Part shown: positions 1 through 64,000 of the stretch, in pieces
Layout of the letters: every line of letters begins with the position of its first letter
Numbering within the stretch: position 1 is the first letter of the stretch
DNA from: Octopus sinensis
Lineage: Eukaryota
Direction of reading: 5' to 3'
Assembly (NCBI RefSeq): GCF_006345805.1
Contig: NC_042998.1
Span: 27,776,001-27,840,000 of the forward strand
DNA length: 64,000 bases
Translations under genes and position numbers: made by a program
The notes under the pieces: generated by a model
Told to the model about the DNA's origin: nothing
Databases searched by the model: none
The model's input: only the letters and a program-made list of their open reading frames with translations

Positions 1-118
1 AGGAGTGTAGAAGTTGTTCTACGCATTTATTATATGACTTCCAATTTAATGCTAGATATAATTACATACAATCTCACATATATAAAAAATTTTTTCTATA
101 TATATATTATTATATATA

Positions 119-157
<39 letters not shown>

Positions 158-342
158 ATAATGATAATATTTTATTCTCCGATCTGAAGCGAAATATTTA
201 AATAGAAATGACTGAAAAATGATGAGCTAACCCCAGCCAGAATCGGACTCACAAATCAACGGTAACAGGGCTCCTTGCACATCTGTTAAATTTAGTTAAT
301 ATGAACTTAAACTGCCTAATATTACAAATAATATGTGTAAAG

Positions 343-470
343 AAACGCGAAAGACTTTGTAAGTTTCGGAGAGAAAGCTACTATGGAAGACTCATTGTAT
401 AATAATATATTTTATTCTATGAGTCTTCCATAGTAACTTTCTCTGCGTAACTTACAGATCTTTCGCGTTT
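343..470. repeat. Inverted repeat (about 52-bp arms, 24-bp spacer), probable decayed Penelope-like end
   Basis: AAACGCGAAAGACTTTGTAAG...GAAGACTCAT (343-394) mirrors ATGAGTCTTCC...CTTTCGCGTTT (419-470), with a few mismatches. Confidence 0.8.
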
Positions 471-494
471 GTTTATAAATATTACACGTCATAT

Positions 495-579
495 GCATGC
501 AACATACATACATACATATATATATATATATACATACATACATATATATATTATTATATATATAATATATACAGTATAA

Positions 580-612
<33 letters not shown>

Positions 613-813
613 CATACAATATAATATATATACATACATCTATATATATATATAACATATATATATATATACACATATATTATATATATATACATACATA
701 TATATATATATAATACACATATATTTATATATAACATACATATATATATATATATATATACATACATATATAATATATATAATACATATATATATATACA
801 TACAATATATATA

Positions 814-854
<41 letters not shown>

Positions 855-1064
855 CATATAATATATATATATATATTACATACATACATATATATATAAT
901 TATACATACATAATATATATATATATATATACATACATATATATACATACCTTATCTATATATATATATATATACTACACTATATATATATATATATATA
1001 CATACATATATATATATACATACATACATATATATAATATTATACACATACATATATATATATT

Positions 1065-1103
<39 letters not shown>

Positions 1104-1623
1104 CATATATATATATATATAATATAATATATACATACATAATAATATATATATATAATATTATACATACATATCATATATATATATATATATATATATA
1201 CATACATATATATCTATATATATATATACATACATATATATATATATCTATATATATATATATACATACATATATTATATATATTATATATATACATACA
1301 TATATATATATATATATAACATACATATTATATATATATATCTATATTACATACTTATATATATATATATATATCTATATTACAACATATATAATATAAT
1401 ATATATATATATATACATATATCTCTATATATATATATATATACATACATATATATATATATATATATACATACATATATATATATATATAATACATACA
1501 TATATATATATATATATACTACACATATATCTATATATATATATATACCATACATATATTATATAGACATAATACATACATACTAATATATATATATATA
1601 CATACATATATATATATATATAT

Positions 1624-1719
<96 letters not shown>

Positions 1720-1880
1720 ATATATATATATATATATATACATACATTATATATATATATATATATACATACCATATATATTATAATATCATATATATAT
1801 ACATAATATTATATATATATATATATATATACTACATACTATATATATATATATATACATAATATATATATATATATAGG
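495..1880. repeat. Compound (TA)n/(CATA)n microsatellite
   Basis: Almost pure TA/TACA repeats; source of the YIYI ORFs. Confidence 0.98.
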
Positions 1881-2544
1881 TGGGTGTGTGTGTGTGTGTT
1901 ACTAAATATATATGCTAATGTATAGGCTTTGTGTATTTTCCAGTGGATGCAAAGGCATAGCGGAGTATATAACTCACATGTCGCCGGTGTGAAAATACCT
2001 TAGAATCTTGGACAGGCGAGATAACTCACCCTCAATCCCGGTTGAGAGTGATGGACATCGTTGTTTTTCAGCATTACGCATCCGCTTGGGTTGAAGGCAA
2101 ATTTTATATATGCAAATTATATCTTTTCAGTCATTTGACTGCAGCTACGCTTGAGCATCGCCTTGAAGAAATTACAGTAGAATGAATCGATCCCAGGACT
2201 TAAACTTTTCGCTAAGCCTCGTACTTATTCTATCGGTTTCTTTCCGCCGAACTGCTAAGTTGGGGGAAGTAAACATCAACAATGGTTGTCAAACACTAGT
2301 GGGGGACAAACAGAAACACAAATACACACACACCCACTATATATATATATATATATATATATGTTATTATATGTATATATATGTATATATATATATATGT
2401 ATATAATATATGTATATATATATTAATATAAGTATATATAATATATGTATATATATATATGTAATAATATTTGTATATATATTTATGTATATTATTTATG
2501 TATATATATAGGTATATATATATATATATGTATAAATATATATG

Positions 2545-2578
<34 letters not shown>

Positions 2579-2706
2579 ATGTATATATATATATATGTAT
2601 ATATGTATATATATGTATATATATATATATGTATATATATATATGTATATTATATGATATATATATATGTATATATATATATGTATATATAATTTATTAT
2701 ATAGAA

Positions 2707-2762
2707 GGAGCTTCTACAGGACTAGAACTGTTTCATTCAAGAGAAATCTTCAGGAAGCTTCC
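2707..2762 (-). ncRNA. Type I hammerhead ribozyme (mirror copy, left arm of palindrome)
   Basis: Exact reverse complement of 2753-2808 within the perfect palindrome 2705-2810. Confidence 0.75.
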
Positions 2763-2808
2763 TGAAGATTTCTCTTGAATGAAACAGTTCTAGTCCTGTA
2801 GAAGCTCC
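2753..2808 (+). ncRNA. Type I hammerhead ribozyme (right arm of palindrome)
   Basis: AGCUUC CUGAAGA UUUC-UCUU-GAAU GAAA CAG-UUCUAGUC-CUG UA^ GAAGCU: 6-bp stem I, intact core, GUA cleavage after 2800; stem II is only 3 bp closed by U.U. Confidence 0.75.
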
Positions 2809-2926
2809 TTTATATATAAAATTAATTTACTCTGCTATGTATTGAGTACACTTATTTACTGTGGTTAACCCCGAATCAACCCGGACCTGGACATACATAT
2901 ATGTATATATATGTATATTATATATG

Positions 2927-2957
<31 letters not shown>

Positions 2958-3369
2958 TATATATATAATATATATATATATATATGTATATATATGTATA
3001 TATATATGTATAATATATATATATGTATTATATATATGTATATGTATATATATATATGTGTGTGGTGTGCTTCATTCAGTATCCGTCTACCAAATCCACT
3101 CACAAGCCTTTGGTTTGTTCGAGGCTTTAGTTGAAGTCACTTGCCAAAGCTGCTACGCAGTGGGATTGAACCCGGAACCATGTGGTTAAGAAGCAAGCTT
3201 CTTGCAACAGAGCCACGCCAGCACATGTATGAAAAGTATGGAAATAAAATCCCATATATACGCTAACTGATTAATTGTCAGTGATATATAAACCAAAGAT
3301 ACAAATACTGGCATAATGTTTAAATTAAGGGAGTTTCCAATACATTCTGTAAAGTGAAACCTTCTATAC

Positions 3370-3765
3370 TCTTTTCTACTCTAGGCACAAGATCCTAAAT
3401 TTTTGGAGAGGGGCCAGTCGATTAACTCGACCCGAGTACGCAAATGGTACTTAATTTATCGACTCTGAAAGGATGGCAGGCAAAATTAACCTCGGCGGAA
3501 TTTGAGCTCAGAACATAAGACAGACGAAATACCGCTAAGTATTTTGCCCGGCTTGCTAACGTTTCTGCCAGCTCGCCGCCTTAAGAACAGTTAAATATTA
3601 TTTTCTACTCTAGGCACAAGACCCTAAATTTTTGGAGAGGGTGCCAGTCGATTAACTCGACCCGAGTACGCAACTGGTACTTAATTTATCGACCCCGAAA
3701 GGATGACAGGCAAAGTCGACCTCGGCGGAATTTGAGCTCAGAATTTGGCGTGCTAACGTTTCTGC
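3370..3765 (-). mobile_element. SINE family B, two adjacent copies
   Basis: TTTTCTACTCTAGGCACAAG...GACCTCGGCGGAATTTGAGCTCAGAAC...GCCAGCTCGCCGCCTT. Confidence 0.85.
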
Positions 3766-4726
3766 TATAGAACAAGATGAACATTGTAGAAATTGAAGAG
3801 GAGATCGGGTACAAACGTATCAAAACTGAAAAATGATAGAATGTTGGTAAATACCCTACCGATAGGTTATGAAGTTCCGTCGAGCTGTCAAAAAGACGAA
3901 GAGTCTCATTGTCTTGCCCAAAAAGTGAAAATGCTCACGGGTGGTTTATTTCTATGATGCTTATTCATTCAATTTTGACTGATTTGATGGTTTTCTTGAC
4001 ATCAATTTAGCACGGTGTTCTGTGACTACATTTTAGTTCGGAATGATAGTTTTCTTTATTTTTTTTCTTGTAAGTAATCATCTGTTTTTTCTCTCACTTA
4101 CCGACTGTCTGTCACTTCAGATACTTGTTTTCTATTTAATAGCCTTCACGAAGACAGAAAACATATTTTTATTTTCATGCGTATTTTCACCGTTTTTAAC
4201 AGATGTTTTAGCAGGAGGTATTGGTAATCATACAGTAGATACTACGGAGTAGAATGAACGCCTTACCTTCATGGTGAATATAATTTTTCTCTGTCAGATT
4301 TTGTATGCAATATTTTAAATGCAGTCATTATTTTCTTTTATCAAGTTTTGTTAATTCATTTGGCTTCCCGTCAAAAGTATTACTATTTCGACTGAAATAG
4401 CTAAGATATTGATGCACCTTAACGTGTTTTACTTTGAGTTTATCTATCTTTTAAGCATTATTTTAATGCATCCATAATTTAGTCATAATACTTTATTTCA
4501 TTTGGATGTGTTGTGTGCTGTCAAGCTAATTGATTGCTAAGTATTTTTGAATAAGTATTTCTTGAACTTCTTTTTATCTGATTTTTCTTTTGTATTAGCA
4601 GAATATGCGTGTTCTTCCAATTCTCCAGGCCTGCTCTGGCACAAATCCGAATCTCATACTAATTTTTGATGCAAATAATTTACTATCAATAGCAATATTT
4701 TAGTTGTTCATGATCTGACATATATT

Positions 4727-4935
4727 TCTTTGTTACCCACAAGGGACTAGACATAGAGGGGACAAACAAGGGCAGACAAAGAGATTAAGTCGATTGCATC
4801 GACCCCAGTGCGTAACTGGTACTTATTTAATCGACCCCGAAAGGATGAAAGGCAAAGTCGACCTCGGCGGAATTTGAACTCAGAACGTAAAGACAGACGA
4901 AATACGACTAAGCATTTCGTCCGACGTGCTAACGT
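4727..4935 (-). mobile_element. SINE B' (variant with LINE-like tail)
   Basis: CTTTGTTACCCACAAGGGACTAGACATAGAGGGGACAAAC tail followed by the B body. Confidence 0.85.
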
Positions 4936-6590
4936 CCTAGTTCTTCATAATTTGATATATTCAATGTTAGGACTTCCGTATAGAAAAAAGTGTTAGTGCC
5001 ACACAAAACGGTAATGGTGTGTGAATTTTACATTGAAAAATATTCCTCTTCTAACATAAATGAGGCTTACTTTTATAATTCAGTCTTTTTTCTGCATCTG
5101 CCAAATTGTTTGTAGCTTACTCATGGCAAAGGTAATATATATATATTTATATTGGAGCTTTCTTTATACGATTAATGTTCCTAGGACACACGTATAACAA
5201 ACACTGTCAAAATTTTCCTGACAGTTAATTCTTGATCTACCTTTATTCTTATTTTACCTTTATCGATTATTAGTTAAAATAATTGATCTTATAGCCTTAC
5301 ATGCCTTTGAAGCAACCCTTAGTGTCTACTGGAAACACGGGTTTATCCAGATGTTTATTCATTATCTTCGCTGCTAAGTTCTATAAAGTACAGCACCACC
5401 GGTCGTCACTGACGAGTGAATATGACTTGATAGCATGTACCATGCTTTTGCTGATTGTATTCGATGCTTATGTAGTTGGGAGCAAATAAAACCACACGAT
5501 CTAAACCCACTCTCATGAACCAGCGGACATCCAGGATGTGGTAGTTGATAGGATAAAGTTTAACCAGCATCCAGCAGGTAATCAATAAAGCTGAGTGCAT
5601 CGAAGCAACGTGAAAGGAAACGCCTTACTTAAGGACACAACGCACCACCTGTCCAAAACCCGAACCTAAGTCATTATGCCCGTAAGTCCATGGGTCGAAC
5701 ACTCTAAAACTTAACTGCACACCTTAATGGACAAGTTGTAGAAAAGCAGATTATGGGTGAATGCTTTTTAGGGTTTGCCGTTTGAGTAAGATTGGTATTA
5801 AATTTGTGTCCTCCTTAGTGGGTCCATCAGATATTGTTTTAATATTACATGAATCTCTTAATTGCGGCGATCAGGCAGAATCGTTACCGCGGTGAGCAAA
5901 ATGCGTTGCGGTATTTCCTTCGTCTTCACGTTCTGAGATCCAAATCGACTTTACCTTTCATCACTTCAGGATCGATGAAATAATTGCCATTTGAGCACTG
6001 GGATCGATGTAATGGGCTTAACCCTCTACCGAAATTTCTGGCTTTGTGCTAAAAATTGAAACCAATTTTATCTCAGTCTCTTATTAGACCTCTCAGTTAC
6101 CATCTTATGTGCTGTCGTTTATATTTTGTAATCATAATTTTGACCTTTTATAATTTTCTGTTATCTTTCTCTTCTGTAATGTATTGAGATGAACTGAAAT
6201 GAATAGTTTCTTTTATTGCACAAATTGTTACTTTTTATTCAAGCGAATTGGTTGTGGTTTCTTGTGGTCATTTGATTTCTGACATTCTTTCATTTCAATT
6301 CTTGTTTTTATTTTGCTGTATTTGTCTTTGCGTTGTGTATTAATGATTAACAAATATTTTAATTTCACTTTTTTTTGTCTATAGCTGTCTGGTACATAAC
6401 GTTGGCTCAAATCTATAGATGTATTGTGTAGCACAGAATGAAACGGCTAATAAAACAGTAGTTAATTATCTAAATATTTTTCTTCTTTATTTAATATGGA
6501 AAGGTGAACTTTTACTACGGCTTGGCTGGTTTTAGCAGGTCCAGAGTTCAAGTACAATCTCTCTCACTACTTGCACTGTGTTGTTGATTA

Positions 6591-7112
6591 CCGTAAATCC
6601 TCGAGTATAATCCGCATTTTCCCCCCAAAATTTAAAGGTCAAAATCCCTAGTGCGTACTATATACAAGGTTAAAAATGAAAAATATTTTCTAAGCAATGT
6701 CCGTGTCTCTATTTGCTGTCCGGCAATGTTTATTCAGACGCATTTTGTGATGTTGGGCGCGAAAATATCTTAAGCTAAGCCTGATAGCAATGGAGTCATA
6801 AAAGAATCATCCATAACTTGCAGTAAGCAACATTTATTAAAATATAAGTATTCAGAACACAGAATAACATGTAACAAAAACAATTTTAAAACATATTTAC
6901 ATTCCCATATAACAGTTAAGAACATCACCATTATTGTATTACGCATGCACGGAAGTGTTTGTTCGACTAGGTGCTGCTGGCTTAATTACGCACGACTCAA
7001 GTTAGAGAAGGGGTGCGTATTATACACAAGGTTTAGGTTTTTCAGAGGTACAGCCCCATAAAAATCCCATGCGTATTATACTCAAGGGCGGTCTATACTC
7101 GAGGATTTACGG
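6591..7112. mobile_element. Tc1/mariner (pogo/Tigger-like) MITE
   Basis: TIR CCGTAAATCCTCGAGTATA / TATACTCGAGGATTTACGG, flanked by TA on both sides. Confidence 0.9.
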
Positions 7113-7931
7113 TAGCTCTTAGCAGTCTTAATCAAGCTAATCTATGATCAAAACCATTCCAACCGTGACCGTCCAATTTTATTCTAATGTACATAATACT
7201 CAGACCTATACTGTCACATTTATTTGTTTTATAACTGTCTGTTATATAATATTAATGAAAAGATAAAAAATAGAGGTTGCCTCCTTATATTGGGTCATCC
7301 CATAAATAATGCGGATTTTTTGTAGTTCTTTTAGTTTTCAAAATTATGGCGACTGAGAGAGTAGCAAAAGAATTGTATAAGTTTTTTGTCACTTAAATTC
7401 AGTGAAGTACAGACGTTTCACTATTATTTCATTTTATGCTCCATTTTGTATTTTATAAAGTCCTTTGGCGATGAATTCGTGGCGTGAAAAGTCAAATCCT
7501 TACTCGTGCAGGGCTGAAAGTGAATCAGAACAATCACATTGAATGTGAGACGGCTATCATCAAACAAGATGAGCCAATCACCATAATTCTTTCCATTCTC
7601 TGCGGCATAACAACTTAAATAGTGAATAATTTACGTTTTTTCGTCATGGCTCTGGACAAGTTAAAAATATTGGAAACCGTCTAAATGTTATTGAATACGT
7701 AATTTACATATCGCATTAGCAATTCTTGCTATTAGGAAATATTGGGGTAACGTGCGCTACTACTGTACTTCAGCGTAAAATGAGCCCTTTTTGATACATT
7801 GTTTCGCTTTTATTAGAACATTGGATGTTTCCAAGACAATATCACACCCTCTTCAGGAAAGCGTAGTTTTGTGTTTTAGTAAAAACTGATATGATGCTAA
7901 TTAATTGTGATAAACAAATAATTCTTGTCTA

Positions 7932-8387
7932 TCTATATAAAACAGTCCTTGGACGAAAATTGTATGCACATTTTGCTTTGGCGGTTAATGGCGGCCAAAC
8001 CGAGGCTATGATCGAGCTGAAATTTGGCAGGGATACTAAATGCGTGGCAAGGATGAGACCCGCGATGGTTAAAATTCGCAAGCTATAAAGATGTGGTTGC
8101 TGTGGAAAAAAGGGCGATTTTTTATCGATTCAATGGGGGCCCAGAGCCCCTCTAGGTTTGTGTGATTGGCTTTTAATGCCCAATGGCATGCACTGCAGGC
8201 TGTTGTGCTTAATAAACATACATTTTGTCGCAAAATTCCGGCTACTAGGAAACGATTTTTCATTGTGGAAAAACTAGTGCTTTTTGCCCTCATTTTCTTT
8301 TTAATAAAATATTCGTTTTTTTAAAAAATTCCTCATCTTTAAAATGTGGCCCGTGTAGACCCGAATGAAATCGGGTTATAATACTAG
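7932..8387 (+). mobile_element. Non-autonomous Helitron
   Basis: 5' TC (A|TCTATATAAAAC), subterminal hairpin ACCCGA-ATGAAA-TCGGGT (8359-8376), 3' CTAG|T. Confidence 0.8.
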
Positions 8388-8834
8388 TTTAATATAAATC
8401 TGAGATAGCTTTCGATAGAAGTTAGCAGAATTTGATATTGCCTTTTTTTTATAATACTTTTGACGTTTTCCTGTATGGAATTAGTTACGTATTTCTATTA
8501 TACGTCAATGAATTTTCCCCATACAAAATAAGCACAAGACTAAGAAATGAAGATATGTCTGAAGCTATGGAGTCATTAAGTCGCAACTATTTTATTCTTG
8601 TGGTGCGACAATGAAATGATACATAAACCCTTTAACTAGGAACGAAAGCTGGGTCGTGGATTTGTCTATATTATCAGTTTACGTCAGTTTCACATATATA
8701 ATGATACAAATAATTATTGACCATTGAAAACCGAAAAAATTGTATCAGTCCACATAACAAAAGCATGAAATTCACTGGACAAAGTATGAATAATTTTGGA
8801 AGTTTATACTTCTTAAGCGAATGAAAAGAAAGTT

Positions 8835-9175
8835 CTTCAGCGCTATTGTAAAATCCGTTTTTCTTTATGGTTCATCAGCATGGACTCTGACGAAAAATAG
8901 AAAGCAAGCTTGAAGGAACTTATACGCGTAGGTTGCGTGCTATTTTCAACAAGTCATGGAATCACCATTCATTGAATGAAAAGTTTTATTAAATATCCCT
9001 AACATTTGATCAATCATTCAAGAGCTGATAACAAAATATGCTGGCCACTGTTATCGAAGTAAATATGAATTAATGAGTGAGCTCCTTTTCTGGACGCCGA
9101 GCCATAGGAAGTTTTGCGTCGGACGACCCTGAATGACCGTACGTCGATCAAATCTTTCACTATGTTGAATTGAAA
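8835..9175 (+). pseudogene. Decayed RTE-clade LINE, C-terminal RT region
   Basis: With frameshifts, reads FSAIVKSVFLYGSSAWTLTK..ESKLEGTYTRRLRAIFNKSW..AGHCYRSK..LLFWTP..VGRP, which is typical of the RTE ORF C-terminus. Confidence 0.7.
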
Positions 9176-9274
9176 AACAGAAGACCTCAAAATGTCACAG
9201 GAACGTTTGGAGAGAACCCGCCCGAGTCAATAGATAGATAAATATTCTTCAAAACGTTATATATAGTTCTAAGA

Positions 9275-9475
9275 CAGTGCTTTTCAAACTTTTTACTGGA
9301 GCGGAACCCCAAGGAAACATTCCACTGGCTCGAGGAACCCCTGCGCAATAATTTAATAGTCTTATGCACACATGTCTGCACAGGAGAATTAAAAATTACT
9401 GCCGATTTTAGCAGTTTTGTAACTTCTTGCGGAACCCCTAGACTATACTGGTGGAACCCTGGTTGAAAACCACTG
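9275..9475. mobile_element. hAT-type MITE
   Basis: TIR CAGTGCTTTTCAA / TTGAAAACCACTG; perfect 8-bp TSD TTCTAAGA (9267-9274, 9476-9483). Confidence 0.92.
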
Positions 9476-9958
9476 TTCTAAGATATATGTAACTGAGGAA
9501 CTAACGTCCCCCTTAAATTTTAACTGAACCACAATGATGCATCAAAACTTCAATAACATGCCTAGGGGTTTATATTCAGATAAATCACGTCCAGATATAT
9601 ATATTCACACACATATTCGCAATATTATGCATGATAGCAACAAGGAAGTCTCTATGTGGTTGCTCAGTCTGCTAGCAATATCAACGAAATTTTTCTCTTA
9701 TAACACCATACCATGTTATAAAGGACAAGAGTACGTAAGAGAAAGAGGTACCCGATACACTAAGTGGGAAAAGATGGAACTGACTCGTCTGTAATACTTT
9801 CTCACTACTGATCTGCGGATAAGCAGCAGAAAACCAACGTAACTACCCCCTATATTACATCATTTTGTTCTTGCATTTTTTATTCAAAGCTCTAAATACT
9901 ATGTCTCCATTTCCAGTATTTGTTTCACCTTTCTTTTGCAATATACATTCATACGTAC

Positions 9959-10021
<63 letters not shown>

Positions 10022-10105
10022 ATCCAAACATGAACAAAGAGAAAACGCGAGGACGTGAACAAGTATAGTGTTATTGGACGCTCAGGAAAGGAAAGGAAGG
10101 AGGAG

Positions 10106-10140
10106 ATTTAACGTTTCGAGCGGAGCTCTTCGTCAGAAAT
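10106..10140 (-). ncRNA. Minimal type I hammerhead ribozyme in a Penelope-like fragment (about 10019-10215)
   Basis: AUUU CUGACGA A GAGC-UCC-GCUC GAAA CG UU^ AAAU; self-complementary ACGU in place of stem III; the fragment's 3' side runs into (TA)n. Confidence 0.8.
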
Positions 10141-10229
10141 ATAGGAAAAGGAAAGGTCCAAGGAAGGGAAGACGGAGAAAGAAAATCGCCAACAGTATAC
10201 ACGCGGTCATATATTGAAAATCTCTCTAT

Positions 10230-10635
10230 ATACTCTTTTATTCTTTTACTTGTTTCAGTCATTTGACTTCGCCCATGCTCCAGCACTGCCTTTACTCGAA
10301 CGAATCGACACCAGGAGTTATTCTTTTTGTAAGTCTAGTACTTATTCTTTCGGTGTCTCTTGTCGAAGCGGTAGTTTACGAGGAAGTAAACACATCAACA
10401 TCGGTTGTGAAACGACAGTGGGAGTGGGAGAAAAACACAAACACAAATACATACACACACATATATATTATACTACGGGCTTCTTTCAGTTTCCATCTTC
10501 CAAATCCACTCACAAGGTTTTGGTCGGCTCGATACAGCTGTAGAAAACATCTCCACAAGGTGTCACGCAGTGGGACTGGACCCGGAACTATGTGGCTGGG
10601 AAGCATGCTTCTTACTACACAGTAACTCCAGCGCC
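10230..10635 (-). mobile_element. SINE family A
   Basis: TACTCTTTTATTCTTTTACTTGTTTCAGTC tail through to the tRNA-like head. Confidence 0.88.
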
Positions 10636-10693
10636 GATATATATATATATATATATATATAATATAACGTAAAGTGTACTAGCCATATTAATG

Positions 10694-10741
<48 letters not shown>

Positions 10742-11866
10742 ATTGTATATAGTACATACTTATATATAGATTTATGTGTATATATGTATATATATATGTA
10801 TGTATACGTGCAAAGATTTTTCTTCAGAGAATACAGTCTTCGTTTTCTAAAAGTGCTTTCATTAATATTCTTGTTTACAGAAGCTGCACGTAGTGCAAGT
10901 CATTATTTCGCTTTATCTTATTCATTTGCCGTCTCATAGAGTTTGTTCATAGACCTTGTATGTTGGCTGTCATCATCAGTCATAGTAATAAACATATCGC
11001 TTCGACATAACATATTAAAATTTGATCTCTTGTTTTAGTATTTCATTCTGGAACAGATTCTATAGAGCAAACGCTGGCTAAATGCTTGCTCTCAATCACT
11101 GAAAATTTGTTTGTTTTTGAAATTTATGCACGAATAAACAAATTAAATACGCTGATATCCCAATGAAAATGTACAGACAAATCACATTTTGTAATTGTCT
11201 GAAATCTGAAATCGACACAGTCTGAAGGGGAATATTTATAACTTTTATATTTTAATGGAAAAAAAGTTAATGCTGTATTCCACTTGGCTGGGTATGTAAA
11301 TCGCATCTATTTCAACGGAACACAATATAGCACACACACACACACAACCACAGATTACTTACACACGTAGACATACTCTCATATATGAATGATATTTCAA
11401 TGGCTGATTTTGTTTCGGTTTTGATATGGTTTCATTCAGAAAAATAATTCGCTGTCTTTGATTTCTGAAACCTTATTTCATGCCGCTGGAATTCCTGTTC
11501 ATATGTTTATACTCTGAAGTAATAGTCTTTATATAAAATAACGTTAAAAACAGAGTTTATGCTATTCTACATTTGGTTGTGTCTAGTTTACAAAATGATA
11601 TACATGAAAGCTCACTTGGAAAAATAACATTCACGAATCCTATTTCGAATACATGAGTTGCTATTTATTGAATTAAACAATTTTTATGTAATATAGGCAT
11701 AGGAGTGGCTGTGTGGTAAGTAGCTTGCTTACGAACTACATGGTTCCGGGTCCAGTCCCACTGCGTGGCACCTTGGGCAAGTGTCTGCTACTATAGCCTC
11801 GGGCCGACCAAAGACTTGTGAGTGGATTTGGTAGACGGAAACTGAAACACGCCCGTCGTATATATG

Positions 11867-11908
<42 letters not shown>

Positions 11909-12073
11909 TGTATATTGGCAGGGCTGGCCTGCTAGGTAGCCGGCCAGAATGCTAGAAGAAGATCATCAACGATCAAGCTACAAGGGAAATTCTCTAGAGG
12001 AAGAATTCAGCGAACCACCAGAACCAAATTTGGCGGGCAGGACATATGAAAAATTAAATAAAAAACAGACTTA

Positions 12074-12149
12074 AATGCATACCTCGGTTTCGGTCTTAAC
12101 AAAAGAATTACTTGCATAATTCAAGTGTCCGTGACTTCATCAGTACATT
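12074..12149 (-). ncRNA. Type I hammerhead ribozyme, copy 1
   Basis: Reverse complement of the motif at 12915-12990. Confidence 0.7.
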
Positions 12150-12619
12150 CGGTCCTCGAGATGCAAACCGCAAGACTAACCCCAGCTCTCTGTGTCAAGA
12201 CAGACACGTGCTTAGTCTTACTGATTACATCGGGAATAAAATTTCAAATGTCCTGGCTCTGGCGCGCTAAGAGACTCCTGAAGCGAAGGGCTGCAGTGAA
12301 TAATTCACTGCGGGTTGTGCTTACAACTAGGGAACGTATTTATTTAAATATTTAAATATTGAGGGAGATAAATTAATATTAATTTTAATATCAATTTAAA
12401 ACCAGTAGTCCAGCATTCAAAAAATCTGAGGAGTCAGAGAAAATTCAAATATATGTGTATATTGGCAGGGCTGGCCTGCTAGGTAGCCGGCCAGAATGCT
12501 AGAAGAAGATCATCAACGATCAAACTACAAGGGAAATTCTCTAGAGGAAGAATTCAGCGAACACCAGAACCAAATTTGGCGGGCAGGACATATGAAAAAT
12601 TAAATAAAAAACAGACTTA

Positions 12620-12695
12620 AATGCATACCTCGGTTTCGGTCTTAACAAAAGAATTACTTGCATAATTCAAGTGTCCGTGACTTCATCAGTACATT
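12620..12695 (-). ncRNA. Type I hammerhead ribozyme, copy 2
   Basis: Same motif, 546 bp from copy 1. Confidence 0.7.
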
Positions 12696-12914
12696 CGGCC
12701 CTCAATATTTAAATATTTAAATAAATGCGTTCCCTAGTTGTAAGCACTACCCGCAGTGAATTATTCACTGCAGCCCTTCGCTTCAGGAGTCTCTTAGCGC
12801 GCCAGAGCCAAGATATTTGAAATTTTATTCCCGATGTAATCAGTAAGACTAATCACGTGTCTGTCTTGACACAGAGAGCTGGGGTTAGTCTTGCGGTTTG
12901 CATCTCGAGGACCG

Positions 12915-12990
12915 AATGTACTGATGAAGTCACGGACACTTGAATTATGCAAGTAATTCTTTTGTTAAGACCGAAACCGAGGTATGCATT
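12915..12990 (+). ncRNA. Type I hammerhead ribozyme, copy 3
   Basis: AAUGUA CUGAUGA [45-nt stem II, AGUC...GACC] GAAA CC-GA-GG UA^ UGCAUU; cleavage after 12984; stem II base is an A.C mismatch. Confidence 0.7.
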
Positions 12991-13264
12991 TAAGTCTGTT
13001 TTTTTATTTAATTTTTCATATGTCCTGCCTGCCAAATTTGGTTCTGGTGTTCGCTGAATTCTTCCTCTAGAGAATTTCCCTTGTAGCTTGATCGTTGATG
13101 ATCTTCTTCTAGCATTCTGGCCGGCTACCTAGCAGGCCAGCCCTGCCAATATACACATATATTTGAATTTTCTCTGACTCCTCAGATTTTTTGAATGCTG
13201 GACTACTGGTTTTAAATTGATATTAAAATTAATATTAATTTATCTCCCTCAATATTTATATATA

Positions 13265-13296
<32 letters not shown>

Positions 13297-13659
13297 GTCA
13301 GCAAAACGGCGGTGCATCAGCATGGCCGCAGCTATGAGCTGAAACAAAAAAAATGTATGCATGTGTGTGTATATGTTTGTGCGTCTGTGTCTGTCCCCGC
13401 AACATCGCTTGACGACCGATGCTGGTGTGTTTACGTCTCCGTAACTTAACGGTTCAGCAATAGAGACCGATAGTATAAGTACTAGGCTTACAAAGAATCG
13501 GTCGATTTGCTCGACTAAAGGCGGTGCCCCAGCATGGCCACAGTCAAATGACTGAAACAAGTAAAAGAGTATAAGAGTATGGAGCTCACACAATAGGACT
13601 GTCGGTTAGACGCATAGTTTTGTTTCGAGCAAATGGTTTGCATTTCATCCTTTCTGTTA

Positions 13660-13869
13660 CCTTGAAATTGTTTCAGTCATGGGACTGCGGCCATGCTGAA
13701 GTTCCGCCCTGAAGAACTCTTAGCCGAATGAATCAACCTCAGTACATATTCTATCGGGAACTTTTTGCCGAGCCCCTAAGTTACGGGGACGTAAACACAC
13801 CGATACCGGTTACCAAGCGGCGTTTGGGGACAAAATAAAAACACAAAGACAAACACTCGCCGACAACAC

Positions 13870-13908
<39 letters not shown>

Positions 13909-14060
13909 TGGGCTTTCAGTTTCCATCTACCAAATCAACTCAGAAGGCTTTGGTAGGCTAAAGGTTATAGTAGGAGACATTGGCCCCAGGTGTAACGCAG
14001 TGGAATTGAACCTGGAACCATGTAAGCCTGAAGTAAGCTTCTTAACACACAGCCGCGCCT
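13660..14060 (-). mobile_element. Older SINE family A copy
   Basis: Diverged match to both halves, with an internal (CA)n. Confidence 0.75.
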
Positions 14061-15319
14061 GTTACAATAATTCTTCCAGCTTTTTGCATTCTAAGTTCAA
14101 AATCTCGCCGGCGTCATCTTTCTCTTTCATTGCTGCGATGTATTGAGATATATTGATAGCGAAGGAACAGTAATGCATCCTTTCCTCTTTCTCGTTTTCA
14201 GAAATGGTTTCACTATACTCTGTGATCGTTTGGGAGAACTATTCAATGTATCGAAATAGAGAAATTTTGAGCTAGAAGCTACTAACCTATTCATATCTAG
14301 CATTCTATAAAACATACGAAGAAACTATGAAACGAGGTCGACATTTGTGGAAATCTTGCACAGTACGAACTGGTTGACATAATACACAGATCATTATCTT
14401 ACTGGAAAAATCCCCCCAACACAGAACAATATAAACAGAACCGAAACTTGCTACTAGTGATGAAAAAGATATTGATATGAAACTTAGTAACTACACTTTA
14501 GAACATAGTAGCAACACTTTAAAATACATTCTATATACATTGTTTGTACATATATACATTGTTTACGAGATATGTTGTTCCTCGCGGGAAAACAAGGAGA
14601 CAGACATTTTTCTATATCTAGTTATAATTAAATCAATTTATTTTCTACTTTCTTTAGTAAAACCAATTGAGAGAGTATATAAAACAAATTGAAAAAATTG
14701 GAATATTCATTAGAATTTCTAATGAAAAGCATTAATTTTTCGATGTAAAGAAATCTTCATTAAAATTGAACGCTAACTTCATAAAGCTTTTCACTTAAGC
14801 AATAATAAACATTTCCCAGTCGAAGTGGAACGAACTCGCGACTTTTAATTAATTTAATGCTCCCGCGAAAGAATCTATGATTTGGTTAAATTGCGTTTTC
14901 TGTTGCTTCTTTGTCAATAAGAATGAAAATAAAAAGATTCTGAAATTTAATTATTATTTATATCTATTTTGTTTAATTATAAAACTCATCAGTATTTATA
15001 AATTTACTTTAGAGCAATATCTATTATACAAGTGTTAGTCTTAGTTGGCACTATGAATCTAATCGAATAAAATGTGTACATGTAAACAAATGATTCTACA
15101 GTCTCTTCACGCACAAAACAAAAGGATTGGTCTGATTTCTGGTTTCAGTTGTTATGAGGATTACTTAGCAGGGAGTTCAATACCATCCGCCTTCTCTTCT
15201 CTTTGCAGAGAAAATTTATATATAGTCACCTGTACCAAAATCTTTATTTTCGTATTCTGAAATCAGAAAGGAGCTAATTAACTGTACGCAGATCCCTGAA
15301 ACTATATATATATATATAT

Positions 15320-15615
15320 ATATATATACTCTTTTACTTGTTTCAGTCCTTTGACTGTGGCCATGCTAGAGCACCGCCTTTAATCGAGCAAATCGAGCCC
15401 AGGACTTATTCTTTGTAAGCCTAGTACTTATTCTAGCGGTATCTTTTGCCGAACTGCTAAGTTACGGGGACGTAAACATACCAGCATCGGTTGTCAAGCG
15501 ATGTTGGGGGGACAAACACAGAAACACAGATATATACACACGCATGTATATATATATATACATATATACGACGGGCTTCTTTCAGTTTCCGTCTACCATA
15601 TCCACTCACAAGTCT
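15320..15615 (-). mobile_element. SINE family A, 5'-truncated
   Basis: TACTCTTTTACTTGTTTCAGTCC... up to CCACTCACAAG. Confidence 0.8.
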
Positions 15616-15630
15616 TCTATATTATTATTA

Positions 15631-15663
<33 letters not shown>

Positions 15664-16876
15664 GTAGTAGTAGTAATTCTAAGACGATGAGGAATCAAAT
15701 AAATGTCGTAAGAATGACTGCAGAGGGAATTGTGAAAGCAGCATTGAGAAACGAATCTGATGTCTCTGCAGTGTATAAAGTTAGAGAAGAGAAGTTTCCC
15801 CAGTGAGCCATCCGTGAAAACTTGCTTTTTGTTCTGTATTTAACTTTGCGATACACATTAATTGATTAATATTGTGTTCGTAGCCTTATATCATATAAAA
15901 CGTATTGTATAGTTACTTAAAGTAGCTCCAGTATATATCTGATTGTTATGTTAACGAAAGTTGCACGATCCTTTAAAAATACGGCGTCTGTGTTTAATTT
16001 TAAGAGCGATAGGAGACTAAATGTATTCAGTACTATGATATTTAGAACATTTTCGAATTTCTGTAAATCTATTGAATTTTAATTCCACTCAATTTCCAAG
16101 TAAAAGGCAAAAAAGCGTTCAAATAGACAACTTGGGTATATAGATTTCTGACGATCACAGTCGACGACATCAGTTCCAGTAGTCGATGGGTACTCATTTT
16201 ATAAAAAGACCCCTCCAACATAAACGGCCGAATCGATCCCGACAGCTTTTGAATTCAGGATGTAAATAACGTAATTAGAATAACACAAAGCATTTTCTCA
16301 TCAGACTTAACGACTTTGATAGTCTCCTGCTAAGGTAATATGGCTTCGATACAAAGAGAGCAATAAACTAGCAAAACTGTAAATCGTTTGACCGTTATTA
16401 TTTAATTTTGTCTCTTTACGTCATAGATTGAAGTTGTGCTGGGAAAAAGGCCTCATCTTTTATCAGTCTGAGGTCAACAGATAAGACGCAGTTATATACT
16501 AAGCGGATTCCATCTACTTCTAATCTTCGCTTCAAGAATCAGACTTAGAGAATTTTAAGAATTACTTTTCAAATAACAATAGAATTTCCCATCTCTGCTT
16601 TGATTTTATTCTATGTTTCATGCAACACACTATGTGTTAAATACGAATTTATTAGTAGATTTTATTAAGAAGACAACTTTAGGTAATTTGGTGAAAGTAT
16701 GTTTGGACATTTTCTTACGATTACAAATGTTTGGACTGACCAAGTTCGATAAATTGACCAGTACTTTACCGTAATCAATCGACTAGTATTTCACAGTAAT
16801 CAACTATGAAATAATTAAGAGTAAATAAATCATGAAGTGGGGGTATTTAAAATGAAAATGTAAAGATACATAATCA

Positions 16877-17260
16877 TGGATGGAAGCACTCCGTCGGTTC
16901 CGACGACGAGGGTTCCGGTTGATCCGATCAACGGAACAGCCTGCTCGTGGAATTAACGTGCAAGTGGCTGAGCACTCCACAGACACGTGTACCCTTAACG
17001 TAGTTCTCGGGGATATTCAGCGTGACACAGAGAGTGACAAGGCCGGCCCTTTGAAATACAGGTACAACAGAAACAGGAAGAAAGAGTGAGAGAAAGTTGT
17101 GGTGAAAGAGTACAGCAGGGATCACCACAATCCCCTGCCGGAGCCTCGTGGAGCTTTAGGTGTTTTTGCTCAATAAACACTCACAATGCCTGGTGTGGGA
17201 ATCGAAACCGCGATCCTACGACCGCGAGTCCGCTGCCCTAACCACTGGGCCATTGCGCCT
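16877..17260 (-). mobile_element. tRNA(Arg)-like SINE family C
   Basis: Head AGGCGCAATGGCCCAGTGGTTAGGGCAGCGGACTCGCGGTCGTAGGATCGCGGTTTCGATTCC on the minus strand; near-identical to 43645-44035. Confidence 0.88.
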
Positions 17261-17987
17261 TATTTCACAGTAATCAACTATGAAATAATTAAGAGTAATT
17301 AATTATGGAGTGGGGGTATTTAAAGTGAAAATGTAAAGGTAAATAATCAAACATCGTAAGAAGATGTCCGGTGGTTATGTCGATTCGTCCATGTAAAACA
17401 ATGAATTTTGGGAAATAATATCGCTTATAAAACATAGTTGAAACAGAAATTGTAAAGCATAATAAATGTTTTGAAAGAGATTACATTTAATTCTATTAAA
17501 GAAGCACTGAAATAGGTTCTAGGAATTTTAAATTTGTTTGCCGTCATAATCCTATAATCTACAACAAGCAGTTATAGAACTTTCGCCGTAGGATACGTGT
17601 TGCACTTTACAACAGAAGTGTTAAGAAATTCTTTAATTTTCCATAAGCAAACTAAACTTTTACGTAGTTCAATTTTCATGATTGAACAGATGTTATGAAA
17701 GGAGTATATCCATTTAAACAACTGAAAAAGAATCTGAAGGAAACAGTGTTTGACTAGAAATGTATTGTTGAAAATGCGAGAAAAAATCAATATTACTTAG
17801 AGGACGAGATTTAGAAAAGGTTGTTTACGATTAGAAGAGAAAGGAGACGATTATCATTTGGAACAGAATATGCCTTTGTCAAAAAATAAACGCAGACCTT
17901 TGGAAGTTCTGGGATAATAAAATGTAATTCCACGAAGACGTAAATACAAATATTTATTTTATGACACTAGAGATACATAGAGGCATT

Positions 17988-18820
17988 AAGGCGGCGAGCT
18001 GGCAGAAACGTTAGCACGCCGGGCGAAATGCGTAGCCGTATTTCGTCTGCCGTTACGTTCTGAGTTCAAATTCCGCCGAGGTCGACTTTGCCTTTCATCC
18101 TTTCGGGGTCGATAAATTAAGTACCAGTGACGCACTGGGGTCGATGTAATCGACTTAGTCCCTTTGTCTGTCCTTGTTTGTCCCCTCTGTATTTAGCCCC
18201 TTGTGGGCAATAAAGAAATAAGAAACGTTAGCATTCCGGGTGAAATGCTTAGCGGTATTTCGTCTGCCGTTACGTTGTGAGTTCAAATTCCGCCGAGGTT
18301 GACTTTGCCTTTTTCATCCTTTCGGGGTCGATTAAATAAGTACCAGTTACGCACTGGAATCGATGTAATCGACTTAATCCGTTTGTCTGTCCTTGTTTAT
18401 CCCCTCTATGTTTAGCCCCTTGTGGGTAGTAAAGAAACAGGTATTTCGCCCGTCGCTACGTTCTGAGCTCAAATTCCACTGAGGTCAACTTTGCCTGTCA
18501 GCCTTTTGGGGTCGATAAATTAAGTACCAGTTACGCACTGGGGTCGACCTAATCGACTTCATCCTTTTGTCTGTCCTTGTTTGTCCCCCCTATGTTTAGC
18601 TCCTTATGGGCAATAAAGAAATAAGAAACGTTAGCATTCCGGGCGAAATGCTTAGCGGCATTTCGTCTGTCTTTACGTTCTGAGTTCAAATTTCACCGAG
18701 GTCGACTTTGCCTTTTCATCATTTCCAGATCGATAAATTAAGTACCAGTTGCGAACTGGGATCGATCTAATCGACTGGCTCCCCCCTCCAAATTTCGGGC
18801 CTTGTGCCTAAGTAGAAAAG
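17988..18820 (+). mobile_element. SINE B/B' nested tandem array (one head, three B' units, terminal B unit)
   Basis: Junctions AAAGAAATAAG|AAACGTTAGC and AAAGAAACAG|GTATTTCG; the last unit ends GGCCTTGTGCCTAAGTAGAAAAG. Confidence 0.9.
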
Positions 18821-21539
18821 AAGATTTGTCTCTAGTGTTTAGAGTGTCCATCTTTACTCTTCCCTCTTTCTGTTTATTTTCAATATTAATCGATCCTTTA
18901 TCCTTGTGATGTTATTTCTAGTGATTTATGTATCAATTAGGCTTAAAATATAAAAAAATTGTTAAGTTGTTTTAGGGTTGATGTAATGACATAGAAAATA
19001 TTAGTGCATGAATATAGAAAGTTATCAATTCCTTATCGAAATGTATGAAAGTGTTCTCATTGGCTATATTTTAGATTAACTAAAGTGCTTGACTTTTAGT
19101 ACGTTTCATCTAGTCAGATTCCACACCGTGATAAAACATCGATAATATTGTTATTTAATTAGTATTAAAGGAGTTAAATGAGAATTCCTTCCCCATCGGT
19201 TATTCACGCAGAGATCAATTGTTAACAGAAATACGTGGATGGCTAGGTTGTCGATTATCATTCATAAGAAATTCTTCTCTTATTTCAAAGAGTATGGAAT
19301 ATGGGGTATTTATGGCAAGGGTGTTGAACAAGGCATAGCTGGTTGAGATAATTACGATTTAAGGTGTGTGTGTGTGGGGTGATCAGGAGACGTTTCCAAT
19401 CGTAAGTGAATTCTGAACACTATGCTGACATTATTTGAGTGATTCAAGTGATACATTGCTAAATGTCTTGCAAACAATTTGCACATGCAAGTGCTACCAG
19501 TCAAAAACTCCGCATATCGGAAGCCAGCAAGTGTATGGGGTCATCAGGAGAGAATGCGTGCCATTTCGGGGCCTACCTCTCGACGGCATCAATTCGCATC
19601 GCCCCCCCCCCCTCACTGATATGAGGCCCCGCAGATCAGCTGGTTATCAAATATAGCTCAATATTCTTCTAGCCATCGCTCATCGTCTCCTTTTAACCAA
19701 ATCCAGTGGCTAGCCTTCTCCACTGTATTTTGGATATCGGAGTTGTAGTGCTAACACTTTGCCGAAGTGAATAAAGCTTTGCTTGAGGAGGTTCAAAAGA
19801 TTCAAGGCGATTCAGACGATTTAAGGAACATTCTTAGCTATACACACACACACACAAAATAAATGAAGCTTCAATAGCATTATCGGAGAAATAGATAATT
19901 GCTTTGAAGCAATTCAAAAAATTTAAAACGAGTCAGAAGATTCAATCAGCCCAGAAACACAATGGTGTTTACTTTATAATGCCTGCTTCTATGAGATTTA
20001 TTACATACGACATGAGTATAACAGATACAGGTATAACAGATCAAATATGCTGAAAATATTGATGATTAAATATGCATAAATGCATACCTCGACTGAATAG
20101 TTACCACGGCCCATGGTCATTTCCTGAAGGCAATATCAAATTGAATCTTAGTGTCAGTCCCCTAAATAACTTTTTGTGAGGAATGATTCCTAAAACTTTT
20201 GTGTTATTCGACATATTGATAGAGTTTCGAAAGACCATTGGCTGCTTAATTATCTGTTTACCGAAGTGATTGGCTTCTATGTTACATTAATTTAACGCTG
20301 TGTTATTTCAGAAAATGATATTTTTGTGTAAAACATCGGATTAAACCAACTCCTTCGGTTCAAGAGTATATTTGGCTTTCATATGAACATGTTATAACGC
20401 TCTTAATATTTTATGTTGTGTCATGAATATTCAATAATTCAGATACCTTAAAAATTATCTTCATCTCTAGGAGATATCTCTGTTAAAACTCTATTAAATG
20501 AAATACTCATTTTCTAAGGAACTTGAATAATGAAGAAAACAATGAACTTTTTATGTTTCAATATTTTCTATTACAAGAGAGGGTTTGTCCCTTCAAGCTT
20601 TGTTTTAACACAGTTCATTTGAACTTCCAGTGAAAATTGATTAATGTAAAATAGAATGTCGCATATCTTGTTACCTTTTGAAAGATTTTTTTATATTTAA
20701 AATTACTCCGAGGAAGCCATTCTCTGTCTTCAGTTAACGATTTTTCTTTTATAACCTTGAGCTCATAAACGTGTTTGTGGATCTTTTCACTGCTCTTTTC
20801 GTTATGATGATGGTTTAACTGTTTGGTAGTTAAGAAGTATAAATCTCATAAAACTTTTCGCATTCACATCCTTCCTTGCATGAAAAAGTTAGCGATTCAA
20901 CAGAACTTTAGATTATAATGTTCAAAGATGGTTTTACATTATCATTAAATGACATTAAGAATAAAGGGCTGTTTAAAATATTTTAATGTACACTGCTCTC
21001 AGTTGTATTGGTTCAAATTTGTTGTAAAATAGTTATTCATGATACCAAAAATAGAAACGATTTGTTGTCTTTTTATCACCGAGAATAAACTAATAAGTGA
21101 AATTTTATACTTCGTTTATCCGTGAGCACGTGCAAACATTCATTTATACTGATTATGTAAAGGTGAATGAAATAAACCTTACCAAATCTAGATATTAAAT
21201 CCTACTAAATCCAGATATTTTAAACTTCTTATTCAGTCGAAAATCCACAACTTAAAAGTGGTGGTCACATCTTATCTTGATTACTGAAATGCAAAGAAAT
21301 GAAACCATGTCCTCAAAACTATTTTGTTTATGGACATTGATTTGATTATATTGATAGAGTTTGTCAATATACTCATAAATAATGGTTCCTATTTTAAGGA
21401 CAGAATCAGTAATTTTGAGGGAAGTGGATTAGTGCATGCCGTTGATCCTGGCACTGTATTTTGTCAAATTTGGAGTGTGAAGGACAAAGTTTACCGCACC
21501 GGGATTTGAACTTAAAACGTAAAGAACCGGAAAGAATGA

Positions 21540-22081
21540 TACACATATCAACAATCGTTTCTACCATTGGTACAAAGCCTGAAAATTTGCGGGAGTCAAT
21601 TACATCGAGCCCAGTGATCGACTGGTACTTGTTTCATCGGGTCCGAAAGGATGAAAGACAATGTCGACCACGATAGAATTTGACCTCTGAACGTGGCGGA
21701 AGACGAAATAGCTATTTTTTTTACTACCCACAAGGGGCTAAACACAGAGAGGACAATCAAGAACAGACAAACTGATTAAGTCGATTACATCGACCCCAGT
21801 GCGTAACTGGTACTTATTTAATCGGCCCCGAAAGGATGAAAGGCAAAGTAGACTTTGGCGGAATTTGAACTCAGAACGTAACGGCAGACGAAATACCTAT
21901 TTCTTTACTACCCACAAGGGGCTAAACACAGAGGGGACAAACAAGGACAGACAAAGGGATTAAGTCGATTACATCGACCCCAGTGCGTAACTGTTACTTA
22001 ATTTATCGACCCCGAAAGGATAAAAGGCAAAGTCGACCTCGACAGAATTTGAACTCAGAACGTAACGGCAGACGAAATACG
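21540..22081 (-). mobile_element. SINE B/B' array, 3' part, interrupted by the LINE
   Basis: About 185-bp units joined at GAAATACCTATTTCTTTACTACCCAC; the head lies at 27403-27459. Confidence 0.85.
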
Positions 22082-22325
22082 AATTTCTTTATGCCCACCG
22101 GGGGCCAAACATAGATATGGACAGTACAACTGATGGGATCAGTGAATCGATATGATTCTACATAAATGTGACATCAAAAATAAAATACAATACATAAAAA
22201 TCGAATGGAATACACAGTACAAAAACAATACAAATGAAGCGATGATCAAGTTACGCTCCGATCCCACAAGCCCCGACCTACCGCTGATACCTTTTTATTT
22301 TTCCTTTTTTTTTTTTCCTCGTCTT

Positions 22326-25300
22326 TCACACGGTTCCTTGCACGCACAACACTCGTGCAACATACTTCCATCTCTTTTGGAACGTACACTCTGACAGACA
22401 CCTCTTCTCCAGCCACAGTTTCCTTTTCAAATGAAAAGAAAAAAAGGATCGTAAATTGTCACCAGAGATAAAGTTGCCTGTCTTAATTCCTTTTATCCTA
22501 GTATTCCATACAGCCTCTTTTGCTATTGCTACAACCGTGAGAAAACAATTCTTACCTTCGTTCGTTAGAACTCCCGGTGGGTCAATTTTTATAATTGACT
22601 CAGTCGACAGCCGTACTCTTCCTTCGCCGGACAACAGATGTTCAGCATAAGCCCACATTTCAGTTATCTCCGGACACTGAACAATAGCGTGAGGGACGGT
22701 TTCCCTGTCCCCACCGCATCTTGGACAGGTCGGCGACTGACGTTTACCATGTCTTGCGAGCTTATCCCAAACGGGCAAGGCACCTCTGTAGCATTGCCAG
22801 GTTGTCCAACGTTCTCAACCCGAATGTACGATGAAACAAGCTGTCCAGTTGAATAAATCCGAGACCTAGAGTCGACCCCAGGCCATCGTCGCATTCAGAC
22901 TCTACCAACCCACTATATAAAATCCGTGTGGAACCCCCACCGCTGGCGTTGCCCGAGCGCCGGAACAGCAAGAGGGCCTTACGGCACTCTTTATGCCACT
23001 CACTCGACCTCGGTCTACGAGAACACCAGGCTTCCTGTTCGCAAAAACTCTTGAACTCAGGGAACATTTGTCTGGCCAGCGGAGACCACACCCGTTCACT
23101 ATCCAGGAGAATCCAGAGGTCCTCAACCTCAACGCATGTCTGCGCATCATTAACCAAGGCATCCCTAAACCTCCATTTAAAGGCTTTTGACAGCAGACAG
23201 AGCGTTTCACAAGTGGCGACCTGCCCTTCCACAAAAAGCGAAAGAGCTGTCTCTCCAACCTGATCAACCACGAATCCGGACAGGGCACGACAGTCAGGCG
23301 GTAGGTAATGACCGATGCGATAAACACATTGGCCACTTCCGCCCTCCCTTTCAGGGATAGCCACCGCCAAGACCAAGTCTTGACTACTGCAGCCACCCTG
23401 CTCAATACCTCCGTCCAGTTCTTCTCTATCTGGAGGCCTGGTCCAAACCAGACTCCCAGCAACTGAACCGGTCCCTCCGTCCAGCGCCTAACAACACTGT
23501 CTGAAGGCATCGACTTGCCAACCCAGGTGCCGAGCTGCAAGCCGACCGACTTTTCCCGGTTAATCTTGCTCCTGCTACCTCCTCGTAAGCCTCAATAGTC
23601 TTACCTACTTCACGTAGGCGTACCACTGTGGTTACACTGATAGTGATATCATCCGCGAAAGCCGTAACAAACTCCTCTAGTCCTGGTTCTCTCGGGATGC
23701 CACTCAACCTTTGCAGTAATGGCTCGAGAGCTATCACATACAAAAGTGGTGAAAGCGGACATCCTTGACGAACCGAGCGTCTGATGCAGAACGGCTTCGA
23801 AAGGAAACCGTTCACCCGAACTATCGAGTCAATGTTGTGGTACAAAGCGATAAACCACCCGAGGAAGCCAAGGCCCAGGCCAAACCGGCGCAAGTACAGT
23901 CGCTAGGTATCGATGGTCAACCCTATCAAAAGCTTTAGACTGGTCCAAATGCACCAATGCCCCACCTTTGCCAGATTTATTACCAAACCTCTCTATGGTA
24001 TAGCGAATAAGATGGAGGGTATCCTGAATGGTTCTGCCTGGGATGGCACATGTCTGTGCCTCCCCGACTATACCATTCGCGACACGCGCCAACCTTTTTG
24101 CTAGAACCTTGGCCAAAATCTTCACTTCTGCGTTTAACAGAGTGATGGGCCTGAAATTCTCTAGAACGTCCCCCTTGTCCGGGTCCTTTCTGACCAACGT
24201 CACTACTCCCCGGCGCACAGATCTGGGGATAAACCATTCTGTTTCCAGTTCGCGTACACGTCAGTCAGTAGTTGCCCGAACAAGTCTGGCATACATTTAT
24301 ACAGCTCGTACGGAAGACCATCAAGTCCCGGTGACTTACCCGCTTTACAATCGGCCAAAGCCTCCATCACCTCCTCAAGTGTGATTGGCCCTTCGCAAGA
24401 CTCCGCATCCGACCCCGAGAGGCACGGCAGCCCGGTAAGAAAGTCCTCGAGGGCTCCCACCCACCAGGACCGCCGTCACCCCCGAACAGCTGGGCGAAGT
24501 ACTCCCGAAAGACCTCACACATTTTCTCGGGTTCGTTTATCAAGACACCATTTTGATTCGTCAAAGACCGAATAGAGGAACTATTTCCTTGCCGAGCTTC
24601 CACCACTCGGGCCCATCCAGCGGCTTTGATTCCTTCACTTCCCATTGCACGTAACTTAGCTCTGGTAATACTTCCCATGTGGTGGGCTTCAAGATGCTGG
24701 TTTAACTCCAGTCTTTTCACCTCGCTTGGTCTGTATTACCAGTCCTTCAGGCTTCTTCTAGTTCCTTAACTAGACCATCTCCTATTTTACGTCCCTTCTT
24801 AGCTAAACTTATGCTAAACCTAATAGACTCATATTTGATGGCTCTTTTTAGGCGTACCACCATTTGTTATTAATGATGGTACCTGTTAATGCCCTCTGTA
24901 TTAACATCTTGATCCGCTTTCTGTACTCCTCAATCGCCAAAAGGGACGTATTGAGTTTCCAGTAGCCAGATCCCTGTCTATGCAACTTATCTACCGTCAG
25001 TTTACAGGTAACCATCTTGTGGTCACTGTAGCTGACTAGAAAAAACTGTGGACACTCAACTATGGACTTATCTTTTTCTCTAATTAAAATCCTATCTAGA
25101 TATGTTCTGGTAGACCCGTCACTATTTGACCACGTCCACTGTGGAGTGTTCGGGTGCTCCAACCTATATGGATCTGCTAGCTGAAATTGACTTAGCAGAT
25201 CCCGAAAGCCTCTGTTACATTTTCTGTTCATGTTCGAGTTTGAGCCAACACAATCTGTGTGTGCTGCACATATTGTATTAGAGTCTCCTAACACTACTAG

Positions 25301-25707
25301 TGAATGCGACGTGGCTAGGAACTTCCTAGGCCACGAAAATATTCAGTTTGCGGGCCAATAATGTTTGGTGCATAAATAGCGACCAGCCTGATTGTCTTGC
25401 CACAACTGAATGTCAAGTCGAGAACGACCAGCCTGCCTTCTGGGTCAGAAAAAACCAACTTTTTCTCGGCTACCCGGTTTCTTTTTAGTAGGACCAACAC
25501 CCCACCCCCACCTCCCGCCCGACTCGGAGAAACGTATTTCTCGTAGCCGTTCAGGAGGGGGAGCAGATCTCTTGGCCCCTTCACCCGGGTTTCCGTTGCA
25601 ACAATTACATCCAAATTTCTCGACCTGATGTCATTCAGAAAGCGTCCTTGCTTCCAGCTTGACAACAGGCCATGAACATTTAAACAACCAATGTGAATAG
25701 CCATCAC
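22326..25707 (-). pseudogene. LINE ORF2: apurinic endonuclease + reverse transcriptase + C-terminal Cys motif, frameshifted
   Basis: Motifs IGCLNVHGL, ATET, LGDSN, YLDRILI, SDHKMV; KSPGLDGLPYE, FRPITLLN, LDQSKAFDRVDH, SVRQGCPLSPLLY, AFADD, WLSLKGR, CPRCG..ETVPHAIVQC, spread over at least 8 ORF pieces. Confidence 0.95.
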
Positions 25708-25831
25708 TTACCTGTTTAATTAGGATTGTCCGGTGGAGGGGGACCCTCCACCTTTTTTTTATCCAGGGTCGGAGGTGGACGGTCTGGGAAATAGATTGTC
25801 AAAATCCCGTCTCACCACCGACACAGAATTA

Positions 25832-27230
25832 TCAGGTGGAGGGGGAATCTCCACCTTTTCCTTTTCTCGCGGGATCGGAGCTGGTAATCCATGAAATATC
25901 GACGTTGTTAAAATCTAATCTCAATGAAGATACAGTCTTTCTGTACTTATTTTGTAGAATTCTATAAGTCTTATTTGAGACTTCATATATGTCGTAATTG
26001 ATAAATTCCTCTGAAAGGTTATCAATTTTTTTTACAGTTATGAGTTGAATGTCTCTCATGAGCTCAGTATCTTTAGTGTATACGGCTATTATGCCTTTTT
26101 CTCTTTTTATCTCTGGCAGTCTTTTTTGGTCGTTGTTCTGTAGTAGTCGCCGCTCTCGGCTGGGTTGCTGGCTGTATTTTTCTTTTGTTTGTTGTTTTTT
26201 CTCATCTGTTTCTTCTTTATCTTCTTCCTCTTTGTCTTTTTTCTCCTCTTCCTCCTCTTCTTCATTTTCCTTGCAGTTCCTTCGAATGTGGCCTAATTGA
26301 CCACATAAAAAACATCGAGGTTTTCGGCCCTCAACAAACACCACGAGGTTCTCCTCCCCTACCTCAATTGTCTCAGGAATTGTTTGAATTATTTTAGGGC
26401 CCGCTTGAATGAGAAGATTAATTGTTTTACCATCCCAGCGTGGGTTTTCCGTAGCGGTAGCCTGGAGGAGAGTAATTTTTTCTACCTCTTTGATTAGGAC
26501 TGCCGCCAACAACACATATGGTTCGACCCTGGCGGGACCCTTGTAATTTTTATTCGCGACGTCCTCATCCCCATATAATAGGGTATTAACTCCACGTCGT
26601 TCGTTTTCAACGTTTCCACTGAGTTCTTGTGTGCTATTTCTTTATTGGTGAACCTTACTTCCACCGTTCCGAATTTTTTTCCTCTTCTCAGAAATACTAC
26701 GTCGCCAATATTGGCTTTAAGCACTTTTCTATTTTCTCTTCTGACATTCTTTCAATTTTTCTATTTGTAGACAATATGTTTTGAAAATTATTGTTTTTTG
26801 CTTTTCTTCCTGTAATAACTTTTGCGGAGGTTCAATTTTCACACTGTTGTCATTTATTTCATCATTTTGCTGTATTTCATAATTTCGCTTTTATTCGTCG
26901 ACAGTATCTGGGTTCCACCCCCAGCAGCCAACGCAAAACTTTTTTCCATTTTTTGGTTCTATCTGGATGCTAGGCACATCAATTATTCTCTTCGACACAA
27001 TGCCTTTGTTCTCTGGCAAAGTCGGAAACTCTTCTGGTGAAAGTTCTGACGAGCTCTCAGACACATCTCCAAAAATATCAAATATATTTCCTCTTGCTAT
27101 TCCTTCTTGTAGCGGAGGAAACCCCTATTTCCTTGTCTGTAGTTGGCCCCTCGCCGGACATGTATTTCCTCCTCTCAACAGGAGAAACAAGTATTTCTGC
27201 TCCAACGGTAGGCTCCATGCTAGACGACAT
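25832..27230 (-). pseudogene. LINE ORF1 (gag-like, zinc knuckle), frameshifted
   Basis: RCFLCGQLGHIRRNC followed by an E/K-rich stretch; pieces 25832-26515 and 26494-26724. The start at ATG 27230 is tentative. Confidence 0.8.
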
Positions 27231-27402
27231 TCTTCCCCCCAAAGGGGGAATGAACAACGCGTGCTACCACAAGCACTAAGTGTTTTCAATTGAAAACTCC
27301 AACAGTTAAGTTATTCAACAGTTTAACAAGAAACAACAGTTGTTAACAATATTAACACCACGAAACAGCAATTCTTACTTCACGAACACATGCGCGGCAG
27401 CT

Positions 27403-27459
27403 GAAATACGGCTACGCATTTCGCCCGACGTGCTAACGATTTTGCCAGCTCGCCGCCTT
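27403..27459 (-). mobile_element. SINE B head upstream of the LINE (remainder of the target SINE)
   Basis: AAGGCGGCGAGCTGGCAAAATCGTTAGCACGTCGGGCGAAATGCGTAGCCGTATTTC on the minus strand. Confidence 0.9.
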
Positions 27460-28269
27460 AATACACATAAAGAAATTTAAGGTGGTGATCTGGCAGAATC
27501 GTTAGCACGCCGGGAAAAATGCTTAACGGCATTTCATGTGTGTACGTTCTGAGTTCAAATTCCGCCGAGATCAGCTTTACCCTTTAGCCTTTGGCGCACT
27601 GGGGTTGATGTAATCGACTTACCCACTTCTTCCAACTTGCTATCCTTTTGCCAAAATTTGAAACCAATAATGAAGAAATTTCTACATATGTAAACCACAT
27701 GTCGTATATGTAATGAAGTAAATGAAATCTCAAAGAATTTTGCAAAATATTACATATGAAAATATTTGAAAATATTTGAACGGTATACTTTTACCCAAAA
27801 TACCGAATACTCGAAAAGATATCACGAATAACTTATTGGAATCTCGGCGATTTAATGATAAATATTTAAAATATGATGATCATTGAAATAAAGCCAGCTT
27901 GTATTTTGATCTATCGTATAATATTGAATCTACGAGCGGCTCATTCATTGGAACACTTTACTCGAGCTACTGACTCCTTATGCTTTTGAAGCTTTTAATA
28001 TTTGAAGAAAAATCATGACTCTGCATATATGAATAATATATAAAAGTGAAACGAAGCCGATTGGTGTCTGGTACGTAATTTATCTGCGTATAAGTTTTAA
28101 AAAATGGATAAGTGGTCTGCATTGTTAGGAACCTACGTCACATGTGTCAGTAGTTTGAATAATGGAGGTCATTGCAAAACCGTGTATGTATTCACAGGAA
28201 CATCTATGATCTAATGATTAAGAGAACATCTTTGCTACAGTGAATATATTGCTTAAGATATAAAATTAC

Positions 28270-28674
28270 GGATCTTTTCGGTTTGAACGGCAGTTTTCTC
28301 TAGCGGTGTCATGATTATGACCTTAGTACCGATCTATTGCATTTCGATCTGTTTTAAGGTTAGGGTTAGTTAGGGTTAGGGGGAAGGGTATCTTTTTTTC
28401 TTCAGAAATGTAAATAAACCCAATCTGTTTCTTAAACGAGGGACATATTCATACGGCACAGAATGTTTTCACTTCAATAGACGTCATTGATTGGTTGAAA
28501 TTTCAGAAATTGAAGAAGAAAAAACAACAAATATCTTACAAACTATAGAATTTTCTCAATAAAGCTAAGAGAAAAAGATGTTTTATAAACACATTCTACC
28601 AGGATACGAAGTTTAAAAGTGTTTAGTTACGTGGAAATTATTTTAAAAAACTGCCGTTCAAGCCGAAAAGATCC
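28270..28674. mobile_element. MITE with 27-bp TIRs and an internal TTAGGG-like tract
   Basis: GGATCTTTTCGGTTTGAACGGCAGTTTT / AAAACTGCCGTTCAAGCCGAAAAGATCC; flanks AAAATTAC and GAAATTAC look like an 8-bp TSD. Confidence 0.85.
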
Positions 28675-29339
28675 GAAATTACTGTGTACAGAAAAAGAAA
28701 CATTTACCGCATCAAAGGAATCTTATTCAGCACACAAACAATAAAGATTAAATGGTAAAGTGAAAGAATGAGTTAACTTGAACGAGATGTCTATAAGAAT
28801 GTCAGCTACATAATGAAATTATCCGAAATGTTTTTGTAGTTTAAAAACAATTTAAAATTTAATGAAAAGAATCTTTTGAGAAATCTCAGTAAAATTTGTT
28901 CTAACTCGTTGCTTATCTATTTTCCTGATAATGTAGTAAGTCGCTCCATTATAGCGAACATACATCTTAAGTAGTAAACTAATACATGATGTTTGCAAGC
29001 AAGCCATCTTTATTAGCTCCATGAGGCCAGTAGCGTGGAGCGACTGACCTCCCTTGTTCAAAGGTTATATGGATACAGTTTGTGCATCAAATAGCTAACT
29101 TAAGGCGATGGCCTCATGGAGCTAATAAGCGGTCAGCTTTATTCTTATTTTTATAAGAATGCCATATTAGTATGGCGATAACTAATATTTTCCGGGAACG
29201 CTGCCGTTGTTCTCTTTTAGAGAGACTTAGTAATTTTAATTTTCTATTATTGAAAACAAGTGGATGTATTCCACCGAAGCTAGGTAAATAAAACCTTTGA
29301 ACAGAGATTGTCGGAAGCGACACCTACTGGTTTGGCTAC

Positions 29340-29381
29340 GCTGCATTGAAAAGGGGCAATACCCCGAAACGCGTCTGTAGC
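29340..29381 (+). ncRNA. Type I hammerhead ribozyme with U3-A8 core variant
   Basis: GCUGCA UUGAAAA GGGG-CAAUA-CCCC GAAA CGCG UC^ UGUAGC; cleavage after 29375. Confidence 0.8.
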
Positions 29382-29702
29382 TGCCGGCCAAGTAGTGTGG
29401 AGCGACTGACCTCCCTTGTTCAAAGGTTATATGGATACAGTTTGTGTATCAAATAGCTAACTTAAGGCGATGGCCTCATGGAGCTAATAAGCGGTCAGCT
29501 TTATTCTTATTTTTATAAGAATGCCATATTAGTATGGCGATAACTAATATTTTCCGGGAACGCTGCCGTTGTTCTCTTTTAGAGAGACTTAGTAATTTTA
29601 ATATTTCTATTATTGAAAACAAGTGGATGTATTCCACCGAAGCTAGGTAAATAAAACCTTTGAACAGAGATTGTCGGAAGCGACACCTACTGGTTTGGCT
29701 AC

Positions 29703-29743
29703 GCTGCATTGAAAAGGGGCAATACCCCGAACGCGTCTGTAGC
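29703..29743 (+). ncRNA. Second copy of the U3-A8 hammerhead, GAAA reduced to GAA
   Basis: Identical except CCCCGAACGCGTC (one A missing). Confidence 0.65.
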
Positions 29744-29901
29744 TGCCGGCCAAGTAGTGTGGAGCGACTGACCTCCCTTGTTCAAAGGTTATATGGATAC
29801 AGTTTGTGTATCAATAGCTAACTTAAGGCGATGGCCTCATGGAGCTAATAAGCGGTCAGCTTATTCTTATTTTTTATAATAATGCCATATTAGTATGGCG
29901 A

Positions 29902-29947
<46 letters not shown>

Positions 29948-30123
29948 CGTTTAAATATTTGTTGTGCAAGATTTTTTATGTGAAGTCGTGTGTTAAAACA
30001 GATATTGTTGTATTTAGGAATGGTCATTTTGCCAGTTTAGCCAATAAAAACACACGCACTATATATTTGGTGTTACTTTGCTCCAGTGTTATTTATTTTT
30101 TACATTAATCTTAATCTTATTTC

Positions 30124-30168
30124 GGCCAGAGTCCTTTCGTCACACTCCTGTGACCGCATCAGTGGTCC
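30124..30168 (-). ncRNA. Hammerhead-like motif with A9>C, in a Penelope-like fragment (about 29950-30360)
   Basis: GG-A-CCA CUGAUGC G GUCAC-AGGAGU-GUGAC GAAA G-GA-C UC^ UGG-CC. Confidence 0.6.
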
Positions 30169-30573
30169 TTTGTTTTCTTCTTACTTGTTTGTGTCTCTCC
30201 TTACTAACCGTCAGCCATTTTGTATTTCTATTGTATGTCTTCATTTGCGCATGCTTATATCTCTATGTGTGTTTATGTTTATTTAGTGTGTGTATGTGGG
30301 GGATGCCTGTAATATTTGTATCTTCTGTTTATATATGTTCATGTAATTTGTAATTTTATATGTTCATGTATATATAAATGGATGACTGAATTATCCTTTG
30401 TTTACCGTTAACATGGAAAATTCAATAAACAGTTACCAGGGTAGCAAACTTCACGCAAGTAACACGGATGAAGCGACCCATTCAAAGGTAGAAACTCCGG
30501 GTTAATGTGCAGTAATTTGTGTATTATAAGTAAATAAATGGAGTTGGACGAAGATGTTATTAAAATTCTTTTA

Positions 30574-30655
30574 CTTTCGACACGTGTTTCGAAGACAACA
30601 TGGTATTATTCCAAAGGAATAAACGGTGTAAAATGCAATCTTCTCATCAGGAAAG
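30574..30655 (-). ncRNA. Type I hammerhead ribozyme, canonical core, long stem II
   Basis: CUUUC CUGAUGA GAAGA...UCUUC GAAA CAC-GUG UC^ GAAAG. Confidence 0.85.
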
Positions 30656-31018
30656 AAAGAGAGCCTATCTCAACAACAACACACTTATAGAGCGATCTTA
30701 CAAATGTAAACAATAGCAGAAACATACCTTTAACTCATATAAGTGATTTCGCCAGTCTTTATAGTTTGAACAGTTAGTTTAACTTGCACTTTACTTCAAT
30801 AGAGAAATCTACTTCTTAGCCTTTGAACATTTTTTCAACCAACGTATCCCCCTTTATTTGTTCTCTGCTTATTATTTCTTTAACCCTTCTCCTCCTCCTA
30901 TCTGCCTTTGACGTCAAATCTACTAACGGTTTTTTTAAATACTTAATAACGTTATGTGTATCATTTTGGCAGTCATCGTAATTGTTATAATGCCTTGTTG
31001 TTGAGATAGGCTCCCTTT

Positions 31019-31100
31019 CTTTCTTGATGAGAAAATTGCATTTTACACCGTTTATTCCTTTGGAATAATACCATGTTGTCTTGGAAACATATGTCGAAAG
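31019..31100 (+). ncRNA. Decayed copy of the same hammerhead
   Basis: CUUUC UUGAUGA GAAAA...UCUUG GAAA CAU-AUG UC GAAAG: C3U with no A8 partner, and stem II base broken. Confidence 0.65.
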
Positions 31101-31436
31101 TAAAATAATGTTAATAACATTTTCGTTCAACTCCATTTATTTACTTATATATATATATAGTAGAAATATGTTACGAAAAGAAAATATAGAATACACGTGG
31201 AAATGTAAGGGTAAAATATGAAAAATCAACGAAAATGCATATTGCAAATAGTAAAAAGGCTATTTATGACAGGTAACGACAAATATAAACATTTAGATTG
31301 ACTGATGTAGTAATACGAGTCATAAAGGTCATTATTATGAGATGATTGTAAGATGATAATAAAGTAAGAGAACAAAACGAACCAATGGTTTACGCAATGC
31401 TATTCATTGTTTGAACATCACCGGTTAATATTTTAC

Positions 31437-31504
<68 letters not shown>

Positions 31505-31528
31505 CTTGAAGCTTTACATCAAGCATTT

Positions 31529-31562
<34 letters not shown>

Positions 31563-31586
31563 CTTGAAGCTTTACATCAAGCATTT

Positions 31587-31624
<38 letters not shown>

Positions 31625-31626
<2 letters not shown>

Positions 31627-31843
31627 TATTTACTCTTTTATTTGTTTCAGTCATTTGACTGTGGCCATGCTGCAGCACCATCCTTTAGTCGAGCAAATCA
31701 ACTCCAGGACTTATTCTTTGTAAGCCTTATTCTATCGGTCTCTTTTGCCGAACCGCTGAGTTACGAGGACGTAAACACACCAGCATCGGTTGTCAAGCGA
31801 TGTGTGTGTGTGTGTGGGGGGCAAACACAAACATATACGCGCG

Positions 31844-31875
<32 letters not shown>

Positions 31876-32045
31876 CATATATACGACGGGCTTCTTTCAA
31901 TTTCCGTCTACCAAATCCATTCACAAGGCTTTGGTCGGCCCGAGGCTATAGCAGAAGACACTTGCCCAAGGTGCTACGCAGTGGGACTGAACCAGGAACC
32001 ATGTGGTTCGTACGCAAGCTGCTTACCACACTGACACTCCTACGC
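31625..32045 (-). mobile_element. SINE family A
   Basis: Both halves present, with a short internal microsatellite. Confidence 0.88.
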
Positions 32046-32334
32046 CTATGTATATATACACACATACATACACGCACACGTATATTCTAGAGTGTCATTT
32101 GAACAAATATATGCTATAAGGTAAATAAAAATTATATGATTATTTGAAAAGTGTGATGGAATAATATTTTGTGAAGGATCTTAAGAACTTGAGTGTCTTC
32201 TCCGTTGAACCTCTTTAAGAGAATCCAATCTTAAAAGTGAGTGAGGGAGAGGAAGCGAGAGAGCATGATGAAATGTGTGCTTGTGCTGTATTAGTAATAA
32301 TTTAGTTTCCCTGCGTTAGACAATATTCATATAT

Positions 32335-32565
32335 ATTTCTTTACTACCCAGAAAGGGCTAAACACAGAGAGGACAAACAAGGACAGACAAACGGATTAAG
32401 TCGATTACATCGACCCCAGTGCGTAACTGGCACTTAATTTATCGACCCCGAAAGGATGAATGGCAAAGTCGACCTCGGCGGAATTTGAACCCAGAACGTA
32501 ACGGCAGACGAAATACGGCTACGCATTTCGCCCGGCGTGCTAACGTTTCTGCCAGCTCGCCGCCT
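32335..32565 (-). mobile_element. SINE B'
   Basis: Tail TTTCTTTACTACCCAGAAAGGGC through to the head GCCAGCTCGCCGCC. Confidence 0.88.
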
Positions 32566-32624
32566 GTTAGACAATTTTCATATAACCACAGTACATACTA
32601 ACCGGTGTGCCACTTTGCTTCACG

Positions 32625-32930
32625 TGAAGGCACGTTGCCTAGTGGTTAGAGCAGCGGCCTCGCGGTCGAGGGATCGCGGGTTCCAATCTCAGACCGGGCG
32701 ATGCGTGTGTTTATGAGCGAAACACCTAAGCTCCACGCGGCTCCGGCAGAAGGTAATGGCGAACTTCTGCTGATTCTTTCGCCACAACTTTCTCTCACTC
32801 TTTCTTCCTGCAACTAGCAGCTCACCTGCGACGGACCGGCGTCCCGTCCAGGTGGGGGAACCTATACGCCAAAGAAACCGGGGAAACTGGCCCTAATGAG
32901 CCAGGCATGGCTCGAGAAAAAACAAACAAC
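32625..32930 (+). mobile_element. SINE family C variant
   Basis: tRNA-like head GGCACGTTGCCTAGTGGTTAGAGCAGCGG...GGGTTCCAATCTC; ends AAACAAACAACAA. Confidence 0.8.
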
Positions 32931-33117
32931 AAACTTTGCTTCACGTCAGCCCTTGAATTGGGCGGAGATTTTGGACTGTACTGCCGCTAATCGACCCATG
33001 TTGACACATATGGACAGTGGATGAATTAACAGCAATACTTCACTTTATCATATCGACTTTATTTCCCATCTGCCAACTCACTGCCTTACTAACGATGATG
33101 ATAATAATAATACAAAG

Positions 33118-33648
33118 CAGGCGGCGAGCTGGCAGAAACGTTCGCATGCCGGGCGAAATACTAAGCGGTTGCCTTTCATCCTATCGGGGTCGATTAAATA
33201 AGTACCAGTTATGCACTGGGGTCGATGTAATCGACTTAATCCGTTTGTCTGTCCTTGTTTGTCCTCTGTTTAGCCCCTTGTGGGTAGTAAAGAAATAGGT
33301 ATTTCGTCTGTCTTTACGTTTTGAGCTCAAATTCTGCCGAGGTCGACTTTGCCTTTCATTCTTTCGGGGTCTATAAATTAAGTACCAGATATTCACTGGG
33401 GTCGATGTAATCGACTTAATCCGTTTGTCTGTCCTTGTTTGTCCTCTGTTTGTTTAGCCCCTTGTGTGTCGTAAAGAAATAGGTATTTCGTCTGTCTTTA
33501 CGTTTTGAGCTCAAATTCCGCCGAGGTCGACTTTGCCTTTCATTCTTTCGGGGTCTATGAATCAAGTACCAGTTGCGTACTGGGGCGGATCTAATCGACT
33601 GGCCCCCTCCTCCAAAATTTCGGGCCTTGTGTCTAGAGTAGAAAAGAA
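33118..33648 (+). mobile_element. SINE B/B' tandem array
   Basis: Two AAAGAAATAG|GTATTTCGTC junctions, then the terminal B end GTCTAGAGTAGAAAAG. Confidence 0.88.
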
Positions 33649-36150
33649 TAATAATACAAAGTAAAATTTACGATAAAAAAAATAACGATTCACGTAAGTA
33701 ACTTGAAATTACTTTTGGGAAAACGATAAACTCTTCTATAGAAATACCATTTAAATGCTAACATATAATATGTATAAGTAACCATAAGGGTGAATATATG
33801 TTTAAAAATTGTTTTACTTCTTCGCAGTCATGACTCTCCAGTTTCTTTTGTATGAATGCTTTTTTGCCCAGCAAGTTGAAAAGGTATTCATTTACTCCTT
33901 GACAGCATTAAGACTGCATCGGAATTGATATATTGGTTTCAAGATAAAACCATTGCATGATAGTTTCATGGTTATTCTTCTGAAATTAATATAAGCAATA
34001 TCGGTAGATTAAAAGCAAGTGAAATGGAAATTGTGATAGCACGATTCAAAGTTTAAAACGTAGTTTGTATCCAAGTACTGAAAAAATATTCTTCTGAATG
34101 TTATTCGAAATGGTTTTTTATTGTCGTCGATTATTACAATAGCATTTCAGTATTATGAACTTGACTAATTTAGTATGAATTTATTAAACATTGTGTATAT
34201 TAAAAGTATTTGTTACCTAGATAGAAGCTCATGCAAATATTGCTGATAAAAATGAGTTAATACTATATATTTCTTTATGTAAATATAAATGTATATTGAA
34301 ACGAATATTTCTGTGCAAATCCACGTCACGCCAAAAAGATTAAATTCCATATTTTTTGCTTCTAGTCCGAATGACTTGGTACTTCTATATTCATTTGAAA
34401 CACGCCCGATTTAGCAACTTTATTGAAATATTTTATCCTATTAAATGAACTTTTATTGGTTCAGGCTTTTCCATACTTTAGAAATGCATCTTTTTTATCA
34501 ACTAATCCGTTGAATGTATAAGTTAGGCGTTCTTTAAGTCGGTAACACATTTGGTTGTTTTCTTATCTTTAAAACAACCTAAAAATTGCATGTAGAACAC
34601 TTCAATGTTTTGCTTAATGTTATAGATAAAAAGATATTCTTACACAGAAAAATAGAACGATGGGAAAATCGATTTTTGTGAACTATTTTGGTTTCTGACA
34701 AAGATTTTTTAAAAAGAAACAACTGCTTTTATAGCTTTTCTCCAGCAGAGAAGTATAGCAACGTGGTTACAAAGATATTTCCTCAAGTAAGGAACATTAA
34801 TCCTGAAATCCTTCTTACTGAGAGCCGTTGTATATTGAATGAGGATATCTAATCGATTTATTTTCGGAAAGTAATGCGAACTTTTCTAGAATATATTTCC
34901 ACAAATAATTTAATTTCATATGCTATGAAAACATTAACGTGTGTTTTCATTATAGTAATAACCGTATTAATAAAATTCGATCGCTATGTTTGGTTTAACG
35001 TAGATGCAATTTTACGAAACACAATATTTACGTCTTTTATATCAGGATATATAGGAAATATTATAACTTTATTACGCACTTCAGTGTATCATTAACACGT
35101 GAGAAGTAAAACGGATCCTGAAAGATATCTATGCTTGTCAGTAGCTTACTTCTTTTTGTGCGATTTTCATTCTTGCATAAATTAACAAATATTTGTCGTC
35201 TAAAGATAAAGTGTACATATTTTGGGAAGGATGTTGCGAAGTTTATACCATTTTCAAAAACATTAACTTAGTGTCATTATTAAACAAAAAAGCTTTTTCC
35301 GTGTATTGATATCGATTTGTGAATTTGCCCTCTTATACACAACCGCCTATACTGTTATTTTACTTGTCACCACGTGTATTCGGATATTAGATTTTCAAAA
35401 AGACTTATTTTTATGTTTTCATACATTAACACAAAACCAACGCTTTGGTACAAAAAATCCATATTCTACTGAATTGACTCCATTATACTTGGTCCGAATG
35501 CCTATAATTTCTACTCCACATATTTTCTGCATTGTATTTGTGTTATATTTTATTACTACATATTAAATTGTTGCACATCTTTCGATTTATTTAAAAAAAA
35601 ACTATTTATTCATGTACATGTATTTTACTATTTACTCAGAACACATCTTGCTATTAATTATTTGCTTGTTGCATCAAATTACGTTGCTTAAACGCTTTTG
35701 ATAATAGAAAAAGATCACTCCCTTTTAAGCTATCCTTTCGATCTCAGAAGACATGAACAACTCGTGAGAAACATCAAGAACCCGCCTAAGGTTACATAGC
35801 AAATTAATAATTGGAGATAAACCTAGAATACAACATAAGCGAACAGGATAAGAAAGAAAATACACGCAGAGTGAGAGGAGTGAGCAAATTTTTGCTGGTT
35901 ATTTCGGACAATGTCTATCTGTAATTCCTAGTGTGACACGAACTTATCAGAACAATACATGTATGAAAACATCACAAGATAGTTGATGCAGTCTATTCTT
36001 TACAGGTAATTTTATCTAGTTTTGTCAAATATTTCTCTGAAGAGATTCGTACCCATGAATATGAATTTTTATAAATTCATTATTGGGTGTGAATCACAAC
36101 AATTTATAGCATTAATATTTGTACTTCTATATTATACTATTTTATATTTC

Positions 36151-36390
36151 AGCTCTATATTTAAGAGATGAGGTATTATGTACGTTATTTACCTTATTTA
36201 CATTTGACGGACATATGGCGTAGTAGTTAAGAGCGTGGGCTCCTGATTCCGAGTTCGATTGTAAGTAGTGACCGGAATAATAATAATAATAACTTCGAAA
36301 AAAGACTATAGGAATGAGAACTCAGGTGCGAAATTTCCCCCAGACACCTGACGAGATGAGGACAAATATCCATCAAATATAAATAATGTA
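36151..36390 (+). mobile_element. tRNA-headed Penelope-like element with an inverted 3' tail and a deleted HHR
   Basis: Inverted tail 36151-36213; head GTAGTTAAGAGCGTGGGCTCC; CAGACACCTGACGA joined directly to GATGAGGACAAATATCC. Homologous to 60320-60602. Confidence 0.7.
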
Positions 36391-36998
36391 TATTATATTT
36401 ATTGTAGTATTGATAAATTAAATTTAAAATATGTCAATCGTAAATTTTCTCCATTTTCTCTTAATTTTTGTATATTAAATATATACCCCGCTTTTTGGTT
36501 GTGAAAAGATTTTCTTTACCATATTGTGTATTTACTGAAAAACCGGTGAAAAATTGGAAGTTTTCCCATCCCTATAAAGGAAACTGTTTTCACTTGTATT
36601 GATTATATATATAGGCACATACTTTATACTCACACACACATACATACACGTCTGCATTAGTGTACGTCTGCAAAGTAAAATATACTGAAATGAAGTGTCT
36701 ATTTGAAAGATGCTTTGACACATCATTACCATAACTATAGTGAAGTTTTCAAGATAGTTATCTCAAGATAGTTCTAAAAAAAAATTAGAAATGTCAACAG
36801 GTTTACAGTGTTTAGTATTCAGAGGATAGATATTCTGGTCTCGAATGTAAGATTAAGAGATATAAGTAAATATATTGATGCAGAATGAAAGAAGAATGTA
36901 TGAAAGCGAGAAAGAGATAGGGTGAAAACTTTAAGGAAAAGTATCTCAACAGGATGGGCCCTAAACCTATTCGTGGCCATTTTAATCTTTCGAATAAT

Positions 36999-37160
36999 AG
37001 GTGCAGGCGTGGCTTTATGGTAAGAAGCTTGCTTCCGAGCCACATGGTTCTGGGTTCAGTCTCACTGTTTGGGATATTGTGCAAGTATCTTCTGCTATAG
37101 CTTCAAACCGACCAAAAACATTGTGAGTGGATTTGGTCGATTGAAACTGAAAAAAGCCCG

Positions 37161-37203
<43 letters not shown>

Positions 37204-38070
37204 TATGTGGGCACAGGACGTCATTAAACGTGTACAACGAAATACGAGTACATGGAATATGAACTTATACGCTTTCGATAAAACAGTTGCTCCCGCAAAG
37301 CAAATTAAATAAAATTTGGGATTTTACGGAGGGTCAAAATTGGTAACACAAACAGGATAGTGAAAACAATCGGGAAGGGCTGCTAAGCCTAAACTAGGTC
37401 GTGGTGGCGAACGCGTAAATCAAGCTTGGACAGGAAACAGACAAGAACACGGCTTCCTTGTTCCAGCTACAATGGAGGGAAAGAAAGAAACAGAAGTTAG
37501 GAGACAAAAAAAAAGATGGCCGATAGTCACGTGGGAGCCACGTGAGCAAGGGAGGAAGAGTGAGGGAGCGAGAGTGACAGAGAAGATAGAATAGTGGGAG
37601 AAAAGGAGGTAATAGAATAAGAGAGAGAAACGAAAGAGTAAAAAGATCGTATAGAGTGCGCATCAGAATTATTATGATAAAACTAACCTGCAAGAAGATG
37701 CGCGACGTTCAGTCATATAATAATGTAAATAAATTATATATATGCATATATACATACATACGTACGTATAAGTAATACTTGCATCTATACGTTTATATAT
37801 ATGTATATGTGGGCACAGGACGTGTTGAAACGTGTGTGAATGTGTGTCTATGTTTGTGTATGTCTCTTTGTGTCTGTGCCAGTTCACCATCAGCGCTGGA
37901 CAAGCAATGTATGTTTATTTACATCCCCATAACTTAGCAGTTTAGCAAAAGAGTCTGATAGAATAAGTAACAGGCTTGAGAAAAAAAAGTTAAGTATTGG
38001 GATACATTCATCCGACTAACAATTCTTGAAGACTGTGCCCCAGCATGACCATAGTCAAATGACTGAAACA
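36999..38070 (+). mobile_element. SINE family A split by a roughly 600-bp insert in its internal (TA)n
   Basis: Head 36999-37160, 3' half about 37850-38070; insert bounded by ATATGTGGGCACAGGACGT at 37203 and 37805. Confidence 0.75.
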
Positions 38071-38104
38071 CGTGATCAATAGATGATAATATACAAAATA
38101 TCCG

Positions 38105-38525
38105 AGGCGGTGAGCTGGCAGAAACGTTAGCACGCCGGTCGAAATGTGTAGCCGTATTTCGACTGCCATTACGTTCTTAGTTCAAATTCCGCCGAGGTCG
38201 ACTTTGCCTTTCATCCTTTCGGGTACGATAAATTAAATACCAGTTACACACTGGGCGTCGTTGTAATCGACTTAGTCCCTTTTTCAGTCCTTGCTTGTCC
38301 CTTCTATGTTTCGCCCCTTGTGGGCAATAAAGAAATAAGAAACGCCGGGCGAAATACGTAGCGGTATTTCGTCTGTCTTTACGTTCTGAGTTCAAATTCC
38401 ACCGAATTCGACTTTGCTTTTCATCCTTTCGGGGTCAATAAATTAATTATCAGTTTCGTACTGCGGTCGATCTAACCGAGTAGCCCCCTCCACACAAAAT
38501 TTCGGGCCTTGTGCCTAGAATAGAA
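38105..38525 (+). mobile_element. SINE B'/B dimer
   Basis: Junction CAATAAAGAAATAAG|AAACGCCGGGCG. Confidence 0.85.
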
Positions 38526-38997
38526 ACAAATATACAAAATATCTATTCCATTGCAGCTGCCTAAAAGAAAGAAATGACACCTAAATTATATTTCATTATT
38601 CAATTTAGCAGAATCACCATCTACTTCATTTAAGTGGAATTAATTCTTTCATATGCAGCAATAAGCAAAAACATTATTCCGAAAGAAAATATGTTTTAAT
38701 TGTCTAAGCTCATTATTTCAGTCTGTTTACTATTTGAAAAGTGCAATAGGCCACGGACGCAAAGCTTGCAAACACTTACTTTGAAAAAAACACACACACA
38801 CACACACACACATATGTGTGTATGTGTGAGTATAATCGCTAAATAATCGAATGCAAGCCACTAGTTTCCGATTGTAATAGACAGGATTTGTAAATGTCCG
38901 ATTGACATCTAAGTATCTGTCTGCTGACTGTCTATCTATCGACTGATCTTTCGCTCTCTCTCTCTCTCTCTTGTTGTCTTTCTCCCCTTCTTTGAAT

Positions 38998-39052
<55 letters not shown>

Positions 39053-39280
39053 CAAAATAAGCAACAAGGGTATCCAAGGTAGTGTAGTACAATCGTTTCA
39101 TGCTACTTCATTTTATTAAGCACTGTAAGTATTACATCAGTTTTAAAATGTTGAGCAATCTTCAGCCACATATAGAATTTTTTAATTAAACGGATAATGC
39201 ACATTTGTATACTTATTTCATTTGCTAACATTACAAAGAGGGTAGATATATAAACAGAGAGGTTAATTTCATCATTAAGA

Positions 39281-39320
<40 letters not shown>

Positions 39321-39661
39321 CATAAGAATTTTAGAAATTTTGAGAGATATGAAATTAAGTCCTGTTTAACAAGGAATATCTAAATATAAATGTTTCAATG
39401 TTGCAAATGCACAAACTACTGAATTGATTGTAAACTCGAAAATATATACGTAAACAAAAATATATATACATAAATAATAAATATTTGGAATGTCACACAA
39501 AGTATTATATTCATGATGGAATATATTCATTCCACCTCATTTAGTGTGTAACTTTTTTCACATTTCCTTTCAGTACTGGAACCTTACTCATTGCAATAAG
39601 ATGTGTAAGGCATGCGCTTTTCTACCCAGTTTAATTTACTTGCCCGGAACATATCTTTGTC

Positions 39662-40330
39662 GGTAGGCGAGCTGGCAGAAACATTAGCACGCCGGACGAA
39701 ATGCTTAGCGGTATGTCGTCTGCCGTTACGTTCTGAGTTCAAATTCCGCCGAGGTCGACTTTGCCTTTCATTCCTTCAGGGTCGATAAATTAAGTACCAG
39801 TTACGCACTGGGGTCGATGTAATCGACTTAATCCGTTTGTCTGTCCTTGTTTGTCCCCTCTATGTCTAACTCCTTGTGGGCAATAACGAAATAACTATTC
39901 TTTTCTTCTCTAGGCACAAGACTCGAAATTTTGGGGGTAGTTGCCACTCGATCAGATCGACAGCAGTACGCAAATGGTACTTAATTTATCGACCCCGAAA
40001 GGATGAAAGGCAAAATCGACCGCAGCGGAATTTGAAGTCAGAACGTAAAGACAGATGAAATACCGCTAAGCATTTCGCCCGGCGTGTCAACGTATCTTAT
40101 TTCTTTACTACCCACAAGAGGCTACACACAGAGGGGACAAAGAAGGACAGACAAACGGACTAAGTCAATTATATCGACCCCAACGCGTAACTCGTACTTA
40201 ATTTATCGACACCGAAAGGATGAAAGCAAAGTCGACCTCGGCGGAATTTGAACTTAGAACGTAACGGAAGACGAAATACGGCTACGCATTTCGCCCGGCG
40301 TGCTAACGTTTCTGCCAGCTCGCCGCCTTC
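39662..40330. mobile_element. Cluster of SINE B/B' copies, tail to tail
   Basis: Plus copy 39662-39890; minus copies about 39900-40330. Confidence 0.85.
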
Positions 40331-41269
40331 AAGGAATAAATATTGTCGGTAGATTTGACCTGTATATGATGCGCTCAATTTAATTTATAACAATTCATGG
40401 AAACACTTTAACCATTCTGTTCAATTTATGAACTGTGAAGTAACCATGTATATTTTTCTTTTAAATCAAAATGGCATTATTTTACTTCTATTTGGTTTCG
40501 GATTGTGTGGAAATGAAATAGTAAAAGTTCGGTTTGGTTATACTTTGCTACCTACAAAAATACACCACCATAAGAATTTCTTCGCTGTGAAGGGAAAATA
40601 CAGCTTCTCATAATTTAAATATGCACAACTCTATTGTGTTTTTATTTTCTGTTTGTTTTAGCATTCTCAATTTCTATGTAGCTTTTTTTTTCTCGAATTA
40701 TTATATAACATTTTCTCTGGGTTTTTAGAAGGAAACCAGTTTTGTTTTTGTCGTCAAAATGATGAACGTGAAGACTGAAACAAAATTTCCAATAACATCT
40801 CAAAAATAGCAACGTATTTTGGTGCGTAATTTATTCCCCGCTAACACTTACATACATCTAATGCTATTATTAAATACATTCCAGATTTTGTTGCATAATT
40901 TAACCAAAGGCAAGACCTATAGGCAACGAATTTTACAATAGAGAAAATCGATTGCTATTATTATGTGCAAAAGATAATTAGAAAAAAAAATGGAAGTTAA
41001 TTCAATTAAAATTTACAGAATATGAAGATGCAGGGATATTTTAAAACTTTTAATGCGAATTTGAGTAAACACTGATCGAAATGTATGGCAATGAAATTGG
41101 TAACTGACGGTTAGATTTTACACAACCCATACGATTCTATAAACAACCTGTATATTTATCTTATAAATATATCTGCTCTTGTTTACAGAATTACTATAAC
41201 AATAAGGTTGCAAAATTGGCTTTCTCCAGGAAGAAGCAACAGTTTTCTAACTTCCCGGTTTATTATTAA

Positions 41270-41670
41270 CTAGCAGTATCGCCCGGCGTTACTCGGGTTT
41301 GTTTCGACCCTTTAGAATTGGAATTTTTGAAAAGTAAAAATTTTGCATTATGTAGCTTGTTATTCTCTTTAAGTGAAAATTTTTCTGCTTGATATACACC
41401 GAAAAATGGCGACACAGCAGTCAAAAAATCGTAAAAAATAGGGATTTTCATAGGAAAAAAGCACCTTTTTGATGTAAATAATTTTTGGTGTTAACATGGT
41501 CAAATTTGAATTTTTTTCTTCTATGGAAAGAAGAGCAAGCTTTCTTCTATCATACTCTCAATTTTGGTCAGCTTGCGCCGCAGGGTCTCGGGGGAGATAG
41601 TGTTAGTTGAAGGCTACCAAACCTGCCACACACACACAGATAACTTCAGCTTTATACGTATATATATAGA
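41270..41670 (-). mobile_element. Non-autonomous Helitron
   Basis: A|CTAG end with hairpin CCCGGCGTTACTCGGG; the other end TATATAGA|T is the 5' TC terminus on the minus strand. Confidence 0.8.
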
Positions 41671-42522
41671 TAAGAAATTTATGACGAAACTTAAGAAACT
41701 TACATTAATAAAAGACGCTGTACAGAACTCCAAGAGCTTCAAATGATTAATGTTACACAGAATAATTATATAGTTAACTTCTATTAAAAAGTAAAATCAT
41801 CAATTTTTTAATGTACTAAAAACATAAATTATGTTTATATTACAACAGTTAAAGAGGAAAAGAACTTAAAAGATTTCATGAAATTTATCAAAACGTTTAT
41901 CATTCGGTTCAAAAGAGTTATTATAGAAGAAAACTATTTGGTATCAACTCACACAAAAATTAACACGTGAATAGCTAGCACATATCTTTTCCTGAACGCT
42001 GTCCGTTACAACCAATCATAAGCTACAATGACAAAGTCATCTCTGCTCTTGCTTTTGACATCTCAATTCATGTCGTTATTTTAACGTAAAATTTATCTAA
42101 ATTAAGGTAATTGCTGTACTCTCTCCTGACAACCTAATTCACAGGTCCTGAAGAAAATACAAACGTTGGATAGAAGCTGATAACAATTATCTCGAAGATA
42201 TAATTATTGTAAATATAATGCATTAATGCAACAGTCAGCTGGAAAATATTGTTTTACAAATTTGACAGAGTTGTACTTAGCTGAAATACTGGCGAGTCGA
42301 CTGAAAGATACTCAACCAATGAAGCAAAGTTTAGTATTTAGTCAGTCGCCACCTCTGTTGCTTTACATAACACTTTGGCAGCGTAGAATGAAAAGCGGGT
42401 CTAATTAATATTATAACGCATATATCATGATAATTAATTACTTAAGTGTGAGGCCACAGATTTGGGAGGAGACTATATTCGATCCAATCAATTCCAGTAC
42501 TTAATTGGTATTTATTGTTGCA

Positions 42523-42902
42523 AGTGGAAGTACATGGCCCAGTGGTTAGAGTAGCGGACTCGCGATCGAGAGATCGTGGGTTTGAATCTCAGACCGGGCG
42601 ATGTGTGTGTTTATGAGCGAAATACCTAAGCTCCACGCGGCTCCGGCAGAAGGTAATGGCGAACTTCTGCTGACTTGAAGGCGGCACGCTGGCAGAAACG
42701 GTAGTACGCCGGGCGAAATGCGTAGCCGTATTTCGTCTGCCGTTATGTTCTGAGTTCAAATTCCGCTGAGGTTGACTTTGCCTTTCATCCTTTCGGGGTC
42801 GATAAATTAAGTACCACTGGGGTCGATTTAATCGACTCAATCCGTTTGTCTGTTCTTGTTTGTCCCCTCTGTGTTTAGCTCCTTGTGGGTAGTAAAGAAA
42901 TA
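42523..42902 (+). mobile_element. Chimeric SINE: family C 5' part fused to a full SINE B'
   Basis: Flanked by the 16-bp direct repeat GGTATTTATTGTTGCA (42507-42522, 42903-42918). Confidence 0.8.
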
Positions 42903-43644
42903 GGTATTTATTGTTGCAGCAATTGGATACAAGGTAAGAAAGAACCTAATGAGATATAAACTTGGTACAGACGTAGTGTTAATTAAATACTGGAAGGAAA
43001 TTCCACGTTTCTGCCTCTCCATTCTTTTACTCTTTTACTCTATCATTTGTTTCAGTCATTTGACTGCGGCCATGCTAGAGCACCGCCATTACTCATATAA
43101 TTTTAGTAACTGATTCGTTAACCTGCGGATCCGAGTTTAAATTATCCAAAGGATTGCAAGATGTCAACAAAAAATACTTCTTTGCTGCATTATCACTTAT
43201 TTTATGAAGATCAAGTATTAAATGCTGTCTTAAGAATCCAATTCGTTGTTTTGTTAATGCATTTGACTCAAAAGGTCGGTTTCCGTCGCGATTTGCACTT
43301 TGAGTAGTTTTCCTTTTATTCTATGCTTTCTTCAGTTGGAAACGTTTACAAATCAATTACGATAGTAACTTTCAATGTAGAATCAACAAAGGAACTAATC
43401 CTGCTAGACACAACAACCGAATCTCCCGCAAAAAAACCTTTCTTAAAAAAAAATTCTTTCTTTAAAAAACAAAACAAACTATTCAATTAATTTGTTTCTG
43501 ATGCCCAAAGATAGAATAGAGGCAACGATAAAGACTTTAAGATTTTGTACGTTAAAAATCAATTTTCTTATTTTTCAAAGAACAGATTCTCAGTTATACA
43601 GCATTTGGCTTTGAAGGAGATGACGGAAGGTTCCACTAACATAC

Positions 43645-44035
43645 TGGAAGCACTCTGTCGGTTACGACGACGACGAGGGTTCCGGTTGATCCGAATTCTT
43701 CAATGGAACAGCCTGCTCGTGAAATTAACGTGTAAGTGGCTGAGCACTCCACAGACACGTGTACCCTTAACGTAGTTCTCGGGGATATTCAGCGTGACAC
43801 AGAGAGTGACAAGGCCGGCCCTTTGAAATACAGGTACAACAGAAACAGGAAGTAAGAGTGAGAGAAAGTTGTGGTGAAAGAGTACAGCAGGGATCACCAC
43901 CATCCCCTGCCGGAGCGTCGTGGAGCTTTAGGTGTTTTAGCTCAATAAACACTCACAACGCCCGGTCTGGGAATCGAAACCGCGATCCTATGACCGCGAG
44001 TCCGCTGCCCTAACCACTGGGCCATTGCGCCTCCT
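43645..44035 (-). mobile_element. SINE family C
   Basis: Near-identical to 16877-17260. Confidence 0.88.
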
Positions 44036-44528
44036 CCACTAACATAACTAAATTCTTGAGTTGTTTTTCTGAAGTTCACTTTGTTGCAAGTATTTGAACT
44101 CCCAATACTTTCATTCGTTTCAAGTGCAATTAGATAACCTTTGCGAAAATGTCATGCGTACTTCTGTTCCTCTGACTAAGCTTCTGCAGCATCAAAGCAA
44201 ATTAAGACTTGTAATAAGGTTTAGATTAGACAGTTCGATCTTTTTTGATTCGTTAAATTTGTAAATGCCATCCACAAAATTTCGTTCTACAATTATCACT
44301 ACCAATTATTAAACTTAATTACAATTCCGAAGCTAATCAAATATATATTCTTTTCTACTCTCGGCACAAGGCCCGAAATTTTGGAGGAGGGGGCCAGTCG
44401 ATTACATCTACCCCAGTACGCAACTAGTACTTAATTTATCGACCCCGAAAGGATGAAAGGTAAAGTCGACTACGGCGGAATTTGAACTCAGAACATAAAG
44501 ACAAACGAAATATCGCTAAGCATTTCAC

Positions 44529-46026
44529 AATTATTTTTTCCCACAAGGGGACAAAAAAGACATATCAGTACAATCTGTATGGAGTCAGATTTATTGTATG
44601 AGTTAACAAAAAGGTGAATTTAAAAATTTTACATTAATATGAATAGTTCGAATGATATCATATACAAGACAACAATACAGAATGGATTGGGGAGGCGAGA
44701 TATGTTCGAACCACACGAGCATCGTCTCACCACTGATGTTTCGGGTTCGTCCTGCGTTGTATTCATGTGGTTCCATCCATACGCAACATTCGTGTGACAT
44801 TCTTCCATAGATCTTGGAACATTTTCGCGGACAGGCATTTTTCTCTAATCCTATTTTCCTTCTTAGGTGGAATGTGAAGAAATTCACCAAGCCAGGGCCA
44901 CACTTTCATTTGCGTCTTCCAAATCACCTCTCTCGCAATTGCTACTACACCGAGAAAACAATTCGAAACTTCTTTCGATAGGAAATCCGGTGGATCAATT
45001 TTTACTATTGACTCAGTCGATAGCTGTACTCTTCCTGTACTTGAAAACAGTTATTTGGCATAAACCCACAGATCTGACACCTCCGAACACTGAACAATAG
45101 CGTGCGGGAGGTTTTTCCTGTCCCGTCCACATCTTGGACAGGTCGGAGGCCCATGGCCACCATGCCTTGCGAGCTTGTCCCTGACAGGTAAGGCTCCTCG
45201 GTAGCATTGCCATGTCAAAGACTTCTGGAAGTTATCCAGCATCTTCGGCCCGAATTGGAACAGACTGGCCAGCTGATTATCATCGAGACCTAGGGATTCC
45301 CCCAAGGTATCGTCACATTTCGCCTCTACAAACCCTCTATAGAAGAATGTGGTAGAACCACTACCGCACGCATTTCCCGAAAGATGGAATATCCGGAGAG
45401 CCTTATTACACTCCGTAAACTATGTACCCAACTTCGATCTACGATAGAATCAGGTATCCAGTCCACCGAAACAAGTGAACTTGGGAAACATCTGTTTCTC
45501 CAGCGGAGACGATATCCGATTATCATCTAGATGGAGCGACAGTTGCCTCAACCTCAGCGCGTGCCTGCGCATCATCAGCCAAGGCATCCCTAGCCCACCC
45601 TTTAACAGTTACTGGCTGCAAATAGAACGTCCCACAAGGGGATTCGAGCCCTTCCACAAGAAGCTGAAGAGCTGTCTTTCCAGCTTGCTCAACCACGAAT
45701 CAGGGCAGGGAACGACGGTTAGGCGGTAGGTGATGACCGATGCGATGAACACATTCGCCTCTTGCGCCCTCCCTTTCAGGGATAGCCACCGTATAGACCA
45801 GGTCTTGGCTACGTGGGCCACCCTGCTCGCTACCTCGAACCAGTTCTTCTTTATTTGAAGGCCTGGTCCAAACCAGACTCCTAGCAATTTAAACGCGGTC
45901 AGGAGGCATCGACTTGCCTCTCCAGGTGCCGAGCTGCGAGCCGACCGACTTTTCACGATAAACCTTTGCTCCTGCCACCGTCTCGTATTCCAAGAATACA
46001 CCACAGAATTAATCACACGTAACAAA
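44529..46026 (-). mobile_element. 5'-truncated, decayed Tx1-like LINE inside a SINE B
   Basis: KTWSIRWLSLKGRAQEANVFIASVITYRLTVVPCPDSW and PTCPRCGRD match the LINE at 22082-27402. Probable 17-bp TSD ATCGCTAAGCATTTCAC (44512-44528) / ACCGCTAAGCATTTCGC (46027-46043). SINE body 44350-44528, head about 46027-46080; about 45 bp of unassigned filler at the 5' junction. Confidence 0.88.
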
Positions 46027-46804
46027 ACCGCTAAGCATTTCGCCCGGCGCGTTAAAGTTTCTGCCAGCTCGCTGCCATTAATCAAATATATATTCCTGTC
46101 TACTCTAGGCACAACTTTTTGGGGAGGGGGGCATCAATCAAATATATATTTAACAAGAAATATCAATGAAGCAAAGGGGTTTTTGGTGATATTTGATTTT
46201 CAAGCCATGCCTTCACCTTGGATGTGTTGCTAAGAGAAAGTTTTTCGCAGAATTTATTTCACTTGTCATCAAACTTTATTCCTGAATCAGGCCAGCAATT
46301 GAATTTCTAAACATTGTTTCTCAATTCCTTAGCTCAAGAATATAATCGGTTGAGTATTGCCAAGAATATCGATAGAAACATTTATTGATAACACATCCAC
46401 GGATGAGAAAATATTAAAAAAATTGATCATAACTATAAAGTCATCTCAGCAAAAATATATAGTTTTGTTGTACAATTTGGGAGATAAAAGTTATGAGAAA
46501 CATGTTTACTGGATTTTGAAAACCAGCAGGTAACTTATCCATTATCAGTATTATTTTTTTAAAGTCTATCTGAACGTTATTAATTCAAAGAGTGAAATAA
46601 AGTTTATATCCCGAGGAAAAACAGAGAAGCCAAAGGTTTCGAGTAGAAACCTTAGAGAACAGAAATGTCAGCTGGTGGAGGCAACAAAAATTAGCGAATG
46701 AAATGTGCAACTGTCAGAGCAAAAACTAAATAGAAAGAACGATAGCAGATTTGAAAAATATTGAAAGAAAGAGGCCACTACAGGGAAATATTATTTATAC
46801 AAAT

Positions 46805-46824
46805 ATGTGTGTGTGCATACAAAC

Positions 46825-46897
<73 letters not shown>

Positions 46898-47077
46898 TAT
46901 TACATATATATACACATAAATATATATACATATATATACATACATATATATATACATACATATATATATGCATACATATATATACACATATATATATATT
47001 CATACATATATATATATATGCATACATATATATATATATGCATACATATATATATACATACATATATATATACATAC

Positions 47078-47128
<51 letters not shown>

Positions 47129-47130
47129 GT
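46805..47130. repeat. (TA)n/(CATA)n microsatellite
   Basis: Seen directly. Confidence 0.97.
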
Positions 47131-48394
47131 AAAAATGGTGGCTAATCTCAAAGAAAAGGATGCAAAAGAGGAAAAACAATCAATAGTAAATATATTCATA
47201 ATATATGCAGATTGGTTTGATTCTGTCTTGTCAAACTAACGTAACGGAGAAACAACGTAAAGAATATTTAGCAGACACATTTGGAAAAAATACACAGTTA
47301 AATATCGAACATATAGTGAAGTGGAAGGGGGGGATGAACGTTCTTATTGAGGTTCTTCTACTGATAGTATAATTTATTTGTTAATATGACCTATGTATAT
47401 AACTGAGCGGGAAGTAAAAAAGAAAGCAGAGTAAGTAGTTACTGTGGAGCATAAAATAATATGTAGAAAGGCGCAGAGAGGAAGGTGACAATTATTGAAA
47501 ATAAGAAGGAGAGGAGAAAATGTTAGAGTAGTAATTATTGTTTAGAAGAAATGATTATTTTAAGGGATTATAATCTGAAAAAATATAAACGCAGAGGTCT
47601 AGTGAGATCTTTGGTTAAGAACTGAGAACAATTGCTCAATTAAAACCCCATTTTGGCCGTTTCAGTCGCGTATAGCAACTTAACATAGTGGTAGGTTATT
47701 CGTGGCTTAGTGAATTTCTGACGGCGTGTTCTGTCCTTGAGCATGACGCTTTTATTTCACGTTGTTCCAGTCCACTCAGCTGGTAAAAAATGAGTAGTAC
47801 TTGCATTTCAAAGAGGCAGCCTTGTCACACTCTGTGTTATGCTGAATCTCCCTGAGAACTACGTTAAGGATACGTGTGTCTGTGGAGTGCTCAGTCACTT
47901 GCAAGTTAATTTCACGAGCGGGCTATTCCGTTGATCGGATCGGCTGAAACCATAGTCATCACAACTGTTAATTTGGACAAGTTCGAAAGAAATGAGAAAA
48001 TGTTTCGTTCCACCCTACCTCCAAATGAGAATGGGAGACCAGTGACTTTGGAGGTAAAATTAAGCTAAAACCTGGTGTCTGAATCTCCGATGACGTCATT
48101 CGGTGCAAGCTGTGTCGTTAACACAAAAGTCTCCAAAGATATTCTTCGACAAAATCCGATAAGCGCTATTTTATGTTTGTAAATACATTATAAATGATAT
48201 TTTATCAAATGCAGCTTCGTGTAGAATTAATGACAGAATTTTGATAGTTCTTTCTAAAATAGGCAAATATTGGGGAAAGAATGAAGGGTAGAGGTAGCCT
48301 TGGTGGGATTTGACCTCAGAATGTAACAAATCAGAAGTATAGCAAGGCTAACGTTCAAACGATTCTGAAATTCCAAATATTTTAGTAATCCTTT

Positions 48395-48760
48395 CTGCTA
48401 TAGATACAAGGCCTGAAATTTGGGGGATAGTCAATTACGTCGACCCTAGTACTCAGCTGCTACTTATTTCATCGACCCCGAAGGAATGAACGGCAAAGTC
48501 GACATCGGCGGAATTTGAACTCAGAACACGAAGACAGACGAAATACCTATTTCTATTTCTTTACTACCCACAAGGGGCTAAACACAGAGGAGACAAACAA
48601 GGACAGACAGACAGACAGATTAAGTCGATTATATCGACCCCGAAAGGATGAAAGGTAAAGTCGACCTCGGCGGAATTCGAACTCAAAACTTATCGGTTGA
48701 CGAAATATCGCCAAGCATTTCGCACGGCGTGCTATCGATTCTGCCAGCTCACCGCCAGAA
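48395..48760 (-). mobile_element. SINE B'/B dimer
   Basis: Junction GACGAAATAC|CTATTTCTATTTCTTTACTACCCAC. Confidence 0.85.
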
Positions 48761-49484
48761 AATAATTTAATAACAAATAGAAAAAAACAAACTATGTAAG
48801 GCAATGATGGAAGAGATAGATATAAAATATAAATGTTTTGATGAATGATTGACGAGAGTGAAAGTGATGAGTGAGAGTTAGCAAATGCAAGAGATAAATG
48901 TTTGAAGTTAAAATATGCAAACAGATAACGTGGAATTAAGTGAATATACACTGGATAAATAAAATTAAGCATGGAACGAGAAATGGGATTGGTAAAGATA
49001 AAATATAGAGGGAATATCTCCATATGTGATAGGAATGTGCTGCTGAGTGAAAAAAAATATAGGCTAATGTTAAAAAAGCAAAAAAATTAGTAAAAATGTA
49101 ATCGGAATGGAAACAGATGTTAAGAATATTTTGAAAGTAATTAAAGATAAAGTGAAAAAAAAAATTGAATAGGTGTGTATATGTGTGTTATAAATTGGAG
49201 CTTTCATTTGCGCTGATATACATATATATTTCAATCTTTGGTTGATGCTACTCGACGAGCTAGAAATGGCAACCAATTGCAACTGGATAGCAATGGATTA
49301 TAATGGAAGAACTCGTATGCGACAAACAAATAAAAGTGACTATCATAACTCTATCATCTGCGGTGATAACATTGATAACCAGAAACAAGTATACATACAT
49401 TCATACATGTAAACATACGTACATACACTCTTTTCTATTTTCTATATATCCAACCACGTGCTTTCACACACCAACTTTCTCACC

Positions 49485-49532
<48 letters not shown>

Positions 49533-49884
49533 AATGTGTATATACATCATCATCATCGTTTAACGTCCGCTTTCCATGCTACAATAGGTTGGACGGTTAG
49601 ACCGAGGACAGGCAAGCCAGTGGGGTGCACCGAGATCCAATCTAATCTGGCAAGGTTTCCAGATGTGCCCGCATATTTATATACGTATATATGTAAGTAT
49701 GTATGTATGTACGTATCTATCTATCTATCTTTCTCTCCGTCTCTGTCTCTCTCTGTTTCTCTGTCTGTCTGTCTCTCTATATATATGTATATATAGGGAA
49801 AGTTTACGAAAAAACAAAAGACGAAGACAGGTGGTGTACAAAACAAACAGATGTATTAGTATAACGCTCAGGAATAGAAAAAGT

Positions 49885-49920
49885 CTTTTACGTTTTGAGC
49901 CTACGCTTTTCTACGGAAAG
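49885..49920 (-). ncRNA. Decayed minimal hammerhead, relative of 10106-10140
   Basis: CUUU CCGUAGA A AAGC-GUAG-GCUC AAAA CGUA AAAG; core mutated; flanking sequence (AACGCTCAGGAA) matches the 10019-10215 fragment. Confidence 0.5.
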
Positions 49921-51629
49921 GTACACAGAAAAAGCAAGGAGAGAAACAAGGAGAGAAAAAATGTGTGTAGTGGCTAACGATCTATCATGGCAACCGGTCT
50001 AGGGATCCAACTCACAATCTCACGATCGTAAGCTCGACGCTTTAACCATTAAGCCATATATATCTTTCAAGTTCGTTAACAGGAGACGTTTTCGAGTAAA
50101 CATATAAAAGTTCATATGTTATTTTGTCGGCTACAGCCTAATCACACCAATTTGCAACGGCAGTTTTATGGGGTTGTACCGAGTTACTCGATATAACGTA
50201 AGATATATTTGACATGTAGAAACGCGCGTAGCGATACGTTACTATATTTATAAATTCCATCCATGGATTATATGTAAATAAGTGTTTGCGTATCTTAATG
50301 TTTGCCCATAAGATGTTTTGTAAATATGGGTCTAGTTTTCGGATTTTAGATAGAATAAGTTCATATAAAATTATTATGGGAAGTTGCCTACTCGTTTCAG
50401 TGTCACAAAATATTATTATTCAGTTATGCTATTTTTCGTTCAATGCTTATATAACACCCGAACGTACACACGAGCGTACACACTCACACAGACACATATA
50501 CAATAGATTGTATTTGTGCATTCCGCACAGTTTCCCTTAAAACCTATTAGATGCCCTGAGACTATTTTTGAATTCATTTTCCAAGTGTACGTTGCCTTGA
50601 GATCAAACCTTGAGCTTCGGTCTTGCGATCCAAATTTCTGAACCACATAATCAGTAGCGGCACGTGATTTTTTCCTTTGTGTTCATTCTGTTTCTTTTTT
50701 TAATGATTTCTAAATTTATCCATATAACATACATAATACACACAGCTTGAGTAATTCCTTTATTTTCACTGATAAATCGAATTATTGTAAGAGATGGTCG
50801 TAAATGACTTCTCAAGTTTCAATCGTCAATAACGAATATGAAATCCATACAGTATTTTCTTTAAATAACTCCTATTTACCAATTCTTTAATGCAATGAAG
50901 GCCTCCCGCTGCGTTGTATGAATGAAGTAATTAGCTCCCCACGAAAGTGAAGACAAAACCCGCTGCATATCAGTCAGTGTTCTTCAGTAACAATTGTAAT
51001 AAATATGATATCGCCAATGCTTTGTAATGTCACTTTATAAGAACTAATATTTACAAATGAAACGGACATGTTGAGCTATTTCCGTTTCGCTTTATTATCA
51101 GTATTCGTTTAGTTTTGTAATTATTTACTTATTTACTCAGAGACCAAAAAGCAAAGTAGAATTTAAATATGCTTGCTGAAACATTATTTTACCCAATTTA
51201 GCACGTTACTGTAAAATGATCTGAAATATAACTGAAGCAAAATATAAAGCACAAAAGTGTACACGTATATTTGAACCAAACTTCTGTTAACACAAGCTCT
51301 GTTGTGCAAATTCTTTCTCACTTTCTCTTGGTAAAGAATATTTACTTTGTTTTATTTTCCCATTTAACAGTAGCCCCAACAATCCAATGACATTTGTCAC
51401 CGCTCGTTCGACCTCCCTAAGTCATCATTTTCTCTTATTCTTCAAAGTTGTAGTAATTATCCTTCAGTCTTACGATTCCCAATCTATTAAGATAGCACAG
51501 ATAAATATTTAATCTCTCCAGACACTAGACTCCTGTGATGCTGCATTGCATAGCATTTAAACTACCGTTTGAAATATTTGTATTACTGCTTGTCCACGCA
51601 TTAGTTTCACTATTTTCAAGGATTTTATG

Positions 51630-51826
51630 CAGTAATCCCTCGCGATATCGCGGATCACCTATCGCGGTTCATTATTTAAGCGTGGTGTTGTTTTGCATTT
51701 ATAATAAAATAGTTATATACAAATTATAAAAAGAATATACAGAACAGTAATGTTTCTACTTCGCGGATTTTCACCTATCGCGGGAGGTTTTGGAACGTAA
51801 TACCCGCGATAGTCGAGAGATTACAG
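51630..51826. mobile_element. Tigger/pogo-like MITE
   Basis: Imperfect TIR CAGTAATCCCTCG..TATCGCGG / CCGCGATAGTCGAGAGATTACAG. Confidence 0.75.
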
Positions 51827-51859
51827 TATTTCGAAAACATTCAATTTATATTCGTTTCT

Positions 51860-52135
51860 ACTCTATAGACAAGGCCAGAAATTTTGGGAGAAGGGGCCAG
51901 TCGATTAGATCGGTCTCAGTACACAACTGGTACTTCATTTATCGACCCCGAAAGAATGAAAGGCAAAGTCGACCTCGGCGGAATTTGAACTGAGAATTTA
52001 AAGACAGACGAAATACCTATTTCTATTTCTTTACTACCCACAAGGGGCTAAACACAGAGGGGACGAACAAGGACAGACAAAGGGATTAAGTCGATTATAT
52101 CGACCCCAGTGCGTAATTGGTACTTATTTAATTGA
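51860..52135 (-). mobile_element. SINE B with a 5'-truncated B' at the GTATTTC site
   Basis: GACGAAATAC|CTATTTCTATTTCTTTACTACCC junction. Confidence 0.82.
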
Positions 52136-52959
52136 AAAAAAAAAAATGAACTCTCATCCCAGCATCTACACATCATGATATTTTTGTGATCTGATAACCA
52201 TACGCCAAATTTTAGTCTAGGAAACACTGAACGAAAAATATATATACGAAATGAAAGATTAATAAATGAGACCGTAGCAAGGTTTGTTTGTGAATTAATT
52301 ACAAAACATAGTTTATATAAATTCCCGGTGTATCTGCGCCTATGGAATTCATATATTTTCAATTTAAACGCTGCAGTCAGAAAAAAGAAATATTCATTGC
52401 CTCTACCAGATGTGATATGACATAAAATACAATAATGTAATCTTGCTTAAATTTATGCATAGACAGAAAAACCATATTTAGCGATATTATTAGAAGTTAT
52501 ATACCAATACGCAATATCACAGACTGAAATATAATCTAGCTGTTATAAATGAACTATGAAGTGTTCTATATTGATAAATAAGAATCACTAGGTTTTTTTA
52601 ATGAAATAAAACCTTAAGATTTAATAAAATTTAATCGTTTTACATGCAAGACAGTATTTGTTAGGGCTCTACCGTACACGCAGATACACACATATGCACA
52701 CAACTGCTCCCATGTACAAGCGTGTGTGTCTGCGCATGATCATGTCTTTCTACATGTAAAACACCACCAGTTCGTTTCTGCTCAATAGTGTTCTTAAGTA
52801 GGGTATCATGATTGTTGTACAATTGCTTTTCCGCTAAGCTGAGCAGGCACACCCATATAATATCGATAAAATTCCTATAAAATGCAAAGTATGTTTACTG
52901 GTTATCTTCGTATATACACAAACACACGCGCATAATTTTATACACACGTACACCACATA

Positions 52960-53600
<641 letters not shown>

Positions 53601-54625
53601 AAGATAAACAGAGAAGTATATTGATAATAGATAAATACATAAACACATACATGCAAGCAGTACGCACACTCCTTGATGAATGCATTTATGACTGTTTCTA
53701 ATTTGCATATCTGTTATTTTCTCACTGGAGAACGTATTTCTGGATTTGTCTGCAATCATCTGGTATTCTTGAAATATAATCAATAAATGAATAATACATC
53801 ACGACCAATATTCATCTCGATGTATCTTGCAGAATAATTGGCAATTCATCAAATGCCGTATATTAGTCCATAAAGCTGAATATACAGAGTTCTGCTTCGT
53901 TTTGAATGTTCACTTGGCTTCTTACTGACCATTGGGAAAAACTACTGCAGTATGCTAACTTTATATTTCCTTAGTGTTAACTGTAAATGTAAGATATTTC
54001 GACTTGCAGGGAAATTGTCGTTTATTATCCAGAGATATTTAATTAATGATCGTGTATGTGTTGTGCGTTTGCTGTGTAACTTCTTGAGTTACATCAGGAA
54101 AAGTTTAAGGATCACGTAAAGAATTTGTTTGATTTTTGCATAGACAAATTCTATGCATTGGAATTAGAATGTAGTTCAGAACGTTCATTTGATGTTTCTT
54201 TCCATTTCTATTTGCGAAATGCTTTATACGTCGCAGCCTGTTTGCTCAGATCTCACACAATAGCCGTGACAACTTTAATAGTATTATGTTGCCTTAGAAG
54301 TGGTTCTCATTCAAGAACTTAGGTTGCACTAACGATATTCTTGCATTTCTCTCGACATTATTAGCAGTGCCCATTGGGGTTCAATGATTTATATATTGTT
54401 CCTTGGTACCGAAGTCGTAGAAGAATATTCATAGAAAATTATGGAAAATTATGGAAAATTATAAGCGCAGGAGTGGCTGTGCGGTAAGTAGCTTGCTTAC
54501 CAACCACATGGTTCCAGGTTCAGTCCCACTGCGTGACACCTTGGGCAAGCGTCTTCTACTATAGCCTTGGGCCGACCAAAGCCTTGTGAGTGGATTTGGC
54601 AGACGGAAACTGAGGGAAACCCTTC

Positions 54626-54665
<40 letters not shown>

Positions 54666-54726
54666 TTTTATATTTCGGAATGGTCATATTGCCAGTTTAG
54701 CCAATAAACGTACTAATATATATATG

Positions 54727-54982
54727 TATCTGTAAATATATGTGACAATTATTCGGTAGCCATGATAAAACTCCAACTTTCGGATGTCGGGGCGGAAACC
54801 CACGCCGCCATCTCTTCAGTTATTGGGTCATCGAAAATATGTTATGAAAAATCTTGCAGAATAGCATTTCTTCGATAGCCCGATAACTGAAAAGATGGCG
54901 GCGCGGGTTCCGCCCCGACATTCGAAACTCGAGAGTTTTATCATGGCTACTGAATAATTGTCACATATTATATTTACAGATA
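54727..54982. mobile_element. Inverted repeat (about 110-bp arms), each arm with a damaged hammerhead
   Basis: Minus motif 54765-54823: AUAA CUGAAGA GAUG..CAUCC GAAA GUUGGAGUU UUAU. Plus motif 54883-54941: AUAA CUGAAAA GAUG..CAUUC GAAA CUC-GA-GAG UU UUAU. Confidence 0.8.
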
Positions 54983-55012
54983 AATTCCTCTTTCATTCTT
55001 TGTTGTCTTACC

Positions 55013-55531
<519 letters not shown>

Positions 55532-57002
55532 TATATGTATATGTGTGTGTGTGTGTGTATGTGTGTGTGTGAATGTTTGTGTGTCTGAGTTAGTCCCCAC
55601 AACATCGCTTTATAACCGATATTTGGGTTGTTTACGTCCCCGTAAATGAGCGATTCGTCAAAAAAGAATAAGTACTAGGCTTATAAAGAATAAGTCCTGG
55701 GATCGACTGAAGGCGGTGATCCACAATGGCCGCAGTCAAATGACTGAAACAAGTAAAAAAAATAAAAGGATAAAAGAATAAAACTGTCAGTGCTACCTGA
55801 TTTAAAACTTTCTCTCTTTTATGCGACATATTGGTTATTGATTGTATATCATGAAATGTTAAAAAAAATTTATTGAATTCTGAAAGCTTGAAATGCATTC
55901 TAACATATCGTATTCATACTTTGATGTACACGATTTTCGATAAATTTTAAAAATCGGTTGAATATTTCCTCTTGAAGTATATATATTTATTATTAAAAAT
56001 ATCTAATAAATATCTTTGCAAAATACTAATAGCATTGTAAATTATTATACATTCTATGTAATTGATGGTATATAATAATTTATTTTTCGAATTATTTCTT
56101 TCATTAAAACCAGAACCGTTTAAAAAGTAATCGTTAAGTTATTCAGGCAATGTGATTTTAATTTCAGTGATTTCGAAGTTCAAACTTTTGGATAAGATCG
56201 ATAACTAAATAATCTATCTGTCTATGAATACACCCCACCACACACACACGCACGCACGCGCGCACCACACGCACGCACGCGCGCACCACACGCACACACA
56301 CACATGTATGCGTGTGTATATGTGTATATGTCTAAAAAAAACATCATGTTTTGGGATAACGGTGTAAAATATAGTTTGCATGCTTACGCTTAAATACAAT
56401 TATTTCTCCGTTCTTAAGTGAAAAGGCTGTTGCTAGTGAACAAAGTTTGGAACGACTCGACTAGTTTCGCCATATATAAATTTATACACACATATACCAA
56501 TTTGTCTGTGTCTGTGTTTGTGGTCTGTCTGTGCATGTGTATATTGAGAGGGACACATATTAAAAAAAATAGGATAACTAATTAATATGATATCGACGAA
56601 AGTAAAATGTAGATTGTTATTTCGAAGAATGTCAACATTTTACATATTCCTATACGAACATATTTTTCGATGAGTCTTACACAGTTGGCAAGAGTTAATC
56701 TAAGGACTTCTAATACATTTTATCATGAGTGGCAGAATTAGTTGAGCGTTTGGAAAACGCGTTGTCATATTTAAAACGCATTCGGGTTTTCAGTTAAAGT
56801 TTCGACAGAATCGGACGCCAGTTGTATCCTTCCGGATCAACAACGCGATAGCACATGAAACAATAAGGTATTCGGGTCGCTACAACTGTGACTATATTTA
56901 ATTTGTGATCTTACCTTTTTAAGTCAGTATCGATGTTAGATTTTATAAGTTTACTTAAGTTAATTCTCCAAAAAGAAAACGATAAATACATATTAGATAT
57001 AA

Positions 57003-57366
57003 CTAGCACTATGACCCGGCGTTGCCGGGTCATAGTGCTAGTGCATGCATATACAGCTGCGTGCGTGCGTACATACACGCGAGTAATGTCCAAATCTCCG
57101 ACCAATCACATACAGCTAGCTGGCATTCAATTGGTGTATCAAGTTTCGGGTATTTTGATTGGGTTTTGGATAGAAAATTCACAAAAATGTCACTTCTATT
57201 GATTTTTTATTGGCTTTGCGGGGTAACTGGGGAAATGTAAAACCGTCCACCCTTGGACGGTTTTGAATGACCATAGAAAGTGCGAGCCCTCTAACTGATA
57301 AATTGTGGATTTGTATAAAGGACACACACACACAGACAGACATTTTGCCGTTTATATATATAGAGA
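57003..57366 (-). mobile_element. Non-autonomous Helitron with a palindromic 3' end
   Basis: A|CTAG end, hairpin 57002-57042, other end TATAGAGA|T. Confidence 0.75.
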
Positions 57367-57914
57367 TGATCAGAACCTATTCCTATCATTTGCACAGAGG
57401 AAACCGAATTTCGAGCAATTTATTAGTATTCGAAAAATAGCTTTCAAAAATGAAACTCATTCCCCAGTCAAAACTGCACTTAAAAAATTTACCTACAATG
57501 CAGGTGTTAAATATGATGGCAGTGCGATCAGTAATTGGAAAAGTGCAAACCATAAAACAGCTGTTCTGATTCAGCTATATTATAAAAGTTCGAATTTGAA
57601 AGGATAGAGAAACTGTGTCAAAATCACAAACAACATTTCATGTCAAGTGTTTTCTCTGTGATTCATATATTGTTATGTACATTAAAATGGGATTTCACTT
57701 TACACAGCAGAACGTTAGGAGATCAATTTGCAGCTGCTTCACCATTCATGCAGAGTTTCCTAAATTGTGGAATGGAAAATGTTTTATGATAGAAAACTTT
57801 TATACTAGAAATGCCAGACAATTTTATGTACAATATAATAGTAAAAAACATCACGTGTTTATACGGATATTGTAGACACTCACAAATATATCTGTGCAGG
57901 TACAGAAAAAAGTG

Positions 57915-57966
<52 letters not shown>

Positions 57967-58187
57967 ACACACACATATATGCATACAAATACAACGAAGA
58001 TTTTATAGTAGTTTACAATGTAGACCATGAATTATACTAGTTTTGCAGTTAAGTCATGTGGTTGGGTGACATTTATTACTGACGTTTTCCTGGGGGGTGA
58101 AATACTTTAAATAATTCGTATCATATGGGTGTATGAAGTTTACTACAAAATGTACAGAAAATCTTTCCCTCTTATAACATAATTCTA

Positions 58188-58530
58188 ACTTACTTGTACT
58201 TTACTTGTACTTGTGACGGCATTCACCCAGGGCAGGTTGAGCCGGCTACTTCTCTGGTTCTAACGGCATCACGAACCATGGCGTCCCACGCTCGACGGTC
58301 CCGTGCGAGGTCACTGGAGATAGCGAGCCATTCGCGGTTCCATCTGCGTAGACCGACCACTTGCGGACCTGAGAGTTCGGAGATGTCCTCCTTTATCGTC
58401 GTTGCCCAGGTCTTCATCTGTCCGCCCTTGCGTTTGCGCCAGTTGGGGAGTGGAGGTGGGAGGAGGACATCGTGAATCAGCTCACCCTCTAGACGCCGGG
58501 CCGCATGACAGAACCACCTTAAGCGCCATT
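58188..58530 (-). mobile_element. 3' end of an RTE-clade LINE
   Basis: RLRWFCHAARR..ELIHDVLLP..RKRKGGQMKTW..LARDRRAW motif followed by a short (CAAGTA)-type tandem tail. Confidence 0.85.
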
Positions 58531-58764
58531 GTATAACATAATTCAGTGCCAAGTAAATGAAATAATATTGTACAGTCATGACATACATAAGTATAAGAAT
58601 AGAATTAAACTTCTAAAAGTATGAAGTAGAAATCAGTTCGAATAATGATATTAAGTGCAGTACAATTGCAAATAGTTGTCTGATGTATTGATTATGAAAA
58701 TAAATAAGAATTAAACGGCACAAAAGACTTGAAAAATATTAAGTGTCACGTGTTATTTATTCTT

Positions 58765-59540
58765 TTGTACTCTAGGCTCAAGGCCCGAAATTTTAGGGGA
58801 TGGGGCAGTCGATTAGATCGACCCAAGTACGCAAATGGATATTAATTTATACACTGAAAGGCAATTTAAACACAGAACGTAAAGACAGACGAAATACCTA
58901 TTTCTTTACTGCTCACAAGGGGTTAAACACAGAGCGGAGAAACAAGGACAGACAAACGGATTAAGTCGATTATATCGAACCCAGTGCGTAACTGGTACTT
59001 ATTTAATCGACCTCGAAAGGATGAAAAGCAAAGTCGACCTCGGCGGAATTTGAACTCAGGACGTAACAGCAGACGAAATACCTATTTCTTTAGTACCCAC
59101 AAGGGGCTAAACACAGAGAAGACAAACAAGGACAGACAAACGGATTAAGTCGATTACATCGACTCCAGTGCGTAACTGGTACTTAATTTAAGGCGGCGAG
59201 CTGGCAGAATCGTTAGCACGTCTGGCGAAATGCGTAGCTGTATTTCGTCTGCCATTACGTTCTGAGTTCAAATTCCGCCGAGGTCGACTTTGCCTTTCAT
59301 CCTTTCGGGGTCGATAAATTAAGTACCAGTTACGACTTATTCCGCTTGTCTGTCCTTGTTTGTCCTCTCTGTGTTTAGCCCCTTGTGGGTAGTAAAAAAA
59401 TAGGTACTTAATTTATCGATCCCGAAAGAATTAAAGGCAAAGTCGACCTCGGCGGACTTTGAACTCAGAACGTAGCGGCGGACGAAACACCGCTAAGCAT
59501 TTCGCCCGGCATGCTAACATTTCTGGCAGCTCGTCGCTTT
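58765..59540. mobile_element. SINE B/B' cluster in both orientations
   Basis: Minus array about 58765-59190, plus B' 59190-59405, minus fragment to 59540. Confidence 0.85.
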
Positions 59541-60319
59541 GTCACATGATATTTATTAAACATGCAATAATGATCAAAATTGAAATCTTAAATTAAAGCA
59601 TGAGATAAAATTTTAAAACGAAAATTGAATCCTAAATTAATGTAATGAATAAATATAAATGTATTCATAGTATACTGAATTAACTCTTTGTTTGATTCAC
59701 AGAAATGTCTAATATCTTAAAAGTATCTTTCATAATATCCTAATAAAGATTTACGAGAATCTTGCTAAGAATAAAAGAAAGCTGTTTGCGACTTAAGAAA
59801 AATATCCACCACATCAATATAAACACTTAAGCCGCATTGGTCAATGTTTTTATATACAATTCATAGCTTCATAGAAATACTTTATTTGCTAGCATGTCAG
59901 ATTTATTGTTTTTTCTTTTTCGTTTGCTACATCCTGAATAAATCACTAACAGGGAAGATTTCTTTATAAAATTGGCAGAAATCCAAACGGTTCAGAGAGC
60001 AATACAGTCAATTACCTCTACTACAGAACTTCAGAAGTACTTATTGTATTGACAGCGAAGGGAGAAACGGCGAATTCGACCCCCCAGCGTTGTTTGAATT
60101 GGAAACAAAACTAAACGAAAGTAACCAAATACAACAAAGAACTTTCTCCGGATTTTGATGATTCTGGCATCCAATGTACTTCATCAGAGACAATATTAAT
60201 TTCTTGCCTTGGCGCAGAGTCATAAATTTACTAGTTTGGATTATAGTCAATTAAAATGATTCCCAGTATGTCACTAAGACAGTAAATTGGTAGAGTTATT
60301 GCATAACTTGCGGTATTGG

Positions 60320-60602
60320 CTCTATATTTAAGAGATGAGGAGTTATGTACATTATTTACATTTGACGGATATTTGTCCTCATCTTGTTTGTTGTTAACAC
60401 AACATTTTGACTGATATGCCCTCTAACCTTCATCAGGTGTCTTGGGGAAATTTCGAACTTGGGTTCTCATTCCTAAGACAGTCGTCGTCGTCGTCGTCCG
60501 TCGTCCGTCGTCCGTCGTCGTCGTCCAGGTCACGGCCTAGAATCAAACTCGGAATATAGGGTTAGGAGCCCACGCTCTCAACCACCAGTGGTTAAGAGCG
60601 TG
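60320..60602 (-). mobile_element. tRNA-headed Penelope-like element with a decayed hammerhead (60396-60441)
   Basis: GACAC CUGAUGA A GGUUAGAGGGCAUAUCAGUC AAAA UG UU GUGUU; head GTGGTTGAGAGCGTGGGCTCCTAA...CCGAGTTTGATTC; 15-bp fold-back at the 5' end. Confidence 0.72.
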
Positions 60603-62960
60603 GAGCTACTTTTCTCTCTGTTTCAATTTAAAAAGAATGAGTAGCATTAAATATTTTATTAATTTCAATATTTTACAAAATATGACCCAAAGAAAATATG
60701 CAAATGAAGAATAATTATAATTAAATAACTGCTTTTAGTTCAGTGTCGGTAACGTATCAGAGACATGGTATTCCATATTTCTTTACGTCAACTTGTTTTG
60801 ACATATTCACTTTTTTGAGGTGAATAAGATATGTGCCAATAACTAACTGTGTCGATTTGATCAGCTGTACTCCTCCGCACCATCGGTGGTTTTGTTTCCA
60901 TTTAAGAATTGAATATCATTATTTCCTAAACTAGTTTTCCTGCGAAAATTAAGATAACATATTTTCCTAACAATAATATTTCTTGAGTAATTTAATTTCT
61001 ATTAATTGTATAAGGTGGTACGAACGAATGAAGTAAGAATTTTTCTCTTAATAAATTTCAGAAATTACAATCAATATTTGATGGTTAATAAAGCATCAAG
61101 CTGGCACAATCATGAGCACGCCGGAAAAAATGCTTAGCAGCATTTCGTCCGTCTTTAGGTTCTGTGTTCAAATTCCTGTCATTTTTTCGTGGTCGATAGA
61201 ATACTGGGGTCGATGTAATTGATAGCCTGGTGCCAAAATTTCAACCGATATTTGATGGTTAATGAAAACGAAAATTAAGTTTCTTCGAGATGTTTGCATA
61301 TCAATGAATAACATTCCGTCGGAACTAATAATGCATTTATCAGTAAAATAAAAACAAACTTCCGTAATTTGGTAGGCGGAAACTGAAACAAAACCTCATC
61401 ATATGTGTGTGTGCGAGTATTATATATCTATGAGTGTGTCTGTGTTTGTGCCCCACTGCCGCTTGACAACCGGTGCTGGTGTTTTCACGTTTCCGTAAAT
61501 TAGCGGTTCAGCAAACGAGTTCAATAGAATAAGTACCAGGACTTAGGCAAAAATGTACTGGGGTGCGATTCCTTCGATTAAAATTCTTCAAGATGGTGCC
61601 CCTGCATGGCCGCAGTCTAATAACCGAAACGACTAAAAGATCATCGTATGAAAAATTATCACAGAAAGATAATATTAAAATTATAACATAAATGTGGTTT
61701 TAATTTAAACAAATGACCGTCTCCTCCGTTATAGATTGCAATTTCGTAATTAATGTTGATATTTTTTTGTCTCTCCAATGATGGCTTTATTTTTGTTCAC
61801 CCATTCGTTATCTCCATACTATGGATGTCAAAAACATCATAGTAACTTTTTTCTGATGCTGGTGTCATTTCCCAGGGAACATAAGTCAACATCGTCCTGT
61901 TATGTACAGAGTCGAGCATCGCATTAAACATCGATGCCGATTGGTAGAATAAATTTTTCGCTGTTATTTTATGAAGGATATTACTATTCGTAAGAAACAG
62001 TCTATCACCCTCTCGGTTTCTATAGCAACAGAGTAATTTTTCTGCAGTATCAATTTTTTTCTTAAGAATAAGAGCAAAAAAAAAAAAAAAGGACACAACA
62101 GAAAACAAACAACAAAACCTCCAAAAAGCCAATCAAAACAAGTATTATACATCCAGCATTTTTATGTGACTGAGATTTTACATTGGTAATGACATTGATT
62201 TTAATATTTGCTATATGTTCATATTGATTTTTGTGAGAAGTCTTTGCATTTGTTTGATAGAATAAAGAAAAAAACAGAAGCGAAACACAAACACGTCTCA
62301 ATCCTTTCATTTCTGCTGTTAAACAACATTACTCCTATTATTTTATATATTTGGATGTATTTGATATATGCTTTATCCGAAACTCTGTTCTGATTGAAAA
62401 AAAACCCATATAATATAGATAAATAAATAATGAGCTAGCGAGGGAGAGAGAAAAGTTAGAGTAAAATTGATAGAAAGACAATGGATGAGAGGGAAAAAAA
62501 AAGAGAATCGAAAGACCTACAAAGAAGGAAAGGATGGGTGAGGAATATATAGAGCCAGATAAACATTGGTCGTAGAATATGAGACTATTGACGTGTCAGA
62601 TTTCGTTAAAAAATTCAATTTTTATTTATCCTAAGCTGTTTACAATGAATAAGTTATATTTCACAAAGACGTTCATTTACAGTGGAATGTGTTTACGTCA
62701 CTCAGTTCCAATATTTTTTAAGCTTGGTGTAAAAGTTTTATCTACAATTCTATAACATATACAATTTTTATCAGCCATTGAATATTTTCTATGTACACAT
62801 TGAATACTTAAAATAAGCCACCATTATTCAATTTCAATTTAAGCTTTCTGTGGTTAAAATATGCCATTATTAAAACTGGTAAATGTATGACAATCTCCTG
62901 TTTATTCTGTTTTATGACAATTCATTTTATACATGTTTTCCAGTCTCATTTTCCACATAT

Positions 62961-63369
62961 AGGCGTTGGAGTGGCTGTGTGATAAGTAGCTTGCTTACCA
63001 ATCACATGGTTCCGAGTTCAGTCCCACTGCGTGGCACCTTGGCCAAGTGTCTTCTACTATAGCCTCGGGCCGACCAAAGCCTTGTGAGTGGATTTGGAAA
63101 ACAGAAACTGAAAGAAGCCCGTCTGATATATATATATATATATATATATATGTGCGTGTTTGTGTGTCCGCGTTTGTCCCCCAACATCCATTTACAACCG
63201 ATGCTGGTGTGTTTACATCCCCGTAACTTAGCGGTTCGGCAAAAGAGACCGATAGAATAAGTACTAGGCTTCCAAAGAATAAGTCCTGGAGTCAATTTGC
63301 TCGACTAAAGGCGGTGCTCCAGCATGGTCACTGTCAAATGACTAAAACAAGTAAAAGAGTAAAAGAGTA
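62961..63369 (+). mobile_element. Complete SINE family A
   Basis: tRNA-like head with A/B-box-like motifs, short internal (TA)n, (TAAAAGAG)n tail. Confidence 0.9.
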
Positions 63370-63399
63370 TATAAAACATTTACTCTCTACTAATAAAAC

Positions 63400-63630
63400 C
63401 ATTTCTATTTCTTTATTACCCAGAAGGGGCTAAACATAGAGGGGACAAACAAGGACAGACATAGGTTTTAAGTCGATTACATCGACCCCAGTGCGTAACT
63501 GGTACTTAATTTATCGACCCCGAAAGGATGAAAGGCAAAGTTGACCTCGGCGGAATTTGAACTCACAACGTAACGACTGACGAAATACCGCTAAGCATTT
63601 CGCCCGGCGCGCTAACGTTTCTGCCATTTC
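63400..63630 (-). mobile_element. SINE B' not nested in another SINE
   Basis: Tail TTTCTATTTCTTTATTACCCAGAAGGGG abuts unique sequence next to the SINE A tail. Confidence 0.85.
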
Positions 63631-64000
63631 TGAATATACGTTTGTATATGGGTTATAATTTAAGAGGTTAATACCTACAGATTATGAATAACCATATACT
63701 GCTTTTCCCAAATTTGTAGGAAGCGATGGACAAAATGCATTATGGCATTTAGTAAAATTTCTTTATATTCTGAGTTTGATCCCCGTTGAGGTTAACTTCT
63801 GTATTTTTATCCAACACTTGTTAATATATAATTTAAATATCAATCGAGTATTAAGTGCAATTTAATCAATTATCCTTCACCAGAAATCTGAAGCTGTAGA
63901 CACATTATAAACCAATATTAATAATTGAAAGTTCAAATGAACTTTTAATTGTGCAAATAAATCTCATGTTTTTCCAAATTTTCTGCAATGAAGGATATAT

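What the first reader, a model, noticed from the sequence alone, without database searches (positions are those of the whole stretch)
22082..22115. LINE and SINE B' share a 3' stem-loop tail with a compensatory change
Seen (RNA sense): LINE1 GCCC-CCGGU-GGGC..AUAAAGAAAU; LINE2 (44539-44551) UCCC-CUUGU-GGGA..AAAAUAAU; SINE B' GCCC-CUUGU-GGGC/U..UAAAGAAAU. The closing pair covaries G-C to U-A. Known: stringent LINEs recognise a 3' stem-loop and partner SINEs borrow that tail, whereas mammalian L1 relies on poly(A). Inference: B' is a Tx1-mobilised SINE made by grafting the LINE tail onto the LINE's own target.
Basis: partly seen in the sequence, partly recalled or inferred. Interest (0 to 1): 0.7.

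Follow-up and report, generated by a model that had tools for sequence, protein, structure and literature searches.

The report
LINE and SINE share 3' hairpin
The flagged bases are the 3' end of a decayed L1/Tx1-type LINE in a cephalopod-like genome, and its small terminal RNA hairpin is also carried by a companion SINE, which is the classic way a SINE borrows a LINE's copying enzyme; this is a well-supported new example of a known mechanism.

Summary
Window 22082-22115 (minus strand) is the extreme 3' end of a 5.3-kb frameshifted LINE (27394-22082) bounded by a 16-bp target-site duplication. A second, 5'-truncated copy (46027-44529) has its own 16-bp duplication, so the tails belong to the LINEs and are not neighbouring SINE remnants. 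The last 34 nt of LINE1 match the SINE B' tail (0 of 1000 shuffles score as well).

The same 4-bp GC hairpin with a 5-nt loop (mostly CUUGU) ends LINE and SINE copies in Argonauta hians. It also ends seven sister LINE lineages, one of them from a cuttlefish, and the window's SINE B. Across 14 lineages, 96% of cells pair, three of the four pairs show double compensatory changes, and no shuffle or slid control comes close.

The best explanation is a stringent-type LINE/SINE partnership in which the LINE reverse transcriptase recognises the hairpin. That recognition is inferred, not shown. The LINE belongs to the L1/Tx1 superfamily and looks Tx1-like (CCHC-type ORF1, zf-RVT), but clade membership is not proven.

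Both LINE copies and 13 of 19 B' tails sit at hot spots inside SINE heads, against 0 of 9 B tails, so a shared target preference is plausible. B' is best read as a tail swap. Verdict: new member of a known kind.

The parts
22082..27394 (-). LINE1: about 5.3-kb L1/Tx1-superfamily non-LTR retrotransposon, many frameshifts, apparently full length
   Evidence: ORF pieces hit zf-CCHC (25832-26515), Exo_endo_phos (25315-25707), RVT_1 (23426-24218) and zf-RVT (22326-22778). tblastn with cephalopod ORF2 proteins covers 25704-22329. Ends are defined by the TSD.
22082..22115 (-). The finding: LINE1 3' tail, homologous to the SINE B' tail
   Evidence: Local alignment to the B' tail scores 36, against 14.2 +/- 2.1 for shuffles; 0 of 1000 reach it.
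22093..22105 (-). LINE1 terminal hairpin GCCC-ccggu-GGGC, followed by the trailer AUAAAGAAAUU (22092-22082)
   Evidence: Sequence; predicted in the MFE fold; covariation across lineages.
27395..27410 (-). 5' copy of the LINE1 target-site duplication (cgtatttcagctgccg)
   Evidence: the SINE head upstream of LINE1 runs to head position 65.
22066..22081 (-). 3' copy of the LINE1 target-site duplication (cgtatttcgtctgccg); 14 of 16 bases identical to the 5' copy
   Evidence: the SINE resumes at head position 50/51.
27395..27459 (-). 5' part (tRNA-like head) of the B'-type SINE that LINE1 split
   Evidence: BLAST to the head consensus, positions 1-65, 89% identity.
21898..22081 (-). Rest of the split B' SINE; its tail hairpin GCCC-cuugu-GGGU is at 21922-21910 and the trailer AGUAAAGAAAUA runs to 21898
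21712..21897 (-). Next B' unit; starts at head position about 50 and has its hairpin at 21738-21726
21553..21711 (-). Last unit of the array: an older SINE with a third tail type and a decayed hairpin (AGGCtttgtACCA, 21580-21568)
44529..46027 (-). LINE2: 5'-truncated copy of a related subfamily, 73% identical to LINE1 over 1.1 kb
   Evidence: zf-RVT at 45051-45305.
44539..44551 (-). LINE2 terminal hairpin UCCC-cuugu-GGGA, followed by the trailer AAAAAUAAUU to 44529
46028..46043 (-). 5' copy of the LINE2 target-site duplication (gcgaaatgcttagcgg), inside a SINE head
44513..44528 (-). 3' copy of the LINE2 target-site duplication (gtgaaatgcttagcga)
   Evidence: The host SINE itself is flanked by its own 15-bp duplication 'atatatatttgatta' (46093-46079 and 44348-44334), so head and remainder are one SINE split by LINE2.
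44362..44374 (-). Tail hairpin of the B-type host SINE (GGGC-cuugu-GCCG in this copy; family consensus GGGC/GCCU)
   Evidence: The B tail matches L003/L091-type LINE tails.

Best explanation
Bases 22082-22115 are the 3' terminus of a dead L1/Tx1-superfamily LINE.

The terminus is a 4-bp G+C hairpin with a 5-nt loop (consensus C-N-N-G-U, mostly CUUGU). A short A-rich trailer follows it (A[R]UAAAGAAAU), and there is no poly(A).

The same module ends the Pol III-type SINE subfamily B'. A sister version of the module ends SINE B.

The most likely function is stringent-type template recognition. The LINE's ORF2 protein would bind the hairpin of its own RNA and start target-primed reverse transcription within the trailer. 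B' RNA, carrying a copy of the tail, would be mobilised in trans.

What is shown:
- the tail is part of the LINE;
- it is shared with the SINE;
- the hairpin is maintained by compensatory evolution across octopod, cuttlefish and unassigned marine LINE lineages.

What is inferred:
- that the reverse transcriptase is what reads the hairpin;
- that B' depends on this LINE.

A secondary claim with medium confidence: this LINE lineage and B' integrate preferentially into a roughly 35-nt stretch of tRNA-like SINE heads, and this builds head-to-tail SINE arrays.
For: 1. TSDs. 16-bp duplications directly flank ORF-to-tail in LINE1 and LINE2. The host SINE of LINE2 has its own outer 15-bp duplication.

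2. Window tail sharing. LINE1 tail versus B' tail: 0 of 1000 shuffles score as well.

3. Argonauta hians. Two LINE copies end in ...cugugucAGCCagguGGCUaagaaagaaau and ...cugugucGGCCcuuguGGCUaauaaagaaau. Their 3' UTRs align up to this point and then diverge. Argonauta SINEs carry the same tail: score 61 against 15.3 +/- 2.3, 0 of 1000 shuffles.

4. Sister LINEs at about 40% ORF2 identity end with homologous hairpins:
- L003/L091: AGGC-cuugu-GCCU
- L005: UGGC-caugu-GCCA
- L087: UGAC-cuugu-GUCA
- L090: CGGC-uugac-GCCG
- cuttlefish L092 and L094: (C)GGC-cuugu-GCC(A)

5. SINE B's tail matches the L003/L091 type: score 41 and 37, 0 of 1000 shuffles each. It does not match LINE1, and B' does not match L003.

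6. Covariation. 14 lineages, 96.4% of cells paired, 3 of 4 pairs with double changes, 0 of 500 shuffles, slid controls at most 48%.

7. Enzyme. The LINE has the needed domains: endonuclease, RT and zf-RVT.

8. Target preference. Both LINE copies lie in SINE heads. 13 of 19 B' tails abut internal head positions 17, 29 or 46-50, against 0 of 9 B tails (Fisher p = 0.0008; p = 0.007 counting loci).
Against: - No experiment here links the hairpin to RT binding.
- The hairpin is tiny, and single-sequence folding is not better than shuffles for LINE1, LINE2 or B'.
- The outer pair is C·A in two lineages.
- Both window LINE copies are old and broken, and neither tail equals the B' consensus (LINE1's loop is ccggu; LINE2's trailer differs). 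The actual B' driver was therefore not seen.
- Sister LINEs end in AAUAAA, so a role in 3'-end formation cannot be excluded.
- More distant relatives (25-31% identity) lack the motif.
- For target preference, there are only two LINE copies, and B' arrays could have grown partly by unequal crossing-over or by copying of composite units. Tail variant 'caat' goes with site 17 and 'tagt' mostly with site 50.
Confidence: 0.75

Rival explanations
1. The tails are not LINE sequence. On this reading each LINE merely sits next to a B' remnant, or is a chimeric retrocopy that started on a B' RNA.
For: Both LINE copies lie inside SINE-rich arrays, and a B' unit follows LINE1 directly.
Against: - 16-bp TSDs abut the tail on the 3' side and the LINE 5' end on the other side, in both copies.
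- The LINE1 and LINE2 tails differ from B' and from each other.
- Argonauta LINE copies and seven sister LINE lineages in SINE-free flanks end the same way.
Confidence: 0.03
2. The hairpin is conserved for RNA 3'-end formation or stability (polyadenylation context, termination, protection from exonucleases). It is not a reverse-transcriptase recognition element, and the SINE shares it for the same reason.
For: Sister LINEs end ...hairpin-hairpin-AAUAAA, and Argonauta tails contain AAUAAAG. No protein-binding evidence is available.
Against: - Genomic copies end at or a few nt after the trailer and have no poly(A). Reverse transcription therefore starts at a defined internal site, as in stringent-type LINEs.
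- A Pol III SINE has no use for a Pol II poly(A) context, yet each SINE keeps the stem and loop of its own LINE lineage.
Confidence: 0.12
3. The head-to-tail SINE arrays and the position of the LINEs reflect unequal crossing-over or amplification of composite master copies. On this reading there is no integration preference of the LINE machinery for SINE heads.
For: - Units within one array can be near-identical; units 2 and 3 at 33169-33600 share body variants.
- Tail variant correlates with junction type.
- No internal TSDs are visible for the B' units.
Against: - LINE1 and LINE2, which share no homology with the SINE, are inserted with clean 16-bp TSDs about 15 nt apart in the same stretch of the head and in the same orientation.
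- Eight separate loci with different host types (B-tailed and third-type-tailed) carry such junctions.
- B tails never do (0 of 9).
Confidence: 0.3
4. The 4-bp palindrome is a chance feature of a conserved primary sequence and has no RNA structure.
For: The stem is short, and folding energies are not significant.
Against: The stem sequence is the variable part while pairing is kept. Pair 2 is C-G or G-C; pair 3 is C-G, G-C or A-U; pair 1 is G-C, G-U, A-U, U-A or C-G. The loop and trailer are the conserved parts. 0 of 500 shuffles match, and slid registers fail.
Confidence: 0.02

Closest known systems
UnaL2 / UnaSINE1 of eel and ZfL2 of zebrafish (L2 clade; Kajikawa & Okada 2002; PMC4176376)
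   Same: LINE and partner SINE share a 3' tail made of a small conserved stem-loop plus a short terminal repeat. There is no poly(A), and recognition is of the stringent type.
   Different: The clade differs (L2, against the L1/Tx1 superfamily here). The stem, loop and trailer sequences are unrelated. Function was shown by retrotransposition and binding assays there and is only inferred here.
Stringent-type L1-clade LINEs with partner SINEs in maize/sorghum and in Chlamydomonas (Ohshima 2012/2013; PMC3472496, PMC3747384)
   Same: L1-superfamily elements whose 3' end is a stem-loop supported by compensatory mutations, with conserved loop and 3'-flank nucleotides, shared with SINEs.
   Different: Those are plant and algal lineages with a different motif (loop UCU, flank CGAG). 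No target preference for the SINE itself was reported.
Tx1-Mar LINEs and SINEU of crocodilians (Kojima 2015; PMC4494074)
   Same: A Tx1-type LINE and a SINE are linked by a shared preference for inserting into one transposon family at a few hot spots.
   Different: SINEU has poly(A) tails, and no LINE sharing its 3' terminus was found. The target is a Mariner DNA transposon. Here the pair shares a structured tail, and the preferred target is the SINE family's own tRNA-like head.
Tx1L / Tx1D of Xenopus and other target-specific Tx1-group elements (Keno, Kibi, Koshi; Kojima & Fujiwara 2004, as cited in PMC4494074)
   Same: L1-group elements with an AP endonuclease that land in specific repeats. 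Some relatives prefer (TTTC)n, which resembles the GAAA-rich trailer seen here.
   Different: Membership of the Tx1 clade is not established here. The specificity here is a preference (6 of 19 B' tails lie elsewhere), not strict.
Human L1 / Alu
   Same: Same enzyme superfamily: human ORF2p is the best solved relative (E = 9e-63). The SINE is mobilised in trans.
   Different: L1/Alu rely on poly(A) (relaxed type). The element here has a hairpin tail, no poly(A), and a CCHC-type ORF1 rather than Transposase_22.

Membership tests
Stringent-type LINE/SINE partner pair (shared 3' tail) | The SINE 3' end is homologous to the 3' end of a LINE in the same genome | tested here: met
   LINE1 tail versus B' tail: score 36, 0 of 1000 shuffles. 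Argonauta LINE versus Argonauta SINE: score 61, 0 of 1000.
Stringent-type LINE/SINE partner pair (shared 3' tail) | The shared segment is the true terminus of the LINE (abuts the TSD, no poly(A)) | tested here: met
   16-bp TSDs start right after ...AAAGAAAUU (LINE1) and ...AAAUAAUU (LINE2).
Stringent-type LINE/SINE partner pair (shared 3' tail) | A conserved stem-loop in the tail, supported by compensatory changes | tested here: met
   14 lineages, 96.4% paired, 3 of 4 pairs with changes on both sides, 0 of 500 shuffles.
Stringent-type LINE/SINE partner pair (shared 3' tail) | The tail is required for retrotransposition and is bound by the LINE protein | not testable with these tools
   Needs a retrotransposition reporter and RNA-binding assays.
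Stringent-type LINE/SINE partner pair (shared 3' tail) | Concurrent activity of an intact LINE with exactly the SINE's tail | tested here: inconclusive
   Both window LINE copies are broken and differ from the B' consensus in loop or trailer. Only one 64-kb window of this genome was available.
Tx1 clade of the L1 group of non-LTR retrotransposons | N-terminal AP-type endonuclease + RT + C-terminal CCHC (zf-RVT) in ORF2 | tested here: met
   Pfam Exo_endo_phos, RVT_1 and zf-RVT on LINE1 pieces and on relatives P0004 and P0001. Human L1 ORF2p is the best PDB match.
Tx1 clade of the L1 group of non-LTR retrotransposons | Type I ORF1 (CCHC zinc knuckle) rather than the Transposase_22 ORF1 of vertebrate L1 | tested here: met
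   zf-CCHC in LINE1 ORF1 at 25832-26515 and in the L091 ORF1, with no Transposase_22 hit. PMC5203782 states that such ORF1s in animals are consistent with Tx1.
Tx1 clade of the L1 group of non-LTR retrotransposons | The RT domain falls inside the Tx1 clade in a phylogeny with curated references (RTclass1/Repbase) | tested here: inconclusive
   In an NJ tree of 110 RT domains the cephalopod clade sits on the side of a fish protein named 'Transposon TX1...' (P0096) and of frog proteins. It is far from P0098, which carries Transposase_22. No bona fide Tx1 or Repbase references were available, and there is no bootstrap.
Tx1 clade of the L1 group of non-LTR retrotransposons | Sequence-specific or strongly preferred target | tested here: inconclusive
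   2 of 2 LINE copies lie about 15 nt apart in SINE heads in the same orientation. 13 of 19 B' tails are at head positions 17/29/46-50 against 0 of 9 B tails. The sample is small, and array growth by recombination is not excluded.
tRNA-derived SINE (SINE2), reported for octopus as tRNA-Deu / tRNA-Core (PMC8967140) | tRNA-like head with A and B boxes | tested here: inconclusive
   The head contains a B-box-like GAGTTCAAATTCC. ARAGORN calls no tRNA and Rfam gives no tRNA hit in 17800-28000. The Deu-domain resemblance rests on memory only.

The most novel reading that the evidence does not exclude
A Tx1-like LINE lineage of coleoid cephalopods uses an ancient 3' hairpin (4 bp, loop CUUGU) as its template signal. 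That would make it the first structured-tail, stringent-type LINE/SINE pair in the Tx1 group. In addition, the LINE and its SINE B' both home to the anticodon-arm-like stretch of the SINE family's own tRNA-like head, so the SINE builds tandem arrays by landing in its own relatives.
Probability: 0.4. Interest if true: 0.55.

Novelty: new member of a known kind. Interest (0 to 1): 0.4.

Why it matters
- It names the likely LINE partners of two abundant octopod SINE subfamilies: B' goes with the LINE1 type, and B goes with a sister lineage. I found no such assignment in the papers searched; the octopus TE papers read (PMC9115989, PMC8967140, PMC12988792) do not give one.
- It adds an animal example of stringent, hairpin-based template recognition inside the L1/Tx1 superfamily, whose best-known member (mammalian L1) reads only poly(A).
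- The motif is small and covaries cleanly, so it is directly testable with stem-swap mutants.
- If the preference for SINE heads holds genome-wide, it would explain the SINE multimers in octopus genomes and give a second case, after SINEU/Tx1-Mar, of a SINE inheriting its LINE's target choice.

Tried and rejected
- Single-sequence folding: the hairpin appears in most LINE tails, but the energies are not significant, so I did not use them as evidence.
- Rfam: no family covers the tail. The only hits were sub-threshold miRNA-like matches to a head-to-head SINE pair.
- ARAGORN: no tRNA found.
- Metagenome scan with an ORF2 profile: 80 loci at 23-37% identity, none with the hairpin downstream of ORF2. 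They were uninformative for the tail and show only that the motif is restricted to closer relatives.
- L001, L088 and L093: the contigs end before the LINE 3' end.
- Homology between LINE1/LINE2 and B' upstream of the last 34 nt looked plausible by eye ('tgtactgtcc', 'aatcgact'). It is not significant against shuffles, so I dropped it.
- Microhomology-guided priming as the cause of the hot spots. Sites 17 and 36 begin AGAAAC/CGAAAU, like the trailer. Site 50 (GGTATTTCG) is not complementary to the primer that would be needed, and the trailer is not merged at the junctions. This remains unresolved.
- MAFFT misplaced the 4-nt-loop Argonauta copy (AGCC-aggu-GGCU) in alignment A2. I left it out of the counts rather than hand-editing it.
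- Literature: no paper found assigns LINE partners to octopus SINEs.

Full report
WHAT IS AT THE COORDINATES

The window looks like a cephalopod genome. It has about 35% GC, 10% of it is one SINE family, and the nearest protein relatives of its LINE come from Argonauta hians and a cuttlefish. Everything relevant lies on the minus strand.

Read in RNA sense, 22115-22082 is ucuauguuugGCCCccgguGGGCauaaagaaauu.
- LINE2: UCCCcuuguGGGA at 44551-44539, then aaaaauaauu.
- B': GCCCcuuguGGGU at 21922-21910, then aguaaagaaaua.

THE TAILS BELONG TO LINES

LINE1 spans 27394-22082. Its 5' flank is a SINE head that runs to head position 65 (27459-27395). Its 3' flank resumes the SINE at head position 50/51. 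The 16-nt overlap, cgtatttcNNctgccg (27410-27395 and 22081-66, 14 of 16 identical), is a target-site duplication.

LINE2 (46027-44529) is 5'-truncated and 73% identical to LINE1 over 1.1 kb. It is flanked by gYgaaatgcttagcgR (46043-46028 and 44528-13). The SINE it split has its own outer 15-bp duplication, atatatatttgatta.

The hairpin and trailer are therefore the last bases of each inserted LINE, not a neighbouring B' remnant.

LINE TYPE

The LINE1 reading frames are broken. The pieces still hit the following Pfam families:
- zf-CCHC, in ORF1
- Exo_endo_phos
- RVT_1
- zf-RVT

An intact relative, P0004, matches human L1 ORF2p over endonuclease plus RT with E = 9e-63. In an NJ tree of 110 RT domains the cephalopod clade falls on the side of a fish protein named 'Transposon TX1...' and of frog proteins. 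It is far from an L1 that carries a Transposase_22 ORF1.

A CCHC-type ORF1 in an animal L1-group element is described as consistent with Tx1 (PMC5203782). L1-Tx1 elements are reported in coleoids (PMC8967140).

I conclude that the element belongs to the L1/Tx1 superfamily and looks Tx1-like. Clade membership is not proven, because no curated references could be included.

THE SINES

Full copies have a tRNA-like head (ggcggcgagctggcagaaacgttagc...gagttcaaattccgcc), a shared body ending ...aatcgact, and one of two main tails:
- B: ggccccctcctccaaaatttcGGGCcttgtGCCTagagtagaaaagaata
- B': taatccgtttgtctgtccttgtttgtcccctctgtgtttaGCCCcttgtGGGTagtaaagaaata

LINE1's last 34 nt align to the B' tail with score 36, against 14.2 +/- 2.1 for shuffles (0 of 1000). 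Similarity further upstream is not significant.

EVIDENCE FROM OUTSIDE THE WINDOW

Argonauta hians (locus L002):
- Two LINE copies have 3' UTRs that align up to ...ctgtgtcAGCCaggtGGCTaagaaagaaat and ...ctgtgtcGGCCcttgtGGCTaataaagaaat. They diverge immediately afterwards.
- Argonauta SINEs end ...GGCCcttgtGGCTaa(t/c)agagaaatcta. The LINE-to-SINE alignment scores 61 against 15.3 +/- 2.3.

Sister LINE lineages at about 40% ORF2 identity. These are intact two-ORF elements from marine and cephalopod-derived assemblies, plus the cuttlefish Acanthosepion pharaonis. Each ends with a C-rich tract, a homologous hairpin, a second AU-rich hairpin and AAUAAA:

| Locus | Hairpin |
|---|---|
| L003/L091 | AGGC-cuugu-GCCU |
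| L005 | UGGC-caugu-GCCA |
| L087 | UGAC-cuugu-GUCA |
| L090 | CGGC-uugac-GCCG |
| L092 (cuttlefish), L094 | (C)GGC-cuugu-GCC(A) |

The window's SINE B tail matches the L003/L091 type (scores 41 and 37, 0 of 1000 shuffles each). L003 does not match B', and LINE1 does not match B. So two SINE subfamilies with one head and body carry the tails of two sister LINE lineages.

COVARIATION

On an alignment of 14 lineages with the 4-bp helix specified (the 10-lineage version is):
- 54 of 56 cells form standard pairs.
- The innermost pair is always C-G.
- The next pair is G-C (7), C-G (6) or A-U (1).
- The next pair is G-C (10) or C-G (4).
- The closing pair is G-U, U-A, A-U, G-C or C-G, with C·A in two lineages.
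- The covariation score is 0.78 against 0.17 +/- 0.06, with 0 of 500 shuffles reaching it or the percentage paired.
- Sliding the 3' partner by 1-3 columns drops pairing to 25-48%.

The stem sequence varies while pairing is kept, and the loop (C-N-N-G-U) and trailer are conserved.

Caveats:
- The lineages are related, so cells are not independent events. I estimate about five independent compensatory events.
- Folding energies of single tails are not significant.
- Relatives at 25-31% identity lack the motif.
- Rfam has no such family.

TARGET PREFERENCE

LINE1 and LINE2 inserted about 15 nt apart, in the same orientation, within the head stretch ...GGGCGAAATGCTTAGCGGTATTTCGTCTGCCG.

Of 19 B' tails in the window, 13 are followed within 7 nt by a SINE that starts at an internal head position:

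| Head position | B' tails |
|---|---|
| 17 | 3 |
| 29 | 1 |
| 46-50 | 9 |

None of 9 B tails is followed this way (Fisher p = 0.0008). Counting loci, it is 8 of 14 against 0 of 9 (p = 0.007).

This gives head-to-tail arrays whose last unit carries an older tail type. Examples are 18037-18776, 21553-22081, 33169-33600 and 58863-59191.

The simplest reading is that the LINE1-type machinery prefers this part of SINE heads. For B', the 5' junction would be resolved through homology with the host head, which would explain why no internal TSDs are seen.

Unequal crossing-over or copying of composite masters may contribute. Within-array unit similarity and the link between tail variant and junction type both point that way. 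I could not explain the choice of site 50 by primer-tail complementarity.

MECHANISM: SHOWN AND INFERRED

Shown:
- LINE identity
- TSDs
- tail sharing
- lineage-specific LINE/SINE tail pairing
- compensatory maintenance of the hairpin
- absence of poly(A)
- clustering of insertions in SINE heads

Inferred from established knowledge of stringent-type LINEs (Kajikawa & Okada 2002; PMC4176376; PMC3747384):
- ORF2p recognises the hairpin.
- Target-primed reverse transcription starts in the trailer. The trailer sometimes appears duplicated (aaagaaatagaaata at 48555 and 52025), as expected of terminal-repeat slippage.
- B' Pol III transcripts are mobilised in trans.

- Borrowing of a LINE stem-loop tail by the SINE: supported.
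- 'Tx1-mobilised': plausible, not proven.
- 'Made by grafting the LINE tail onto the LINE's own target': only partly supported. The SINE family is the preferred target, but the graft point of B' is the body/tail boundary, not the hot spots. B already has the sister lineage's tail at that same boundary, so a tail exchange (template switch or recombination) on an existing SINE is the simpler origin.

COMPARISON AND NOVELTY

LINE/SINE tail sharing with a covarying stem-loop is textbook for the L2, CR1 and RTE clades. It has also been described for plant and algal L1-clade elements (PMC3472496).

A Tx1-SINE link through shared target preference is known for SINEU. Those SINEs have poly(A) tails, and no LINE with the same terminus was found (PMC4494074).

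The present case combines both features in cephalopods, and I did not find it described in the papers searched. I rate it a new member of a known kind: moderately interesting for transposon biology, and readily testable.

LIMITS

- Only one 64-kb window of the source genome and two old LINE copies were available.
- Several outside loci come from unassigned marine assemblies.
- No reference-based clade assignment was possible.
- There is no functional evidence.

Noticed in passing
window 27395-27572: Two SINE heads lie head-to-head (minus strand 27459-27395, plus strand 27479-27572). They are separated by 'tacacataaagaaattt' (27462-27478, plus strand), which resembles a LINE1-type trailer without a hairpin. 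The inverted pair gives sub-threshold miRNA-like Rfam hits (MIR8675, 40.9 bits against a gathering score of 90.8).
   Followed up: partly
window 33169-33600: Three-unit SINE array. Unit 2 has a B-type head and body almost identical to unit 3, but carries a B' tail. It is a chimeric unit, which suggests homology-mediated resolution or unequal crossing-over.
   Followed up: partly
window 18037-18776: Four-unit SINE array that alternates the two B' tail variants ('caat' joined at head position 17, 'tagt' joined at position 50) and ends in a B tail.
   Followed up: partly
window 21926-21938 and other B' copies: The B' tail contains a degenerate, non-pairing near-duplicate of its hairpin region (tttgTCCCctctGTGT) just 5' of the real hairpin. 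LINE2's tail aligns best to this duplicate.
   Followed up: no
L003/L004 (ERZ21867824 ctg88761c) and L005/L006 (ERZ25071366 ctg14421c): Intact sister LINEs are arranged head-to-tail every 6.8 kb, with identical ORF2 proteins. The contigs carry a 'c' suffix, which I read as the assembler's mark for circular (my reading of the naming, not checked). These may be tandem LINE arrays, circular DNA or an assembly artefact.
   Followed up: no
L003 7159-7185, L091 6632-6655, L005 7079-7105, L087 about 6585-6610, L092 about 5596-5625: Sister LINEs have a second, AU-rich hairpin between the GC hairpin and a terminal AAUAAA. The LINE1-type and SINE tails lack it.
   Followed up: partly
window 1-2000; 46751-47145; 49458-49977: A very AT-rich stretch (15% GC) at the window start, and TA/TATA-type microsatellites downstream of LINE2 (ORF translations read YIYIYI).
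   Followed up: no
window 48555-48582, 52025-52052, 63407-63434: Three B' copies end aaagaaatagaaat(a)gg, a duplicated AGAAAT unit. This is consistent with terminal-repeat slippage. At 63407 it coincides with an 8-bp TSD, AGAAATGG.
   Followed up: partly
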